IMG/VR virus record: IMGVR_UViG_3300042391_000275
Span: 1-61,659 of that record
Length of the DNA stretch: 61,659 nt
Origin: a virus
Lineage: Duplodnaviria > Caudoviricetes
Direction: 5' to 3' (one strand)
This document shows, piece after piece, positions 1 to 61,659 of this stretch. How positions within the stretch are numbered: the stretch's first letter is position 1; each line of letters begins with the position of its first letter. Below the pieces are notes generated by a model. It was given only the letters and a program-made list of their open reading frames with translations. It had not been told where the DNA came from and made no database searches. The position numbers were made by a program, and so were the translations under genes.

Positions 1-127
1 ATTAATGTTAGGATGCTCTATAATCTTATGATCGAATTCTTCAGCAAAATCAACAAGTTCCAAGAATTCATTAGTTCCGTTTGGAGTAAGTTTATATTCA
101 ATTTTTGGCCTCATATTTATTAATTAA
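1..127. repeat. Terminal direct repeat, copy 1 (circular contig overlap)
   Basis: Bases 1-127 are identical to 61533-61659. The length equals a common assembler k-mer and the repeat falls inside a gene. Confidence 0.95.
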
Positions 128-374
128 ATCCAACCAGAATATCATCTGGATTGGCTATTGTTTGTGTATAGTTAGCAAATCTGTCAGCCTGTGCTTTTAG
201 GATATTGCTGCGGGTAGAATTACTACCACACACTGCACATGGCAAGCAATTATTTTGACCAGTTGTAAATGGAATTGACGAGTAGATTGGAACAATCGGA
301 TCGTCTCCAAAAGGCGATATAAACTTATTTGGAAAGTTAGTTACCTCTTTTGTTGCTGTAATAATCGATGGCAT
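120..374 (-). CDS. Small hypothetical tail-module protein (84 aa, CxxC motif)
   Basis: ATG at 374 directly follows the stop of 376..2514. MPSIITATKE...CLPCAVC. Confidence 0.6.
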   Translation of the reverse strand: MPSIITATKEVTNFPNKFISPFGDDPIVPIYSSIPFTTGQNNCLPCAVCGSNSTRSNILKAQADRFANYTQTIANPDDILVGFN

Positions 375-375
375 A

Positions 376-2514
376 TTAGCAGGGATTCTGGGCTTTAAAT
401 TGCTGTGCAGCGGCAGTTGCTGATTGAAGAGCAAGAACTCCAGCCTCCTCCTGCGCGTGTTCAAAGCTAATATAAGATAGATATGTAGCAGATGCCGTTG
501 CTGAAATTGATTTTGTTGGATCAGCATCACAGTTCAAAGTAACTGTTTTAAATATCTTCGCGCTATACGAATTATCATTTGGCGATTGTTGCTCGTATGG
601 ATTAGGCAACAGGTCGATTAACAATGTTTCACCAGTTTGTGCAACAACGCAAGATTGAGTCTCATCTCCCTGCGGAACACCTGTGGATTTCTCCTGCCAA
701 GGATCCATGAAGAGTCTAACAATCTCTACTCCAAATTCACCGCACCACTCAATTAGAAGCGAGAATGCCTTATCGACATCATCAGTCAAGTATGACTCGC
801 ACGTTGAAACAAGTGAATTGCGCTGCGCCGATTCAGTGGTCAATCTTCTATACTGCGAATTAAGAAAACCTAGATTCCGAACCTCCGATTCGTATGGTGT
901 ATTTTCCCATTGGTAGTCATCCGTGACCGCAAGAATGCGCTTTTGAAGGATTTGGTTATATGACCCCTTGCTGCCCCTGTAGGACACTTTTAAGTCAACT
1001 GTGCCACCAATCTGTGTCGATTCAATTTCAGCATACACAAACTTCTTAAGATCCATTTCGTCTCCAAGCAATGGAGTTTCAAACTGTGAATAAATCCGAT
1101 TGTAAAGTGTGGTCGTAGTTTTATCTGGATTAATCTGCAAGTATGAATCGACTCGTTCTGGTTGGAATGACTCCCAAAGATGATTGAATGATCCATCGTT
1201 TGTTGCTGCGTAATCAACGCTAAAATGAAAGCACCTAGATTGCCCGTCAATGACCCCTGTAGTCCATTCTACTGGACGTGTTCCTGTCCATACCCCTGCC
1301 CATGCAGGGAATCTGTTTTCTCCACTGCTCCATTCTGATGCCGTTGCATAATCTAGCACCATTGTGTCTGAATTTAATGTTTGAAGGTATGGAATAGAAT
1401 AAAGTAAATAGTTTTCAAATCCAGTAGCGCAAATCTTTGTTGGGTCTGCTGCCATGAGTCGTTTTGCCCTAGCCATTTCAACGTCTTTAAATAAAACTTG
1501 AGATGATAGATATGCCGTTGCTGCAATATCGCCAGTCATCAAACCACCTTGAGCGTACCACCACATCTGACCCGCTTGGAAAGCGATTGATTTTCCAGCC
1601 ACACACCCAACAGTTGGGTAAAGGGTGGATTGGAAGTTTTCTGTCGTGACCCACTGTTCTCGATCAAGAACTCCAGACTTCAACTGAAAGGTAGAACGAT
1701 CAGTAAATACAATAAGACGTGTTGATGTGTCTTGACCAACATAACTTGCCATTCCAGTAACAGGGCGAGAAAAACTAAAATCTCCACGGGATGTTCCTGT
1801 TGTGCGTTCTTTAAACGATGTTGGATCACCTAGATCGGATGCAAGTACGATATTCTTATCAGCAATCCACATTCTGTTTCCGCTATACGCCATCCAGTAT
1901 CCTACAGGAATTGTGGAGAGTTGTGTTCCACCCTTGTCTGCACCATCCCAAAATGATGGATATGAAATACCATCTTGAATCATCACAATCCGATGTGCAG
2001 GAGTAGCAAACTCGTCCGTTCCAGTCGATAGGTTTGCGGAGCGGGTAGCAAGCGCAAACACGAATTGATCAACGTCTGGTGACATCGATATGTTTTTAAG
2101 TCGATAATCCTCCCAGTTGCTTGGCTGAACCAGCGGGAATGGCGAGTAGTAGACGTTGCCATTCACGGCAAACACCATGTAGGACAACTCACTTGCAACA
2201 ACACCATTTCCATCAACGTCGAAGATTTTAGCTGGAGTAGTTGTAACCACGCCATCTCGATCTTGTGTGATGGCAGTTTCCTTTTGCTTATTTGCAGAAA
2301 ACAGAACACCACCTTGGAAGTTTCCAGCTGGAAGGGAGAGTTGCATCTTATGCCCCGGTCTTGTTTGCACGATTCCACCACGGACATTAACATTTACTCC
2401 CCACTTGCATTGGTTCTCAGGCAATGACCACGGGTTGCGAACGGAATTAACACCTTGCACCCATCCTGTTGATACCTTTTTAAGTCTGCCAGATGTAATG
2501 TTTTCGCTTTTCAT
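376..2514 (-). CDS. Putative tail tubular/nozzle protein (podovirus tubular B-like, beta-propeller-like)
   Basis: 712 aa, beta-rich. GWVQGVN N-terminus, YSGNRMW and SDLGDP motifs. Lies after the adaptor gene and before the internal virion genes. Confidence 0.6.
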   Translation of the reverse strand: MKSENITSGRLKKVSTGWVQGVNSVRNPWSLPENQCKWGVNVNVRGGIVQTRPGHKMQLSLPAGNFQGGVLFSANKQKETAITQDRDGVVTTTPAKIFDVDGNGVVASELSYMVFAVNGNVYYSPFPLVQPSNWEDYRLKNISMSPDVDQFVFALATRSANLSTGTDEFATPAHRIVMIQDGISYPSFWDGADKGGTQLSTIPVGYWMAYSGNRMWIADKNIVLASDLGDPTSFKERTTGTSRGDFSFSRPVTGMASYVGQDTSTRLIVFTDRSTFQLKSGVLDREQWVTTENFQSTLYPTVGCVAGKSIAFQAGQMWWYAQGGLMTGDIAATAYLSSQVLFKDVEMARAKRLMAADPTKICATGFENYLLYSIPYLQTLNSDTMVLDYATASEWSSGENRFPAWAGVWTGTRPVEWTTGVIDGQSRCFHFSVDYAATNDGSFNHLWESFQPERVDSYLQINPDKTTTTLYNRIYSQFETPLLGDEMDLKKFVYAEIESTQIGGTVDLKVSYRGSKGSYNQILQKRILAVTDDYQWENTPYESEVRNLGFLNSQYRRLTTESAQRNSLVSTCESYLTDDVDKAFSLLIEWCGEFGVEIVRLFMDPWQEKSTGVPQGDETQSCVVAQTGETLLIDLLPNPYEQQSPNDNSYSAKIFKTVTLNCDADPTKSISATASATYLSYISFEHAQEEAGVLALQSATAAAQQFKAQNPC

Positions 2515-2516
2515 TT

Positions 2517-5500
2517 CTAAAACATAACTGGATCAGTTCCATCACCATACGTCAAATCATTAATTTGTGGTGGAACAAAAGCATGACCATCTTGGTGTTC
2601 TTGTTGATTTTTTAGATATGCCAATGCAAAACCCCAATAACGTAGTGCTTGTTCTGCGAAATCCTTATCTTCCAAATCGCAAGCGTGAACGCCGCAAATG
2701 ATTGCGCGTGTATGCTCAATTGGGATGAAGTCGTACTTGCTAGTAATGACTGGAGGTTTTATCCTATAGGCAATTCTTGCCCATGCACATGGTTTGCCAA
2801 TGCGGATCCTGCGGTACTGCGGATTGACCTCTGTGGGGTGATATTGACCAATCAACGTCAAATCGTTGCTGCGTCCGTAGTCCATAGCGTACAAGGATAC
2901 AAATCCGTCTGTGATTGGCTTTTGAATGTTTGCAACACTTTTCACCAAGATTGGATCTTGAATTGCATCTACGAAAAACTTACTATCCGTTGATAGTCCG
3001 CTAGTCAAAAATGAAATCCTACCAGTTGTACTAGTTAGGTTCTGAGATTGTGACTTGGTAGTGTAAAGCTCAAACTCATCGTTGTCGATGCGACGAACGA
3101 AGTATGTGGTTCCTGCTACAAGACCAGATGGAAGTACATCTCCAGAATTGGCTCGTACAGTAACGGACTGACCTGTTGTGTAAAGCGAAGCGTCAGCAAC
3201 AATGCTTGTGGATGGTGATGCCGTAAAGGTGCGTTGGATATCAAGCGACAACTGACCAGTTCCGGGGGTTGTAATCGGAACTAGCACCCCTCCAGAATAT
3301 ACGTTAACACTATCACCAATCACCCTAACTTGGTAATCCGTTCCAGCAACCAAAGGAGAAGGAAGAACTCCGCTTGTTGAAAACTTCACAGTCTCATTTT
3401 CCTGCAAGAATTGCACGGACGAGGGTTGAATTAGGTTGTTGTATGGAAGTGGGGAGACAGAGAATCTCTTTGCAAAGTAAGACTGCCCAGTTCCAAATGA
3501 CACAACACTAATCAAACCAGTCGTTCCACCCGCAATTGCATTTGCCGAGGACGTATATGCTCTAGCAACTGACGTAGACGATACATTTAGGTATGCTGGA
3601 GTTGCGCCATTATCAATCGCGGGACTGGTTGTTGGCAACAAATAATCGGTTCCCCAATAAATTGTTTCTGGAGTTGTAAGGTTTGTAAAATCACCCAGCC
3701 ACTTGTTTGTAAATGCAACTCCAAAAACGCGAGAAAGAACAACATAGAATGTTCCAGTTGGAGAAGATGTAATGTTGATCTTGCTAAAATCAGCATTCTT
3801 GACAGTAAATGTGCCTGTAGATGGATTTAATGGTGTTTCTGCGCGATACGATGTTCCAGAAAGTAATGGGGATGGAAGTGTTCCAGTCGAAGAAAATTGA
3901 ACAAATACTCCTGTAGATGGAGTGATAGACACTGTTGGTGGACTTGTGTATCCAGTTCCACTAGTAACAACATTTAATGAAGTTACAACACCACCTGCAA
4001 TGTTTGCTGTTGCAGTCGCTCCAGATCCACCACCACCAGTTATTTCAACCTGCGGAGCATTTACATATCCAGAACCACCAGAGATTTGAGTGAACCCAAC
4101 AACAAATGATGTCTGAATGGTCGCATTTGCAACCGCTTGAGTGCCTGTTTTTAGTTTAACCTTTAATGTTCCAGTTGCAGGAGATGAAAATGCTTCTTTA
4201 GAACCAGTTGCAGGTGTAGATAACACAGATGAAACTGTGTATGTGAATGTTGTTCCAGATGCTGTTAATAGCGTTTTATTTCCATTGTATCCATCTGGGT
4301 CAGCGCCACTGATTGCAATAACCTGACCAGCAGCAAACCCATGTGCAGTAGATGTTGTTGCAGTTGCGGTGGTTGATGTGCGGGTTAAAGCAGTAACTGA
4401 AAATGTTTGTCCAATTTCTGTAACCAATTGAATGGTAAATGAAGTGGAACTTAAAACTGTTACAACAAAATCTCCGTTGTATGCAGCTTGATCTGCTCCA
4501 GATATTGTTACAGTGTCACCTGTTCTATAGCTATGCGTTCCAGACGTATTTACAGTAACAGTAATCCCATTTGTAACCATTGATGAAATGTTAATTAATG
4601 GAGAAATTGGAGGAGCGGAAATTGTTACAGAAGGTGCGGTTGTGTAGCCAAATCCGGGGTCATCAATCACAATCGATGACAACTGATATGTTATAGAATT
4701 GCGAATAGCATATCCAGTCGCAGTTCTAACGGAAATTGTGCTTCCAGATGGTGGTGCTGGAGGAGCGGAAAATGTCACTGTAGGATCGGCAGTGTACCCA
4801 GATCCTTGATCGGACAAGTTAACAGATGTAACACTTCCAACAACGATTGGAGTGAAGTTTGCTCCCGCTCCAGATGGTGACGCAATGGAAAGCCCCGGTG
4901 CGGTGATCTGACTTGCCTCTCCTGCCACAGCAGATGCTGGAATTAACTTAATGAGAGAAATCGTACCAACCCCAGCGGATGTTATCTTAATTGGATTTAC
5001 AAAATTCGTAGGAGAAGATGCAAGTGCGTCCGCTTGTGTCGTATGGATCGAAACAGCTTTTGTATCTACGATATTTACAAAGTAGTTTTGATTTGCCAGC
5101 AAGGGTTGTGGAAGCGTTCCACCAGAGGTGAATACTTGAACTTGGTCACCTTGAGTGAGCAAGTGATCGATGCTAAATGTCAACTTTGTCTCTGGCACGA
5201 TTTCCTTTCGGATATCGACGTTTACTGGGTTTGTAGACCCAGTCGTATGCACCTCGTTAACATTTGCCTGAGCGTCAGAGATAGAACTAAAAATCTGAAG
5301 GTGCGTTGCGTCCAGCAGATTTCCAAAATATGTAACCCCAGAACGAATTCCAATAGGCAAAGTTTGTGTGACCGAAACTGTTCCGCTTGTTATGTCTGTT
5401 GTAAATCCAACAACGGAACCACCAATAGACAAGCTAACTTGGAAGGTGTTTCCAGATTTATTAATAATATAATATTGGGTGGTTGTATTTAAACTAGATC

Positions 5501-6494
5501 CGCCAGACAAAGATGTAAATCTTATTGCTTGATTGTTTTGAAATTGATTATCAACAGAAGTAATTATATCATCAGATGCAGTTCCTGTAATCGATGCATT
5601 TAAAGTAGATGGGAATGTAAGCGGGTTTGCTGTTGTTATTTCTATAGTAGGAGCAGATGCGAATTGAAGAGCAGTGACAACGAATGAAGTCCTAGAGTCT
5701 AGGAATTTCAATGGCCCTGCTCCTACTATACTTTGGAGGGAAAGTGGATAATTACCTGCCTGTGCGTTGAGGGAATCGTTGTAGATTTGGATCGTTAGCG
5801 CATCCAAAACACCAATGTAGTACGTCTGACCATTGGAAAGCGGAACTGGGATAGTGCCAGAAATCGCAGTAATAGCCATTCCTTGCCCAGAATCAAGTGT
5901 GTGAGGGGTTGCGGACGCAAACTTGCTAATCGGGGCTATAGTGACCTCGCGGGTTCTAATAGTGGCATCGTCAGGAGCAATCGTTCCGTATGCAAAGTCA
6001 GATTGCGAATGGATTGGAATAAGCAACCCATCAACACCAGTTCCGTCCTTGAGTTGGCTACGAAGATCTCGGTTGTTGGAATCGGTTCCAGTAACGCGAA
6101 TGATCTTTCCAACGTCATTTTCGCTTTCGGCAATCGCTACCAACTGCGAGGGTTGGATGATCTGCATCAAGGTCGCTACATAACCTCGGTCATCCCATGC
6201 CCATTCTACAGTGTTGAATTTACCACCTTTATTAACATGATATTGGAATAGACGATTGCGGAAGTAGACTGGGGAACCATCTACATTAACCGCAAGGGGA
6301 ACGTCTATTCCACGGGGAAGAGCGATTGTGCAACCATCCCATCCTGTGCAAACGTCAACGTCCGCAGTGGATTGCATCCAATGTCCAGACTCCATAAGGG
6401 TCTGAACAGCTTGCGTGATTTTGCGGTAAACCCTTTTTTCGTCAGTAGTTCCTAAAATCTCCGCACATTCTTCAAAGATTTGATCAACAAACAT
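2517..6494 (-). CDS. Putative head-tail adaptor (tubular A-like) with large repeat-domain insertion
   Basis: Helical adaptor-like N-terminus ([15 protein letters not shown]) and C-terminus ([12 protein letters not shown]) flank repeated LPxPLxxGxxYxV domains and GSGYTxAPTV repeats. Confidence 0.55.
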
Positions 6495-6503
6495 GACGAT
6501 AAA

Positions 6504-6821
6504 TTAGCGCATGGAACCTTCAGATGCAATAGAATTCAGAAAATCTTCTTCACTAGCCATTGCCGCATTTTCCTCAGCAGGAACATTACCTGCAAGCGAT
6601 TCAGTCATGGCTTTTTGTCCTTCCACGTCAGCGGCAAGAGCATCAATCACACCAGCAAGTTGCATTGCAATGCTATGCAATTCGTCAAATTTAGACTTGG
6701 CTACAGAAATAGTGACTGCACCTTCTTCTGCAATTGGCGAAGGAATTCCGCTCATGTCTTCAGGAAGATCCATTCCCATTTCGGGTTCGGGCATTGCTGC
6801 CTCTGTTGGTTGTTTTGCCAT
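6504..6821 (-). CDS. Hypothetical acidic protein
   Basis: 105-aa ORF tightly packed in the operon. Confidence 0.6.
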   Translation of the reverse strand: MAKQPTEAAMPEPEMGMDLPEDMSGIPSPIAEEGAVTISVAKSKFDELHSIAMQLAGVIDALAADVEGQKAMTESLAGNVPAEENAAMASEEDFLNSIASEGSMR

Positions 6822-6824
6822 AAA

Positions 6825-7244
6825 TTAATCTTCCTCTTCTTCACCGCCGATTTCAATCTCGATTTTAGTTGTTGGTTTCTTTTCGGATTCTGCCTCCTCT
6901 AGACCCGAATCGATAGCTTCCTCGTCATCCATCTCATCTTCCATTTCCATTTCGGAGGATCCATTGGATTTAATGCCGCAGATGCAAAGCTCAACGCAAT
7001 GACGCTTTTCAGTTTTTCCATCACGCATTGTAGTCTCATCCTTCTCCATAGTCTTTTTGAAGTATATGGTAGCAGTCCCCTCTTTAGAAAGGTTTTTAAG
7101 ACCATCTGCATTCTCAAAATAAAGTGATGGGTAGTGGTATTCGCTTTTAGGCATTGCCATTTCTGGCATTGACATTTGCTTTATTTCCTCACCTAAATCC
7201 GTGAATCCAGAGGGAAGATCGTATTTTTCTTTTGTGTATGGCAT
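6825..7244 (-). CDS. Hypothetical acidic protein
   Basis: 139-aa ORF, Glu-rich C-terminus, tightly packed. Confidence 0.6.
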   Translation of the reverse strand: MPYTKEKYDLPSGFTDLGEEIKQMSMPEMAMPKSEYHYPSLYFENADGLKNLSKEGTATIYFKKTMEKDETTMRDGKTEKRHCVELCICGIKSNGSSEMEMEDEMDDEEAIDSGLEEAESEKKPTTKIEIEIGGEEEED

Positions 7245-7246
7245 AA

Positions 7247-8158
7247 TTAACGAACCCTAGTTGCTTCTATTATTCCCCACGCTTTTAGTGTGTTGGTGAA
7301 ATTTCCTATTGCAATAAGATAAAAAGTTTTTGCAGCGGAGATAGAAATTCTAATAGGTTTAACCAGCAGAGACGTGTCATATCCAGCGTTTGGGAAAGTA
7401 ATAGCAGTTGGATAAAATGTATGTTTTGTAAATGTATTTTCTCCACCAATCACGTTAGAAACATCATTAATTCCTTGTTGCAAGGAGAACGCATTAGTGG
7501 CAGGACTAGCAAGTCCAGTATAATTAACTAAACCACTTACAAGCCAATCGCCCGGTTGTAGTGTTATGGATGTTACATCTTTCGCAGTATTATTTACAAG
7601 TGTTACTGCAACAGTTTTAGATATGGATACAAAATTATATTCACCTACATAACCAATCGCCGCACTTGATCCATCTGTAACTCCTGCAATTACATTGGAT
7701 GTGATTTGACCAGTTGACGTTCCACTAAACGATGGAGAAACAATAGATGAAGCTGTTATTGTTCCTCCAGTTATTGTGGGAGTTGTAAGCGTTGAATTTA
7801 CAGCAGTTACAGCAGATCCTGTTAGTGTGCCACCAGTTATCGAAGGATTTGAAAATGAACCACCAGTTATCGAAGGATTTGAAGATGAACCACCAATTAT
7901 CGAGGGATTAGAAATATTTACATTTGGAGCAATTGTTGCTGTTATAATTGCGTCATTAAGTCCATTATACAATACTGTGCTTCCAATTATATCGCCAGTA
8001 ATTCCAACTCCTTTTGTTGTTGCTAGGCTAGTAGAAGATCCTGTAATAGACCCAACAACAAGTCCAGAGAAGGTTTTCTGACCTGTAATTGTTTGAGTTG
8101 TGTCTGTTGTACAGATATTTGTAGAAATTACATTTTGTGATGCTTTTGTTAATGGCAT
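7247..8158 (-). CDS. Fibre-like virion protein
   Basis: QTITGQKTFS motif, NPSITGG repeats, GVTDGSSAAIGYVGE domain typical of phage fibre proteins. Confidence 0.65.
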   Translation of the reverse strand: MPLTKASQNVISTNICTTDTTQTITGQKTFSGLVVGSITGSSTSLATTKGVGITGDIIGSTVLYNGLNDAIITATIAPNVNISNPSIIGGSSSNPSITGGSFSNPSITGGTLTGSAVTAVNSTLTTPTITGGTITASSIVSPSFSGTSTGQITSNVIAGVTDGSSAAIGYVGEYNFVSISKTVAVTLVNNTAKDVTSITLQPGDWLVSGLVNYTGLASPATNAFSLQQGINDVSNVIGGENTFTKHTFYPTAITFPNAGYDTSLLVKPIRISISAAKTFYLIAIGNFTNTLKAWGIIEATRVR

Positions 8159-8164
8159 AATATT

Positions 8165-10276
8165 TTATAAATTATTTAATTTTAATTCAAGTTCTTTTAC
8201 TTTCAATGTAAGCTCTTGAATTGATTTTATTAATGGAGCAATAAATTCATCGTAACCAATAGACAAAACATCTTCTCCACCATCAATTGAAATGTCCTTG
8301 TATCCTCCAAAATCAATGTTTTTGTTATTTAAAACATGTTTTACTTCTTGTGCTATTAACCCGTGATGAAATCTTTTGCGTTTTTTACTTCCATCTTTTT
8401 TAACAGTAGAAATAGTATCGCTAGATTCTTTATTAAGATAATCTTCCCGATAGTCCCACTTGAAATCAACGGGACGAAGCGAATTAATAAAATCCAATCC
8501 TAAAATTGTATCTCTTATTTCTTCTTTATCTCTAGCGTCAGATCGATTTACTACAGAACCATAAGCATATGTTGTAGTTGACGAATTTCCTAATTGCACT
8601 TGATTGTTACCCGTTATTTGTGCAGAATTGCCTAATCCAGTACAATTAACACTACTTGTTAAAGTAGATAGGGCAGATTGACCAATTGCTGTATTGTTTC
8701 CACCAATATTTGCCGATTGCAATGCCAAATATCCAACTGCTGTATTTCCCGTAGCAGTGGATGCCGCAAGAGTTGAGTGACCTATTGCGGTGTTGGTTCC
8801 TGTGGTAGAAATCGCTAAAGCATTACTTCCAATTGCAATACTAGTGGATGCATTTGATCCAAATTTTAAAGCACTAGTTCCGATAGCAATATTATTATTT
8901 CCCAAACAACTTGGCAAAGCATCTACACCAACTTTTATATTATTTGTTCCAACCCCAGAACTTGTTCCAATCGGAATACTAGAAACTGTAATATTATTTG
9001 TAAAAGTATTTGAACCAGCAAATGTTTGCGTGTTTGCAAGGTATGCTACTCCACTTGGAATTACAGTTGGTGCAATTGCAATGATTGCATCCTTAACCAA
9101 CTTGGGTGACATCATTCGGTTTAAAACAACTGTTCCAGCATTCATTTCTGAAGTGTTTGAACTAATCATGTTGTCTAGGTTTCCCAATCCAACATCAGTA
9201 GAATTTACAACTACAGCACCTGTTCTTGAGTTTACGGAAGTAACTGGCGCAGTTGGATATGACAATTCAAGCCAATTTAAAATAGATGACGAGGGTTGTG
9301 CTGTTATAATCCACGTTGTTCCCGTATCTGCGCGAGTACACCAATCGCCATCTTGTCCCGATAATGCCAGCATCGCAAGTTGATCTGGCACTTGGCCTAA
9401 AAAGGAGCTGATTGCAAGCGGGGGGATTTGAGATACTAAAACTTTTCCTGCACCATCTAGCGTTGCAACACCATTTGGTGCTGCCTTTTGAGATAGTGGA
9501 ATATACAATCCAGTTGGAGCAGGTGATCCAGTCGATCCCGCCAAACCAGTCGCGCCAATCGGCCCCTGCAACCCCGTGGCCCCAGTACTTCCGTCAACTC
9601 CGGCAATGCCCGTTGCCCCTGTGCTTCCACTTGGCCCAGTCGATCCATTCAATCCGTTTATTCCAATTCCCGTGCTACCTGTGGCCCCTGCAACACCCGT
9701 GCTGCCCGTAGCCCCAGTTGGGCCTCCGCTTGGCCCCGTAGCCCCTAGAGGCCCAGTTGCGCCCGTGGCTCCGCAGGTTGCAGCAAGCTCAATAACTGTT
9801 AAATAAGAATCCAGAGGGAGAGGTGAGCTAAGTGTGAGAATTCTTGGTGTTGTTAATGAAATCGAATAATTTATTGGATCTTGAATAACACCATCAATAT
9901 ACGCCAAAAAAGCATTTTTGTCAGTTTGTCCCGCTCCAGTCAATGGGAAATTAGTTTGCCCTGCTGCGTTATAAGGGAAGCCCCAACGCAAAAATTGACC
10001 AAAACAATCTATATTATTTGAAAACAACCTCAATAGATAACACAAAAGCCCTTCGCCTTCTTCACGGGGAATATCATCAACTTCTGACGTGTTATTTGGA
10101 TCACATGGGATATTCCAAACAACCCTCCCATTGCAAACAGTTTTATTGATTGTCCCATATAAAGCATAAACTAAATTCTCAATAAGAGACGGAACTGATT
10201 CAGCCGAAATTTGTGGATACGGAATGTCTGAACAGCACGGACTAGGATTGCATGAGCTTGTATTATTGCAGGACAT
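8165..10276 (-). CDS. Tail fibre with collagen-like repeats and C-terminal intramolecular chaperone (peptidase S74)
   Basis: GATG/GSTG repeats, NTAIG beta-helix repeats, and SDARDKEEI...LRPVDFKW...GLIAQEV plus terminal coiled coil (S74 signature). Confidence 0.85.
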
Positions 10277-10282
10277 AATGTT

Positions 10283-10310
10283 AGATTAAGTATTTGATTT
10301 GTTTTGTCAA
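10283..10310 (-). promoter_or_regulatory. Sigma70-like promoter, possibly giving a leaderless transcript
   Basis: TTGACA-16nt-TAATCT ending 6 nt before the ATG at 10276. Confidence 0.4.
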
Positions 10311-10317
10311 TTTATTT

Positions 10318-11742
10318 TTAATAATTAGGAAAGGCTGTTGTTGGTATAGGAAAATTTGCAGAATATCTAGCCACTCCTAATGTGACTCTAATATCATCCA
10401 TATACCCAACTAAATTTGGGGTTGTTGCAGAATTAATTGACCCAATTCCCAATTGATTTGGTTCAGTAAATGCTATTGATCCAGAATATGTTGCTGCTGC
10501 TCTATTAACCCCATTGATATACGTTGTAAATGTATTTCCAGATCTAACAACAGAAATAAATGTCCATGTGTTTAATGGAACTGTGTTTGATGTTGTTGAT
10601 ATAGTAGATCCAGATCCAGTTGCAACTAAAATATTACCTAATGCTCCACATGATATTTTTATTTGACTAGAGGGATCACCTCCACCAAACAACCAAGATC
10701 CAACTGTTCCATAGTCCAAAATATAAACCCAGAATTCAATAGTGAAATCAGATGATCCAAAATTAAAGTTATTTACAGATGGAGTAGACGCTTGTCCTGC
10801 ATTGGGAATAGTTGAGCTTGTTGTTGTTCTAAATGATGCACCACCAAATCTAAACTGAGAAGTATCTCTTCTAGCAAGTCCTGTTAATAAAATATTATTC
10901 TTTTTTGTTTGGTCAAAAATTGCTGCATTTGTAAAATTACACAGCAATGGTACATTGGATGCTGTTCCTGTTGGTAGCGAGGATGGGGACGCTCCTCCAT
11001 TTGCAGTTAATGTTACTGGAGATGTAGGTCTTGTAAAATTGCTTGCATAAACTTGCGTTTGAGTAATCCGCAAATTACTTAAATATGCTTGCAATTTATT
11101 AGTTCCTGCATTATTTAATCCCATTCTAACAACTGTTCCTGTAAATGAAGTTGAACCAGTAAATGTTGACTCTGCTGTGCCGTTTATAAATAGTTTATTA
11201 GAACCAGTGGTTCCACTTACAGCAACATGATACCAAGTGTTTGGGGAAATTGTTGTTGTGCCAACTAAATCATATCCGGGGCCAGATAAGCTAGCTTTTA
11301 TTACTCCCCCATCAAGAACAACCGACCATCCACTGGTGGTTGTAGCATTTGTTACTATTGTTTGGGTTCCAGATAGGCTTTTAAAATAAACCCAAAATTC
11401 AATCGAAAATGTTCCATTTAAAAAATGAAATCTGCTGTTGGTTGTATTCATATTTACAGCACTTGGTGTTGATGAACTCCATCCAAAATAGTTGCTGCCT
11501 CCATGAATTGTTGGATTATATTCTCCTGATAATGGGAATGGTGAAAAAGAACCTTGTATGCCATAATTAGCCCCAGTTGGTGAAGTGAGTGTAAATCCAT
11601 TTGCACTACTATCTAAATATAAGACATTATTTGCATTAACTAATCCATCTGCATGAATTAATAAAGAAACATTATTCCAATATGGATCTATAGCACTCTT
11701 ATTGCCTCTAGCATACAGTAATTTTCTAGCATGAAAAGACAT
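10318..11742 (-). CDS. LamG/concanavalin A-like lectin domain protein (two domains), putative receptor-binding
   Basis: Two copies of FTIEFWVY...NTWxH/FxxV...LxING...YxxxxRxT. Confidence 0.85.
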   Translation of the reverse strand: MSFHARKLLYARGNKSAIDPYWNNVSLLIHADGLVNANNVLYLDSSANGFTLTSPTGANYGIQGSFSPFPLSGEYNPTIHGGSNYFGWSSSTPSAVNMNTTNSRFHFLNGTFSIEFWVYFKSLSGTQTIVTNATTTSGWSVVLDGGVIKASLSGPGYDLVGTTTISPNTWYHVAVSGTTGSNKLFINGTAESTFTGSTSFTGTVVRMGLNNAGTNKLQAYLSNLRITQTQVYASNFTRPTSPVTLTANGGASPSSLPTGTASNVPLLCNFTNAAIFDQTKKNNILLTGLARRDTSQFRFGGASFRTTTSSTIPNAGQASTPSVNNFNFGSSDFTIEFWVYILDYGTVGSWLFGGGDPSSQIKISCGALGNILVATGSGSTISTTSNTVPLNTWTFISVVRSGNTFTTYINGVNRAAATYSGSIAFTEPNQLGIGSINSATTPNLVGYMDDIRVTLGVARYSANFPIPTTAFPNY

Positions 11743-11745
11743 GAT

Positions 11746-12966
11746 TTAATATGATTGACCACTTACAAATCCAAACCAATTTGATCCACCATCATGCGTC
11801 AATAAAGTATATGTATCAATTTTACCTAGTGTAGATGTTGGAATTGGGGGACCAATCGGCCCCCACTTTACAGATGCTGGATATGCAATTGTTCTCGCTG
11901 TTCCATCTCCAACAAATTGGATTGTAAATGAAAATACTTTTGGATTTACTGGTGGACTTGAAAGTAAAATTGAAGTTATATTTGCATTTAAGGTTACATA
12001 AAACAATGTCGCAGAAGATAAGTTAAGCGTTAATACCCCCGCTGAAATTGATGGGGTTGCTTTGGTTTCTATTGGTATTCCAAATATAGCTTCATTTGTA
12101 ACAGTAATAGAACTTACTGGGTTTATTAAAACTCCACTAGCCCCTGTTGCTCCAATCACAGATAGGCCCGTTGCCCCAGTGCTGCCTTGTGTTCCTACCC
12201 CTGTTGCCCCAGTGCTGCCTTGTGTTCCTACCCCTGTTGCCCCAGTGCTGCCTTGTGTTCCTACCCCTGTTGCCCCAGTGCTTCCAACAATGTTTAATCC
12301 GCTTGCTCCTGTGGCCCCAACTAGTCCACTTGAAACAACGGCAAATATTAAATCTTGATTATTGGAAAAAGCTGAACCAGATGAAGATAAAAAAGTAACA
12401 GGGATAGTTATTTTTAAATTTGGATATATTGTTGTACTGGATGATATTTTAAATACCTGATAGTTACTTGAGCTTAACCTATCTTGTAATATAAAAGTAT
12501 CTCCTACATTAAACAAACTTAAAAAAACATCAATATTGATTCCGCTAGAATCAAAGCTAGATAAATTAATTTCTGTAGCTAAAAATTGAAAAGCATTATT
12601 CCAAATTAAATAACCAGAAGATGGATTTCCTGAGATTGCAGATGTGTTTGCTTTATAACTATAAAATGTTGTTGATTGTCCGTTGGCTCCAGTAGACCCT
12701 GTACTACCTTGCAAGCCCACTCCAGTAGCCCCTGTGCTGCCTGTAAATCCAATGCCAGTGGCCCCAGTACTGCCTTGATTTCCAGTGGCTCCAGTGGATC
12801 CAACAACGCTTGACCCGCTTGCCCCAGTGGCTCCAGTTGGGCCACCCGCTGGGCCAACTGGCCCAGTGGATCCAGTAGCACCAATATATGGTGCTAGGCA
12901 ATCATTTTGATAAAACATTGTATCGCAACCACACCCTGAATTCGGTATCCAATTAGATTTAGCCAT
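11746..12966 (-). CDS. Collagen-like fibre protein
   Basis: GATG/GSTG repeat blocks. C-terminal GTARTIAYPASVKW...DGGSNW domain typical of fibres. Confidence 0.8.
   Translation of the reverse strand: MAKSNWIPNSGCGCDTMFYQNDCLAPYIGATGSTGPVGPAGGPTGATGASGSSVVGSTGATGNQGSTGATGIGFTGSTGATGVGLQGSTGSTGANGQSTTFYSYKANTSAISGNPSSGYLIWNNAFQFLATEINLSSFDSSGINIDVFLSLFNVGDTFILQDRLSSSNYQVFKISSSTTIYPNLKITIPVTFLSSSGSAFSNNQDLIFAVVSSGLVGATGASGLNIVGSTGATGVGTQGSTGATGVGTQGSTGATGVGTQGSTGATGLSVIGATGASGVLINPVSSITVTNEAIFGIPIETKATPSISAGVLTLNLSSATLFYVTLNANITSILLSSPPVNPKVFSFTIQFVGDGTARTIAYPASVKWGPIGPPIPTSTLGKIDTYTLLTHDGGSNWFGFVSGQSY
12170..12282. repeat. Perfect 33-bp tandem repeat (about 3.4 copies) within fibre gene
   Basis: Unit GTTGCCCCAGTGCTGCCTTGTGTTCCTACCCCT at 12170, 12203 and 12236, partial at 12269. 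Confidence 0.9.
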
Positions 12967-13004
12967 AGATAGAATTTAATAATTACATTGCAATTAAAAT
13001 GCTG

Positions 13005-13253
13005 TCAATTTTTTTTATCCAAAAAGTAATAATGAGGGACAGGACATAGTGTTCCATTTACGTTGGGAATATAAAAGTCTTTTCTCTCAATCAATCCCAC
13101 CTTTATTCCTGCCGTGATTCTTTCTTTACAGGTAGTTTTTTTGACATTCCATATTTTGCAAAGTTCGTTTTTAGAATACCATCCTTTTGGTGCTGGATCA
13201 GTACATTTATTACTTGCCTCAAGTAGAATTTTAAGAAAATCGTTTGGAGTCAT
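13005..13253 (-). CDS. Small putative HTH DNA-binding protein
   Basis: WYSKNELCKIWNVKKTTCKERI resembles a helix-turn-helix. Confidence 0.45.
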   Translation of the reverse strand: MTPNDFLKILLEASNKCTDPAPKGWYSKNELCKIWNVKKTTCKERITAGIKVGLIERKDFYIPNVNGTLCPVPHYYFLDKKN

Positions 13254-13257
13254 GGTT

Positions 13258-13935
13258 TCAAAATTGTGTTAGAAGTTTATTTCCTTTTTTAATGTTTTCG
13301 ATTTTCCACAATGGTTGAAAGTTTGTGTAATGATTTAATTTTATCAATTCTTTTTCTGTTTTTGCAAGAGATATAGGGATTATGTGATCAAGGCTCCACT
13401 CTGCTCTATTATCAAATGTCATCCCATCTTTAAATTTATTCTCAATATATTTTTTGAAAAAATCATAATCGCATCCAAGTATTTTACTCGTTTTTGTTTT
13501 TTTGGAAAAACCAAGATTTCTTATTCCATTTTGAATCAGTGTAGAAATATTGCATCTAATTTTGTATATAGGATCACTGTTTCTTTTATTTCTAATATAA
13601 TCCCTACTCGTTTTTCTAAATCTATCTCGATTTTTATCTCTCCAAGAATTTTTAAGATGCCTGCATTTTTCTTGGTTTTTCTTTCTCCATTCCTTTAAAT
13701 ATAAACTTAATTTTTCTTTGTTCTGTTCTCTATATTTTCTGCATCTTGCTTTGTCTTTTTCTTTGTTTACTTCCCGTCTTTTCTTGCATTTTTCAATATG
13801 CTTTTGCCTTATTTCGTTGTATTTTTCTTTAGAAACCCAACGCTCTTTCCCAGTTTTATAATATTGCCAAAAAACCATTCCATCATTCCTAATGGTTCCT
13901 TGCTTTAATTTTATTTTTAAATTGGCATTCTCCAT
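13258..13935 (-). CDS. HNH-type (homing) endonuclease
   Basis: WSLDHIIPIS...LNHYTNFQPLWKIENIKKGN. Lys/Arg-rich N-terminal half, AT-rich DNA. Confidence 0.75.
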   Translation of the reverse strand: MENANLKIKLKQGTIRNDGMVFWQYYKTGKERWVSKEKYNEIRQKHIEKCKKRREVNKEKDKARCRKYREQNKEKLSLYLKEWRKKNQEKCRHLKNSWRDKNRDRFRKTSRDYIRNKRNSDPIYKIRCNISTLIQNGIRNLGFSKKTKTSKILGCDYDFFKKYIENKFKDGMTFDNRAEWSLDHIIPISLAKTEKELIKLNHYTNFQPLWKIENIKKGNKLLTQF

Positions 13936-14681
13936 GCTTCTCCTCTGCCTCTTTGCGTGATTTGAAGTGAAGATTGATTAAGCGATTCACAATATTCACC
14001 CCAACACCAAGCCTGACACCAACTGAACGTGCTTCTCCTATTTTTGGCGTATTCTAACGCCCCTCTAGCGGTTAATGTTCCGATATTATAGCAAGTGCCA
14101 CCATGATATGTTCTGGCATTTTGGATAGCAACACGATGGGTGTGTCCCATTACTATTTTGCGCCTTGTCCCATTGCAATATTGCTCTGCCATGTCCCTAG
14201 CAGCAGATTCACCATAGCAAGTTCCATGAGTAAACCCAATGTCCGCTATGTCAACGATCTGTTCAATTCCAGAATAAGGAATTAATCTAGCTTTTAGCTT
14301 TTTGGTTGTATCTTCGATTGCAGACACAATTTTGTGAGCGCAATATGAAGTGACAGAATTTTTGCTGTGAGTCAGTTTCCATGCACGATCTTCATGGTTT
14401 CCGCAAAGAACATAAGGATTTTTGCATCCAGCCATTAATTCACGAAGATGCATTAAACCTGTGTCAATATCTGGAGTTACTTCATCCCCATCACTTCCAG
14501 AACCTATTCCATTACCCATCAAAGCTGATAAATCAATAAAATCTCCAAGATGCAGGATTGTATCAGGTGAAAAGCGCGATTTGAACGTCATTACGGCATT
14601 CCAAGCCTCTTTGTCGCAATATTTTGCATGACTACACGAAACTGCTAGAACTTTTTTCCACTTGTGGGTAATATTTGCCAT
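13917..14681 (-). CDS. Calcineurin-like metallophosphoesterase
   Basis: SCSH (variant of DxH), LGDFID, GNHE, FTHG and MGHTHR motifs. Confidence 0.85.
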   Translation of the reverse strand: MANITHKWKKVLAVSCSHAKYCDKEAWNAVMTFKSRFSPDTILHLGDFIDLSALMGNGIGSGSDGDEVTPDIDTGLMHLRELMAGCKNPYVLCGNHEDRAWKLTHSKNSVTSYCAHKIVSAIEDTTKKLKARLIPYSGIEQIVDIADIGFTHGTCYGESAARDMAEQYCNGTRRKIVMGHTHRVAIQNARTYHGGTCYNIGTLTARGALEYAKNRRSTFSWCQAWCWGEYCESLNQSSLQITQRGRGEAWRMPI

Positions 14682-15224
14682 TTATGTATGATCGACTAGT
14701 AAGTATGGTATGGTTTTTTGCTCGTATCGAGTCATTTCAGAGTAGACGAGATTGATGAATCCGTCCCACTGGGGCGGGTAGATCGTTTGGCAACCCAGCG
14801 AGGAGGTGCTGTTGTATCCTCCTTTATGGATGTTGATTGCTACCCCCATAGAATCGCCTTCACCATCTCTTGTAACAGGCACTTCTTCTTTTGGGTTAGC
14901 AGGTCGAAGCGCAGGGTAACCACCTCCGGGTTTACTGATGCCATGATTCCCCTTACGGAACCTATGAATGCCCGTTTTAAGCACCGCAATACCCTTCCTG
15001 TGAACTGACGGATCAGTATTCGCATTGAAAGTAGCATGAACAGAAGGAGATAAAAGTATAATCGCATCATCATAGATCCCCCTGTCATTCTTCCCCTTCT
15101 CTCCCATTGTATCCATGTAGTATCCACGGATTCCGACGAGTGCAACACGATCAACGATTCCCGATTTTATTGCCATCGAGAGCGTCTTCTCCTTCGCTTG
15201 CTGCGGTCTGGAGTTTGGAACCAT
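14682..15224 (-). CDS. Putative endolysin with YkuD/L,D-transpeptidase-like catalytic motif
   Basis: INIHKGG...TSSLGCQTI (H...SxGC). Immediately follows holin-like genes. Confidence 0.6.
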   Translation of the reverse strand: MVPNSRPQQAKEKTLSMAIKSGIVDRVALVGIRGYYMDTMGEKGKNDRGIYDDAIILLSPSVHATFNANTDPSVHRKGIAVLKTGIHRFRKGNHGISKPGGGYPALRPANPKEEVPVTRDGEGDSMGVAINIHKGGYNSTSSLGCQTIYPPQWDGFINLVYSEMTRYEQKTIPYLLVDHT

Positions 15225-15394
15225 TATTTACTAGAGTCTTTGGCAAGAATAAGCCCAACTCCAGCAGTGATTGCTGCAAAAAGCAATCCAATATCACCAA
15301 GCGTTCCGCTGCTCAAAAATTCTTTTCCTGCCTCTGAAACTGCCGCAAGAATAGTAAATACTCCAAGTAATGTTGTTTTCCAATTTGTTTTCAT
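15224..15394 (-). CDS. Putative holin (56 aa, 2 TM), not in ORF track
   Basis: MKTNWKTTLLGVFTILAAV...IGLLFAAITAGVGLILAKD. TAATG coupling to the lysin gene. Confidence 0.7.
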   Translation of the reverse strand: MKTNWKTTLLGVFTILAAVSEAGKEFLSSGTLGDIGLLFAAITAGVGLILAKDSSK

Positions 15395-15558
15395 TTTTTT
15401 AGTCCTTTAATTTCTGGCAGTTCATAACAGAACTTGCCGTATTGAGTTTCGATACACACGTTGGGTTGTCCAAGCACAGAACATCCTGTTAAAAATGCCA
15501 TTCCTAGCATTATGAACGATGTTACTATCATTGCTACTACTATTTTTTTTGGTTTCAT
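15391..15558 (-). CDS. Small lipoprotein (spanin-like candidate)
   Basis: Basic N-terminus, hydrophobic stretch, lipobox LTGC. Lies in the lysis cassette. Confidence 0.6.
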   Translation of the reverse strand: MKPKKIVVAMIVTSFIMLGMAFLTGCSVLGQPNVCIETQYGKFCYELPEIKGLKK

Positions 15559-15728
15559 TTTAATATCTGTTTTACCATGTAAATGCAAGTCAAAATACCC
15601 GCTATAATAGAGATAATTCCACCACCAATTCTAATTGACGCTTCTATTTCTGGTAACATACTTACAATAAATCCTGTGGTCGATATGATCGTACCTAATA
15701 CTCCGTGACTGGTTGCGTTATCGTTCAT
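15555..15728 (-). CDS. Small two-TM membrane protein (holin/antiholin candidate), not in ORF track
   Basis: MNDNATSHGVLGTIIS...IGGGIISIIAGILTCIYMVKQILK. ATGA overlap with the next gene. Confidence 0.6.
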   Translation of the reverse strand: MNDNATSHGVLGTIISTTGFIVSMLPEIEASIRIGGGIISIIAGILTCIYMVKQILK

Positions 15729-15733
15729 TTTAA

Positions 15734-17206
15734 TTATGGGCCAACAATTACATACAGTGTGTTTGGGTCTGGTGTCACGATTAAATTGTAGCCAGTTTGA
15801 GTGATTTCTACGAGATTGGTCAGTTGTGTTGCCCCAGTTAGACCAGTAATATCCGAGAGAACGATGTTTGCTGGGGTAACCCCCGTGGCCCCAGTGCTTC
15901 CTTGTACCCCCGTGGCCCCAGTTTGGCCAAGCTGGGTATACATTACTTGCATTACTGTGATGATGACAGATGGGATATTTGGTGCTGGTGCAACTGCTGT
16001 ATTGTGGTCGATACCGATATTGACATTATCAGTTGACCACATGATTTGGAAATTATCTCCAGAAACAAAATTATCCATGAAGTCCCATGCCGCTACCGAA
16101 TATGGAGTATTTGTTGGTACGACAATTCTTGTTGCAGAATCTGGAATATCAGTTCCATTTTTACGGAACCAAATTTGAACTGTGCTACCAGAACCTCCGC
16201 CACCATTGTTATGCAATTGAGCGGAGAATTGAATGTCGTATGTTCCCGTGCTTGTAAAAGTAATTTGCGATCCACTAACAACAGAAATGCCATTTTCTCC
16301 GATGACATTATTTACTGTCATTGCATATGCGGTATTAATCGCGGCAGCGGTTTGATCGACATTACTGAAATACGATCCGTAATACCCCAATGCACCACCA
16401 GCACCAGTGAGGCCCGTGGCCCCAGTGCTACCATCCAAACCCGTGCTTCCCGTGGCCCCTCTAACACCAGTCAAACCAGTGCTTCCTGTGCTTCCTGCAT
16501 CTCCTTGTATGCCAGTGCTTCCTGTGCTTCCGACATCTCCTTGCAAGCCAGTCGCACCTGTGCTTCCGACATCCCCAATAATCCCGCTTGCTCCAGTGGC
16601 CCCGACATCCCCTTGGACTCCAGTGGCTCCTGTGCTGCCGACATCTCCTTGCACTCCAGTGCTTCCCGTGGCCCCGACATCTCCTTGCACTCCAGTGGCC
16701 CCTGTACTGCCGTCATTTCCAGCAACACCAGTAGCACCATCTGGCCCAGTAGCACCACCATCAGCAACTGGTGTCCATGAGGCATTAATTGAACCGGGTG
16801 TTGGAGGAAAACCGGGGTTTAGTGGGTTTCCAGTTCTGTAATAATACCCACCAAGATAAGTTACAGCATCTCCAATATTATATGAAAATCCATTATTATA
16901 TACTGTCGCTGGCAATGTCCAAGGAGTTGGGCCTTGTATGCCCGTGGCTCCAGTCGATCCGTCATTTCCCGCAACACCAGTGCTTCCCGTACTACCTTGC
17001 AAACCCACCCCAGTGGCCCCAGTCGCTCCGTCATTTCCAGCAACACCCGTGGCTCCTGTGGTTCCAGCCCCAGTTGGGCCAGTGCTTCCTGTTGCCCCTG
17101 TTGGGCCTCCAGATGGGCCAGTGGCACCAGTGGCCCCAATTGCTGCGGTGGCTTGACTTCCTGTGAAGTCTAGTTTGCCAGTAAATGGGTTAAATGTGAG
17201 TGCCAT
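15734..17206 (-). CDS. Collagen-like fibre protein
   Basis: Long G-x-y (GATG/GSTG) tracts, a C1q/BclA-like globular domain (YGSYF...[10 protein letters not shown]), [11 protein letters not shown]-terminus. Confidence 0.8.
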
Positions 17207-17238
17207 AGTTTATTATTAATCGTTGCATTGCCTTTTTG

Positions 17239-17454
17239 TCAAGCGGTTATCTCAGACTCAACAGGCCAAGATAATCCTTCTTTCACTATCTGTTCCTCGC
17301 ACTCTTCATGCGTTCCCACAAACAATGTGCTTTGAGTTGCGATTGAAACGTTGGTTTCTTCGTAAAAGATAATTACTTTGTCCGCATAGACCAATTTCCA
17401 GTTGCCAATAGAGTCATCGTATGACCAGCCGTTTTCGTTAGGCGGAATTATCAT
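17239..17454 (-). CDS. Hypothetical protein (possible fibre chaperone)
   Basis: ATGA overlap with the upstream fibre gene. Confidence 0.5.
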   Translation of the reverse strand: MIIPPNENGWSYDDSIGNWKLVYADKVIIFYEETNVSIATQSTLFVGTHEECEEQIVKEGLSWPVESEITA

Positions 17455-18311
17455 GGCACTATTACTGTAAGTGTTGAGGTTGCTGCTGCCCATGTTGCTG
17501 TCGTTCCAACTGGAACACCAATCAAGGTTACTGAACCATAAGAAAGATTAAATGATCCTTGGAAGAAGCGAAATGTTGTTGTTCCAGATGGAGGCGAAAC
17601 ATTAAAAGAAACCGAAAGTCCAGTAGTAAATGTTGCGGTTGCTGTTGATGCTCCGGCAGTTCTATAAGCTCGGATTGTTCCGCCAGTTCTGGTTGTTCCG
17701 CCTGTATAAGTAAGCGTTCCCTGCAAATCAAGAGTCCCGTTTCCTGTTTTATTTATTCCTCCGATTCCTGAAATATTGCCTGTAACCGTTATGGTGTTTG
17801 CACCAATGGTGCGATACTGAAGGGAGGTGCCACTGATTAGAAAATCATTAGGCAGGGTTACATTGCTCCCCGTATCAATTCGCCCTGCTAAATTCGACAC
17901 CGTAAACAGCCCCGTTCCGAAAGCGTTGCTTGAGTTATATACTATATAATTAGATGCCCCTGTGCCAAAATACGATGTGCCTCCAGAATAGGTGTTATTT
18001 CCGCCTATCGTTAAAATGTTAACCCCCCTTTTTTCCAGCGATCCCGATCCGCTGATGACCCCATTAAGTGTTGATGCCAGTGAAACTGTGAGAGTCCCTT
18101 GGTTTATTTGCGTAGGCCCAGTATAGTTACATACGCCCGAAAGCGTCAGTCCACCTACTCCATTTTTTACCAGACCGATTGTGCCAGAAATTGCTTGTGA
18201 AATAGTTATTGCAGAGTAGCACATGAACTGACGAAAGGATGCCGTAGCAGATGCTATTGCACTTGCATTGCTTGCACCTACTTTTGCTGCGCTGGAATTA
18301 GTTAAAATCAT
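17451..18311 (-). CDS. Protein with autotransporter-associated beta-strand repeats
   Basis: Three LxKxGxGxLxLxGxxxYTGxT repeats. Confidence 0.8.
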   Translation of the reverse strand: MILTNSSAAKVGASNASAIASATASFRQFMCYSAITISQAISGTIGLVKNGVGGLTLSGVCNYTGPTQINQGTLTVSLASTLNGVISGSGSLEKRGVNILTIGGNNTYSGGTSYFGTGASNYIVYNSSNAFGTGLFTVSNLAGRIDTGSNVTLPNDFLISGTSLQYRTIGANTITVTGNISGIGGINKTGNGTLDLQGTLTYTGGTTRTGGTIRAYRTAGASTATATFTTGLSVSFNVSPPSGTTTFRFFQGSFNLSYGSVTLIGVPVGTTATWAAATSTLTVIVP

Positions 18312-18898
18312 CCTACAATTATGTAAACTGTGTTAGCGTTAATACCTGCACCAAGAGCATTATAGCCAGCCAAAGTGATTTGCATCATGTTAGTCAAAGC
18401 AGTTGCTCCCGCCGCTCCGCTGATGTCACTGCCAATCTTTCCGTTTAAAGCAGTCTGCGTAGCAGTTGAAATTGGTTTATTGGCATCAGAAGTGTTGTCG
18501 CAATTTCCAAGACCCACATCAGTTTTATCAATCGTTACTGCGCCAGTCCTAGTATTAACAGATGCTACACCAGCGACACTTCCAGTAATGTCAGATAATG
18601 TCGCAATCGTTCCAGATGCGCTAGGCAGCGTGAAAGTCTTTGTAGCACCTCCTGCCGTTATTGTGAGGTCGCTATTGTTTTGCAGTTCTAAAACCTGACT
18701 GCTGTCGGGAGAATAAAGTTCGTCGTGCGAATGCACAGACATACCACCAATTTCTTGGATTACACCCGTGGATGGATGCTTGGCATAGAGTTTTTTATCT
18801 GCGTGATTTATGCAAATCTCACCAGATGCAAGGTCTGCGTTTGCAGGAACCCGTGCGGCAATTGTGCTTTTTTTAGGGACTATGATTGGATTAGCCAT
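18308..18898 (-). CDS. Fibre-like virion protein (Mtd-N-like N-terminus)
   Basis: LASGEICINHADKKLY, VASVNTRTGAV, DVGLGNCDNTSDANKPIS motifs. Confidence 0.7.
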   Translation of the reverse strand: MANPIIVPKKSTIAARVPANADLASGEICINHADKKLYAKHPSTGVIQEIGGMSVHSHDELYSPDSSQVLELQNNSDLTITAGGATKTFTLPSASGTIATLSDITGSVAGVASVNTRTGAVTIDKTDVGLGNCDNTSDANKPISTATQTALNGKIGSDISGAAGATALTNMMQITLAGYNALGAGINANTVYIIVG

Positions 18899-18912
18899 TA
18901 TAGAATGGGATG

Positions 18913-18940
18913 CCTCTAGGGGTTTTGATCCCCCTAGAGG
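18913..18940 (-). other. Strong intergenic hairpin without U-tract
   Basis: CCTCTAGGGG-GATCAAAA-CCCCTAGAGG between two fibre genes. Confidence 0.6.
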
Positions 18941-18955
18941 ACTTTAGTTTAGGGA

Positions 18956-19573
18956 CTAGTAAGTTCCACCATCAATGGTGGTTTCAAGCGCAGTTACACG
19001 CGAATCGAGAGCCGAATCAGCCGATGTACGAGCCGATACTTCAGAAGCCAAAGCAGCGTCATTGCTGATAACATAACCAGCGAATGCCGAGTCGTTAGCA
19101 GTATCAACGCTGTTGATGAGGCTTACGATTTCAGCAAAGCTATCCTTGTCTGCGTCAGCGGCAGAAAGAATTGCGTCGATGCGGTTTTTCTCAGTTGTGA
19201 TTTTGCCGTCGAGGGCCGAATCAGCACTGGTGCGAGCGGAGGTTTCGGTAGCGAGATCGGAAGCGATAACGCCTTCAGCGGCGGTAGCGCGAGAAACTTC
19301 GGTAGCGAGATCGCTGGTAAGGGTGCTGTCAGCGGCAATACGAGCGGCTTCTTCTGCGGCGATAGCAGCAGTAAGAGTCGAGTTTGCAGCAGAAACAGCG
19401 GCATCAGCGTATACTTTGGTAGCGAACGTGCCAGAACCACCAATAGCGAGTGGGGTTCCGTCAGCTTTGCCCACGAAAAGGCTGAGATTTGTGAGATCCA
19501 TTGCCAACTCACCAGAAGAAAGACTTGCGGGAGTGGAAGAACCACGTTTAATGCGAAGGATTGGATTTGCCAT
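18956..19573 (-). CDS. Coiled-coil fibre protein (Mtd-N-like N-terminus)
   Basis: LRIKRGS...LSSGELAMD, ExSARxxAD coiled-coil repeats, C-terminal IDGGTY. Confidence 0.75.
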   Translation of the reverse strand: MANPILRIKRGSSTPASLSSGELAMDLTNLSLFVGKADGTPLAIGGSGTFATKVYADAAVSAANSTLTAAIAAEEAARIAADSTLTSDLATEVSRATAAEGVIASDLATETSARTSADSALDGKITTEKNRIDAILSAADADKDSFAEIVSLINSVDTANDSAFAGYVISNDAALASEVSARTSADSALDSRVTALETTIDGGTY

Positions 19574-19634
19574 AGTTTTTTATTGTTTTTTTGTTTTGTT
19601 TTGTTTTTTGGTTTTTCTGGTTATTCAGAAAGTT

Positions 19635-19808
19635 TTAAGGTGCTGGACTATATTCTCCAGCATCAATTTCAGCTACATTTGTAAGTTCACCACTTTGGAT
19701 TTGAGCAACCTCATTACCATTAGGTAGTGTCCCGTCTTCGCTAATTGTGAGCGAGGAACTAGGACTAAAGTCTAGCTTGCCAGTAAATGGATTGAATCTA
19801 ACTGCCAT
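19635..19808 (-). CDS. Small virion adaptor-like protein (57 aa), not in ORF track
   Basis: [14 protein letters not shown]...EIDAGEYSPAP. Shares its N-terminus with 15734..17206. Confidence 0.7.
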   Translation of the reverse strand: MAVRFNPFTGKLDFSPSSSLTISEDGTLPNGNEVAQIQSGELTNVAEIDAGEYSPAP

Positions 19809-19809
19809 A

Positions 19810-20073
19810 TTAAGCTATGCTAACCATTACTAAATTTGCATCATTTGCAGTGGGAGGTTGCACGGAATATGTCAACGTCAATGTTGCGACAACTTGTTCT
19901 ACTTTTCTATAAACGACAGTTGCGATATTGTTAGTCTGACCATAGTAAGTCAATGCGAGTGAATCAAATTCTGGGATTTGAAACCCTTGAATAGAACTTG
20001 CGATATTAGAAACCCCATCAAGCACCAAATGACGGAATTTTGCTGTGTCGAGAATTGAAGGGATATCGTCCAT
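19810..20073 (-). CDS. Putative capsid decoration/fibre anchor protein
   Basis: Directly after the major capsid gene. IPEFDSLALTY...VATLTLTY motif. Confidence 0.5.
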   Translation of the reverse strand: MDDIPSILDTAKFRHLVLDGVSNIASSIQGFQIPEFDSLALTYYGQTNNIATVVYRKVEQVVATLTLTYSVQPPTANDANLVMVSIA

Positions 20074-20097
20074 AGTGTGTGAATGTTAAACTGATGA

Positions 20098-20129
20098 GGT
20101 GGCAGAGTCAAGTTATTAACTCTGCCACC
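20098..20129 (-). terminator. Hairpin downstream of major capsid gene (terminator or stabiliser)
   Basis: GGTGGCAGAGT/ACTCTGCCACC 11-bp stem. Weak U-tract. Confidence 0.55.
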
Positions 20130-20143
20130 GATATCAATCTACC

Positions 20144-21331
20144 TTAGACGCAAGGTGCTGGATTCACATCATCTTGGCAACGCTTGTAGACAATTGCCAC
20201 AACATTCTGTGGACGAATTGGCTGAATAGCGCGTTGGATTTGATAGATGTGCTGACCGAAGTCACCATACAAGTTACAATCGTTGTCGCGGAAGTATGTC
20301 CACTCCAGTTCACCCATAGCGAGTTGGGGAGCGAAACGGAATGTTCCTTCTCCAACGTAGCTTTCAGGGACGAGACGCTTGAACGCATTGCCAGCGATAA
20401 CGAACATGACTTCGTAATCGGCAGCAACCCATGCTGGGTTACGGCGTTGCGCGAAACCATTCGTTACGGCAGTCGAGACGATTGGGTTAACAAGGGTAAG
20501 AACACCAGCGACATTCGCTGTAGCGCGAAGGGGTTGTTGGTCGATACCGAATGCGAAACCACGGTAGCCCTGAAATGAGTAACCGCTGATGGCAGTCTCA
20601 CCAAGTTTGAACGAACCAGTCGTGAGACCGATCAGATCTTCCTTAACGTCCGCATCGTTGCGGAAATTCTCGATCTGGTCAGCAGAAGCGATAACTTGGA
20701 AGAATTCACCCTCAGAGGTAGCGAATGGCTCAGCAAGCATCTCTTCACGCAGGAAAGTGCCGATCTTGTAAAGGGTCTTGAAGTTCATAGGAGCATCAGG
20801 ATTCTTAGCTGCAAACAAGGTGTTGATATTCTGCATATCACCAGTCAAGTTAGCAGAGAAGGTGGCAGTGGAATCCACAACATATTTAATGCCAGACTGA
20901 AGGAGATACTGATAGCGGATATCAGCGTTGATCAACTGAAGAATCGTCTTTTCGAGCGAAACTTGAGCTTGGAGGTAAGAACCTTTGAACGCTGTACGAG
21001 CTTGCTTTACGCAAACACGGGGGCCAGCACCACGAAGGGTCTGAAGTTGGAACTGATACTCAGTCGAGCCAACAACGTCAGGGGTTGCTCCAACGCCACA
21101 AAGGGTGGTGTCGTTAACGAAGGTAGGTGCAGCGAGACTTGCAGCAGGAACTGCCATTTCCTCAACAACACTACGCACAACGTCAGAGACGTTAGGAAGC
21201 GTTCCACCATCGATGGAGTTAATGTAAGGACTCTTACGGGCGAGAACTCGTCCGATTTGTCCGATGATACGATTTACGTCTTTGCTTGCAAAGTTTTGGA
21301 TTGCAGCAAGTGAGATACACTCTTGAGCCAT
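20144..21331 (-). CDS. Major capsid protein
   Basis: 395 aa with strongly biased codons, downstream of portal and scaffold, with its own promoter and a 3' hairpin. Confidence 0.75.
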   Translation of the reverse strand: MAQECISLAAIQNFASKDVNRIIGQIGRVLARKSPYINSIDGGTLPNVSDVVRSVVEEMAVPAASLAAPTFVNDTTLCGVGATPDVVGSTEYQFQLQTLRGAGPRVCVKQARTAFKGSYLQAQVSLEKTILQLINADIRYQYLLQSGIKYVVDSTATFSANLTGDMQNINTLFAAKNPDAPMNFKTLYKIGTFLREEMLAEPFATSEGEFFQVIASADQIENFRNDADVKEDLIGLTTGSFKLGETAISGYSFQGYRGFAFGIDQQPLRATANVAGVLTLVNPIVSTAVTNGFAQRRNPAWVAADYEVMFVIAGNAFKRLVPESYVGEGTFRFAPQLAMGELEWTYFRDNDCNLYGDFGQHIYQIQRAIQPIRPQNVVAIVYKRCQDDVNPAPCV

Positions 21332-21559
21332 AATTTTAGTTTTCTAATTAATTGTTTGTTTTGGGTTTGTTCTGCTTGAACTCCCGAAGAAAAATTCTAC
21401 GGGCAACATTCAAGACGATAAGATCCGCTACGCAGTTCTTAACGATTTGTTTCTTGATTTGGTTGCCCCGGCACGTTGGGCGTTGTTCGGCCTGATTGCG
21501 GATTTTTTGACTTCCACAGAGTCACCAGAATAACGAATCTGGCACGTCGAGTTATTGAC

Positions 21560-21588
21560 CTTTTACATCATTACAAAAACATTGTCAA
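21560..21588 (-). promoter_or_regulatory. Sigma70-like promoter for major capsid gene
   Basis: TTGACA-17nt-TAAAAG, about 230 nt upstream of the ATG. Confidence 0.55.
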
Positions 21589-22178
21589 ATTATATTTAAA
21601 ATATTTTTTAGGTATTGAGATTTAGGAATATTATTCTCCAGTTTTGCGTGAATTAAATTCGTTTCGATTTTATCAAGTTTTCCAGATTCGTTAAAAATAT
21701 CATCTTCGTTTTTTAACACTCCACCAACATGAAGATCGTTGGAAAGTATTGTGTTTATGACGTGAGCGCACATTTCTTTAGTTGTATGAAAAATATAAGA
21801 TGGTTGCCCAGACAAAAGAAGCAATGATCCAGTCTTCTCTACCTCATCAGCGAGTTGCGGAGAAAATGAAACATTAGCAACATCATAATCACTCATCCAT
21901 CCACCTCCTGCGGCATGGAGCGCACACCAGCGCGAAAAACGAGCGCAAATGAAAGCAAAATTATTTTGCAACTCGTTGGGAAGAACTGGAGCGAGTCGAG
22001 TTAATTTTGTCATTAGCTTTAGGTGGAGAGGGGATCCTTGCGCGTGTGAGCGATTTAGCATCACTGGTTCCCATCCTTGAGCTTCCCAAGTCGATTTCCA
22101 CACGTTTGCACAAGCAAATTGCTCGTCCTGTGGACGCAACTGCACACTCTCGTAGTATGAATAGATTTTTGGTTTCAT
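21585..22178 (-). CDS. Glycosyltransferase, DxD sugar-binding type (GT32-like)
   Basis: RWCALHAAGGGWMSDYDV resembles the RxxxLxxxGGxxxDxD motif. N-terminal SxWxxxGW. Confidence 0.65.
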   Translation of the reverse strand: MKPKIYSYYESVQLRPQDEQFACANVWKSTWEAQGWEPVMLNRSHAQGSPLHLKLMTKLTRLAPVLPNELQNNFAFICARFSRWCALHAAGGGWMSDYDVANVSFSPQLADEVEKTGSLLLLSGQPSYIFHTTKEMCAHVINTILSNDLHVGGVLKNEDDIFNESGKLDKIETNLIHAKLENNIPKSQYLKNILNII

Positions 22179-23173
22179 TAGTACGCTTTAATTCCTACGT
22201 TGAAGACTGGAACACCAAGATCGATGTGTGGTTGATGTCCTGCGTCCATTGCTTTTTTGCAGAATGAAATATCGTCAGGGTAAAAGGGGCCATGTTTGAT
22301 ATCAGGGAACTTTTTCTTGATGTCCTGAAACACCCGACGATGGATTAGCAAACATCCACTACCAACCCAGTCAACTGCCTCTACAGAATCGGTGCAGACC
22401 CGTGCTTTTTTGCCAAGATCAGTTTTTGAACAGTCGATTGAGGCATCGTCCAAGTTAGAGAAGTACGCTCCACCAACCAATGACTTCCCTGCACCTATTA
22501 ATCGATGCACAATGTGCTTCTGTAAGTGCGAATCATGGATATTTCGAGCAGCACCAATTGTTGCTTTTGCCCACTGCGGTCTGCCAATGGATGGGATGAT
22601 GTTATTGTCAAGCAACAGCAACCATTTTGCGTCCGTGGCTAGGAATTTCTCCGCAAGGTCATTTCTTGACTTATAAAAATTATTTTCGTCGCTAGAAACG
22701 TCAAATCGGATCTTATCCCGTCCGAAATCAAGCGCAATGTTGATTAAAGCGAGCGCAGTGATGGGATTTGTAGCTTTATTAGCCGAAAAACCAACGAAAA
22801 TGTCCCTTCCTGCAAACTCTGCGCGATACGATGGCAACCCCTCATTGGTTCGGGATTCTACAATATTTGACTGTAGAGTATCGTTAAATGGTACTTTTTC
22901 GGCAACATCTTCGATAATTGGTTGTTTAATTTCCTCTGGAGTTGGTAATTCCATCTTTTCCAGCACCTTGGGAACTGGTTTACGTCTGCGTTTAGGTTTT
23001 CGGTCTAGTTTGATCATAGCTTCAGGTTCATTGAGATGTGAAAAGTCTCGTTGTGGTTTATTTATTTCTGGTTGTGGTTGTGGACGCTGAACTTGTCCTT
23101 GTCTTGCAAATGGATCAAAAGAATCCAATGCATTCATGGTGATTCGCTCATCTGGCGATACTTTTGGTTCCAT
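22178..23173 (-). CDS. GT-A/GT2-like glycosyltransferase with disordered N-terminus
   Basis: RNDLAEKFL...WLLLLDNN...VGSGCLLIHRRVF...DDISFC. The DxD is degenerate (DNN). Confidence 0.7.
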   Translation of the reverse strand: MEPKVSPDERITMNALDSFDPFARQGQVQRPQPQPEINKPQRDFSHLNEPEAMIKLDRKPKRRRKPVPKVLEKMELPTPEEIKQPIIEDVAEKVPFNDTLQSNIVESRTNEGLPSYRAEFAGRDIFVGFSANKATNPITALALINIALDFGRDKIRFDVSSDENNFYKSRNDLAEKFLATDAKWLLLLDNNIIPSIGRPQWAKATIGAARNIHDSHLQKHIVHRLIGAGKSLVGGAYFSNLDDASIDCSKTDLGKKARVCTDSVEAVDWVGSGCLLIHRRVFQDIKKKFPDIKHGPFYPDDISFCKKAMDAGHQPHIDLGVPVFNVGIKAY

Positions 23174-23233
23174 AGATATAATGTGGCTTTAACTATATTA
23201 ATTTATGTATGAATGTACTAACTTTAGTATACT

Positions 23234-24490
23234 TTAACCACCTAGTGCTTCATCAAGGCCAAGATCAATGGCATCCATTGAATTCATCTTCAATCGGTCG
23301 TTGAGGGTGGATTTGATGCTATGCTGACCAGTGATAGTTTGACGAGGCATCTTTCCTGCACCCTTTAACTTATTGTTCTCTTCACGCAAGGCTTTTAGTT
23401 CTGCCATGTATTTAGATTTCCCCTCCTGCTCAACTCGTAGTTGCTCAGTTAGGACGTGCGAGAATACTGCTGCCGCTGCCACATTAGCCCGTTCTTGCGC
23501 GTTGGTGGGCCACAGAGCAGAGTTAAATTTCTCAGCAAGGGATTGCACCTGCGCGTTGTGTCTCTGGACTTGTTCTAGCTTCTCTGGGGTTGCGTCTTTA
23601 GGTGCTTCCGCAAACCTAGCCCACGGAAGTTCTTTGGTGATGGAATCAATATGCTGATCGATCTGCTCAACTTCTTTGTGATACCACTGTCCTTTCTCTT
23701 GCTCACGTTGAGCAAGAATCTGCTCTGCATTTTGTGCAGCATTTTCAATCTCTTGTTCTTGCTTCTCTTTGAGATCAACAACATCAACGAGGTTGCGCTT
23801 TAGACGCTCCGAATCGGTGAGTGGTAACTTGTCGATTGCGTTGTTCTTCCACCATGATTGATCGACTGCATCTGGGCCACCCGCTTTTTCAATAGATTCA
23901 ATAACGTCTTCACTCGCTCCATTTTTTCGTAGGATATTATAGATGTTCTCTTTAGCAGACTGAATAGGTTGGTTGTATTTCGACTGAAATTCAGGATCAT
24001 TCTTGATGTCGAAGATTGCACGGAATTTCTTCAATTCATCGTAGTCATCAGGTGCTTTAAACTCCTGCTGACGTGATTCCATCTCCACAACACGTTGACG
24101 CAGTTGCTCTGCTTCCTCCGCTTGCTTCTTGTATGTGCTTGCTGTTTCTTGCAACTTGCGCCAGTTAGAACGATTAACCTCCGAAAGATTGCGAGGTTGT
24201 TCGATTGAGGCAATCTCTGGATCCAGTTCGATTTCTGGAGTTACAGGTGCTTCTGGAGTTTCAGTCAGTTCAGTAGACTCCGTGACCTCTTGCGTTTCCT
24301 CAATTGGCTCGATTTCCTCGCTTTCGTTTGATTCAGGTTCCTCTGCGAACACTGGCTCAACCCCGCTCAATGCATCGTCTAGCAATGCATCGATATGCGA
24401 TTCCGTTGATTCATCGATTGGATCAGCGTCCAATGATGGGTTTCCGTATCCAGTAACACTGGATTCTGCTTTTTCGTTTTCGTTTTCCAT
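23234..24490 (-). CDS. Capsid scaffolding protein
   Basis: Acidic N-terminus and long coiled coils, located between portal and capsid genes. Confidence 0.65.
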   Translation of the reverse strand: MENENEKAESSVTGYGNPSLDADPIDESTESHIDALLDDALSGVEPVFAEEPESNESEEIEPIEETQEVTESTELTETPEAPVTPEIELDPEIASIEQPRNLSEVNRSNWRKLQETASTYKKQAEEAEQLRQRVVEMESRQQEFKAPDDYDELKKFRAIFDIKNDPEFQSKYNQPIQSAKENIYNILRKNGASEDVIESIEKAGGPDAVDQSWWKNNAIDKLPLTDSERLKRNLVDVVDLKEKQEQEIENAAQNAEQILAQREQEKGQWYHKEVEQIDQHIDSITKELPWARFAEAPKDATPEKLEQVQRHNAQVQSLAEKFNSALWPTNAQERANVAAAAVFSHVLTEQLRVEQEGKSKYMAELKALREENNKLKGAGKMPRQTITGQHSIKSTLNDRLKMNSMDAIDLGLDEALGG

Positions 24491-24513
24491 AGATTTATTA
24501 ATTTGTTGTTAAT

Positions 24514-24765
24514 TTACTTCATTGACTTTTCACCACGGCACTTCCATTTTTTCCGTGAAAGATTGTTGGGAGAGTTTGGATCATCTTTCCAATCACCTTT
24601 GATGTTTGCGCTTCTAGCACAGTATGCGTCACCTTTTTTAGTGCCGGGTCGAATTCGATCTTTACCATCCTTAGCTTTTCCAGCTTGCCCGTATTCAACT
24701 GTCCGTGTTCGTCCAGTTGCTTTGTTAGTGATTGTTTTGCTGAATCTTGGTTTGATTTCTGCCAT
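24514..24765 (-). CDS. Small basic conserved phage protein
   Basis: GTKKGDAYCARS...SRKKWKC motif, familiar from aquatic phages. Confidence 0.6.
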   Translation of the reverse strand: MAEIKPRFSKTITNKATGRTRTVEYGQAGKAKDGKDRIRPGTKKGDAYCARSANIKGDWKDDPNSPNNLSRKKWKCRGEKSMK

Positions 24766-24798
24766 ATAATTTGACGTAAATACTAGGTGCTTTTTCCG

Positions 24799-25038
24799 TC
24801 ACATGGACGTGAAATTTCCTGCGCTAGGATCAGCGTTATCATTTGAAGAATTTACGCAATCTTCGATTTCTCGCAATGCCATTTCAAAACCTTGCTTCAA
24901 CATGGCTTGCATTGCAACTCCTTCTACGGAACATTCCGTTATGAAGGGAATTCGACTGCGTAAATATAAACGCAATCGATTTCCTGTTTTCTTATCGTAG
25001 TCACGAAGACGTGATGCGTCAGATTCTTCCCATTTCAT
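24799..25038 (-). CDS. Hypothetical head-module protein
   Basis: 79-aa ORF in the portal-scaffold interval. Confidence 0.55.
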   Translation of the reverse strand: MKWEESDASRLRDYDKKTGNRLRLYLRSRIPFITECSVEGVAMQAMLKQGFEMALREIEDCVNSSNDNADPSAGNFTSM

Positions 25039-25057
25039 ATTTATTTATTAATATATT

Positions 25058-25447
25058 TTATTCCATCATCGACTTAACTTTAGATTTAACCTTTCGGTAA
25101 ACCTTTTTGCCAGCGGCAACGAGTTCCTCTGGGGAAACGATGCCTTGGTCACTCATGCCTTGTTTTTTAATGCGATCATAATTTGCTTTTTCTTTTGCGG
25201 CATATTCTGCTTTCTTTTCCATTTCCATTTCGGATTCGGAAAGAAGATCTTCAACTTCCGCTTCTTTGTCTTTAGGAGTTGGAAGAGGTTCAACAATTGA
25301 TTTGATTTTGTCTTTTCTCATCATCCCGTATCCTTCGGGTTCTTGAATTTCTCCCATCGCTTTAACGTCTTTTTCTTTTACTGCGGACGATGGATCCATT
25401 TTTGCTTTGGAAGCAAGTTGGCTGATGATTTTGGCTCGGTCTGGCAT
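25058..25447 (-). CDS. Hypothetical charged protein
   Basis: 129-aa ORF directly after the portal gene. Confidence 0.55.
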   Translation of the reverse strand: MPDRAKIISQLASKAKMDPSSAVKEKDVKAMGEIQEPEGYGMMRKDKIKSIVEPLPTPKDKEAEVEDLLSESEMEMEKKAEYAAKEKANYDRIKKQGMSDQGIVSPEELVAAGKKVYRKVKSKVKSMME

Positions 25448-25451
25448 AATA

Positions 25452-27863
25452 TTATCCTGCGGTTACGGGTTTAGGTGGTGCAGCAACTTGGTTGACTGCG
25501 TTATTTTGTGATGGGTTCGTTAATCCAACTGCTTCACCAATGGCAGTGGCCTGTGCAGTCGATGGTCTACGTCCACCTCCTCCACCTCCACCACCTGCTG
25601 CTGCTGGAAATAAATCACCCTCTGAAATTGGTGCTTGTCCTGCTGTCAGGTACTTAATCGCTTCAGAGACTGCTCGCTTATATTCGGCGATCTGCTTTTT
25701 ATCTGCACCCTTTGCTTCAGCGTTCTGAACGTGCGTAATAAAGTGCTGAACTGCCGATTGTAGGGGTTTAACCATCTCTGGAGGCATCGACCCTGCTGGA
25801 GCATTAGCAATAAGCGGGAATAGCTTCTCCATGATGGTCTGGATATGAACGATATCATTGTCCCGTGGAGAGACTGGAATGTCCTCACCAGAAACAATAC
25901 TCTGAAGTTCGATAATTTGTTGACGAGTTGCCTCGATTGCCACTGCTTCGACCTGATCTTTTGGAAGGATGACTTGGTTGGCAATGGATTCACCCACTTT
26001 TCGACTCCAATCGAGTTTCATTAGCTCATCTTGGTTGATTTGTGGGTTTCCTGTGTAGCGTTGGATCAAAAGATCAAGGATTGCAGCATCTTGACCCTCG
26101 GTTTGTGGGAGCAGTTCCTCTGCTGGAGAGAATGCCATCAACAAAATGTCGCTAGGAGGCAAATTGCGCTCCAACATAGCCAAAACGCACGAAACCGCCT
26201 CTTCATCGAGGTGCCGTGGAATCTCAAATGGCACTAGGAACGATGGAATCTCAGATTGTGCCTGTTCAAATGCCTCTACAACCTCTTTTTTGGCCCACAT
26301 TGCGTTGGGATTCTGAAGACGAGCGAAATCAATCTGTGTTTTTAGCTCACTTGCGGCTTTAATATGCTCAGGATGACAAATTCCACGTTGCATACGCTCG
26401 ACTGCCTTGGAGTATTGTTTAACCCAACGCATTAAGATACCTTCGCGGATCTGATTTTCAACGGCAGCAATGCGATTAACCTCACTTGCTGTCTTATCTC
26501 CACCAGTAATGTTCATCACAGAGGATGGAAGGAATGTTCCCATCTGGATCTCAGCCAATCCACTCATGAATTGATCGAGTTTAATGAAATCTTCAACGTC
26601 AGCGGGAATTGCAGACTGAACTACGTCATAACCTTCAGCCACATATGCTACGGGATGCATTACTTGAAGCGGAGGAATGCCTGTTTTAGCGGTTGGGCCT
26701 TTCTTAAGTAATAGCATCCCGCGCAAGTATGAGTTATCGACAATGAGATTTCTCGCTTTGTCGATAGCAATATGCGTGTTATACAAGTCACGTCCTGCTC
26801 CACGGGAGGACATCAATGCACCAGAACCAATCTCAATAGAGAATAGCGCGATTGTGTCCGACATTCTGTTGTATCTATCGAGTTGAGTACAGATTTCATC
26901 TCCGCTTTTGTCATCGAACAAATAACGGCTAATCTTACCTGTGGGTTCTTTGATGAGCAACTCACCTAGCTCGACGTATTTTGCATCGTTTTCGTAAGAT
27001 GCACCATAGGATCCTTCGCGCAGCCAGTCCTCATAGCGTCGAGCGTCATCGTCAGAATCGAGCGTTCTGCCAGCGGGGGTTGCGTTGTTGATTGCTTTGA
27101 CGAGGTTGTTGATTTGCCAACCTGCAAGTGCGGAAAGTCTTGGTTGTTCCAGCACTGGAAGCAATTCAGCAATCTGATATCGACGCTTCCTTGCCCAAAT
27201 CGGAGTTGAATCAGCCTCTTGTGGAGTCTCGATGCTGAAAAACGTATAATCTTGGCGCAGGAACTCTGGTTTCCAATCACGAACATCATCCCAACACACT
27301 CCACAAAAGCCAAATGTCGTGTTCTCATGCGTGACTTGAGCTACTAGATCATCGTGACCCTTCCAGCCCCTAATGCATTTTGTAATCTCTTCGCGGAATA
27401 CTTTAGTCTTATGTTCCTCGCTCACTCCCTCTAGTGGATACTTGGAATAGGTAAGTGTAGGTGACTGCTCAATTACTTGCTTAAATGGTGGTTGTAAGCG
27501 ACTAACCATCGTAGACAGAAACCCAGTTGGGCGATTACTGCGCCAATTCTGACCCATGCTTTCCAGTTTTTTCGCACTATACGGAGGTTCATTATTTAGC
27601 TTCTTCTGAATAAGTTGGTTTTTGCGGTTTCTTTCTACATTCTGTTGCTTTAACCTACGATATGCAGAATGCGCTTGCTGGCAGTCTTTAAACGTCCGTT
27701 TAACCTGCAATGTGTCAGGGTTAACAACGTCACCAGTGGCGTTATCATCCACAATTTCCAGTTCGGAAACACGTTGCTTGTCCGATGGTTTCATAATCCG
27801 AGCAGCTTTCGATGCGTAGACGTTTGTGACTTCTGCTGGAATTGGTTTGGTGATATCTGCCAT
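25452..27863 (-). CDS. Portal protein
   Basis: 803 aa, mostly helical, downstream of terL. KTASEV motif typical of podovirus portals. Confidence 0.75.
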   Translation of the reverse strand: MADITKPIPAEVTNVYASKAARIMKPSDKQRVSELEIVDDNATGDVVNPDTLQVKRTFKDCQQAHSAYRRLKQQNVERNRKNQLIQKKLNNEPPYSAKKLESMGQNWRSNRPTGFLSTMVSRLQPPFKQVIEQSPTLTYSKYPLEGVSEEHKTKVFREEITKCIRGWKGHDDLVAQVTHENTTFGFCGVCWDDVRDWKPEFLRQDYTFFSIETPQEADSTPIWARKRRYQIAELLPVLEQPRLSALAGWQINNLVKAINNATPAGRTLDSDDDARRYEDWLREGSYGASYENDAKYVELGELLIKEPTGKISRYLFDDKSGDEICTQLDRYNRMSDTIALFSIEIGSGALMSSRGAGRDLYNTHIAIDKARNLIVDNSYLRGMLLLKKGPTAKTGIPPLQVMHPVAYVAEGYDVVQSAIPADVEDFIKLDQFMSGLAEIQMGTFLPSSVMNITGGDKTASEVNRIAAVENQIREGILMRWVKQYSKAVERMQRGICHPEHIKAASELKTQIDFARLQNPNAMWAKKEVVEAFEQAQSEIPSFLVPFEIPRHLDEEAVSCVLAMLERNLPPSDILLMAFSPAEELLPQTEGQDAAILDLLIQRYTGNPQINQDELMKLDWSRKVGESIANQVILPKDQVEAVAIEATRQQIIELQSIVSGEDIPVSPRDNDIVHIQTIMEKLFPLIANAPAGSMPPEMVKPLQSAVQHFITHVQNAEAKGADKKQIAEYKRAVSEAIKYLTAGQAPISEGDLFPAAAGGGGGGGGRRPSTAQATAIGEAVGLTNPSQNNAVNQVAAPPKPVTAG

Positions 27864-27864
27864 A

Positions 27865-28446
27865 TTATTTTAGATTTAGCCAGCAATCTACTGGCAAATT
27901 GTCTGATGGGGAAATGCTGTCTCTGGACATGAAAACTGCGGACTTGTTATCGTGACGAAGCAACAAGCAACCACCAAGTGCCTTGGACGTTTTAGTCTCT
28001 CTAGCCTGTCTAATGCTTGCACTTAACCTATCCGTTGCTTTCACGCAAGCACCGCAACCACTCTTCCACTGGACGTTCTGTTTGCAGTTAAGACAGATTT
28101 TTGCGCGTTGCTCTGCCAACTCACTTGATACAAGTGCTACTTCTTTTGTAGAATTGATAACATTCTTAGCCCAGATCGTAATGTCGTTTAGCAACTCTGT
28201 CTTTTGACTAGGAGTATTCACCGATGTTACAACAACCATGTCCACACCATGACAGAAATTGGGGTTCTTAGAACAGATGTACGAATTGACATCACCCTCA
28301 ACGTCACCAACTGGCAAATGATTTTCGGCGCGAAAATTCGTGACAACCTGAAGAAGATTGTCATAGCTATGACCAGTGAGTTTCGCATCACCATCGTAGT
28401 AATGCCAACCCCCCGGTGGAATCATTCCAATTATCGGTTTTGCCAT
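27865..28446 (-). CDS. Cys-rich hypothetical protein
   Basis: RAKICLNC, CGAC and CW C-terminus suggest metal binding. Confidence 0.6.
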   Translation of the reverse strand: MAKPIIGMIPPGGWHYYDGDAKLTGHSYDNLLQVVTNFRAENHLPVGDVEGDVNSYICSKNPNFCHGVDMVVVTSVNTPSQKTELLNDITIWAKNVINSTKEVALVSSELAEQRAKICLNCKQNVQWKSGCGACVKATDRLSASIRQARETKTSKALGGCLLLRHDNKSAVFMSRDSISPSDNLPVDCWLNLK

Positions 28447-28509
28447 GAATTTTTGAGTTTTACGTCAGTTTTTTAATGTTTGCAAGCAAATTCTTACTTA
28501 TTTATCAAA

Positions 28510-30375
28510 TTAATTGCTGAAATCAACGAATTCGTAACTTTCGATTCCAGTATGTTTTTTCTGGAAAACAAACTTTTCTGGTTTCGGTTCGGTCATCGTC
28601 GCAACAACTCCACCTCGTTGTCTCATAAGATAGACCAGCAGGGACAGGGAATCCAGAGCATCTGGAGAGTTTTGCCTAGTCCGTTTAACGAAGTCTCCTT
28701 TGCTCTCGACTCGTACAAGACCCTGCCCCTGCTGTTTGTACCGCCGCGAAGTCGCTTGTCGAACCAACTCCTCGGTACGGAAACTTGGTGAAATCTTCAG
28801 ATACTCAAACTCTAGGTATTTAGCAAGCCCAAAAATCAGTTCAGTAACAACTCCAGAATACAATTCATTTGCTCGTTGTGTGTCATCTCCCAAGATATGG
28901 GTTTCGGAACTGGCCCATGAATAATTGACTCCCATGACTTCGCTTCCGTAGAGTGACTTCAACGCATCGTGGATGCCTGCTCCGTTTCCAGTTCGGTCAA
29001 CACATAGCCAGTTCGCTCCGATCCTCATTTCCTTTGCGAAGCGGATGATCTCTGCGGTCTGTTCTAGTGTTGCTAGTTTTGGGAACTGCATTTGTGAATC
29101 CAACTGCAAACACGTTTTTGGCTTCTTAAACTCGCGGAATTGCCCGTCCCTTGGAGTCCAACCATCGCAGAGTCCGTATCGTCCGAATGAACACACAACC
29201 TGATCTCGACCTTCCAATGCCAAATCGAACGCTGCTAGAGGCACTACAGGCCCAATAAACCGCACGTTACCCATTGCGTTATCCATCATGGCAGGTGTGA
29301 TGATTGCCATCGAGACACCTTCCTGCGGGAAGAAACCTCGGGCCATTGTGTAGTATTCGGCAGTCCTGCCCTTGGACTCGTATGCCATGTAGCCCTCGTA
29401 GGATTGGAAGCCGGGGAACACGATCTCCTTCTCCAGTACGTTTTCGCACCTCGCTGCATCAAGCCGCAAGATATGCCAACCTTCCCTGCTCTCCCACTCG
29501 AAATCTTCCTCGCAATCCACACTTTGCCAACCCCGCGCAGGTTCGCACCTTTTCCCAAATTCACTATTCCTGTCCTTTGGGTTCGATGCACCGAAAATTT
29601 TGATGCGTCCCTTGGAATCCTTCGTGTCAGCAGCAGACAAGATGTTCTGCAAACCTTCCCAAACACCAGCGGGAACCTCCTCTGCTTCGTCTAGGACAAC
29701 GTGTGTCCTACTCATCTGACCCCACTTTGGATCTGGCTTTTGTCTTGGACTTGGGTGGAATCCACGGAGCGTTCCAGTTCCACTATCACCTTTCGGAACG
29801 GCAACTAGATGGATGCCATTCTTGTCATCGTCATTGGCTTGAATCGACTTTACTAAGTCTTCGCTACCTTCGTATTCTGGACGCACCAATGCAGTGCGGT
29901 AGAAGTTTTTGATTGCAGCGAATACGTTTCTCTGCGCGTGTGCCTCGGTCAACGAAACAACTTTGATACAGGTGTACTCAGGATCTCGCATCCAATCCAA
30001 CAAGAACCATGCAGCGGCATTAAACGTCTTGCCCATCGCTCCTGCACCCTGAACTAGCAACTTATCATGCTCAAACAGGCATCTCCATGTATCCGCTGCG
30101 CTTTGTGGCCTCCAGTCATAAACCCCTGCACCCCACAAAATCGTTGCCGCTGCTTCAAACTGATCATGCTTGAGCAGGTGTTGAACGAAGTTTAACACAG
30201 TCTGCCTAGCCACCTTTTCGTCCAGTGTAACCAACTTTTTCTGAGAATCCGTAAGATTTGTCAGTATAAACTGAGCGGCATAGATGATTCCGTTGATATC
30301 ATCTTTCTCCGCTTCTGCTCTAATTCTGGTGGCAATGTTAATTGCCTGAAGCACCGATGGTGACTTGTTATTCAT
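28510..30375 (-). CDS. terL: Terminase large subunit
   Basis: Walker A GAGAMGKT, Walker B VVLDEAEE, GASNP coupling motif, nuclease motifs AFDLA, VDRTGNG and SPDALD. Confidence 0.9.
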   Translation of the reverse strand: MNNKSPSVLQAINIATRIRAEAEKDDINGIIYAAQFILTNLTDSQKKLVTLDEKVARQTVLNFVQHLLKHDQFEAAATILWGAGVYDWRPQSAADTWRCLFEHDKLLVQGAGAMGKTFNAAAWFLLDWMRDPEYTCIKVVSLTEAHAQRNVFAAIKNFYRTALVRPEYEGSEDLVKSIQANDDDKNGIHLVAVPKGDSGTGTLRGFHPSPRQKPDPKWGQMSRTHVVLDEAEEVPAGVWEGLQNILSAADTKDSKGRIKIFGASNPKDRNSEFGKRCEPARGWQSVDCEEDFEWESREGWHILRLDAARCENVLEKEIVFPGFQSYEGYMAYESKGRTAEYYTMARGFFPQEGVSMAIITPAMMDNAMGNVRFIGPVVPLAAFDLALEGRDQVVCSFGRYGLCDGWTPRDGQFREFKKPKTCLQLDSQMQFPKLATLEQTAEIIRFAKEMRIGANWLCVDRTGNGAGIHDALKSLYGSEVMGVNYSWASSETHILGDDTQRANELYSGVVTELIFGLAKYLEFEYLKISPSFRTEELVRQATSRRYKQQGQGLVRVESKGDFVKRTRQNSPDALDSLSLLVYLMRQRGGVVATMTEPKPEKFVFQKKHTGIESYEFVDFSN

Positions 30376-30625
30376 TCACTTTCCAACCATACATCAGATT
30401 GAACCAAGCAAACTCCCTCTCCCCCATCTTCTTTCTGCTTCTAAATACTTTGGCAAATCTATTCACAAACCATTTTTTGTAATCGCTAAACTCTTCCATG
30501 CTCCAGCTTTTTTTAGTGTACCAATCTTCTTGGTGGGTGAATTCTTTGTCGAATCCTTCAAATCCAACCCGCTTGAACATCTCGTCCAACGCTTCCATCA
30601 TAAATGTATCTACTTTGCTCATCAT
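30368..30625 (-). CDS. Hypothetical protein
   Basis: 85-aa ORF overlapping the terL start. Confidence 0.55.
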   Translation of the reverse strand: MMSKVDTFMMEALDEMFKRVGFEGFDKEFTHQEDWYTKKSWSMEEFSDYKKWFVNRFAKVFRSRKKMGEREFAWFNLMYGWKVNE

Positions 30626-30626
30626 A

Positions 30627-30866
30627 TTAATCCCAGTATAATTGCGTTCCTGTCAGTTTTCCGCTCATCATTCTTTCCAAGACTGGCTCAACGTCCCACG
30701 GATACAATCCCTTCTCATAGCAGGTTTGCATTCCAAAGTGTTCGTTAAACTTATCTGCATCTATTCCGCTGTTTTTCAATGCTTTATCTAGTACATCAAA
30801 CTCAATATGCTCAATTGGGTTCTCCGTTATAACGATCCCAAGTTGATCTATCCTATTGTATTTCAC
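30627..30866 (-). CDS. Hypothetical protein
   Basis: 79-aa ORF, coupled to neighbours. Confidence 0.55.
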   Translation of the reverse strand: MKYNRIDQLGIVITENPIEHIEFDVLDKALKNSGIDADKFNEHFGMQTCYEKGLYPWDVEPVLERMMSGKLTGTQLYWD

Positions 30867-31054
30867 TCCTCGTCCTCCTCATCTTCCTCGTCCTCGTCAT
30901 CCTCGTAACTCATCGAATTCTCAATCAACTCATGGATCTTGACCTGCAAGATTCCAACCATGCTTGCCAATGGCAAGTCGAACTCGGCAATGTAGGTATC
31001 AATCAGCTTATCAATTTTATTTTGTAGTTCCGTTATCTGGAATGAGTCTTTCAT
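30863..31054 (-). CDS. Hypothetical protein with acidic tail
   Basis: 63-aa ORF ending EDDEDEEDEEDEE. Confidence 0.55.
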   Translation of the reverse strand: MKDSFQITELQNKIDKLIDTYIAEFDLPLASMVGILQVKIHELIENSMSYEDDEDEEDEEDEE

Positions 31055-31202
31055 GTTCCTCCTTTAGTTGGTGAATTTTACCATCCTTGCTCCAAATCCG
31101 CACGTTTCCTAACTCTTCAAACTGGAAATCCCACTCCTCCCTTGAGATGCGTCCGCACATATAGTCCTCATTGGATTTCCGTTGCGCCTCTAATCTTGTC
31201 AT
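31017..31202 (-). CDS. Hypothetical protein
   Basis: ATG at 31202 overlaps the upstream stop (ATGA). Confidence 0.45.
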   Translation of the reverse strand: MTRLEAQRKSNEDYMCGRISREEWDFQFEELGNVRIWSKDGKIHQLKEEHERLIPDNGTTK

Positions 31203-31444
31203 GTCCAATGATCTAACGGACAACGCTCCGTGTCCATAACTACTTTTACCTCCATGTTGCAACCGCAAACACCGCACTTTCCCGCCCCACTGAATGCCGT
31301 TGGATCATAGTGAACACACTGGTTGCAGATCATTAACCTCTCCTCGATCTGCTCCTTGTTGCGTATCGGCATACCTGCTCTGACGAATGCCGCTGCACTC
31401 TTCACAAAGCTAATCGCTTTCTGCGCTATGTTTGGCTCAATCAT
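31199..31444 (-). CDS. Small Cys-rich (Zn-binding) phage protein
   Basis: RLMICNQC...CGVCGC...CPLDHW. Confidence 0.65.
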   Translation of the reverse strand: MIEPNIAQKAISFVKSAAAFVRAGMPIRNKEQIEERLMICNQCVHYDPTAFSGAGKCGVCGCNMEVKVVMDTERCPLDHWT

Positions 31445-31659
31445 CGCATTCCAAAGATGCTCTTCAATGCATCAAGATTGGTAGTGTTTCCGCTAATGTA
31501 TGGCTCAGTCTCCTCTTCTTCTTCCCCTTTGTACATTGCCGTGTCCCAAGTTGTATCGAACAACTTGCGAAGTCCTTTTGCAGACATGGTGACGTTCCCC
31601 CTTCCGTTGAACGAAGGGTTCTTGTTGCTGTACACTTTCCAGAGTTCTTCTTTTGTCAT
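31441..31659 (-). CDS. Hypothetical protein
   Basis: 72-aa ORF with ATGA overlaps. Confidence 0.55.
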   Translation of the reverse strand: MTKEELWKVYSNKNPSFNGRGNVTMSAKGLRKLFDTTWDTAMYKGEEEEETEPYISGNTTNLDALKSIFGMR

Positions 31660-32045
31660 ACGTTAATCAGTGCAATGTTGAATTCCGCTGCAAGCAGTGT
31701 TGTTGATTCATCCGTTGGATATGTCTCTCGGTAGACTATGCGTTTAATGCCGTAAGATGCAAGCGATTTCAAGCAGTTGTTACATGGCAGTGTTGTTGAT
31801 GCCAGCAGATAGCACTCCAGTGGCTTAACATGACGCAATGCATTCTGCTCTGCATGGACAACGTAATTCCTACGCTTTTCTCTGCAACTCCAGTCCTCCT
31901 CCATGTGCGGTGGAAATCCGTTGTATCCACACGCTGCAACAGTGTTGTCGTGACGCAACAGCACAGCACCAACCTGCCTCCACGGGTCTTTGGATTTCTT
32001 GGCAACTACCTCCGCTATCGACAATGCGTATTCGTCCCAGTTCAT
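31656..32045 (-). CDS. dCMP deaminase
   Basis: SKDPWRQVGA, GYNG, HAEQNA and PCNNC zinc-deaminase motifs. Confidence 0.92.
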   Translation of the reverse strand: MNWDEYALSIAEVVAKKSKDPWRQVGAVLLRHDNTVAACGYNGFPPHMEEDWSCREKRRNYVVHAEQNALRHVKPLECYLLASTTLPCNNCLKSLASYGIKRIVYRETYPTDESTTLLAAEFNIALINV

Positions 32046-32305
32046 TTATGTACCTCTCCCATATGGTCTTCCAGCCAGTAAACTGCCTGTCCAGAATCAC
32101 GCACATCCTCAGGGAAGATGCACTCGTCTGAGATAATTCCGTTTAACTGCAATGCGTTCATCACTTTAGTTGCGTTGAGCTTCTTGTATTCGATGTAATG
32201 CTCAAGTGTGTTCACTCGTCGAATCCTTTTATTCCATCGTATACAACATACAGTATAATAGCTGCTAATACGATATAGCCGATAATATATCCCATATATG
32301 ACACC

Positions 32306-32770
32306 TTATTGGCAGGACTCGCACTCTGGATCGTCAATGCGACACACCCGCTCCACCTTCACTCCATCGAGGTCAGCGTCATCATTCAGCACAACTGGTT
32401 CCTCAACCACGTCTAACTTGTCTGCCCGTGCAATTGCTGCCTCGTTGGTGTAGCGTTTCTCTGGATACCTCTTCGATAGCTTCTCGACATTGGCCTCAAT
32501 GCACTCGTTAAGCGTCAAGCCCAACTCGTTAAGCAAACCAGTCAGGTAAAACAGGATGTCTCCTGCCTCTTCCCGCACGTTGTCGAAGTCCAATTGCTTC
32601 TGGTACACTGCGTGTTTCTTCACTGCATCCAGCAACTCACCCGCTTCACCACTGACTCCAACTGCCATGTGGAGGATGGATGCCTGAAGAGGTGTTAGCT
32701 GGACAAGGATATCATGCCCCGGCTTAACAATGGACTGCACAAACTGCTCGTATGGTGTAGTTAATTTCAT
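32306..32770 (-). CDS. mazG: MazG-like nucleotide pyrophosphohydrolase
   Basis: GVSGEAGELLDAVKK...EEAGDILFY...NVEKLSKRYP. Confidence 0.85.
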   Translation of the reverse strand: MKLTTPYEQFVQSIVKPGHDILVQLTPLQASILHMAVGVSGEAGELLDAVKKHAVYQKQLDFDNVREEAGDILFYLTGLLNELGLTLNECIEANVEKLSKRYPEKRYTNEAAIARADKLDVVEEPVVLNDDADLDGVKVERVCRIDDPECESCQ

Positions 32771-33321
32771 TTTGTATGTATGTTGTAGTATGCCTTGCCG
32801 AAACAACCTGACTCAGCTAGGTTGACCAACCTTCCCTCACTGCCTATGCTTTCGTCAAGCATCTTTTTAGTTATCATCTGAGGATGCCCATCATGTGGTT
32901 CGATATCAACCCATTCAAAGATGCGAAGCACCCTTGCCGCTCGTAGTGCGTTGGAAATGATTAGCGCAGGGTCATCCGTATGCTGGAGGCAGTTGTAAAT
33001 CCAGCACTCGTCGAACCCTTCCTCCACCACATCCTCACCTCGCATTACCAGACACTCCACCCCATGCTCATGGTAGCGAGCGTAAGTCCATTGTGGATAC
33101 TGGAGCGGATCCACTACCAATGCCCTGCCCAGTCCCTTAGACTTGAGCAGCATTGACGTTGGGCCTCCTCCAATGTCCAGCACTGACTTGCCTGACAGAC
33201 TAAATCCGTAGCCAACCTGATGCAGTCCCATGAATCTGCCATAGACGTAGTGCTTCTGGTCTTCGTCAAAGGTGTTGCAGCAGTCTCCCCAGTACTCCGA
33301 TTCAAACGTGTAGTCGCTCAT
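32767..33321 (-). CDS. Class I SAM-dependent methyltransferase
   Basis: VLDIGGGP, VDP and FD...NCLQH motifs. Confidence 0.85.
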   Translation of the reverse strand: MSDYTFESEYWGDCCNTFDEDQKHYVYGRFMGLHQVGYGFSLSGKSVLDIGGGPTSMLLKSKGLGRALVVDPLQYPQWTYARYHEHGVECLVMRGEDVVEEGFDECWIYNCLQHTDDPALIISNALRAARVLRIFEWVDIEPHDGHPQMITKKMLDESIGSEGRLVNLAESGCFGKAYYNIHTK

Positions 33322-33527
33322 TTCAGTTCCTCCTTCAGCTTGCGATAGTGTGCAACCGCTTGGGGCCACAGGTCATGCCAACCTGATGACTCCACTAGCT
33401 TGGTAGCGCAGTCCCTCCACTGGTCACGCTCCTTTATGGTTTGCAATAATCCTTCAGCTATTCTTTGTCTCTCAGGTGGATAATTCATCACCTCAACAAG
33501 TGCCGCGCATTTAGTTTCATCTATCAT
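33318..33527 (-). CDS. Hypothetical protein
   Basis: 69-aa ORF with ERDQWR motif. Confidence 0.5.
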   Translation of the reverse strand: MIDETKCAALVEVMNYPPERQRIAEGLLQTIKERDQWRDCATKLVESSGWHDLWPQAVAHYRKLKEELK

Positions 33528-33547
33528 TCGATTTGTTTTCCTTTTGT

Positions 33548-33579
33548 TTGTGACAAATAGTGGGTAGTATTTGTCACAA
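33548..33579. repeat. Perfect 12-bp inverted repeat
   Basis: TTGTGACAAATA-N8-TATTTGTCACAA, intergenic. Confidence 0.8.
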
Positions 33580-33585
33580 GGTTTG

Positions 33586-34719
33586 TTAGTGATTGGATGG
33601 GTAAGTCATTGTCATTGCATCGATTCCGTTGCCATCAGCGTACCATCCTGCTCCGTTGTACACGTCTAGCACGTCTTGGAAATACTTCTCGTACCTCGGC
33701 GCAACCTTCTCAAGTGTGAAGTTCTCACCGAATGCACGGCAGTCCGCTGGTCTGATCCTATCAATGTTTTTGATTGCATCAACGTAATCACCCATTGTTC
33801 GGCATCGATACCCAGTGACTCCGTGGAGGTTGTTCTCAGCGAAGGATCCCCAATCTGACGTGATGGTTGGGGTTCCGCTCAATAGGTTCTCGATCTGTAC
33901 TCCACCGAATGGCTCGACGTACTGGCTAGGCAGGAAGGATGCCTTGGCTTTAGACATGAGTTCTTTGCGCTTAGGAACGTCAGCATAACCAACATACTCG
34001 ACATGGGGTGGGAATGTATATCCAGCCTCGCATTGACCCGCTACAACTAGCTTAACGCCTGCCCTACGGGTTGCGTCGATTGCGATATCAACTCCCTTGC
34101 CGCTATAGACCCTGCCAAGGTACAGGAAATAGTCTTCCTTCTTGTCGTTGTAAGTGAAGTCATCTATATCGAAATAGTTGGGGATCACCACGGAATAGTT
34201 ATCCTGCTGGCATCTTCCCACTGCACCCATACCGCAGAACGCATGGTAGATGGCATAGCTTTCCCAAACCTTCCACTTAGCCCAATGACCACCAGCGTAC
34301 CCTATCCCCGGCTCAACTACGATCATATCATGTTGGTGTGCATCACATATCGGCCTGACTCCAGACCCCCAAAATGGAAGAATAAAGTCATTCTTTTTCT
34401 TTCTAAAACCTACCTCCCGAATGGCATTGGCATAGAACGTCTGGTATGCGTGATCCTCGGTGTTGAACTTGAAGAACGTCTTGCGCCAGTCATGACTGCC
34501 ATAGCTCTTGGCAAAATCTTCGTTAGTCAGGACGCTAACGTGTTCCGTGCATTGCAAGTCACTATCCTCATGCCCGTAATGTATCACCTCATGGCCCCGA
34601 TTGGTCATAGCTTTTGCAAATTTGACCACCTTCTGCGTGTAGGCACAGGCATTAAACTCTTTGGATGTAACTGTGTGTGGTAACCCTAGTGCGTGGAATC
34701 TCATTTTTTCTGTTTTCAT
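33586..34719 (-). CDS. GT-B (GT4 family) glycosyltransferase
   Basis: RGHEV, YLGRVYSGKG and EPFGGVQIENLLSGTP (ExF/G...E) motifs. Confidence 0.9.
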   Translation of the reverse strand: MKTEKMRFHALGLPHTVTSKEFNACAYTQKVVKFAKAMTNRGHEVIHYGHEDSDLQCTEHVSVLTNEDFAKSYGSHDWRKTFFKFNTEDHAYQTFYANAIREVGFRKKKNDFILPFWGSGVRPICDAHQHDMIVVEPGIGYAGGHWAKWKVWESYAIYHAFCGMGAVGRCQQDNYSVVIPNYFDIDDFTYNDKKEDYFLYLGRVYSGKGVDIAIDATRRAGVKLVVAGQCEAGYTFPPHVEYVGYADVPKRKELMSKAKASFLPSQYVEPFGGVQIENLLSGTPTITSDWGSFAENNLHGVTGYRCRTMGDYVDAIKNIDRIRPADCRAFGENFTLEKVAPRYEKYFQDVLDVYNGAGWYADGNGIDAMTMTYPSNH

Positions 34720-34744
34720 TATGTACTACTGCTGTTATGTGAAG

Positions 34745-34900
34745 TTATTGGTTATTTTCCTTGTTCTTCAGCTTGTTGATCAAGGACTTCTGCTTGTTTA
34801 CGTCATGCTGCAATTCGTGGATGATTTGCCGCAATTCTCTAATCTCCTGCTTTTGTTGCTGGATTATACGCATCTCTGGTGTTATCTCATGCGCTTTCAT
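34745..34900 (-). CDS. Small coiled-coil protein
   Basis: ATGA-coupled to the NrdR-like gene. Heptad pattern. Confidence 0.5.
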   Translation of the reverse strand: MKAHEITPEMRIIQQQKQEIRELRQIIHELQHDVNKQKSLINKLKNKENNQ

Positions 34901-35106
34901 AGGTTCTCGATGATATCGGTTAGCTTTGCTTTCATTATATTTACTTCTTTGAGTCTTTGGTAGTCTTGTGCGCTCACTTCGTATGTTGAGTACCTGTGGT
35001 TGCACTTTCCGTTATCGCAGTACCTACGTCTTGAGAATCGATTGCCGAGGTCACGGCATTCCATAACGTGTGTCGTAGAACTGCATTTTGGGCATAATTT
35101 GACCAT
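34897..35106 (-). CDS. Stand-alone NrdR-like zinc-ribbon protein (no ATP-cone)
   Basis: CPKC...THVMECR...SRRRYC...CNHRYSTYE matches the NrdR N-terminal pattern CPxC..TxVxDSR..RRRREC..C..RFTTYE. Confidence 0.75.
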   Translation of the reverse strand: MVKLCPKCSSTTHVMECRDLGNRFSRRRYCDNGKCNHRYSTYEVSAQDYQRLKEVNIMKAKLTDIIENL

Positions 35107-35116
35107 TTATTGATAA

Positions 35117-35163
35117 ACCCTAGATATGGTGATTTTAAAATATGTTGCCACTATATGGTGATT
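35117..35163. promoter_or_regulatory. Tandem NrdR-box-like operators
   Basis: ACCCTAGATATGGTGA (35117-35132) and CCACTATATGGTGATT (35148-35163), versus consensus acaCwAtATaTwGtgt. Confidence 0.6.
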
Positions 35164-35216
35164 ATTATCGACAAGATTGCGGTTTTTGTGGTTAAAATAC
35201 ATTAGCAAATCGTTCG

Positions 35217-35705
35217 CTATCCCACATGATCTGTCCGTGTCGCTTCGATCTGCAATGGCTTCTCCTCTGGTTCCCTGCCCTCGATTAGCTCTATTGGTTC
35301 AGCGTTGCGATCACCAATCGTGAATGTGACGTTTAGTGGTTTGGCATTCGTGTTTTCAATCTCGATTTTATCTCCGTATTGACGTGCGTTCCACTTACCT
35401 AATAGACGGATACGAGTGTCAATTCTGACCCTCTTCTCCTGAGCATCGAGCATTGGATCATCAGCTATTCTTATGCAGTCATCTGCGATTGCGTGAGTAC
35501 CTATTTTGCGTGAGTGAGCAGATTTATTGCGGAATTCTTCATTTGAGCATTCCCAACGCCATACTGTTGAGTAGTTTGGCATGCCTTCGAGATTACAGAT
35601 AGATGATAGTGTCTGGCCCATTGCGAGTCTCTCGCAGATTTCATCTCCGATAGCCTCGTCGTACTTGGGAGGAGTGCCTACTTTGCGTGATGGTTTAAAG
35701 CTCAT
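35217..35705 (-). CDS. terS: Terminase small subunit (Sf6-like)
   Basis: DEICERLAMGQTLSSICNLEGMPNYSTVWRW HTH, and RVRIDTR...YGDK. Confidence 0.85.
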   Translation of the reverse strand: MSFKPSRKVGTPPKYDEAIGDEICERLAMGQTLSSICNLEGMPNYSTVWRWECSNEEFRNKSAHSRKIGTHAIADDCIRIADDPMLDAQEKRVRIDTRIRLLGKWNARQYGDKIEIENTNAKPLNVTFTIGDRNAEPIELIEGREPEEKPLQIEATRTDHVG

Positions 35706-36066
35706 ATGGTGATTGTGACTGCTTAGTTTTACGCTTTGGTAATCCTGACTTCAGTTCGTTGCTCTGCTTGAGTTTTGACTTTGACTTGCGTGAACGTGAT
35801 GTTGACGCTTTCGGGGTTATCGTCTGGGATGAGGTGCGCGTATCTAATTTGGTCAATGAGAGGTTTGCAGCCTCCAGCAAGGTTATCAACGTCGAGAGTC
35901 TTGGTTGAGAATCTCGTAATTCCGAGAGTGTACTGCGGATTGCACTTAGCAGTGCAGTCCTTGCCAGTTTCTTTTGCTTTGTGTACTTTGTCCAGTGAGC
36001 GTTTAGGAGCGTGTTGAGTGAGGGTGTCAAGTAGCCTACGAGATGGAGGTTTATAGTTGTCTGCAT
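35695..36066 (-). CDS. Overlapping-frame ORF carrying a RusA-like N-terminal motif
   Basis: MQTTINLHLVGYLTPSLNTLLNAHW resembles the RusA N-terminal PSxN segment. Confidence 0.45.
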   Translation of the reverse strand: MQTTINLHLVGYLTPSLNTLLNAHWTKYTKQKKLARTALLSAIRSTLSELRDSQPRLSTLITLLEAANLSLTKLDTRTSSQTITPKASTSRSRKSKSKLKQSNELKSGLPKRKTKQSQSPYEL

Positions 36067-36133
36067 AGTAGTAGTGTCCGTCAGGAGCGAGTGTGTAGCC
36101 TTTCTCTTTGAGTTGTTCAGTTGTCCAGTTCAT
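35729..36133 (-). CDS. rusA: RusA-like Holliday junction resolvase (frame carrying the catalytic motifs)
   Basis: LDVDNLAGGCKPLID...LIPDD matches RusA DxDN..K...D......DD. Confidence 0.75.
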   Translation of the reverse strand: MNWTTEQLKEKGYTLAPDGHYYYADNYKPPSRRLLDTLTQHAPKRSLDKVHKAKETGKDCTAKCNPQYTLGITRFSTKTLDVDNLAGGCKPLIDQIRYAHLIPDDNPESVNITFTQVKVKTQAEQRTEVRITKA

Positions 36134-36171
36134 TGCGGGTATAGTTTTGAGTGATTGTGTGGGATTATACC

Positions 36172-36639
36172 TTATCTAGACCATTCTCTTAGGTTGTCTT
36201 GGTCTAGTGCATAGCCTTCTCCGTGGCCTAGATTAATTATATTCGATGGTTTGATCAGGTCTTCCTTCCATGCCCATCCTTTGTAGTGCAGTGTTGGTGA
36301 ATCCACAACGCACAAGACGTATACATCTACGTCTGGATTTACCTTGAGAGTGGATAGCAAGCGAGCGTGTGTGTGCTTTGATGCCTTTATGTCGTATCTG
36401 TTGCCGCTTGGCATAACACCATCTGGAGATCCAGATCGAGGTGATAGTCCGAGGTCAGGGAATACATTCATTAGCTTTGCGAAACCATACTCTGCCATCA
36501 TGCCAATCACATCCGCTTCTGCTCCGTCTTGGTTGCCAATCTTGGCATCCTTGACTCCATTGCTACGAGCTATGAGCGAACGCATCCTGCCAATGAGTTG
36601 GCATATCTGCACCTCGTCAGGGTTGAGTGTAAGTTGCAT
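36172..36639 (-). CDS. Putative PD-(D/E)XK nuclease-fold protein
   Basis: GMMAEY...PDG...RYDIKAS. Confidence 0.5.
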   Translation of the reverse strand: MQLTLNPDEVQICQLIGRMRSLIARSNGVKDAKIGNQDGAEADVIGMMAEYGFAKLMNVFPDLGLSPRSGSPDGVMPSGNRYDIKASKHTHARLLSTLKVNPDVDVYVLCVVDSPTLHYKGWAWKEDLIKPSNIINLGHGEGYALDQDNLREWSR

Positions 36640-36642
36640 GGT

Positions 36643-36924
36643 CTATCGTGATTGCTGAATGAATTTAAGTGCGATTGCCATTAGCTCAGGGTATTCGCGC
36701 AGTGACTCTAGGTAGCTTTGGAACATATCATCGATTGCCTGTTCAGCGAACGGGTCAGGAATGATCTCAGCTTTGACCTGTGCGTCCTCCAGATCCTTGT
36801 TGGATGCCCTTAGCGCAAAGATAGCAGCGGAGCAGAATACTGCCAGTTGTGCGGCAATGGAGCGATAGTCCTTATCGCACTCCTTGAGTCTTTCTACCTC
36901 GGACGTGTATAGTGGATCGTTCAT
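36643..36924 (-). CDS. Hypothetical protein
   Basis: 93-aa coupled ORF. Confidence 0.55.
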   Translation of the reverse strand: MNDPLYTSEVERLKECDKDYRSIAAQLAVFCSAAIFALRASNKDLEDAQVKAEIIPDPFAEQAIDDMFQSYLESLREYPELMAIALKFIQQSR

Positions 36925-37334
36925 GTTAATTTATAGAATGGATTTAGTGGGTTTGGTTTACTGACTTTATTGTCGCTAGAAGCATTCCTTATGAATTCAA
37001 CGTAGTATTCTTTAGCACACTTTAGTGCCTCATCACGTTCAAGTTCTGCTCTTGCTGCCATGTCCACAGCACATTTCCATTTGTTCTCCCAACCTAAAAT
37101 AGCATCCCTAGCCTCGTCACGCTCGCTCAAAGCAATTTTTAGAGGAGTTCCACCAGCATGATTTGTTGCGCCGTTCAAGCGAACGATTTCTTTTCTTTGT
37201 TGCTCTACTTTCTCCCGCGCCTCGTCGCGCTCGCGCTCCAGCCTAGCCAACTCACTAGTGGAGTGCAACTCCAGTGCAGTTAGCCTGTCAGCCAGTTGCT
37301 TTGCGTCCAAGTAGTCTGTTATAATTTCGGTCAT
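36921..37334 (-). CDS. Coiled-coil protein with ERDEA repeats
   Basis: Three ERDEA(R/L) modules. Confidence 0.6.
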   Translation of the reverse strand: MTEIITDYLDAKQLADRLTALELHSTSELARLERERDEAREKVEQQRKEIVRLNGATNHAGGTPLKIALSERDEARDAILGWENKWKCAVDMAARAELERDEALKCAKEYYVEFIRNASSDNKVSKPNPLNPFYKLT

Positions 37335-37505
37335 ATATTTATAAAATGTTACCGATCACGCATAACTTGTAATTATGATTTTAAATTTTGGAAAATATGT
37401 TCGTTCGGTAAAATGGGGCGTGAGGTTTTATGTAGTTACCTCACAGGGTCAAATGATAACCAGCACACATAGTTGCCGCTACAGTCCCTTAAAATTATTT
37501 ATATG

Positions 37506-37784
37506 TTAAGTCCAAGTCCAAACATCAGTGATTTCTGGAAGTTCGTTGTATACTGAACTTTCTGCAGCACAAGCTGTTTCGATTGCTAATTCCATTGCTT
37601 GTCGTGCAACCCAACATTGGTCACCTTCGTCTAGTAAATCGCTTGTCCATATCGCTGCTAATAGTCTTTGGTCAGAACATATTTCTGTAAATATTTTCTT
37701 CATTTGATCAACATATTCATTAGCCATGCAATTGCTAAGTTGTTTAATCAATTCTTCTTCTTTTTTTGATTCTTTTTTTGTCAT
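37506..37784 (-). CDS. Hypothetical protein
   Basis: 92-aa AT-rich ORF. Confidence 0.55.
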   Translation of the reverse strand: MTKKESKKEEELIKQLSNCMANEYVDQMKKIFTEICSDQRLLAAIWTSDLLDEGDQCWVARQAMELAIETACAAESSVYNELPEITDVWTWT

Positions 37785-37787
37785 AAT

Positions 37788-38018
37788 ATTTATTTATGGT
37801 CAGCGTTTTTTAGTTTGGCTATTTGCTCTAAACACAACTCCCACTGCTCTAATGTTAGCTTTAGCTCCCTTTTAGCCTCGTCTCGTTCTCGTTCAAATTT
37901 TTGGGCAAGATTTATAAACGGAAAGTAAATTTCATTTGCTTCTACATTTTGAATAAAAAAGTCAAATGCAGCTTTTGTTTCTGGTGTATCATTCATTTAT
38001 TTATGGTCAGCGTTTTTT
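37788..38018. repeat. 24-bp direct repeat flanking one gene
   Basis: ATTTATTTATGGTCAGCGTTTTTT at 37788-37811 and 37995-38018. Confidence 0.85.
37790..37996 (-). CDS. Hypothetical protein (DTPET/ERERDEA family)
   Basis: 68-aa ORF lying between the 24-bp repeats. Confidence 0.6.
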   Translation of the reverse strand: MNDTPETKAAFDFFIQNVEANEIYFPFINLAQKFERERDEAKRELKLTLEQWELCLEQIAKLKNADHK

Positions 38019-38084
38019 CGGATGCGCTGCCCCCGTTTGCCCCTGCTACCTACGGGACTGACCTATGTAGGTTAGCGAGGAAAG
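38007..38084 (-). ncRNA. Candidate cis-regulatory RNA: hairpin plus H-type pseudoknot (downstream copy)
   Basis: CTTTC-hairpin followed by CGGGGGCAGCGCATCCGAAAAAACGCTGA. Confidence 0.45.
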
Positions 38085-38086
38085 CA

Positions 38087-38287
38087 TTAGTTTTTAATTA
38101 TTCTAATTTCACTTTCTTTAAGAACATTTTTCAATGACATAGCCAACTCATGTCCCATCGTTTCACAGGTGTCTTTGTTGAGCAAGCGTGAAACTGTATG
38201 TGCTAGAATAAGAATTGCTGCTGCTGTGTCATTAATATCCATTTCTTCCTTTATATCTTTAAAGGCATCAATGTACCATTCGTTCAT
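38087..38287 (-). CDS. Hypothetical protein
   Basis: 66-aa ORF. Confidence 0.5.
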   Translation of the reverse strand: MNEWYIDAFKDIKEEMDINDTAAAILILAHTVSRLLNKDTCETMGHELAMSLKNVLKESEIRIIKN

Positions 38288-38290
38288 AAG

Positions 38291-38563
38291 TTAAAACGGA
38301 ATATCATCTCCATCATCATCCTTGGCCCGTGCTGGAGCAGATTTGGCCTTTGCAGGGGTTTTGCCAGCATCTTGATCCTTTGGCTTGACTGACAGGCTGA
38401 AGAACTTTTTGCCGTCCTTCTTGGATTCCTTGAGCCAACCATTGAGCCAGTAGTCTTTTCCCTCGATGTTGATGGATCCATTGTAGTCTGGGTGGGTGTC
38501 TAGTTCTTTGCGGTCGTTCTTGAAGAGTGATCCGCGATTCGTGTTGTCGTATTGGTCTGCCAT
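38291..38563 (-). CDS. Single-stranded DNA-binding protein (small phage type)
   Basis: GSLFKN...HPDYNG...YWLNGW core and acidic DDIPF C-terminal tail. Confidence 0.75.
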   Translation of the reverse strand: MADQYDNTNRGSLFKNDRKELDTHPDYNGSINIEGKDYWLNGWLKESKKDGKKFFSLSVKPKDQDAGKTPAKAKSAPARAKDDDGDDIPF

Positions 38564-38590
38564 ATTATTGTTATAGTTAGTTTATATTAT

Positions 38591-38640
38591 TCAGCGTTTT
38601 TGTGGTGTGCTGCACCAAGTCTGCATTTGTTTGCAGAAAG
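38591..38640 (-). ncRNA. Candidate cis-regulatory RNA: hairpin plus H-type pseudoknot (SSB leader)
   Basis: CTTTCTGCA..TGCAGA followed by TTGGTGCAGCACACCACAAAAACGCTGA. Confidence 0.45.
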
Positions 38641-38660
38641 TGTAATGTTATGTGCTTTAG

Positions 38661-38960
38661 TTAGGGCCAAGAAACTGGGAATGCGTTTTTTGTGTGAGTC
38701 TTTTCTTCGTCACCAAGAGTGATCATTGTGGTGTACTTGGGTTGTCTATTGTAGATGAAATCCTCTAATCTTCCTCCATCTTCCTCGCTTAGTACCTCAT
38801 TCTCGTCTGATGAGAGGAAATGAATCCCATGAATTTCTGGACATGAGAAAAGAGATTCCTTCACATTTTTGATGTAGATCTCGCCAAAAGTGTCGGTTGT
38901 TAGTTCTGTTGCATTAGGAACCATGCAGGTTACCTCAATGGTGATCTTTAGGCTTTTCAT
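38661..38960 (-). CDS. Hypothetical protein
   Basis: ORF with ATGA coupling. Confidence 0.5.
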   Translation of the reverse strand: MKSLKITIEVTCMVPNATELTTDTFGEIYIKNVKESLFSCPEIHGIHFLSSDENEVLSEEDGGRLEDFIYNRQPKYTTMITLGDEEKTHTKNAFPVSWP

Positions 38961-39101
38961 TTGTTTCTCCAATCATCTTCCAAATCGACTCCGTATTTCT
39001 TCTTTGAAATGTAGTTTGTAACTTGGCACATGATCTCAGCGAAGATGTAGATGAGCATGACAAGAGTAACGCTGCCCATGAATAGTTCGATGCTTGTCAT
39101 A

Positions 39102-39329
39102 CTAGTCGCTCCAGCAGTCGTAACTTCCCTCGTAGACATATCCATTTTCGTCTCTCGTTTCGTTGAACGTGAACGATTGTCCAAACATATCGTGAGAGGC
39201 ACAGATGGACTCGATGATAAGGTTCGATAGATAGCATCGTGACGTGATACGGAATGTTCCCCAGTCCCGTGTGCCTCGGTCGTTGCGAGACTTGTCTGCC
39301 TCGACTGTGATTACGTTTAGTTGTTTCAT
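39102..39329 (-). CDS. Hypothetical protein
   Basis: 75-aa ORF downstream of a T-loop-like hairpin. Confidence 0.55.
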   Translation of the reverse strand: MKQLNVITVEADKSRNDRGTRDWGTFRITSRCYLSNLIIESICASHDMFGQSFTFNETRDENGYVYEGSYDCWSD

Positions 39330-39344
39330 TTGATTCGTTAGGTT

Positions 39345-39369
39345 TGGAGCGGGGATAGAACCCGCTCCA
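39345..39369 (-). other. T-loop-like intergenic hairpin (copy A)
   Basis: TGGAGCGGG-TTCTATC-CCCGCTCCA. Confidence 0.65.
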
Positions 39370-39377
39370 TTTTTTAG

Positions 39378-39557
39378 TTAGGCATTAATCCACTCTTCAA
39401 AAGTTTTTAGTGGTTCTCCGTTGCGAGTTATGTCTCCACCTTTTCCGTCATTGGCACATTCAATGTAGACATTGTATCGATCAGCAATCGATCCGCTGTA
39501 GCGCGTAACTGTGATCTGTGGTTGGAGTGTTCCGTCTTTGTTGATTCCTGTTTTCAT
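39378..39557 (-). CDS. Hypothetical protein (59 aa), not in ORF track
   Basis: MKTGINKDGTLQPQ...PLKTFEEWINA, first gene after a predicted promoter. Confidence 0.6.
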   Translation of the reverse strand: MKTGINKDGTLQPQITVTRYSGSIADRYNVYIECANDGKGGDITRNGEPLKTFEEWINA

Positions 39558-39620
39558 TTGATATGGTGTATTTATTTAGCTAACGGCACTACATCTAGGG
39601 TTAAAATTCAAACTCGTCAA
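39554..39620 (-). promoter_or_regulatory. Promoter overlapped by NrdR-box-like operator(s)
   Basis: TTGACG-17nt-TAGATG. GCACTACATCTAGGGT (39586-39601) covers the -10. Degenerate partner box 32 bp away (39554-39569). Confidence 0.6.
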
Positions 39621-39783
39621 CAGAATTTTCTTCGATGTGCGAAAAATATTTATTGTAGATTTCTATTGCCAGATTGTACTTTTCCTGAGCGTCCGCAAAC
39701 CTAGATTTCATGCGGCTCTTCCAGATTGCTGTTGCAGTGTCTAGCAGAATGCAAGCCTCGTCGAAGTGGTGATCAATGCTCAT
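39601..39783 (-). CDS. Hypothetical protein
   Basis: Overlaps the end of dnaB. Confidence 0.45.
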   Translation of the reverse strand: MSIDHHFDEACILLDTATAIWKSRMKSRFADAQEKYNLAIEIYNKYFSHIEENSVDEFEF

Positions 39784-41068
39784 CGATTTGTTCAAAGCGA
39801 GAAATTTCTCCGCGCATTTTTACAGGAACGAATACGTCACGTTGACCACGTCGATTCTTGCCAATGTGGATGCGCGAAGTTGGTTGGGTTTCGACTTTCT
39901 TCTTGTATGACGCAACTTCCTTCTTCTTCTCGTCTGGATGAGAGATGAGAACCAAGAAATCGGTATGATGCGCGATTGCTCTGGACTCACGCACTGCACC
40001 TTCGTCGTTCAATTGTGATGCGGTAATGATTGCGGAGTTTGTCTTGAGTCCCGTTAGCTTGAGTCTGCGTGATAGCTCACTCACTGCCTGTTCGCGGTTA
40101 TCTGCTGATGGCATGGTTACGATTTGAAGGTAGTCAACCACGAGCAGATCAGCCTTGCCAAGTGAAGCAAGACGTGATGCCTCTGCTGCAATCTCACCAA
40201 CCTCGGATAGATCATCGCGGATCGTTAGCTTCATCTGCATGAGTTGAGTTATTGCACTTGAGATATCCTTTGCAGATGCAACACCTCTCCACTCCGTGAC
40301 TCCCTCCATCTCACGCAGTGGCAGGATTGTTTTCCCAAGCAGATTGGAAGCTATGCGTTGCAGAATAGCCTTAGCTGGCATTTCTAGCGAAAAGATCGTT
40401 ACTGATTTGTTGTTGAGCAATGCCTGTAGTGCGGCTTGGTAAAGCAGGATTGATTTACCTCCGCTGGTCTGCGCTCCTACCACTAGCATCTCACCTCTGC
40501 GAACACCTCCACCAAGCAACTTATCCAGCTTGGGAATTCCAGTGGGAAAATTCTCTAGTGGGGTCTTGTCCTCCAGATCGTCCAAAAAGTCATTCAGATG
40601 GGCCTTAACGTCCTTGCACTGGTGTTCTGGTACGATTGCATTAGCAAAGGACTCAGCGAGGCTAGAAAGGTCTGCCTTCATCGCGCAAACGTCATCATGG
40701 TTATCCTCCCACGTTTTGATGGCATCACGATACCCTTTTGCCCTTATCAGTTGCGAGCGATAGTCCGCTGCGGTTTCGAGGCACATAGCACCGGGGGACA
40801 GGAAGATTGTCTGGAGGATATCCATGACTCCATCCTTCCCTCCACAGGCATTAAGCTTGCCAGTTGTCTCAAGATCACTCAATGCCCCTAGTGCGTTGGT
40901 GGATCCTGTCCGCTGGTACACTCTTTCAAGTGCAGTGAAGATGAGTTTGTGTTGAGAGAAAGCAAACAGATCCTCTGACCACGATAGGTGAGGGAGAACT
41001 TCTGGATCGATTGCGATTAGTGACAATGCTGCCTTCTCTGCTGTTGTTGCGATTGGTGTGTTTTTCAT
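39773..41068 (-). CDS. dnaB: Replicative DNA helicase DnaB-like
   Basis: GAQTSGGKS Walker A, FSLEM, VVDYLQ, ASQLN, RES, KNRRG. Confidence 0.95.
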   Translation of the reverse strand: MKNTPIATTAEKAALSLIAIDPEVLPHLSWSEDLFAFSQHKLIFTALERVYQRTGSTNALGALSDLETTGKLNACGGKDGVMDILQTIFLSPGAMCLETAADYRSQLIRAKGYRDAIKTWEDNHDDVCAMKADLSSLAESFANAIVPEHQCKDVKAHLNDFLDDLEDKTPLENFPTGIPKLDKLLGGGVRRGEMLVVGAQTSGGKSILLYQAALQALLNNKSVTIFSLEMPAKAILQRIASNLLGKTILPLREMEGVTEWRGVASAKDISSAITQLMQMKLTIRDDLSEVGEIAAEASRLASLGKADLLVVDYLQIVTMPSADNREQAVSELSRRLKLTGLKTNSAIITASQLNDEGAVRESRAIAHHTDFLVLISHPDEKKKEVASYKKKVETQPTSRIHIGKNRRGQRDVFVPVKMRGEISRFEQIDEH

Positions 41069-41316
41069 TTGATTAAGAATGCTGGAGTGTTTTCACCGAC
41101 ATATGCACCTTGGACGTTAAACTCAAAATACTCTTCAGCTTCTTCGCTTGTCATGTCTTTCATTAAGATTTCTATGCACTTCTTTCTGTCGTATACTGCA
41201 AATGCAGTTGTGAATTGATAAGCTACACCAATGAATGCTGACTCAAATCCATCTGCCAAGATGATTGGCTCATCTTCTCCAACTAATTCAATTATTTTTT
41301 TGTTTATGTTTTTCAT
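41065..41316 (-). CDS. Conserved phage hypothetical protein
   Basis: ADGFESAFIG...EEAEEYFEFNVQGAYVGENTP motif. Confidence 0.65.
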   Translation of the reverse strand: MKNINKKIIELVGEDEPIILADGFESAFIGVAYQFTTAFAVYDRKKCIEILMKDMTSEEAEEYFEFNVQGAYVGENTPAFLIK

Positions 41317-42317
41317 TTGTTTAAAAAGTCTATTATTCCTTTAACTGTATTTCTTTTTTCTAAAATAATATCGTTATGTAATTTGTTTTGTTGTTTTATT
41401 AACTCACTATAATTTAATGAATTGATATATTCATTTAGTTCTTGCTTGTAACAATTTTCTGGTAGAATTGCATTTTTATTAATGTTATATCCGCTTTTTT
41501 GAATGGTTTTACTTGTGTTTGGAGCAAAAAGACAAACAACGTCACACATTAACGCTTCATAAAATCGATTTGCCATGAATGCATAGTTTTCATGCGTGTG
41601 CTTATCTTCGATATATAAACTATATTTATAGTTCCTTAACCCTTCCATTCCAACTTCCCACTTTAATGGCTTGATGCAATTTGACGTGCATCCCATAGCT
41701 TTAAATTTAGTCCAGTGCTTAATGCTTGCAGAGATAGTAATTCCTTGATGCAGGTAATCTTTAAAATCATCGCATCGATGCTTCCTGTATGTTCCGTAAT
41801 ATATTGTGCCAGATCTGTCTGTTTGTATTAGATCTTTTTTTATCTGAGTGTCATTTCTAAATATTAAACAATTTAGGTTGCAGGTATGCCAGTTATCAAT
41901 GAAGTCATTTAACTTTTTGTTAGAGATATTTTTGCTCAAGATCCAATGACGATATCCAGTTCTAGGATTGTTACATATCATATCGTAACTTCTTCCTTTT
42001 TCAGTAATTGCATATCTTAGAAGTTGATTGTCTTCTAAGTCATGGTCATTTACTAACCATATCAATCTAGCCTTTGGATTGTTGTCTAACACCTTCCTGT
42101 ATTCATTATGTGGCATATATGGAGATGCGTAACAGCAAATGATAACATCATAATTTTTATCCATTGCTTTTGGTATCCCATACTCTCCATCTAACAAATC
42201 TGCATTTAACTCATTTTTTAGAATAAGAGAGTTCCTGCAATGAACTATTGAGGTGTCACTGTAATCTTCTGCTAATGGTTTTGTTTTTGATGTAGATTCA
42301 ATTATTAGAATATTCAT
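41313..42317 (-). CDS. T4 beta-glucosyltransferase-like GT-B enzyme
   Basis: IYYGTYRKHR and SLYIED...ANRFYEALMCDVVCLF parallel T4 BGT IYGGSFR and IGD...RVWETMASDAVML. AT-rich. Confidence 0.55.
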   Translation of the reverse strand: MNILIIESTSKTKPLAEDYSDTSIVHCRNSLILKNELNADLLDGEYGIPKAMDKNYDVIICCYASPYMPHNEYRKVLDNNPKARLIWLVNDHDLEDNQLLRYAITEKGRSYDMICNNPRTGYRHWILSKNISNKKLNDFIDNWHTCNLNCLIFRNDTQIKKDLIQTDRSGTIYYGTYRKHRCDDFKDYLHQGITISASIKHWTKFKAMGCTSNCIKPLKWEVGMEGLRNYKYSLYIEDKHTHENYAFMANRFYEALMCDVVCLFAPNTSKTIQKSGYNINKNAILPENCYKQELNEYINSLNYSELIKQQNKLHNDIILEKRNTVKGIIDFLNK

Positions 42318-42318
42318 G

Positions 42319-43014
42319 CTAGTACCCCCTATTGTTTGTCTGTTGCACTTTGCAAACCCATTCAGCTTTGAATCCTTGCCAACCACGGGTCACGCATTCT
42401 GAGATTGCTTCCTCCAGTGTCCACCCTGCTTCCTCTGCTTCACGTTCAATTCCGTTAAGCGCAGTTTGAGTTAATGGTGATTTCTTTGCCTTCCTGATTT
42501 TAATAAAATCATTCCAGACCTGTTCAGGAACTGAATCTGGTCTATTTATATTATTAGTAATAGAAGATGAAGAAGAAGATGAAGAAGAAGACTGTAGTGT
42601 TGCCTTTTGGTTGATACCATTTGGCAAGCAATCTTCAACCACCCTTGCAAGTGTGGTTGAACCACCCTTGAGCATTTTACGCATTTCGGCAGACTTCTTA
42701 CCACCTTCGGCACTCTTACGCACCCATTCATTCTGTTTTAAGATTTCCTGCTCCAACCTCTCATGCACCATGCATGAAGTGTCGTTGGGGTGTGGTTTGA
42801 ACATGGTTGCAACGGTGGTTGCAAGGGTGGTTGAAGCACCCTTGCCAATCAATCGTGCTATTTGATCTGGATTCGCTGGGATACTTCCGTGCTGCCAACA
42901 ATAGCAAAGCAAGCGGATATAAGCCCCCTCTTCTTCAAGACTCATCAACGCTACACGTTGAGATCCCAAATAATCAGCGGGGTAGAACTGAAATGCTGGT
43001 CGTTTAATTTTCAT
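42319..43014 (-). CDS. Replication initiator (DUF1376/YdaU-like N-terminus)
   Basis: PAFQFYPADYL...SLEEEGAYIRLLCYCW and C-terminal WNDFIKIRKAKK...WQGFKAEW. Lies upstream of dnaB. Confidence 0.8.
   Translation of the reverse strand: MKIKRPAFQFYPADYLGSQRVALMSLEEEGAYIRLLCYCWQHGSIPANPDQIARLIGKGASTTLATTVATMFKPHPNDTSCMVHERLEQEILKQNEWVRKSAEGGKKSAEMRKMLKGGSTTLARVVEDCLPNGINQKATLQSSSSSSSSSSITNNINRPDSVPEQVWNDFIKIRKAKKSPLTQTALNGIEREAEEAGWTLEEAISECVTRGWQGFKAEWVCKVQQTNNRGY
42541..42845. repeat. Putative replication origin: iterons plus AT-rich tract inside the initiator gene
   Basis: TTGCAAGkGTGGTTGAAsCACCCTTG at 42645 and 42819, palindrome 42634-42661, AT-rich 42541-42563. Confidence 0.6.
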
Positions 43015-43134
43015 AGTATAAAAAAAGACCCACCTCAAGTGATACTCCCACAAGGAATCTTATGGGCATGAGGTAGGTCAAATTGGTTGGTTTTTAACGA
43101 TGGTATCAAACATCGCGCTTCGTCTGAAGCTAAC

Positions 43135-43164
43135 TCAAAATATCTAGCTTTTGGATTTCGTCAA
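43135..43164 (-). promoter_or_regulatory. Promoter of replication operon with weak NrdR-box-like site
   Basis: TTGACG-16nt-TATTTT overlapped by TCAAAATATCTAGCTT. Confidence 0.4.
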
Positions 43165-43491
43165 ATTGTTTTTTACTGACCAATCCCAAACCTCCAAAAG
43201 TTCCTGTGCCTTTGGGTCAACGAAATCTTCGCTTAGTCCATAGGATTTTAGTTCAATCCATGTACCATCTGGAAGTTCACCCGTGCATTTAACCTCATAA
43301 CCAATCTTTGGGTATCCATATTTTCGATAGTTGTAGACGTAAACTTCAACCTGCTTCTTCTTCCCCTCGTTGCAACGACACTCCTCATGCCCATCGAAGG
43401 TTTGGTAGAATGCAATGTCGGACTGATTGAGGAAGTCTTTGAATTGCTTCCAGCCATTACCTGTTAGTTTATCAAAGTTCAGTTCGTTCAT
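43144..43491 (-). CDS. Hypothetical protein
   Basis: 115-aa coupled ORF. Confidence 0.55.
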   Translation of the reverse strand: MNELNFDKLTGNGWKQFKDFLNQSDIAFYQTFDGHEECRCNEGKKKQVEVYVYNYRKYGYPKIGYEVKCTGELPDGTWIELKSYGLSEDFVDPKAQELLEVWDWSVKNNLTKSKS

Positions 43492-44531
43492 AGTTTTGCT
43501 TTCTTAGGTTTGTCTTCGACCAACTTCACGATTTCCTCGCCAACATCTGGCTGGATTTGGGATAGGTCGTATCCTACCGAATCGCAGTACTTCTGCAGTT
43601 TTGTAGCAGAGATGCTACCACCGAATAGTTTAATGCTGTCGGATAATGACATTTCGGTTAAGTTACCGATATGTTCTATTACCTCCTCAGGATATGTCTC
43701 ACGTCCCTTTTGACGTTGCAACTTCCAGCCATAAACCTTCTCCCCTGATTGTAGCTTTTCTTTCAGCAGATCCTTTGCCCAATCAACTAGGTAGTTGTTG
43801 AAAATACTGCTCTGTTTTACAAACGTGGAGAGTCGCTCGATATCACCTGCGAGATGCTCCTGCATTTGCGCTAGGTTGGTCTGTAGGTCGTTTTCCACAA
43901 CCGCTAGTGTGTTGGCAAGCGGAACTGAGATTTGAGCGCACGTTGTTGCCTTTTTGCACCAGCGGCAGTAGTCGCAAGCTGTCGGTGTTTTGTCTGGATT
44001 ATGATATGCTGCTAGGATTCCCTCAACAACCTGCTTGGCTTCCTCGATTGTCCAGCTATGCGTGACCACACGCTCCTGATCACAGAACAGCAGGTGCGTA
44101 GTCCATTCGCGAATAGCGTATTCACCCGTTTCAAAATCGTAGCTTGCTGCCATGTTACCATACGCATAGGCACACTGCTGCTCAAGATACGAACGTAGGA
44201 TTCCTGATTTTAGGTCTAGGCTAGTATGGATAGCAGGAATGCGGCAATCCTCGGTTCCAACGTGATCGATCCCCGGCGTTTTAACCTTGAGACTATTCTC
44301 GTCGGTTACCACCTCATGGTCACCAGCGATTGTTTTTGTCATCTCGATGGCCCACATGACCGCATCAGCATCCTTGGGTTTTAGTGCAAGGAATGGCTTA
44401 TTATTGCCCATGAACATTTCCCTGAATGCCTCGTCCATCTTAGTACCGCGAGATGCGGCATAAGATTGTCCCTCCTTGGACTCAAAACAAGCACACTCAG
44501 CCAACTTGGGAAGTAACGAATGACGGATCAT
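43488..44531 (-). CDS. PD-(D/E)XK exonuclease (Cas4/DUF2800-like)
   Basis: GTEDC...DLKSG...QQCAYA and CDYCRWC..C cluster. Adjacent to ERF. Confidence 0.75.
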   Translation of the reverse strand: MIRHSLLPKLAECACFESKEGQSYAASRGTKMDEAFREMFMGNNKPFLALKPKDADAVMWAIEMTKTIAGDHEVVTDENSLKVKTPGIDHVGTEDCRIPAIHTSLDLKSGILRSYLEQQCAYAYGNMAASYDFETGEYAIREWTTHLLFCDQERVVTHSWTIEEAKQVVEGILAAYHNPDKTPTACDYCRWCKKATTCAQISVPLANTLAVVENDLQTNLAQMQEHLAGDIERLSTFVKQSSIFNNYLVDWAKDLLKEKLQSGEKVYGWKLQRQKGRETYPEEVIEHIGNLTEMSLSDSIKLFGGSISATKLQKYCDSVGYDLSQIQPDVGEEIVKLVEDKPKKAKL

Positions 44532-45157
44532 TTCGATGCCTCCCACTTAGCAACTGCTGCCAAGAACTTTTCTGGAGAGACGAGCAAGTTGTCACGATAC
44601 TTGCCAACGGGAAGATCCGTCCATAGTTGACCAACTTTGATCTCCCCTTTCGAGATCAGGTATCCCGTAGCCGATTCAGCTTTGGTTGCAATCACTGCCT
44701 CAACCTTTGCGAACCAGTTCGGATCCTGCTTGGGTGTTGCAGGTGCTATGACCTTTGGTGGAATTGTCCTAGCTTGCGGAACAACGCGAGATGCTGCCTG
44801 ACCATCGTCATCTTCAGGTGCAATGCCACACGCTGCCATAAGCGAATACCTGCGGGCATAGGTCAATGCAGACCCGTATCCCATTGCGTCATTCTTGCTG
44901 GCTGGAACGTGCAGCTTACCCGCTGAGAATGTCTCACCAGATTCGTGGATGAATAGAGTTTCGACAAGAACACCAGATTCACATTCGTGAGTCTGTTGAA
45001 CCAATGCGATTCCATTGTCATTCAAGCCACCCATGACAGCTTCGACGCAAGCAGACAGATCTGCATACCGCGAACGGAAGTGAGGGTTGGTTGATGTTTT
45101 GAGTGCTGGGCCGAATGCCCTCTGAGCTTTGACTAGTGCTGATGCTATGTTCTTCAT
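44528..45157 (-). CDS. erf: ERF-family ssDNA annealing recombinase
   Basis: NPHFRSRYADL...GSALTYARRYSL...EDDDG. Confidence 0.92.
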   Translation of the reverse strand: MKNIASALVKAQRAFGPALKTSTNPHFRSRYADLSACVEAVMGGLNDNGIALVQQTHECESGVLVETLFIHESGETFSAGKLHVPASKNDAMGYGSALTYARRYSLMAACGIAPEDDDGQAASRVVPQARTIPPKVIAPATPKQDPNWFAKVEAVIATKAESATGYLISKGEIKVGQLWTDLPVGKYRDNLLVSPEKFLAAVAKWEASK

Positions 45158-45184
45158 TTGTTTATTTACTGGTTTGTTGTTTGT

Positions 45185-45352
45185 TTACTGACGAGTGAAA
45201 TCTTCCCATTGTTCGCAAGTGCGCTCATGCTTCTTGCGCTTGTCGCAATACTGTTTGAATCGATATAGGATGTTTTCCTGTCCAAGCCTATAGCAAGCGA
45301 AGCAAGAAGCGAATGACAAGAGGAAATATGAAACCGCAAATGTGGTGGTCAT
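45185..45352 (-). CDS. Small membrane-anchored hypothetical protein, not in ORF track
   Basis: MTTTFAVSYFLLSFASCFACYRLG, ATGA coupled. Confidence 0.5.
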   Translation of the reverse strand: MTTTFAVSYFLLSFASCFACYRLGQENILYRFKQYCDKRKKHERTCEQWEDFTRQ

Positions 45353-45480
45353 TGGTTTTTGGTTAGGATGAATGTTACTACGAGAATCGCTACTGCTGGT
45401 GCGATTGCCTTGAACGCTTCCAGCGTATGCTGGAGCGTCACAATCAAGGGGACGGACGTGAATGTTTCGATGATGCTCAT
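45349..45480 (-). CDS. Small membrane protein
   Basis: C-terminal hydrophobic AIAPAVAILVVTFIL. Confidence 0.45.
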   Translation of the reverse strand: MSIIETFTSVPLIVTLQHTLEAFKAIAPAVAILVVTFILTKNQ

Positions 45481-45481
45481 A

Positions 45482-45700
45482 TTAAAAAATCGCAAGTGCG
45501 TTTTGTGCTTCCTCGTCAGAAAGGATGAGATCACTGCCGCAATCGAGGTAGGCGTGTTTGCCCGTGGACTGCTGCCAACAGTAGAGGAGTCTGCGTCCGC
45601 TGCGTGATGTGAAGGGTTGCTCAGTTCCACCGCAAGCGGGGATCCAGTTTCCTTGTGCGGCTTTTTCTGCGAGGTGGTTGATGAGGTCTGTGATGTTCAT
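45482..45700 (-). CDS. Conserved phage hypothetical protein
   Basis: WIPACGGTEQPF...LLYCW...HAYLD. ATG 9 nt after a predicted -10. Confidence 0.6.
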   Translation of the reverse strand: MNITDLINHLAEKAAQGNWIPACGGTEQPFTSRSGRRLLYCWQQSTGKHAYLDCGSDLILSDEEAQNALAIF

Positions 45701-45709
45701 AAGATCTGA

Positions 45710-45739
45710 AGAATAATCCAATCTGCTTGGGATTGTCAA
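45710..45739 (-). promoter_or_regulatory. Early promoter with operator palindrome in the spacer
   Basis: TTGACA-18nt-TATTCT containing CCAAGCAGATTGG. Confidence 0.55.
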
Positions 45740-45900
45740 CAAGGTTTTTTTGGAAAGATTCCAGCGGATTTTAAAGCGTCTTTGCACTGGTCGATGAGCA
45801 ACGAATCCTTGTGACCATATGCGTCAATGACTGCCTGTAGTGCCTCCACCAATTTCGTGTGCGAAGCGTTTTTATAATGCGTGGATGATTTGAATTTCAT
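45736..45900 (-). CDS. Hypothetical protein
   Basis: ATG just downstream of a T-loop-like hairpin. Confidence 0.5.
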   Translation of the reverse strand: MKFKSSTHYKNASHTKLVEALQAVIDAYGHKDSLLIDQCKDALKSAGIFPKKPC

Positions 45901-45920
45901 TTGGTTTGGTTGGGTTGTGG

Positions 45921-45943
45921 GGCGAGGGGATAGAACCCTCGCC
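45921..45943 (-). other. T-loop-like intergenic hairpin (copy B)
   Basis: GGCGAGGG-TTCTATC-CCCTCGCC. Confidence 0.65.
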
Positions 45944-45952
45944 AATTAAAAA

Positions 45953-46327
45953 TTAAAAAGAATAATCGTAGTAGTGATCACGATTGCCGATTGCGAGACG
46001 CTGGCCGCGAATTGATTCGCCTTGTCGAACCCATGCGCCATTTTTGCGAAGGGTGAAAAATGTCGGCGATCCAGTTCCACGCTCGAAAGAGTATTCTTGG
46101 GAGTCGCTCATTCCGTTTTCGTCAACACGGGTTGCAATGTCTTCAACAATTCCGACACGCTTGCCGCTCTTGCTCACTTCGGTAATTGTGCAGGCGCGGC
46201 GATCAGTCCATCCAAGGATTGTTGCACCCATTCCTGTTTCTGGAGCCGACATACGGCATCCGCTAATAATGTGATTCATCAATGAACCTGTTTCTGTGCC
46301 TGCTTTAAGTTGTGTTGCTGTTGTCAT
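45953..46327 (-). CDS. Conserved early phage protein
   Basis: GMGATILGWTDR...FTLRKNGAW...RDHYYDYSF, with A-rich leader. Confidence 0.65.
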   Translation of the reverse strand: MTTATQLKAGTETGSLMNHIISGCRMSAPETGMGATILGWTDRRACTITEVSKSGKRVGIVEDIATRVDENGMSDSQEYSFERGTGSPTFFTLRKNGAWVRQGESIRGQRLAIGNRDHYYDYSF

Positions 46328-46383
46328 TTTTTTATTTGGTTTTTGTTTTTTGGTTCGTCGGCGGGTTGCCTTCGATGGAGATG

Positions 46384-46411
46384 ACAATACCAAGCCGCTT
46401 GGGTTATGCAA
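46384..46411 (-). promoter_or_regulatory. Early promoter with operator palindrome in the spacer
   Basis: TTGCAT-16nt-TATTGT containing the palindrome CCAAGCGGCTTGG. Confidence 0.55.
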
Positions 46412-46531
46412 CAAATATTTTCGGTATTTTTTTCGGTAAGATAAAAAAAGTTACTTTATTCTATTGACACCCGCAGATGCCGATAGAATCAAGCTGCGCG
46501 GATAAGAACCAAGCGACATACTAGCTTCTAA

Positions 46532-46687
46532 CTAGGTTGCCGCGCAGATTTCCATCTTTCGAGGTCTGCCACCTTTCGCACCATTAGCCCGTGCTGCCTC
46601 AACTTTTTTCTCAGTAGAAACGCATCCACCCTTGCGTCCAATCTCCGACAAAAACTGCCGCACTACATCAGGAATCGTTGTCTTCAT
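46532..46687 (-). CDS. Small basic DNA-binding protein (NGAKGGRPRK type)
   Basis: FLSEIGRKGG...KKVEAARANGAKGGRPRK with AT-hook-like GRP. Confidence 0.6.
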   Translation of the reverse strand: MKTTIPDVVRQFLSEIGRKGGCVSTEKKVEAARANGAKGGRPRKMEICAAT

Positions 46688-46835
46688 CGTCATCTCTCTT
46701 TTTGGATTTTCGTCGGGAAGACCAGTCGATATCGTCGTAGTTGTCTTGGTACTTTCGTTCCCAAGTTTTGGTGCGAGGCTTATCTCCCTTGCCGTTTCTG
46801 TGCCACTCATTGTTGTCAATCTTTCCGTGACTCAT
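46668..46835 (-). CDS. Hypothetical protein
   Basis: GKGDKPR...YQDNYDDIDW motif. Confidence 0.55.
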   Translation of the reverse strand: MSHGKIDNNEWHRNGKGDKPRTKTWERKYQDNYDDIDWSSRRKSKKRDDDEDNDS

Positions 46836-47058
46836 CTTCTTGCTCCTTGGTTTTGAAAACTCCGTCACGAACGAAAATATGCTCCATCAATTTTGCTGCT
46901 AGAACGAACTTGAAACTCGTCTCTTGGAGCGTACGCATCACGTCATGGTAAACGTCATGCTGAGTGATTTTAGTTAGGTCGATTTGAGAGAGGACTGCAT
47001 CAATCGCTTGTTGCGTCTCTTCTTCTCCAGCTTGTTTTGGTGTGTTTGTATCTGACAT
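46816..47058 (-). CDS. Hypothetical protein
   Basis: 80-aa ORF. Confidence 0.5.
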   Translation of the reverse strand: MSDTNTPKQAGEEETQQAIDAVLSQIDLTKITQHDVYHDVMRTLQETSFKFVLAAKLMEHIFVRDGVFKTKEQEDESRKD

Positions 47059-47062
47059 ATAT

Positions 47063-47308
47063 TTATTGGTTGAATGATTGTTTCTCACGCTCGATGAGCA
47101 TTGCGTCTGCGTCCACGAAAGCCAACTCTGCCACTATCTCTGGCAACTCACCAGAAAATTCTTCGCTTGCCCTGTAGCCTCTCAGTGCTGCCCCTGCGAA
47201 GTAATCTCGGATTCCCATTCCAGAGTTTGGCTTGACTGCACTAGTCTTTGCATCTCCACCGAAATGAGGCACTGGGAATGCAGGGTGGTTGTTGCGTTTA
47301 GTAGCCAT
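47063..47308 (-). CDS. Conserved phage protein (PAFP...GMxxRDYFA family)
   Basis: HPAFPVP...GMGIRDYFAGAAL...ADAML. Confidence 0.7.
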   Translation of the reverse strand: MATKRNNHPAFPVPHFGGDAKTSAVKPNSGMGIRDYFAGAALRGYRASEEFSGELPEIVAELAFVDADAMLIEREKQSFNQ

Positions 47309-47480
47309 GTAATTTAGCGATGAACTCGCGTTGAATTTTCCTGCGTTCTGGTGTGCGCGTCCAAAAGAACGCACAGGCTTGATCTACGACAATGGAAAGT
47401 CTGCGAATCCACGGATCATCGTGTTCTTCGATTCCGCACTGGTTCCTTCCAATCCCTTTAACGGGTTTTGTATTTTTCAT
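47298..47480 (-). CDS. Hypothetical protein
   Basis: 60-aa ORF. Confidence 0.45.
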   Translation of the reverse strand: MKNTKPVKGIGRNQCGIEEHDDPWIRRLSIVVDQACAFFWTRTPERRKIQREFIAKLHGY

Positions 47481-47500
47481 ATTTATTAATGGATAAAAGG

Positions 47501-47638
47501 CTATTTCTTTTTAGCCTTAGCTTTCTTTTGTACGGCATAGGCAATAGCTAATGCTTGCTTCTGCGGCTTGCCGTGTTTCATTTCAGTTTTGAGATTGCGT
47601 TCAAAGCAATTCTGTGAGGCACATTTTCGTAGTGGCAT
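47501..47638 (-). CDS. Small basic conserved phage protein (45 aa), not in ORF track
   Basis: MPLRKCAS...GKPQKQALAIAYAVQKKAK. Confidence 0.65.
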   Translation of the reverse strand: MPLRKCASQNCFERNLKTEMKHGKPQKQALAIAYAVQKKAKAKKK

Positions 47639-47642
47639 AGGT

Positions 47643-47843
47643 TTATTCTTCTCTGTCTAGTTCTGTGTCAAATTCAGCTAACTCATACATTTCATCCATG
47701 TCACCATTGGCATAGTCTTCTGTTAGCTGAGTGATTTTTTCTTCTGATACTTTTTTAGGGTTGTAAAACACATATTCATCTTGGACAGGAATCATCTCCC
47801 ATCCCTTTGGCCCCTCTTCTTTGTCAGTTACAAGTATATTCAT
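47643..47843 (-). CDS. Small acidic hypothetical protein
   Basis: ATGA-coupled to the end of the giant gene. Confidence 0.55.
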   Translation of the reverse strand: MNILVTDKEEGPKGWEMIPVQDEYVFYNPKKVSEEKITQLTEDYANGDMDEMYELAEFDTELDREE

Positions 47844-50800
47844 TTTTTAAGTATTAATGGTATTTTTGACTTTTTCATCGTCCCAACAATGGTTTCTTTG
47901 CTTCCTGTTCTTACTGTTTCCTTGGGATGACTGCTTGCATAGTCAGGGAACAACGTAACTGGATCTCTTGGTGTTTCAAGAATAAAATTATTTGCATCCT
48001 CTGGGCCAAGCATCATCCAATCATAAGAGGGATGTATTTTAAATTTAGGGTTTTTTATGAACTGGTCACGAAGATATCTTTCAGTGTCGCTCATCTTAGC
48101 TTCTTGCTTTGGATCATTTCCAGTGTAGATAGCGAAAGCATCCATGTCTTTCGACAATTGAACCGCTGCTACAATATCTAAGTTTTTGCCTTTATTGAAA
48201 TCCATTGACTCTAATAGACGTTGAGCAACTGAAGGAATAAATGGTATTCCATCAATCCTATCCATTGCGCTTCCACGTTGGTTAAATGTGAATTTAGACG
48301 CTTCCTCTGAGAATGTTTTGTCCTTATATTTATTAACGATTTTCTTATACCAATCTTGATCTTTATATTTACTAATATGAGCATCAAATGCCTTATCGAA
48401 ACCTTCAATATTACCTTTAGTAGCTTGTGACTTCATTGATCCCAATGCACCTAAGAAATCAACGCTAGGCTTATATTTCTCAATGTTTTTAGCTTCAAAT
48501 CTTTCAATCAAATTAAACTCTGATTGGGTTATTTCGTTGTCTTTTAATAAGCTTTGAGCTTTCTTATATCGCTTTAAATGCTTTGCTGGATTTTTTGCTC
48601 CTAATTCAAGTATGACGTGCAATGCATCTAGTCGTTCCTGTGGAATAGATGCAGACGTGGAATCAATTTCAGACATTACATCTTGAACAAACTTGCGATT
48701 GCTCTTATGCGCTTTTTCTTTCATCAATTGAATGAGTGCCATTCCAGATGTTGTATTCTTAATGATATTCTTTGCCCTTGTAACAAAAGCAGCAGTCATA
48801 TTTGCCCAAACAGGCTTAAATCCTCTTCCATCTGGTAATTTAGCTATTGCCTGATTCGATTTGAGCCAAGGATGCAATGGCCCACCCATGTTAGACCCCC
48901 TTGTGTTGTGCCTATCAGCCTCTAGCATTGCAACTTGTTCTCCAGATATTGAAGATATATCAGAAACTTTAGGAAGAACTGTTGTTTTAGGATCAACTTC
49001 GTATTCAATAACACGATTATCTTCAGTTGGTTTTGTTGCTATTTTAAAGTATCCTCTATCTGGAAATTTAGATGGTAATTTTCCACCAATAGAATGAGTG
49101 AAATCAGGTTCTATATCTCTTTCAGGTTCTTTTTTAGCTGTCTTAGGTTTTTTAGCACCCTCCGCTGGCATGAACTGCAAGCCAGTTGCTCTAGGCAACT
49201 CACCCTGAACTGGCTTATCGTTCTTATCGAGGATAGTGATTAAATTCTCGTCGAAAATAACGTAGTTGTGAGTTGGTGATGTCTCCGCACTTTTAATTTG
49301 TTTTTCAAGAGCAGCGAGTTCTTGTTCGCTTGCAGTTAGCCAGTCTTTAAATTGCTTCCGCATTTCCCAATCTTTTGGGTTGTTTTCAAGTGTTTTTCGT
49401 AATTGCGCCCCTTCTTTAAGAAGTTCGTCTCGTCGATTGATGTCAGAGGCACTTGTTCTGCTCATGCCATCGAGGTAGCGGATGCCGGGGATGCCTATGG
49501 AATTTAAATATTCTGAGGCTTGTTTTTCTCCGCCATATTCATCAACCAAATTTTTATACAAATCTTGTCCATTCCATTCTCTATTTAAATCTCCAAGAAT
49601 TTTAGATTCACTTAAAACATTTTCGCGGATTTTTTCACTCTGTTTATTTAAAGGCTTATCCCAATCAAGCAAGTCTTCGTCTTTTACGTCGAGGTCAACT
49701 TTGTAGAGGTTGCCCCCTTTACCTTCGCTTTTTGCCCGTGACGATACTTCGTTCCAAAGATTTGACCTCTGAGACCCGTCTGGATATGGATTTTGTGCAT
49801 TAGGTTGTCTTAACCATCTTTCAATAAGTCCTTGGGAATTAATTACTCCGTCTAAATATCCCGGATATTTTGGGCCAAATGTTACATATAATGTTTCTGG
49901 TGCTACTTTTCTTCCATCAAGGGTTGCTTTATATTCAGATAAATTTTCTTTATATTTTTCCCCTACACTTCTTGCCTGTCCAAAGTAAAGCCCCCAGCCA
50001 TAAGCCTGCGCTCCTTCGCCAGTGCCAATTTTTTCCAACTTGAACTTATCCACTTCATGCGGAGTTCCGTGCCAAGCTGGAAGGAAGTTGATCAACCCTG
50101 CGGAGGATACCAATGCATTTGAGAATGGCTTGATAACTGCGTCTGGAGCAGGTTTTGCGCTGGTAATTATGTCAGAAGATTGTATACCTTTTTCAGAGAT
50201 ATCAGGTTTCAACTCCATATCAGGCAACATAGCCTTGCCCCTCACAGGAGGCTCAATTTCACCGAGTGAGAGTGCCTTCGCTCCAACCATCTTGGTTGGT
50301 GCGGAAATGCCTTGTAGGGGGCGTATACGCGCAGAGATCGGTTCGTATTCGGTGGGTTGCTCCGCTGGCATGAATTGCAACTGACCACCACGGACTTTAC
50401 CTGCCATTTCGGGAGTGATGTCTACTCTCCAGATGGGTACAGTATTTCCTACAACCTTACCAGTTGCTTCAAGTTCAGCTAATTCTTGAGGAGTCGCATC
50501 AGACAAGTCTCCCATGTCTAAATCATCTTCAGTAATCTCTTGTCCAATTTCACTTTTCTCAACCTTTCCCCCCATCTTTGCAACATACTTGCCAACCTCT
50601 TTAGGCAAGATTTGATCGTAGAATCCCTTCATCCCTTCACCACCCACTGTGAGGTCATCACCAGTTGCAGTTCCAGAGTTTTCAGCAAGGATCTTCGATG
50701 CCACTTCTTTTCCTAGCACCTCGCTCAATTGTTTTCCATTGGCATCAGCAGTATCAGAATCGTAAACGGATCCATCATCGTTTATTTTACCTGCTAGTAC

Positions 50801-53800
50801 TGTGTTCCCGTTTTTGATAGCAGCAAACGCTTTTTGATAACCCTTGGGAGTATTCCAAGTGATCTCATCGACTGCCTGACGCATTGCTTGTTCGTATCGT
50901 TTTACCTGCTCGATGCCAGTAGTCCAGCCAATCCATTTCTTGTCTGCATCAACGGCATCACGCAATGCGCGTTTGAAGAGTTGGATCGACCAGTCTTTGC
51001 GGAATGGTGCGTCTGGGATTCCTCCAACATTATCAGATGCAATTAAAACATTATCATTAAGACGATTAAATTCAGATGAATGCTCATCACTCCACTTTGA
51101 TCTATATGCATCATGCTTATATTCAGAATCCGTAGCAAGCGGAGGAGTCCCATAGGTTGGTTTAATTACATTATCAACAAAATTTCTTTTTGCTTCTTTT
51201 GCAACTTCAAGTTTTTGTTCTGCCTCTTTATCTTTATACCCCTTCTCCCTTCCTGCCTGATGCCTGTCAGACTGAAACTCCTCTACAAACAACCCATCGT
51301 TACCCTGCGCGTCTGTGCGCTCGTTGAGACGCATATGCGCTACATAGTTGGGTGTTTCGGGGAAGTGGGAGGAGGTATATTGGTTTTTATAAAGACCAGA
51401 CTTTTCAAGTTGCTTATATTCAGCAAATTGTTCATCTGTCATGTATGTTGCTCCAATTTTATTTAATTCGTTATATCTTACTAATTTTGGATCAGGCATC
51501 GTCATCACCACCTCTCGGTAGTTTGTGCCACCGGGGAGTTGTAACCCTGCAAATCTTGGAGGATTAGCTAAACCCTGACCTTGCAAATCCAGCTTCTCTG
51601 CCCGTGTATTCAAAAACTCGTTTTCTCTGAAATACTTTTCAGCGGTCTTTTTGTCCCCACGTCTTTGAGCTTGTTGAGCCAACTTCATCACTCTCTCTGC
51701 TTCATTGTATAGAGTGTCAGTTGTGCTTTGATCCCTGATATTCATTAATTTGATCAACTCATCGTACTTATCCTCTCCGAATGATGGGTCATCAATCGGA
51801 TGATCTTTGAGGTTTCTGTATTCAGCCTCAAGTTGATTTAACCTATTCTGATCAAATGCTTCCTTTCCACCAAGGGTCACCTCTTCAAACTTAACAGCAC
51901 CTTCATTGCGAAGATACTCCATGACCTTGTCTTTCGGAACCTTGCCTTGGTTCTCCGTTGCAAGACGATCAATCTCACCTAGCACTCCAGACCACTTCAG
52001 TTCCTCTTCTTTAATTTTGTTTGAACTTTGCCAAGCAACCATGCCTTTATTTTTATTAGCAATAGCACCTTGAGCTTTTTCTTTGAGATCAACTGGGAAT
52101 TTTCCAACTACAATGGTTTTTTCTTTTCCGTCTGGTTGTTCTTCAATATATGTTGCAATGTATTCACCAAAAGTTGCCTTGAGTTGTTCTGGTGACGCAA
52201 ATTTACCCGTGACTTTCTCGTCGATGGTCTTTTGTAGACCTGAGTACATTCCGCGTTCAGAGGTTGGATAGCGTTCCGTTTCCGCTGGCATGAACTGCGT
52301 TGCCGATGCTGATACCTCTGGTTCGCTTTCCATTGGATCTTCTGGCATGAATTCATTGTCGAACATAGAAACAATTCGGATGTTTCCATTCTCCTCATCA
52401 AGTGATTCCGCTGGTTTCAAATCATCAGTCTTACGCAACTTGGATTCAACCTGATCAAGATTACCAGTATTAATTGCGCCTTTAATCTCTTCAGCGGTTA
52501 CGGATGGTATATCACTTGCAAAATCTTCTGGCGTTTGGAACCCTGCTAATGGATTCTCCGCTGGCATATAGTTTCTTGTATTCAACTCATAGTTGAATGG
52601 TAGTTTTTGCTCCTCAGATTCCATGTATTGACCAATGCGATCCATTCGTCTTGAACGAACTATAATATCAAGCGGGTCTTTTCCTTTTTGCCTTGGTAAT
52701 CTTGTTCTCCGTGGATTTGCAGCTTTAGTTTCTGCATTATAAACATTAAACAAATCATTAATGGCATTCTTCTTTTCAATAGCTATTGCCGCATCATCGT
52801 CTAGCTGATATTCACCACGCTCACCAGATGCATGGTTAGCTAAAACCTTTGTTAAATCATCCCAAAAACTTGATGTATCTCCATTCCACAATTTTAAATT
52901 CTCTGGGTTTTTAGCAACCCATGCATTTAACTTTTCCATCATTCTAGTAACGGAAATAGTTGTTTTGAAGAAATTAAACTTTTTAGAAAAATGAAATCCA
53001 ATTGGAATTTCATCTCTGATCTGCATGGATATGGAGTTTGGTTTTCCACCCTTTGTTGTTGGAAAATATTCAAATCTAATTCTTGTTCCATCTCTCCTCC
53101 GCAGAATTTCATTAACAAATAATATTTCTCGCTTTAATTCAGGAGAAACAATTGTATTTGGCAACGCAAGAATAGCATTAACTTGAGCTTCACTCATCGT
53201 TCCTCGATAGTGTCCATTGCCCATGTCTTCCATCTGCAATGCACCTTTTTGCATCGCGGAATCAAGTGCGTCTTTAATTGTTTTTCCTCGTTCTCTAGAT
53301 ATTTGTTCAGCTTTTCGTAGTGTTAATGCTTTTGGAACACCATCTGAGTCCCTTGAAATAACAGATTGGATCTCAACTTGAGTTCCATTTGGAACAGTTC
53401 CGAATGTAATTGGCCCCAAGTTAATTGGAGATCCTGATTCATCAACCAATTGACCTTCTTGAATGTTGTATTTACCTACAAATGAATCCACCCCAGTATC
53501 AGGAGGGATTGGTATTTCTTGTTTGCTGCCATCAGGTGCAGTCATTACTGCCACCTGTTCTTTCTGAAACAAATCAATGTCTTTTGTTTTTTCCTGCAAT
53601 GACCTGTCTGCCATTATTCTTTCAATAGGAACATCAACCTCTTCTTTTCTAGTCCCTGTCTCATAGACCATGCTTTGGTTTAAATTGTTTAGTTGACGTT
53701 TGTATTGCCGAATCATTGCAAGCGATTCTGGGGTCAATTCTGCTCCAAGAATCGTTGATACAGTTCCGTTGTCATCAAATATTATTCCACTTTTACGCAG

Positions 53801-56425
53801 GGTTTCTTTGATTTTCTTTAAAGCACCATTCTGAGTTTTGACTTCTAACCAATCAACAGCCTGTCTACCAATTGAATCTAATGCTGCGCGGGTTCCAGCA
53901 TTTACGTTTCCAGATCTTCCAGAAATTTCTGACAATACTTCTTCTTTAATGTATGCGCGTAACTTTTCTTTATCGTCACCAAATTGTTTTTTGAAAGAAT
54001 TTCCACCATCAGATGGTGACATTGCAGCGGCATAAACATCTGCATAAGAATCCAACTTATCGTCAGAATATATTCCGCTTGTGATTTTTTTAACAGTCCC
54101 ATCTGGTTCAATAGTTTTTTGGTCAAAGAGGTCTTTGCGGATTGGAGCAAGCATATCACGAACCTCAGTAAATCGTCCAAGTGCGTGTTGCATCTCATGT
54201 CCAACCACATTTCGGATATTGAACCCTTCGTCGGACAACTGTTTAACAAGATCACCATTAATGACAATCGTTGCTCCTTGCAAGTTTTGCTTACGCATGA
54301 ATTCTGGAAGAGGATTACCATCAGAATCACTTCCTTCAGAAACCGCAAATCCACGGGTGGATTGAGATCCAGCAACTTCTCTAAAAAACCCATCTACAAC
54401 TGTTCTTGCGTTTTTAAGACTTTGTGTTTCCTCTGGTGTTAAATCTGGTTTTCCAGTTAGACTTGCAACTACACTTTCAGCATCAGTCAATGTTGTTCCG
54501 TATGAATTACGATAAAATCCTTCCATTTCGGATGGATCAAGGATCTTAACTTGAATATTATTTAGACCAGCGGCTTTTCCAGTTGTCTTAGCAAGATCCA
54601 TTTCATCAGCAAAAGCTAGATGTATTTGACGTAAGATTTCCTTTTGTGTTTGTGGCGTGGCTTTATCTAGTTTTTCAATGTTTTTCTTTTGTCTGTTAAT
54701 CTCTTCTTTGATTAACTGAACTTCAGGCCCAAAAGTAAGATTTTTTTGTTTTTCAAGAGCATCAACCTTTGATTGAATTGCTTTCTTGCGTTCATCAATG
54801 CTTCCTAGCTTTTCCATTTTAGGAACCAAATCTGGATCCACGGAAGATAGAAATCGCTTAATGTCAGCATCCTCGTCTGCTCTCCTAGAACTAGGGTCTG
54901 GAGTGATGATCGTATCAATCTTCTGTGCAAGACTTGTTCTTGGGTCAATAATAGCACCTGCTCGATCCATTATCCGCGAACCACCAAATGCTCCCATTCC
55001 AAAACCAGATCCCGCAACTTCAAATCCTTGTTCAATTGATTCAATGTCTGGAAGACCAAGGATTGTGTTTAATACAGCACCATTCACGCCCTGTTGAGTG
55101 ATGGCATTACCCTGTCTAATCATCCAGTCTGCTGCCCTTGCTCTACCAAGACCACCTCTTGACTCTACGCTAAATAATCTTTTTGTTAATGCGCCTACAT
55201 TTGGTTTTGCTGCACCTCGTTCAACCAACCCCCTGCGTCCAGCAGCACCTCCAACGTCAACTGCTGATGCAATGTCTTTGAAAGTTCTGGCAATCTCTTT
55301 TGTTGCGATTGTTGCTGGTTTTGCCGCTAAAACCATTCCAGTAATTTCAGGTGCTTGTATAAGTCCAGCTATTGATCCACCTCTTATCAGGGTGTCTGGA
55401 TCACCAGTAACATATTCACCAAGTTTCTTTGCTCCAGTTTGAACCCCAGTAATTCCTTTTTCAATAAACTCTGCTGATTTTTCAACTCCAGTGGCAACTG
55501 GTTTTACAACTCCTTTTAAAGCCAATTCTCCACCTTTTTGAACAGTTTTACCTGTGTATTTTCCAATTGTCTTGGTGGCAATGTTAGCACCGGGTATCGA
55601 TATAGGTGACATCCATTCACCAATTGCAGAAATGTACGGATTTAATTCTTCTTTAGAAAGTCCAGATTCTAAAACCAATTCAGAATATGCTTTTTCTGCT
55701 TCTTTAGCTTCTTCTTCAGTTGCTCCTTGGCTTTTCGCATAAACTGAAGCTGCTTTTTTAAGGATGGAGTTTTCAGCAAGTAATGCTGCTGCACGATCTG
55801 GAGTTCCTTCTCTCCATGCTTGCTCAATTCCACGCATATCTTCACGCAGGCGATATCTATTAAATCTTTCGTCAGCAGATAATCCTTGGAGTTTATCAGT
55901 AAATGAAGTTCCAAAATTATATGCTCTAACTCCCGCATTTGAAGTTTCTTCAATGTCACTTGCAACTCCAGATACAAAAGAACGTCCAGCGATTTCTGCA
56001 TCTCTTGCTGCAATATTTGTTTCTTTTGGAGTAGCTAATCCTAAATGGTATTTTGCTCCAACATAAACAGGCTTAACAGCACCTTCCTTTGCTAACTCAT
56101 ATGCTCCCCTTGAAAGTTCTCCAACCTTAACTGCTGCTGCTGGAATAAACTTTTCAAGACCAATTGCAGTTTGCTCGAGTAATGGAACCTTATCTTTTTC
56201 ATTAAAGATCATCCTCTCTTGAGTTTCAGAAAGACGTTGCCCTTCTGCCTTTAATTTTTCAAGTTTAGCAACATCAAACTCTTTTTGAGTGCTTTCTTCC
56301 TTTTGCTTCTTAAACTCATCATCTGCAATATCAAGAATTGATCCTTGTTCTTGTTTTATTTCAGGTTTATTTATTTGTGCAAACTCCTCATCTGCAACAT
56401 CAAGAAGACTAGGTTCGTTTTCCAT
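47840..56425 (-). CDS. Large polyvalent/internal virion protein (2861 aa) with zincin peptidase and ADP-ribosyltransferase-like domains
   Basis: GHEMQH (HExxH), AWHGT..GEGAQAYGWGLYF..NYVIFD (ART-like), and a NYREV..SHF..EEFQSD domain. Last gene of the ejection module. Confidence 0.75.
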   Translation of the reverse strand: MENEPSLLDVADEEFAQINKPEIKQEQGSILDIADDEFKKQKEESTQKEFDVAKLEKLKAEGQRLSETQERMIFNEKDKVPLLEQTAIGLEKFIPAAAVKVGELSRGAYELAKEGAVKPVYVGAKYHLGLATPKETNIAARDAEIAGRSFVSGVASDIEETSNAGVRAYNFGTSFTDKLQGLSADERFNRYRLREDMRGIEQAWREGTPDRAAALLAENSILKKAASVYAKSQGATEEEAKEAEKAYSELVLESGLSKEELNPYISAIGEWMSPISIPGANIATKTIGKYTGKTVQKGGELALKGVVKPVATGVEKSAEFIEKGITGVQTGAKKLGEYVTGDPDTLIRGGSIAGLIQAPEITGMVLAAKPATIATKEIARTFKDIASAVDVGGAAGRRGLVERGAAKPNVGALTKRLFSVESRGGLGRARAADWMIRQGNAITQQGVNGAVLNTILGLPDIESIEQGFEVAGSGFGMGAFGGSRIMDRAGAIIDPRTSLAQKIDTIITPDPSSRRADEDADIKRFLSSVDPDLVPKMEKLGSIDERKKAIQSKVDALEKQKNLTFGPEVQLIKEEINRQKKNIEKLDKATPQTQKEILRQIHLAFADEMDLAKTTGKAAGLNNIQVKILDPSEMEGFYRNSYGTTLTDAESVVASLTGKPDLTPEETQSLKNARTVVDGFFREVAGSQSTRGFAVSEGSDSDGNPLPEFMRKQNLQGATIVINGDLVKQLSDEGFNIRNVVGHEMQHALGRFTEVRDMLAPIRKDLFDQKTIEPDGTVKKITSGIYSDDKLDSYADVYAAAMSPSDGGNSFKKQFGDDKEKLRAYIKEEVLSEISGRSGNVNAGTRAALDSIGRQAVDWLEVKTQNGALKKIKETLRKSGIIFDDNGTVSTILGAELTPESLAMIRQYKRQLNNLNQSMVYETGTRKEEVDVPIERIMADRSLQEKTKDIDLFQKEQVAVMTAPDGSKQEIPIPPDTGVDSFVGKYNIQEGQLVDESGSPINLGPITFGTVPNGTQVEIQSVISRDSDGVPKALTLRKAEQISRERGKTIKDALDSAMQKGALQMEDMGNGHYRGTMSEAQVNAILALPNTIVSPELKREILFVNEILRRRDGTRIRFEYFPTTKGGKPNSISMQIRDEIPIGFHFSKKFNFFKTTISVTRMMEKLNAWVAKNPENLKLWNGDTSSFWDDLTKVLANHASGERGEYQLDDDAAIAIEKKNAINDLFNVYNAETKAANPRRTRLPRQKGKDPLDIIVRSRRMDRIGQYMESEEQKLPFNYELNTRNYMPAENPLAGFQTPEDFASDIPSVTAEEIKGAINTGNLDQVESKLRKTDDLKPAESLDEENGNIRIVSMFDNEFMPEDPMESEPEVSASATQFMPAETERYPTSERGMYSGLQKTIDEKVTGKFASPEQLKATFGEYIATYIEEQPDGKEKTIVVGKFPVDLKEKAQGAIANKNKGMVAWQSSNKIKEEELKWSGVLGEIDRLATENQGKVPKDKVMEYLRNEGAVKFEEVTLGGKEAFDQNRLNQLEAEYRNLKDHPIDDPSFGEDKYDELIKLMNIRDQSTTDTLYNEAERVMKLAQQAQRRGDKKTAEKYFRENEFLNTRAEKLDLQGQGLANPPRFAGLQLPGGTNYREVVMTMPDPKLVRYNELNKIGATYMTDEQFAEYKQLEKSGLYKNQYTSSHFPETPNYVAHMRLNERTDAQGNDGLFVEEFQSDRHQAGREKGYKDKEAEQKLEVAKEAKRNFVDNVIKPTYGTPPLATDSEYKHDAYRSKWSDEHSSEFNRLNDNVLIASDNVGGIPDAPFRKDWSIQLFKRALRDAVDADKKWIGWTTGIEQVKRYEQAMRQAVDEITWNTPKGYQKAFAAIKNGNTVLAGKINDDGSVYDSDTADANGKQLSEVLGKEVASKILAENSGTATGDDLTVGGEGMKGFYDQILPKEVGKYVAKMGGKVEKSEIGQEITEDDLDMGDLSDATPQELAELEATGKVVGNTVPIWRVDITPEMAGKVRGGQLQFMPAEQPTEYEPISARIRPLQGISAPTKMVGAKALSLGEIEPPVRGKAMLPDMELKPDISEKGIQSSDIITSAKPAPDAVIKPFSNALVSSAGLINFLPAWHGTPHEVDKFKLEKIGTGEGAQAYGWGLYFGQARSVGEKYKENLSEYKATLDGRKVAPETLYVTFGPKYPGYLDGVINSQGLIERWLRQPNAQNPYPDGSQRSNLWNEVSSRAKSEGKGGNLYKVDLDVKDEDLLDWDKPLNKQSEKIRENVLSESKILGDLNREWNGQDLYKNLVDEYGGEKQASEYLNSIGIPGIRYLDGMSRTSASDINRRDELLKEGAQLRKTLENNPKDWEMRKQFKDWLTASEQELAALEKQIKSAETSPTHNYVIFDENLITILDKNDKPVQGELPRATGLQFMPAEGAKKPKTAKKEPERDIEPDFTHSIGGKLPSKFPDRGYFKIATKPTEDNRVIEYEVDPKTTVLPKVSDISSISGEQVAMLEADRHNTRGSNMGGPLHPWLKSNQAIAKLPDGRGFKPVWANMTAAFVTRAKNIIKNTTSGMALIQLMKEKAHKSNRKFVQDVMSEIDSTSASIPQERLDALHVILELGAKNPAKHLKRYKKAQSLLKDNEITQSEFNLIERFEAKNIEKYKPSVDFLGALGSMKSQATKGNIEGFDKAFDAHISKYKDQDWYKKIVNKYKDKTFSEEASKFTFNQRGSAMDRIDGIPFIPSVAQRLLESMDFNKGKNLDIVAAVQLSKDMDAFAIYTGNDPKQEAKMSDTERYLRDQFIKNPKFKIHPSYDWMMLGPEDANNFILETPRDPVTLFPDYASSHPKETVRTGSKETIVGTMKKSKIPLILKK

Positions 56426-56427
56426 TT

Positions 56428-58155
56428 TTATTCAGCTTGTTGCAATTGTTTTAATAAAGATTGGTATTTTTTGATCAATTCTTGTGAAGCGGGATCATTT
56501 GCTTGTGACTTAGGAATCGATTTCATCGTTGATTTAAGAACATCAATTTCTTTTTTAAGTTGCTCTTTATCTAAAGGAATATCAAATGGCTGAATAATAT
56601 AGTCTGGATCTAATCCAGAGTCAGATGCAAGTTTTCTAATCCTTGGAATTGATTCTTTGTTTGCATTTTCTAAAGCAATTCTTACTAATCCAGTTGTTAA
56701 TTGACGCATATTTTCTCGATCTGCTGGAGGAAGTTTAGCTCCCTTTGAAAACTTTTCTGTAATAAATTTAGGATCGTATTTATTAAGAAATGCAATCGCA
56801 GATTGCATAAGCGCAACATCACCTTCTCGAACGGCAACGCCGGGGTCAATTAATCTTTGGAATGCATTAATTGCAGCAATATCTGAAAACCCATTCTCTT
56901 TTGATAATGAGGTGAATATTGTATTTTTTGAATCTCTAAATATTAATGCTTTTGAATATGTTGGGTTTTTTTCTAAATCACCTTGCATTGCTAAAACTAA
57001 CTTAGCTTGATCTGCACTTAGCTTTGGAGTAGAACCCGGAGCAACATACTTTTCATTTATTTCTGGTTGCTCCACATAATAGAATGACCTGCCCAACTCC
57101 TTGTCAGTTTCGCGTGTTATTTTTGGAGGATTATAGTTAGGCAATAACTTTTGGATTCTAGTAGCAGCAGCCCTAGCGTCTGCTGCGCTTTCGTATGGAA
57201 GTTCTGTTAAGTTTCCAACCTCTTCGTCAACCCTTTCTTGGTTTTGTAATGCCTCATCCGCTCCAGTTGCTTCTTGAATCATTTTAACTCTGTTTTCTTC
57301 AAGTTTTGCCAGCATAGCAGGATTTGATTTAAATGAAGATGGTTGAGTTGTAACAGCGGTTGCAGGTAGAACTGCTGGAGTTGGAGTTGGAGTTACTTGC
57401 GGAATAGGTGCTGGAGGAACCATAATGCCTCCAGTTGAGGCTTGAATATTGGTAAGTGGGGGATTTGTAACTGCTAAAATTTGCTCTTGTGAGATAACTG
57501 GTTCAAATGGGGAAGTTGCAATCGCAGATGGTTGTTGAAATGAAATGTCAGCTAAAACACCACCTCTTTTGAACCCACTCAAATCTCGCGTTGGAAACTC
57601 TTCATCAACGGATGATACGGGAGGAAGTAGAGGTGTTGGATCATCAACTGATGTTGGGCCTGTTGGTAATTCCTCTTCAACTGGTGGAATAACTATTGGA
57701 GTTTCACTAGCTGGAATTGCTTTGCGAACTTCTTTTTCTTCAAATGCTCCTCTTGGCCTTGATCTAACAGGAACCTTATCTCCACCACGTTCTTTTGTTC
57801 TTAATAACAAATCATTGTATCTTGCTTGTTCATACGCAAGTTCCATTGGGGTCTTTTCTGCTTTGATTTTAGCAATATTTATATCACGCAGGTATTTAAG
57901 TGCTTCCTTATCTGCTTCTTTAGCCTCATCATCCTTTGCTTTAAATGCACCAATAATAGGTTCAGCTAACGCTTGGAACCCTTTTGCAGCACCCATGCTG
58001 ACTAACTCCTGCTGCGCGGATGGAACCTCGTATTTCGGCATTGGAGTAAACTGAATGCTTACTCCAACGTCGAGAGGCTTGAGCGCAGAAAGAGGACTTG
58101 CTCCAAGATTTTCGGTCTGTGGAGTGTACGAATAGCCACCAGTGGGTAGTGCCAT
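56428..58155 (-). CDS. Putative ejection/internal virion protein
   Basis: Pro-rich linker. C-terminal DIAAINAFQRLIDPGVAVREGD motif seen in phage DNA-transfer proteins. Confidence 0.6.
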   Translation of the reverse strand: MALPTGGYSYTPQTENLGASPLSALKPLDVGVSIQFTPMPKYEVPSAQQELVSMGAAKGFQALAEPIIGAFKAKDDEAKEADKEALKYLRDINIAKIKAEKTPMELAYEQARYNDLLLRTKERGGDKVPVRSRPRGAFEEKEVRKAIPASETPIVIPPVEEELPTGPTSVDDPTPLLPPVSSVDEEFPTRDLSGFKRGGVLADISFQQPSAIATSPFEPVISQEQILAVTNPPLTNIQASTGGIMVPPAPIPQVTPTPTPAVLPATAVTTQPSSFKSNPAMLAKLEENRVKMIQEATGADEALQNQERVDEEVGNLTELPYESAADARAAATRIQKLLPNYNPPKITRETDKELGRSFYYVEQPEINEKYVAPGSTPKLSADQAKLVLAMQGDLEKNPTYSKALIFRDSKNTIFTSLSKENGFSDIAAINAFQRLIDPGVAVREGDVALMQSAIAFLNKYDPKFITEKFSKGAKLPPADRENMRQLTTGLVRIALENANKESIPRIRKLASDSGLDPDYIIQPFDIPLDKEQLKKEIDVLKSTMKSIPKSQANDPASQELIKKYQSLLKQLQQAE

Positions 58156-58159
58156 AAGG

Positions 58160-58675
58160 TTATACCCCGCCGAATGTTAGTCCAGATGCGGAAGGAACTG
58201 CGAATTGGTTTACACGCGAAGTGCTACCACCTGCTCCTTGGTTAGCCATTGCCGTTGTCATTGCAGGGTTAACCATATTTGGGTTTGGTAAGTTAGCACC
58301 AGTGGATGGTAAAACACCAGATGCTGCTCCGAGATTTGAAAGCGCACCAGCACGGGCAGCGTTTATGTCATATCCAGTTCCAGTTGCTGCTGCCCCTGCA
58401 CCTTGTGCCGCAAGCAAGCTACGTTGACGCGCAGCGGCATCCTCTGCTGCCTTTAGTGCATTCATGCCACTAATCGACTGCTGGGCGCGTTGTGACCCCT
58501 CACGCGCAAGCATCGATGCTTGCTGGTTTTGGGCCTCAATCATTGCGTTACGTTGAGAAAGATCCGTTTCGCGGCGTGCGCGTGCTGCTTCTTCTCTGTT
58601 TTGACGCATTTGCTCAAGCAAGATTGGCGTGTTGTCTGGTGGTGGTGGTGGTGCTTTTTGAGATCCTCCTCCCAT
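58160..58675 (-). CDS. Putative internal virion protein (MGGGS start)
   Basis: MGGGSQKAPPPPP, Ala/Gln/Gly-rich. Confidence 0.6.
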   Translation of the reverse strand: MGGGSQKAPPPPPDNTPILLEQMRQNREEAARARRETDLSQRNAMIEAQNQQASMLAREGSQRAQQSISGMNALKAAEDAAARQRSLLAAQGAGAAATGTGYDINAARAGALSNLGAASGVLPSTGANLPNPNMVNPAMTTAMANQGAGGSTSRVNQFAVPSASGLTFGGV

Positions 58676-58739
58676 AATATTACTCCTTAATTTTAATGTT
58701 AATTGTTTGGTTGGTTGTTAGTGAAATACATTTAATATT

Positions 58740-59024
58740 TCAAATTGTCAATTTCTTTCTCGCCTCTTTGCACAAATCAGACCCCGGTTGGAATTGTCTG
58801 CAAGAATTCGGTCTGTTAGCATATACCATACAACACACTTTCTCACCAACTTTTCCATCCAAGGCAATGCATCTTGAATCGGTGGTTTTCATTAGCGGGT
58901 AGTCTTCCCTTTGCATTTCTTGCGGGATACCAGTCGCATCAGATCGATCTCTTCGCAGCACAGGCCAAGACCATTTGAAGCAACAACAAGCACCACACTT
59001 TTCACAGTCGTATTCATTGTCCAT
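58740..59024 (-). CDS. YkgJ-family Fe-S/Zn cysteine-cluster protein
   Basis: CEKCGACC...CIAL...CMVYANRPNSCRQF (CxxCxxCC family). TAATG coupled. Confidence 0.85.
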   Translation of the reverse strand: MDNEYDCEKCGACCCFKWSWPVLRRDRSDATGIPQEMQREDYPLMKTTDSRCIALDGKVGEKVCCMVYANRPNSCRQFQPGSDLCKEARKKLTI

Positions 59025-59602
59025 TAAGCACGGGTAGCACGGGGAACCCATCCCATTCCAGCATTAAATGATCCAGTTGTTCCGGGTGCGGTATGCTTTA
59101 GCATCTCGGCTTGTGATCCAAATCCTCCAGTGCCACCAGCAGCGGAACCCATCGCGCCAATTGCAGCAGTTCCAACGGACTTAAATGCATCTGCCCATCC
59201 TTGTGACACCTTTTCTTCACCTGAAGCTGGAACATCATAGGCTCCCATCGAGGAGAAACTCAAACTACCACTTCCATCACCACTACCACGTTGCATGGCA
59301 GACCATGCTGAAGCGGAATCAGACTGCGATTTAGCCGCACGATCATATGGAGAAGATGCCGCTTGACCAACATTACCAAATGCGTCTTTCAATGCATCAC
59401 CAATTTGGTTCTGTTGTTGCTTTTGCGGGTTGTAATCAGGTCTAGGTTGCGCTCCAGTTCCTAACTTTCCAGAAAATAGATTTTGCATGGTGTCACCAGT
59501 TCTGCCAATGGCATTTGATGCACTTCCAAGAAGCCCACCGAATTGACTATTTGGCACTGGTGTTCCTGCCCCTGTTGCGTTTGCTGGTTGTGATCCACCC
59601 AT
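59024..59602 (-). CDS. Putative internal virion protein (MGGS start)
   Basis: Gly/Ala/Ser-rich low-complexity protein. Confidence 0.6.
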   Translation of the reverse strand: MGGSQPANATGAGTPVPNSQFGGLLGSASNAIGRTGDTMQNLFSGKLGTGAQPRPDYNPQKQQQNQIGDALKDAFGNVGQAASSPYDRAAKSQSDSASAWSAMQRGSGDGSGSLSFSSMGAYDVPASGEEKVSQGWADAFKSVGTAAIGAMGSAAGGTGGFGSQAEMLKHTAPGTTGSFNAGMGWVPRATRA

Positions 59603-59606
59603 AATA

Positions 59607-60446
59607 TTATTCTCCGTTGTTCCAATTTACTGGTTTAAATCCTAAATCTGGTATTACGATGTCATCGTAAGGCGCAAGATGGGAAATGTTAGTAATCTTT
59701 GCTTTTAACTTTGGGCAATCTACGTGTGGGCCTTGATGCCGATCAACGCAGTTCAAACAGACAGGATAGAAGTCAGCGTTCAGTGACTTGTCAGGATTGT
59801 TCATCCATCCATGCTTGCCTTTTACATATCGTGTTGGGTCTGGCTTTACGTTGTTTGTTTCAAGGTACTCGTAAACATCCTCGTCAGTCCAATCTTTTAG
59901 CAAATAGAGAGAGACAGGACTTCCGTCAACGTGACGAATATCCTGCGACAATGGGACGTGACCCTTAATTAAGTCAGTGTCTGACCATTTAGTGCCAATC
60001 CAGACTCCGTTCCACGGGAAATTAAATGTTCCAGTAGGACGCATTAAAAAGTCATCAACACCGCACATAAATGGTTCATTTACTTTAGGTCTTTCAGTTC
60101 CCAAAGAGAGGACGATGTTATTGTTGCCCCAAGGGAAGTAGTGAAGCAAATCAAATCTAACCTCACCAGTTTCGACATCAGGCCCATCAGAAAGACCATA
60201 TTTTAATGCTGGATATTCATATACTGATAGTTGCCAATCTTTGATTAGCTTGTCTGAATACGCATATCTTTCGCGGAATTTAGGCTGTCTAAATTGAACA
60301 ACAGGAAGATCAATTCCACACTTGAATTTCAGAAAGTGCAGAAGGACAGTTGAATCCTTTCCACCAGACCAAAAGATGACAGAATTGGGCCAATGTTTGT
60401 TCCAACTAACCGCTTTATCGATTGTTTTATGTATTAGGTTTTTCAT
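59607..60446 (-). CDS. PAPS-reductase-like PP-loop protein
   Basis: FWSGGKDSTVLLH PP-loop, LKDWTDEDVYEYL, and C-terminal CLNC...C. TGATG coupled. Confidence 0.85.
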   Translation of the reverse strand: MKNLIHKTIDKAVSWNKHWPNSVIFWSGGKDSTVLLHFLKFKCGIDLPVVQFRQPKFRERYAYSDKLIKDWQLSVYEYPALKYGLSDGPDVETGEVRFDLLHYFPWGNNNIVLSLGTERPKVNEPFMCGVDDFLMRPTGTFNFPWNGVWIGTKWSDTDLIKGHVPLSQDIRHVDGSPVSLYLLKDWTDEDVYEYLETNNVKPDPTRYVKGKHGWMNNPDKSLNADFYPVCLNCVDRHQGPHVDCPKLKAKITNISHLAPYDDIVIPDLGFKPVNWNNGE

Positions 60447-61258
60447 CAAATAATAATTGCAGCAGTAGCTGCACCAGCAACTGCACCACCTGCTCCAATC
60501 CATGACCCCATTGCGGCATTTTTGCTTTGCGCGTTTTGTGCCATAACTTGGTTACGCATATTGTTATAATTTTGAGTGTCAGCAACATTGGCAGTGTGAG
60601 CAGATTGGATATTACCCATCGAGCGGTTAATTGCGTCTTGTGCCGTTTGACCAAGACCCTGTGCGCCAGACAAGACACCGCGTTGCCATTCTTGAAGACT
60701 CTGTTGGTTTTGTCCTTTTGCTGCTTGCTGTGCAGCAACCAATGAACCGGGGTCAATGCCTCCCTGCATTTGAGTTGCGTCTAGATACTTTTGACGCAGT
60801 GCCATATCCTCTAGCGCAATCTGTCTTCCTTGTGCCGTGGATTGATCAAACATGGCAGACCTACCAATGGTGGATCCCATGTCGAGTCCAGTCCCCATCA
60901 TTTGAGCTAGTCCTTTTGTTTTTGCCCACTGACCTAGCTTTTGTTGCCAACTCTCAGGAGAGGTTAGATTCTGTACAGTCTCACTCATGCCAGAACGCAT
61001 CTTGGCTAGGGTTGGATCTACGCTTTCTTCAAATTGTCTAGCGCGATTTGCGTTTTCAATTCCTAGTTCAAATGCCTGTTGAGATACCTCGCTTGGGTTG
61101 AACTCTTGGTAAATTGGCTTTAGCTGGGTAGCCATCTCAAATAGTCTGCCTTGAGAAGCAAGACCACCATACATCCCTTTGTTAGCTTCCGATGCCATCA
61201 TCATGTTAAGATCAGGACGAGGCTTTTGAATTGCTGGTTTGTATGTTGATCCACCCAT
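60446..61258 (-). CDS. Putative DNA pilot/ejection protein (MGGS start)
   Basis: Gln/Ala-rich helical protein with C-terminal hydrophobic GSWIGAGGAVAGAATAAIII. Confidence 0.65.
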   Translation of the reverse strand: MGGSTYKPAIQKPRPDLNMMMASEANKGMYGGLASQGRLFEMATQLKPIYQEFNPSEVSQQAFELGIENANRARQFEESVDPTLAKMRSGMSETVQNLTSPESWQQKLGQWAKTKGLAQMMGTGLDMGSTIGRSAMFDQSTAQGRQIALEDMALRQKYLDATQMQGGIDPGSLVAAQQAAKGQNQQSLQEWQRGVLSGAQGLGQTAQDAINRSMGNIQSAHTANVADTQNYNNMRNQVMAQNAQSKNAAMGSWIGAGGAVAGAATAAIII

Positions 61259-61265
61259 AAGTTAA

Positions 61266-61646
61266 TTAAGTTAAAGAGTAAACTTCTCTTTTGAGAGGAG
61301 TCAACCCTAATTTTTTGATTATTTCGTTTGTAAAGTTAGGTCTTTCATCCTTTAATGGCACACCAATGTAGCCCGGTGAGTTGGAGAGTTGTGAGTGCGC
61401 TTTCCAATCGCTCATAACTTGTATAACATCCTGTGGTCTTGTATACTTAGGATGAAATGCGGGATAGATTGTTGGGATAAAAACATGATCAGAGTATCCA
61501 AATAGCACACCATCACGATAATGTGCATAAACATTAATGTTAGGATGCTCTATAATCTTATGATCGAATTCTTCAGCAAAATCAACAAGTTCCAAGAATT
61601 CATTAGTTCCGTTTGGAGTAAGTTTATATTCAATTTTTGGCCTCAT
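61266..61646 (-). CDS. Putative GNAT-fold protein (T7 gp13-like position)
   Basis: GVLFGY strand and IIKKLGL (like GNAT xxKLGF). Lies between nozzle and ejection genes across the circular junction. Confidence 0.4.
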   Translation of the reverse strand: MRPKIEYKLTPNGTNEFLELVDFAEEFDHKIIEHPNINVYAHYRDGVLFGYSDHVFIPTIYPAFHPKYTRPQDVIQVMSDWKAHSQLSNSPGYIGVPLKDERPNFTNEIIKKLGLTPLKREVYSLT

Positions 61647-61659
61647 ATTTATTAATTAA
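61533..61659. repeat. Terminal direct repeat, copy 2
   Basis: Identical to 1-127. Confidence 0.95.

Follow-up and report, generated by a model that had tools for sequence, protein, structure and literature searches.

The window, by which we mean the whole stretch of 61,659 bp that was analysed, is the IMG/VR record of a lake-water phage. The record has direct terminal repeats and is rated complete. The genome has 43% G+C and its minus strand carries almost all genes. The gene of interest, here termed mini-NrdR, codes for a small protein and is separated by an intergenic region from a gene resembling the small terminase of the Sf6 type (Table 1). Its stop codon is shared with the start of a gene for a 51-aa protein, which is followed by a series of densely packed genes. 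These encode the glycosyltransferase, an ORF of 69 aa, a phrog_3603 protein, MazG, small ORFs and the dCMP deaminase; judged from spacing alone, they would form an operon. MazG and dCMP deaminase had been noted downstream of mini-NrdR in a preliminary description of this DNA, as had the lack of a phage ribonucleotide reductase (RNR), and both observations hold. Families of RNR, DNA polymerase and RNA polymerase had no match in 75 ORFs searched with PHROGs or in 57 ORFs searched with Pfam. No tRNA genes were found in the window.

Table 1. Positions and properties of the features around the mini-NrdR gene, at the 39.6-kb site and elsewhere in the phage genome
Feature	Position	Strand and sequence	Properties	Assigned by
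Large terminase	28510-30375			PHROGs/Pfam
Densely packed genes after the 51-aa gene	31656-34719	minus		PHROGs/Pfam
dCMP deaminase	31656-32045		downstream of mini-NrdR	PHROGs/Pfam
MazG	32306-32806		downstream of mini-NrdR	PHROGs/Pfam
Group-1 glycosyltransferase	33586-34719	minus		PHROGs/Pfam
51-aa gene	34745-34900	minus	product probably helical; ATG overlaps the mini-NrdR stop (ATGA)	
mini-NrdR gene	34897-35106	minus	69 aa, MVKLCPKC...; ribbon about 5-44, C-terminal helix 46-68	
Intergenic regulatory region	35107-35216	minus	110 bp, terS-like gene to mini-NrdR	
Proximal box P1	35117-35132	plus ACCCTAGATATGGTGA; minus TCACCATATCTAGGGT	12/16 consensus, 8/8 core	
Distal box D1	35148-35163	plus CCACTATATGGTGATT; minus AATCACCATATAGTGG	11/16 consensus, C4/G13	
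Sf6-type small-terminase-like gene (terS-like)	35217-35705			PHROGs/Pfam
Weak partner box B1	39554-39569	minus ACACCATATCAAATGA	11/16, good left half-site, without G13	
Box A1	39586-39601	minus ACCCTAGATGTAGTGC	12/16, 8/8 core; in the 43-bp gap before ORF 39378-39557	
-35-like TTGACG	39615-39620		precedes A1	
Tail-fibre genes, SSB, DnaB-like helicase, Erf, exonuclease			other named genes	PHROGs/Pfam

The phage has no close cultured kin: neither the large terminase protein nor a 3.2-kb stretch of DNA found a match among cultured phages, and for mini-NrdR no close relative was present in 185,579 species genomes. With the glycosyltransferase, genes of Synechococcus myophages (S-CAM7, ACG-2014f) share 72% identity and a gene on a 51.8-kb contig (L173) shares 80%; this contig, filed under a 'Woesearchaeota' MAG, is probably a mis-binned related phage. 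The matches of the glycosyltransferase among genome contigs were assorted MAGs, probably mis-binned phage contigs as well. At the 51-aa gene the automatic ORF call favoured an overlapping frame of 86 aa; the real part is the 51-aa gene. Its product had no family match. Among the three mini-NrdR alleles, which themselves are 35-50% identical, it retains 86-93% identity. As a partner of mini-NrdR the 51-aa protein was set aside, because it is about 90% conserved and the helix of mini-NrdR is not.

The mini-NrdR protein passed the Pfam model Zn_ribbon_NrdR (PF22811) narrowly, with 28.5 bits at a cut-off of 27.2 (E 1.4e-6). TIGR00244, the model of full-length NrdR, gave 23.7 bits at a cut-off of 124.65, and its positions 3-44 alone were covered. 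Pfam matched no ATP-cone, and the protein stops at residue 69. The Ogr_Delta model PF04606 remained below its cut-off (10.9 versus 26.3 bits, E 0.47). In a profile search of the PDB, started from 22 close relatives, the best four matches were the NrdR chains 9gex, 9fzf, 9fvr and 9fxk (E about 2e-3), and NrdR chains were the sole credible solved relatives. AF2 modelling on a shallow alignment (alignment A1) was poor with a pLDDT of 59.5; the model from a deeper alignment of 149 sequences (alignment A2) was taken instead. It reached a pLDDT of 95.4 and shows three strands followed by the helix. When it was compared with the PDB by Foldseek, ranks 1-12 were all NrdR, i.e. those of E. coli and S. 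coelicolor and a Soj-NrdR model, with an rmsd of 1.1-2.0 Å over 44-48 columns; the next match had an E of 0.47. A homodimer prediction scored 0.27 where the mark is 0.42 and was counted neither for nor against. Thus, NrdR is the best match by sequence and by structure, and mini-NrdR is a stand-alone NrdR-type zinc ribbon with one C-terminal helix in the place of the ATP-cone sensor. The preliminary description, which had recognized in the 69-aa ORF an NrdR-type ribbon devoid of an ATP-cone, was correct.

According to studies of NrdR (PMC9110341, PMC12176259), the zinc site of NrdR is made of two CxxC motifs, D15 and R17 read conserved G-C pairs, and arginines 26, 28 and 37 hold the DNA backbone. 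The rigid DNA-binding unit described there is a pair of ribbons joined via strand 39-45, R27, R29 and E42. The cysteines of mini-NrdR are C5-x2-C8 and C30-x4-C35 (CX2CX21CX4C); unlike NrdR it has Cx4C as second knuckle and not CxxC. In the alignment of the PDB profile search the residues D15/R17, R37 and E42 correspond to E16/R18, R38 and E43. In this register the phage protein appears to keep R18, R38 and E43 as well as an acidic residue, albeit E for D, at the position of D15. Of the run of four arginines in NrdR three are represented by R26-R28, with a register that varies with the alignment of the Cx4C loop.

Small ribbons of this type are frequent. A profile search of 1.84 billion representatives yielded 333 cluster representatives at E <= 0.001, and nearly all of the best 150 of these 333 matches are 58-130 aa long. 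PF22811 was matched by all of the best 149 relatives, Ogr_Delta also by 50 of the 149; the second knuckle is Cx4C in 70 and CxxC in 66 of them. The nearest ESM Atlas clusters have 72-94 aa and are 78-100% viral. Neighbours in BFVD (50-130 aa) carry the names 'NrdR-like N-terminal domain-containing' or 'transcriptional regulator NrdR'. The cultured freshwater cyanophage S-SRP02 possesses gp28, a protein of 199 aa annotated as NrdR, which has the ribbon without ATP-cone. The gene of the S-SRP02 ribbon protein (L153:19653-20617) comes directly after a RusA gene; in the window a RusA-like gene is located two genes upstream of mini-NrdR. Because phage NrdR-like small ribbons are annotated in BFVD and in S-SRP02, the protein class must be regarded as already annotated. 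In the freely accessible literature that was searched, we found no functional or DNA-site study of small NrdR-like ribbons. To our knowledge, NrdR is known solely as a two-domain nucleotide sensor, and the same literature gave no account of its ribbon acting by itself. New here is the matched pairing of a putative regulator with candidate operators; the protein family was annotated before, by automatic annotation. Mini-NrdR belongs to the same family as the small phage proteins of PF22811, which are such automatic annotations; unlike for those, candidate operators and a matching swap of regulator and operator are described for this phage.

Sites were scored against the NrdR box consensus acaCwAtATaTwGtgt. 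Two boxes, P1 and D1, are present in the intergenic regulatory region where the preliminary description had claimed them. P1 lies 10 bp and D1 41 bp upstream of the ATG of mini-NrdR; the centres are 18 and 49 bp before it. The distance between the centres is 31 bp, equivalent to a 15-bp spacer, and is the same in the window and in four related genomes. In their best registers both boxes retain C4 and G13. The 11-mer AATCACCATAT (minus strand) occurs exactly at 35124-35134 and 35153-35163, 29 bp apart. A third exact copy at 35704-35714, over the ATG of the terS-like gene, was dropped: it is not palindromic and is altered in some relatives. It is also missing from the sister lineage and from a third allele, both described below.

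The motif TTTTAACC occurred at background frequency. No sigma-70 consensus promoter was found in 35107-35216, scans for promoters and terminators gave nothing above shuffles, Rfam had no family in the window, and the intergenic RNA folded no better than shuffles (z +0.60). Parts of the region are represented by contigs from four of four metatranscriptome runs, among them one of 394 nt (35036-35429) that spans the intergenic region. Since such contigs reveal neither the strand nor the ends of a transcript and may stem from carried-over DNA, they say nothing about where transcription starts or how it is regulated.

How exceptional are the boxes? Within 3 mismatches of the NrdR consensus there are no sites in the 61,659-bp genome. 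Single sites with at least 11/16 identities plus C4/G13 numbered 20, compared with a mean of 24.5 in 200 first-order Markov shuffles; at a threshold of at least 12/16 plus C4/G13 there were 4, compared with a mean of 4.5 in 200 shuffles. Thus, single boxes are genome background. By contrast, P1/D1 is the only tandem pair in the 61,659 bp, and any such pair was found in 4 of 200 shuffles, with pair thresholds that were picked after seeing the data (both at least 11, sum at least 23, spacing 30-33). A core of eight positions (C2, C4, A6, A8, T9, T11, G13 and G15), likewise picked after seeing the data, is complete at two sites of the genome, P1 and 39586-39601, where 0.71 are expected; both are intergenic. 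As a control the same scoring was applied to an NrdR-bearing bacterial genome. It returned a pair of 14/16 and 15/16, 30 bp apart, directly preceding the gene of the RNR large subunit. Real sites are thus recovered by the scoring, and compared with these the phage boxes, with 11-13/16, are weaker. In the preliminary description scores at background were named as a ground for refutation; here the single sites are at background and weaker than the RNR pair of the control, which counts against its interpretation. A near-perfect palindrome, CACCAATATATGGTGC at 12879-12894 (11/16, 7/8 core), is located in the 5' portion of a tail-fibre gene and may be a chance occurrence.

One might argue that the boxes are an ordinary AT-rich promoter or leader with a fortuitous resemblance to NrdR boxes, and that the ribbon has another role. 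The background scores of single sites agree with this, as do the conservation of the entire intergenic region within the lineage and the existence of a third allele without boxes. Yet the tandem pair is unique, only two sites have the complete core and both are intergenic, and a sister lineage, in which this sequence has been exchanged, still has a palindromic box of NrdR type in the same position (see below). A fortuitous resemblance is thus very unlikely.

The other site with a complete core, box A1, is in a promoter-like region at 39.6 kb. A1 and P1 of the window have TCTAGGGT in common. Its weak partner B1 overlaps the ATG of ORF 39378-39557 at a distance of 32 bp from A1, a spacing that is kept in the sister lineage. 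A1 is kept in five of five related records, and all five full genomes of the window's lineage possess both P1 and A1. The region just downstream of the 39.6-kb box, 38640-39560, could not be aligned with the sister lineage, and the first genes after the promoter-like region differ among close relatives. It looks like a hypervariable slot of small genes.

The mini-NrdR gene was identified at 55 IMG/VR loci, the full-length copies being 84-96% identical. Via the conserved 51-aa neighbour 62 loci were found; 59 were examined and 3 of these were cut at contig ends, which left 56 usable ones. All 56 have a box with 8/8 core and 11-13/16 overall, the centre of which precedes the ATG by 17 or 18 bp. 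In the main lineage, box positions 1, 3 and 10 vary and 7, 12 and 16 do so less, and the eight core positions are invariant. The whole intergenic spacer is well conserved within the main lineage; therefore, box conservation within the lineage discriminates little.

More informative was a sister lineage (L087-L091). In identity to their counterparts of the window, its RusA-like, terS-like, 51-aa, glycosyltransferase and MazG proteins reach 75-93% and its phrog_3603 protein 73-75%, but its mini-NrdR no more than 35-36%. At the DNA level, identity is 75-90% except in one sharply bounded segment, about 34890-35240, where it drops to 42-62%. Within the replaced segment the proximal box is CCACAA[C/T]ATATTG[T/G]GG, a near-perfect palindrome with 13/16 consensus positions. 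With the genuine box at the RNR promoter of the control it likewise shares 13 of 16 positions. The distal box D1 is not conserved. At 39.6 kb the counterpart of A1 in the sister lineage is AATCTACATCTTGTGG, in the same orientation; it has 11/16 and 7/8 core and is identical to A1 at 5 of 16 positions, whereas its upstream flank is about 90% identical to the window (one contig). The right half of AATCTACATCTTGTGG, TCTTGTGG, resembles the sister lineage's own proximal box (TATTGTGG). Thus, mini-NrdR and the boxes at two loci were replaced jointly; the two lineages amount to one such event, and the 39.6-kb part comes from a single contig. A cognate pair of protein and operator predicts that a regulator and two separate sites change together. 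A reading of the sites by a conserved host NrdR does not.

Autoregulation had been proposed in the preliminary description. It is supported, indirectly, in that the gene, the box upstream of it and another box at a distance of 4.4 kb were replaced jointly between conserved flanks. Of the conservation of boxes in relatives, which the preliminary description had proposed as a check, one part stood: the box with the complete core at -17/-18 in 56 of 56 loci. The other part did not, as the distal box is lost in the sister lineage. Across the alleles of mini-NrdR the presence of a box also found its limits, as detailed further below.

Could the host's full-length NrdR be the protein which reads the boxes, linking the operons to host dATP/ATP sensing, with mini-NrdR acting elsewhere or as a modulator? 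No core position of the NrdR consensus is lost in the boxes. The distances of 31-32 bp equal the 15-16 bp spacer preferred by NrdR tetramers, and mini-NrdR has no ATP-cone, which sets the geometry of the tetramer. In addition, the sister-lineage box is nearly the box of a genuine RNR promoter, as stated above. On the other hand, boxes and phage regulator were replaced jointly at two loci with conserved flanks, and the boxes of the window are about 3-5 mismatches away from the consensus. We consider it unlikely that host NrdR is the reader.

We lean towards the view that mini-NrdR is a nucleotide-blind phage repressor which would bind the boxes in its own genome and limit its own operon and the unit at 39.6 kb. 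A ribbon-ribbon dimer similar to that of NrdR would bind 16-bp palindromes with the core nCnCnAnA-TnTnGnGn in the phage genome. Of two strong sites, one would be that 17-18 bp before the start codon of mini-NrdR, whose weaker partner is 31 bp farther upstream. The other would be A1, in the promoter-like region of the replication module at 39.6 kb, whose weak partner B1 is at a distance of 32 bp. The weaker partners, three helical turns off, may be bridged via the C-terminal helix. The first repressed unit would then comprise mini-NrdR, the 51-aa protein, the glycosyltransferase, MazG and dCMP deaminase, and the second the transcription unit of the replication module which starts from 39.6 kb and opens with the hypervariable stretch. 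Repression would proceed without sensing of ATP or dATP. The distances of the strong sites to start codons, 18 and 36 bp, are too short for an upstream activator, and we therefore read them as repressor sites. Fold and family of the protein, the site positions, their conservation and the joint replacement of regulator and sites are observed; binding, the dimeric state, repression and the operon structure we infer. The spacing of 31 bp counts against a protein of this kind because it fits the NrdR tetramer, whose geometry requires the ATP-cone that is absent here. Compared with NrdR systems, the palindromes of 16 bp with NrdR core positions and a partner site at 31-32 bp are similar; different are the match to the consensus, 11-13/16 in the phage against 14-15/16 in the control, and that no RNR gene was found in the phage.

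The ribbon is also reminiscent of the Ogr/Delta proteins (PF04606) of P2-like phages, with which it shares a similar size, a C4 zinc site, a Cx4C second knuckle and overlapping families. Mini-NrdR might be a late-transcription activator of this type, and the boxes activator sites or unrelated. The Ogr motif given in PMC3931495 is CX2CX22CX4C, to which the Cx2C-x21-Cx4C of mini-NrdR is close, one residue shorter. One third of the best 149 relatives, the 50 mentioned above, match both Pfam families, the gene is located between the replication genes and those for packaging and structure, and a weak tblastn match was obtained in cultured phages which is annotated as Ogr/Delta-like. However, the Pfam score of mini-NrdR is below the cut-off of Ogr_Delta and the four boxes do not contain TGT-N12-ACA, the dyad to which Ogr/Delta proteins bind upstream of late promoters. 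Furthermore, the centres of the boxes are 18-49 bp from start codons, too near for an activator site at -55, and no such box precedes the structural genes. Taken together, a function as an Ogr/Delta-type activator appears quite improbable.

A different target was conceivable as well, i.e. that mini-NrdR acts on the host NrdR regulon, by occupancy of boxes or by ribbon-ribbon pairing, and changes host RNR expression. As one alternative, the preliminary description had suggested a competition with host NrdR that derepresses RNR. The phage yielded no match to an RNR family and the box pattern is close to that of NrdR boxes. Furthermore, R27, R29 and E42, which in the NrdR studies belong to the DNA-binding unit, seem to be retained by the phage protein as R26, R28 and E43; this assignment assumes that C30 aligns with C31 of NrdR and differs from the register of the PDB profile-search alignment. 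The mechanism is doubtful, however, because occupied NrdR boxes should repress RNR and not derepress it. Moreover, with an identity of about 36% between close lineages, the protein looks more like one half of a phage-internal specificity pair than like one whose target in the host is conserved. To explain the locus through the host regulon is thus decidedly improbable. That mini-NrdR reaches into the host in addition, on host NrdR boxes or by a dominant-negative pairing with host NrdR via the conserved ribbon-ribbon sheet, which would break the tetramer, is also rather unlikely. In either case it would rewire host RNR control for a phage in which neither an RNR nor a DNA polymerase was recognized. 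If this were true and general, small NrdR-like ribbons, a large family of mostly viral proteins, would serve phages widely against the dNTP control of the host.

We return to the phage-internal repressor. In lambdoid phages the immunity modules consist of a repressor and its operators which are exchanged as a cassette. The present locus is similar in that a regulator gene and the cis sites belonging to it diverge strongly among genomes which elsewhere are closely similar. It differs by the fold of the protein, by the lack of lysogeny genes seen in the window, and in that two to three alleles are known. This phage lineage pairs a ribbon-only protein with candidate operators and offers two natural variants of specificity. 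This suggests that phages may re-use part of the grammar of NrdR boxes, C.C.A.A-T.T.G.G with a partner three turns away, without the sensor.

Boxes do not accompany every mini-NrdR. A third allele with the same synteny (L155, L156) has a mini-NrdR that is 97% identical to P0022 and 48-50% to that of the window. No NrdR-like box was found in 1.4-1.6 kb on L155 and L156. In a clade of high G+C (L101-L109), coding sequence is directly upstream of mini-NrdR and a box is missing, and five other phage records with mini-NrdR lack a site within 3 mismatches of the consensus. A scan with P0022 returned the window's own lineage alone. As further cases of mini-NrdR, L133-L136 and L110-L132 were discarded; they were uninformative or unrelated zinc proteins. 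In the third allele the space from the terS-like gene to mini-NrdR is occupied by a gene for tRNA-Asn (GTT), at L155:661-735 and L156:303-377, which ends 6 nt before the ATG of mini-NrdR.

Two further observations concern distant parts of the window. A very long ORF of 2861 aa (47840-56425, minus strand) has a short endolysin-like PHROG match at residues 2228-2327 and no match in Pfam. The early region at 58740-60503 (minus strand) encodes a PAPS-reductase-like protein together with a protein that carries a CxxCxxCC zinc/iron-chelating domain.

Follow-up and report, generated by a model that had tools for sequence, protein, structure and literature searches.

A recurrent FMP peptide at the joints of a giant phage polyvalent protein is a candidate processing site and a probable point of cassette exchange

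Polyvalent proteins, giant phage chains that join disparate conflict-type domains and hold an embedded HExxH domain, were described by Iyer, Burroughs, Anand, de Souza and Aravind (2017, PMC5512222), who predicted that zincin-like peptidases process them; the main text of that paper names no cleavage or junction motif. Short peptides that sharply bound an exchangeable cassette are documented for CdiA (VENN) and Rhs (PxxxxDPxGL), secreted bacterial toxins in which, as described by Poole et al. (2011, PMC3150448), one motif per protein precedes a single C-terminal toxin, the DNA that encodes the motif is exactly where identity between loci sets in or ends, and immunity genes and start-less orphan cassettes lie nearby. 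A further relevant case is gp47 of phi24B, a polyvalent protein of 2811 aa that combines LPD domains with a metallopeptidase domain; it was detected in the virion proteome, and a role in ejection was proposed for it, neither a junction motif nor processing being reported in that description of it (bioRxiv 10.64898/2026.04.10.717836). The protein analysed here is likened to gp47 by description rather than by sequence. It shares with the chains of Iyer et al. their length, their disparate domains and an embedded HExxH, but departs from that published description in that its joints carry a defined, family-wide peptide. CdiA and Rhs are similar in the way that a short peptide bounds each cassette, yet the present chain is a phage protein, and its family carries up to 9 motifs per protein, at many joints.

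The sequence in question is a stretch of 61,659 nucleotides (hereafter the window), a complete virus record (IMGVR_UViG_3300042391_000275, Caudoviricetes) from an uncultured phage, with direct terminal repeats and encoding large and small terminase subunits, tail fibres, an Erf-like protein and a DnaB-like helicase. Its polyvalent gene (Table 1) has 307 homologues at E<=1e-3. Homologues with the same carrier contain ART-PolyVal, LPD1, LPD23, LPD37, Kinase-PolyVal, PBECR5, GNAT, C5 methylase, PRTase and ParB_N domains that score above Pfam cut-offs, the first six of these being families from the work of Iyer et al.; the window protein itself holds a weak ART-PolyVal match and unnamed cassettes. 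With several disparate effector domains in one polypeptide, and encoded by a phage rather than a conjugative element, the protein is, as judged from its sequence, a phage polyvalent protein. Its first 1285 aa form a carrier that has a zinc-peptidase-like HExxH site and is conserved in all 71 loci with a match, at 25-79% identity; exchangeable effector cassettes are arrayed behind this carrier.

Table 1 Coordinates of the polyvalent gene, its parts and two recombination-related genes in the window
Feature	Protein span (aa)	Window position	Strand	Basis or remark
Polyvalent protein gene (P0001)	2861 aa	47840..56425	(-)	ORF list and translation; stop codon included
N-terminal conserved carrier	1-1285	52571..56425	(-)	Motif-free in the window protein
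HEMQH and Glu754, putative zincin active site	743-747, 754	54164..54199	(-)	Conservation
Junction motif 1, (N)YMPAE	1286-1290	52556..52570	(-)	End of carrier; 31 subjects with an HSP end here
Small folded domain between motifs 1 and 2	1291-1358	52352..52555	(-)	AlphaFold2
Junction motif 2, (E)FMPED	1359-1363	52337..52351	(-)	
Junction motif 3, (Q)FMPAE	1378-1382	52280..52294	(-)	Exact 14-mer; 23 subjects with an HSP end
Cassette M1, no named family	1383-2017	50375..52279	(-)	
Junction motif 4, (GQLQ)FMPAE	2018-2022	50360..50374	(-)	Exact 14-mer; 53 subjects with an HSP end
Predicted disordered linker	2023-2113	50087..50359	(-)	pLDDT below 35
ART cassette, starts (N)FLPAWHGTPH	2114-2417	49175..50086	(-)	Poor model here
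Junction motif 5, (TGLQ)FMPAE	2418-2422	49160..49174	(-)	Exact 14-mer
Cassette M3	2423-2861	47843..49159	(-)	Relatives carry DUF7178 (P0003, P0018)
Erf-like protein		44528-45157		Encoded in window
Exonuclease		43488-44546		Encoded in window

The original prediction was that an FMPAE-type motif, listed in six copies, punctuates the domains of this protein. The motif does recur, as five [FY]MP[AE][ED] copies in the 2861-aa ORF; the remaining one, NFLPAW (aa 2113-2118, 50072-50089), is a conserved edge of the ART cassette rather than a clean copy, since it lies within a string, GLINFLPA[FYW]HGTP, that opens this cassette in about 35 homologues, and local alignment ends do not pile up there. Composition predicts 0.198 occurrences of [FY]MP in the window protein against the five seen (Poisson P about 2e-6), and 20,000 shuffles of the protein yielded at most 3. 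In the six frames of the window, [FYWL]MP[AEGS][EDQ] matches seven times, five of them in the polyvalent ORF and two on the plus strand where stop codons interrupt the frame. When open frames of at least 90 aa on the minus strand are considered, [FY]MP appears outside the polyvalent ORF in two places: once in an overlapping 163-aa frame of a different phase, and as one unrelated YMP in 41313-42386.

Giant-phage ejection proteins carry a short motif at which the prohead protease trims them, and both these and viral polyproteins resemble the present chain in having a short site at domain joints whose variants change in concert within lineages. It could accordingly be proposed that the motif is a cut site for some other protease, of phage head maturation or of the host, and not for the in-cis HExxH domain. 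We consider this improbable, given that no prohead protease, capsid or scaffold protein was recognised in the window, that a maturation protease would be expected to share its sites with capsid and scaffold whereas no other real ORF of the genome contains the motif, and that the motif travels with the HExxH carrier. Moreover, F-M-P does not fit the head-protease consensus sites of T4 (L/I-x-E) or phiKZ (S/A/G-x-E).

Across the family, 247 relatives together contain 651 copies of the core [FY]-M-P (417 against 25 expected in 120 homologues, and 234 against 21 in 127 further 50%-identity representatives), counts that involve related sequences rather than independent events. The motif is limited to the cassette array: in 222 proteins, 6 copies fall in 259,311 carrier residues versus 594 in the 306,282 residues behind the carrier (0.023 versus 1.94 per 1000 aa), an 84-fold higher density. 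Relatives that a profile search picks up at no better than E around 1e-6 to 1e-8 still keep F-M-P. Agreement at residue +4 is 0.42 within a protein versus 0.20 between proteins, and some lineages use a variant at all of their joints (FMPER, FMPAG, RF[AS]PE, RFEPD, [FY]LPAK or FSISP); such concerted variants would be expected if the sites co-evolved with one reader. [FY]MP is lacking from about 45 of the 127 representatives, some of which are fragments and some of which have variant motifs, and certain relatives have motif-less joints, as in P0057, where none stands between its GNAT, ART, PRTase and methylase domains. Most likely, the family peptide [GQD]-[LI]-[QRN]-[FY]-M-P-(A/E)-(E/D) serves in recognition as a short linear motif, located in the disordered linker a few residues behind each folded cassette; we found no paper describing it.

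The positions of the motifs at domain boundaries, which had been predicted, are supported by two AlphaFold2 models, with which alignment end points agree: all five copies lie in or at the edge of segments with pLDDT<50 between confident folds. Motif 1 occupies model residues 17-21, at the edge of the low-pLDDT segment 1-20; motif 2 stands at the edge of, and motif 3 inside, the segment of model residues 91-125; motif 4 lies within model residues 744-851 and motif 5 within aa 2382-2477. Among about 60 copies of [FY]MP in 16 proteins, one falls inside a Pfam domain match. The inter-motif segments, 391 in number, fall into 80 clusters (>=60% reciprocal coverage), and therefore behave as units. 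For example, the small domain between motifs 1 and 2 (pLDDT 77-90 at model residues 21-80) belongs to a 70-aa segment cluster of 17 proteins, and cassette M1, folded at about aa 1395-2012 according to AlphaFold2, to a cluster of 77, with neither a Pfam match nor a Foldseek PDB match at E<=0.001. The first ~60 residues of the predicted disordered linker are 89-93% identical to a short module ending GLQFMPAEG in other phages. The ART-PolyVal (PF18760) match of the following cassette (16.2 bits, E 0.018, aa 2117-2160) is under the 31.2-bit gathering threshold, and we assign the cassette to this family because the homologous cassettes of P0018 (35.8 bits) and P0042 (33.0 bits) clear that cut-off. 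Cassette M3, folded from about aa 2478 (pLDDT 70-90), is 97-99% identical in three other loci (L011, L014 and L016), the carriers of which are 26-49% identical to that of the window.

A potential explanation for this placement is structural or translational punctuation, in which the motif would serve as a domain cap, a linker start or a slow-translation spot for cassette folding and would have no specific reader. The motif always follows a folded unit by a few residues and precedes an E/P/A/K-rich linker, and the near-fixed TTC codon of its Phe hints at a constraint on translation. However, linker starts rarely hold three invariant residues over such divergence, and lineage-wide switches (M to L, A, S or E, at all joints) are hard to obtain without a common reader or homogenisation; we regard this explanation as very unlikely.

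Domain swaps break at the motif, as had been anticipated. The zone within 12 aa of motif copies makes up 5% of the protein, and 121 of 215 internal blastp HSP ends and 50 of 202 starts fall inside it. For high-identity DNA matches, 231 of 834 internal ends lie within -30..+39 nt of a motif (random mean 27, maximum 44), with starts peaking 1-9 nt before TTC and ends 9-17 nt after it. At motif 5, DNA identity to L011, L014 and L016 begins about 12 nt before TTC, and identity to L009 ends after TTCATGCCAGC. Identity between loci thus starts and stops at motif-coding DNA, as in CdiA and Rhs, and the junction peptide appears to mark where cassettes are exchanged between phages. In contrast to those toxins, start-less orphan cassettes beside the gene are absent from 72 related loci, and no ORF begins at or just before the motif; the only split gene among the 72, in L025, looks like a frame break.

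Three copies were also said to share their exact DNA, and indeed the 14-mer TCCGCTGGCATGAA is present at 49161, 50361 and 52281; allowing <=2 mismatches gives 6 matches, versus a mean of 0.40 in 100 dinucleotide-preserving shuffles, none of which reached 6. The further suggestion that these identical codons favour a DNA-level role is weakened by a wider comparison. In 145 distinct FMP contexts from related phages the third base of the Pro codon is free (A88, T26, G16, C15), and bases outside TTCATGCC carry little information, with flanks under 0.5 bit per base. Since the Pro codon is free and the flanking DNA unconserved, the peptide is what is selected, and the identity of the 14-mer in the window is a lineage-level feature. 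What still hints at a role of the DNA or of translation is the use of TTC for Phe in 142 of the 145 contexts and a moderate excess of Pro codons shared within a gene (135 of 213 pairs versus 83 expected).

Taken to its limit, a DNA-level account would make the motif a pure recombination anchor, an in-frame microhomology for phage recombinases whose peptide has no function of its own. The position of the breakpoints, the codon biases just mentioned and the sharing of the 14-mer by three copies (probability about 0.012 from the gene's own codon usage) all speak for it, as do the Erf-like annealing protein and exonuclease encoded in this genome and the precedent of VENN and PxxxxDPxGL, which delimit exchangeable toxin cassettes likewise (PMC3150448). 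Nevertheless, we find it very improbable. Family-wide just 8 bases (TTCATGCC) are fixed, 7 of which are forced by F-M-P, too short a stretch for homology-driven exchange, and the amino acids stay fixed as the Pro codon and flanks drift, at divergences where recombination is implausible. Codons for E and Q show no within-gene excess agreement, TTC is favoured outside the motif too (69 of 93 F-M dipeptides and 143 of 214 other conserved Phe sites), and the orphan cassettes sought in the 72 loci are missing.

The HExxH peptidase motif that had been placed at about 54181-54202 is HEMQH, aa 743-747 (window 54185-54199). H743, E744, H747 and E754 are >=90% conserved in 67 sequences and invariant in a set of 23, and 220 of 247 family proteins retain an intact HExxH. 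Two or more FMP copies occur in 95 of 101 proteins with the HExxH region versus 11 of 19 without it (Fisher P 1.5e-4, confounded by relatedness). Unlike the MPTase hubs of Iyer et al., the region has no match to Pfam MPTase models at E<=0.1, nor to any other Pfam peptidase model, nor to a named peptidase among PDB sequence profiles. Self-processing polyproteins have their protease in the same chain, and here such a protease is putative, judged from the conserved HExxH; we infer that this domain may be an active peptidase which recognises and cuts the motif. HExxH subtype and motif variant show no simple tracking, and this, the motif-less joints, the representatives without [FY]MP and the lack of a Pfam or PDB match for HExxH count against a cleavage reading. 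Copies 7 to 60 residues from the C-terminus in some distant relatives (...FMPGYN) do so as well, given that a cut there would free almost nothing.

Copies so close to the C-terminus better suit a binding tag, and the motif might instead be a docking peptide, bound without cleavage by a conserved partner. During packaging this could be the portal or the inner capsid; other candidates are the ejection channel, a host chaperone or unfoldase that acts on each cassette in the course of threading and refolding, and the carrier itself. An invariant three-residue core within disorder, a free Pro codon and lineage-wise variants are the signature of a linear motif, and phage N4 offers a precedent in the account of Iyer et al. 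(PMC5512222), its MPTase-containing virion RNA polymerase being packaged in unprocessed form. We see docking as unlikely, because a single packaging signal would be enough for one chain, yet the motif stands at nearly every joint, and the strictly conserved in-cis HExxH would be left with no role.

Our tentative preference, held with somewhat less than even confidence, is that the in-cis zinc peptidase recognises the motif and cuts there, and that the motif is, in addition, an in-frame crossover point. The protein would be packaged in the virion and ejected, and the carrier's own peptidase would cut the chain at the motifs, in the head or after ejection, thereby freeing the cassettes; a cut before Phe/Tyr would provide a hydrophobic P1' residue, which would suit zincin habits. 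The polyvalent gene is located among early/replication-side genes, 17.5 kb from the large terminase, and this location counts against virion delivery; the ORF upstream of it (575 aa) resembles a cluster carrying Inj_translocase (score 0.90), a weak lead for virion packaging. As the motif is the only sequence common to otherwise unrelated cassettes, its coding DNA would also host crossovers, and in-frame crossovers there between co-infecting relatives would swap, delete or add cassettes. Processing by an embedded peptidase has already been proposed in the text of Iyer et al. (PMC5512222); the addition made here is a defined peptide at the joints, a concrete candidate for the point at which cleavage would release separate effectors.

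The complete virus record (61,659 bp, with direct terminal repeats) has nearly all of its long ORFs on the minus strand, and the ORF at 47840-56425, which translates to 2861 aa, contains five copies of a short motif, [FY]MP[AE][ED], at the positions given in the original prediction. From composition, 0.2 occurrences of [FY]MP are expected against the five seen, and the maximum in 20,000 shuffles of the protein was three. Elsewhere in the minus-strand open frames of at least 90 aa, [FY]MP occurs only twice, once in an overlapping out-of-frame 163-aa frame and once as an unrelated YMP in 41313-42386. Identical DNA had been claimed for three of the copies, and the 14-mer TCCGCTGGCATGAA indeed has three exact occurrences; with up to two mismatches there are six matches, more than in any of 100 dinucleotide-preserving shuffles. 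The N-terminus of the same protein carries an acidic nonapeptide twice (LLDVADEEF and ILDIADDEF, at a spacing of 23 residues), which could be a targeting or docking repeat.

Positions of the motif copies, the segments of the 2861-aa protein and other features of the window
Feature	Window position (strand)	Residues (aa)	Description
2861-aa protein	47840-56425 (-)	1-2861	Carrier followed by cassette array
Nonapeptide pair	56312-56407	7-38	N-terminal acidic repeat
Carrier		1-1285	Conserved N-terminal part with HExxH
HExxH	54185-54199	743-747	HEMQH
Motif 1		1286	YMPAE
Motif 2		1359	FMPED
Motif 3		1378	FMPAE
Cassette M1		1383-2017
Motif 4		2018	FMPAE
ART cassette		2114-2417
Motif 5		2418	FMPAE
Cassette M3	47843-49159	2423-2861
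Recombination genes	43488-45157 (-)		Erf-like single-strand annealing protein and exonuclease
575-aa ORF	56428-58155 (-)		Ends 3 nt before the gene of the 2861-aa protein
286-aa ORF	17451-18311 (-)		Lies among tail-fibre genes

The sole Pfam match of this protein is to ART-PolyVal (aa 2117-2160), at 16.2 bits and hence below the 31.2 cut-off. A search of 5.8 billion proteins returned 307 homologues, nearly all of them metagenomic, without a name, 1.6-4.5 thousand residues long and encoded on contigs of phage size, and a Pfam scan of 15 of these detected ART-PolyVal, LPD1, LPD23, LPD37, Kinase-PolyVal, PBECR5, GNAT, C5 DNA methylase, PRTase, ParB_N and DUF7178, the domain repertoire of what Iyer et al. 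2017 (PMC5512222) call ‘polyvalent proteins’. All matching relatives have an N-terminal region in common (aa 430-1290, aligned in 71 loci at 25-79% identity) and are mosaic in their C-terminal part. When 1.84 billion clusters at 50% identity were searched with a profile of aa 600-1000, 161 representatives matched at E<=1e-3 and 123 of them at E<=1e-10, always some 450-1100 residues into a large protein. The HExxH is intact in 220 of the 247 collected proteins, and an alignment of 23 sequences shows no variation at H743, E744, H747 or E754. Among GenBank phages, megablast of the gene gave no match and tblastn none to the carrier, only eight partial matches to cassettes, so that no cultured relative is at hand.

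Across the family, the 120 listed homologues have 417 copies of [FY]-M-P (25 expected) and another 127 representatives have 234 (21 expected), giving 651 occurrences in 247 proteins, of which 165 have at least two. Its typical context is [GQD]-[LI]-[QRN]-F-M-P, followed by a stretch rich in E, P, A, K, T and S. With the border between carrier and array set 449 residues beyond the first His of HExxH, the carrier side holds 6 copies in 259,311 residues and the part behind the border 594 in 306,282; the motif is restricted to the cassette array. Residues following the Pro vary by lineage but agree within a protein (residue +4 matches in 0.42 of same-protein pairs versus 0.20 between proteins), some lineages using FMPER, FMPAG/AV or FMPEG/EK throughout. 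Moreover, members without F-M-P have a recurring variant of their own in equivalent positions: RF[ASGV]PE in P0171 (at least 8 copies), RFEPD in P0240 (four), RF[AS]P in P0152 (six), [FY]LPA[KR] in P0148, P0155 and P0174 (4-5 copies) and FSISP in P0108. One and the same upstream ending, D-I-R, precedes FMPAE, FMPER, FMPAG, YLPAK or FAPEE according to lineage. A correlation between the inner two HExxH residues and the motif variant was also tried, and gave no clean pattern.

Similar sequences occur in other settings. Several distant relatives (P0124, P0131, P0132, P0134, P0136, P0141 and P0209) conserve ...[RSK][FY]MPGYN near the C-terminus, 7 to ~60 residues from the end. At five related loci (L022-L024, L029 and L056), ORFs of 152-164 aa lying ~4 kb upstream of the big gene carry ...LNFMP[QNM]MPF, and these may be separate proteins with the same motif; no motif-bearing counterpart was found in the window. 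A large upstream protein (ORFs of ~465-1356 aa; L036, L037, L039, L048, L053, L057-L060 and L063-L067) conserves [VIL]WE[AS]FMP[EDN]R.D, which looks like a motif of a folded domain and not a junction. At L025 the big gene comes in two overlapping frames (~nt 15043-15076), with two FMPAE junctions kept in the second; the cause is either a frameshift or a sequencing error.

Two AlphaFold2 models, each based on its own alignment, place the motifs relative to predicted folds. For aa 1270-2120 (mean pLDDT 61), the confident parts are a small domain at aa 1290-1359 and M1 at ~aa 1395-2012, and motifs 1-4 lie in or at the edge of segments with pLDDT<50 (1270-1289, 1360-1394 and 2013-2120); for aa 2000-2861 (mean pLDDT 56), motif 5 lies in the low-confidence segment 2382-2477, before the folded M3. 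In these models all five copies are thus predicted to sit in or beside low-confidence segments, in keeping with the proposed domain boundaries. Foldseek searches of the PDB with both models gave no match at E<=0.001, and a GNAT-like assignment of M1 was not trusted, the rows concerned being weak (E 0.05-0.3). Across 16 proteins with Pfam domains, only one of ~60 [FY]MP copies falls inside a domain match, and the architectures seen include FMP-GNAT-FMP-ART-FMP; some relatives' joints are without the motif. Cutting 120 proteins at the motif gave 391 segments of at least 40 aa behind the first motif, which form 80 clusters (at least 60% reciprocal coverage). Mere structural or translational punctuation might also be placed in this way, although we consider this reading very unlikely.

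NFLPAW, which the original prediction counted as a further copy, belongs to a conserved string, GLINFLPA[FYW]HGTP, with which the ART cassette starts in ~35 homologues from several motif lineages. In blastp alignments of the window protein it is not a breakpoint, and the ART part of the aa 2000-2861 model (pLDDT<50) is too poor to bear on it. In P0108, with its junction variant FSISP, the equivalent place reads TFSISAFHGTPH. NFLPAW may therefore be an element of the junction type that is joined straight to the ART fold.

When the window protein is aligned to 119 homologues (blastp), HSPs that end internally do so within 12 aa of a motif in 121 of 215 cases, and those that start internally in 50 of 202, although this zone makes up 5% of the protein length. 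At the DNA level (megablast, all-vs-all, of 69 distinct genes; matches of at least 88% identity and at least 150 nt), 231 of 834 unique internal match ends fall within -30..+39 nt of the motif Phe codon, whereas random draws averaged 27 and never exceeded 44. The protein and DNA counts alike come from related sequences and are not independent events, but the pattern is large and present at every motif. Match starts peak 1-9 nt before the TTC, and ends 9-17 nt after it. In both sets of alignments, domain swaps thus break at the motif, as one of the two original readings anticipated. Moreover, L011, L014 and L016, related loci whose carriers are only 26-49% identical to that of the window, have M3 at 97-99% identity, and their DNA identity to the window starts ~12 nt before the TTC of motif 5, a combination which points to very recent horizontal transfer of the cassette. 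Similarly, L009 has cassette M2 at 98%, with identity ending directly after TTCATGCCAGC. As the motif is the only sequence common to unrelated cassettes, in-frame crossovers are expected there, and there they are seen. The VENN (CdiA) and PxxxxDPxGL (Rhs) motifs provide a parallel (PMC3150448).

The window also has adjacent genes for an exonuclease and for an Erf-like single-strand annealing protein (E 4e-39), which together could plausibly drive the exchange of cassettes through short homologies.

Identical synonymous codons had been taken to favour a DNA-level role or recent duplication. However, among 145 distinct contexts of FMP (69 nt each, taken from 72 related viral loci), the only fixed bases are TTCATGCC, the third base of the Pro codon is free (A88, T26, G16, C15) and flanking bases carry <0.5 bit each. 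Consequently, it is the peptide that is under selection, the 14-mer identity in the window is a lineage-level feature, and the DNA-level part of the claim is weakened. The motif Phe codon is TTC in 142 of the 145 contexts versus 43% across these genes, an excess for which a general leaning towards TTC, before ATG and at conserved Phe sites, accounts only in part (69 of 93 F-M dipeptides outside the motif; 143 of 214 other conserved Phe sites). Within genes, 135 of 213 pairs of Pro codons agree where 83 would be expected, as do 37 of 78 pairs of Ala codons (28.5 expected), with no excess for Glu (34 of 66 against 38.5) or Gln (36 of 57 against 33.9). These remaining signals fit some homogenisation by exchange and not a dedicated DNA element, and a pure DNA anchor, to which the breakpoints might otherwise point, is highly improbable.

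Other candidate functions were ruled out. The motif ATG is not an internal or former start codon (0 ORFs start there in 72 loci), and CATG is not a constrained element, given its under-representation in the genome (181 versus 259 expected) and the equal usage of TAC and TAT in Tyr-type copies. QLQFMP recalls the beta-clamp-binding motif QL[SD]LF, but its first Gln varies between copies, with G, D, K, S or T in its place.

An invariant three-residue core kept over deep divergence in disordered linkers, found only in the array behind a carrier with an invariant HExxH and with variants switching in concert per lineage, is the signature of a specific recognition site. The obvious reader would be the carrier's HExxH domain, a predicted peptidase. 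We tentatively favour, with slightly less than even confidence, the reading that the motif is the cut site of this putative peptidase acting in cis and doubles as a crossover point, such that the same DNA would host in-frame crossovers between cassettes. This agrees with Iyer et al. (2017; PMC5512222), who predicted that polyvalent proteins are processed by zincin-like peptidases; in the text searched, no cleavage site is named, and ‘linker’, ‘FMP’ and ‘boundar’ are absent. A polyvalent protein was detected in the phi24B virion proteome (bioRxiv 10.64898/2026.04.10.717836).

Against cleavage in cis, the HExxH region has no Pfam or PDB-profile peptidase match, and ESM Atlas returned only unnamed clusters for aa 640-900. 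That the motif is a cut site for another protease seems quite unlikely. Complex prediction of the HExxH region (aa 600-1000) with a 61-aa peptide around motif 4 (score 0.03, mark 0.32) was uninformative in either direction. The motif-less joints and the almost C-terminal copies of some distant relatives also count against the in-cis reading; a docking peptide that is not cleaved might accommodate the latter, and is an unlikely alternative, though less so than a foreign protease. Beyond the in-cis cut site, F-M-P, RF[AS]PE, [FY]LPAK and FSISP could together constitute a ‘junction code’, serving both as in-frame crossover point and as the specific cut site for a family of zinc peptidases that had not been classified, with peptidase and site co-evolving; this wider proposal we regard as doubtful.

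Two further genes deserve mention. The 575-aa ORF has no Pfam match and a weak ESM Atlas lead (0.90) to a cluster with PF16928 Inj_translocase (DNA transfer protein); if this lead is true, it could form an ejection-protein module with the big gene. The 286-aa ORF has three Passenger-associated-transport repeats (PATR, E 2e-13), the usual setting of which is bacterial autotransporters.

Literature searches on the peptide and on polyvalent proteins, and the searched text of PMC5512222, gave no description of the F-M-P junction motif. Processing of these proteins by their embedded peptidases has been a proposal since 2017, to which a defined family-wide junction peptide is now added, and since this provides exact residues to mutate and exact fragment ends to seek, the proposal can be tested directly. 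With the motif as a simple guide, hundreds of giant proteins that are still uncharacterised can also be divided into cassettes, many of which belong to no known family and are candidates for anti-defence enzymes, while the breakpoints at the motif show the route by which phages exchange them. If the ‘junction code’ is true, one giant ejected chain would become a cocktail of free anti-host enzymes, and phages would trade effector cassettes with each lineage limited to those of its own code.
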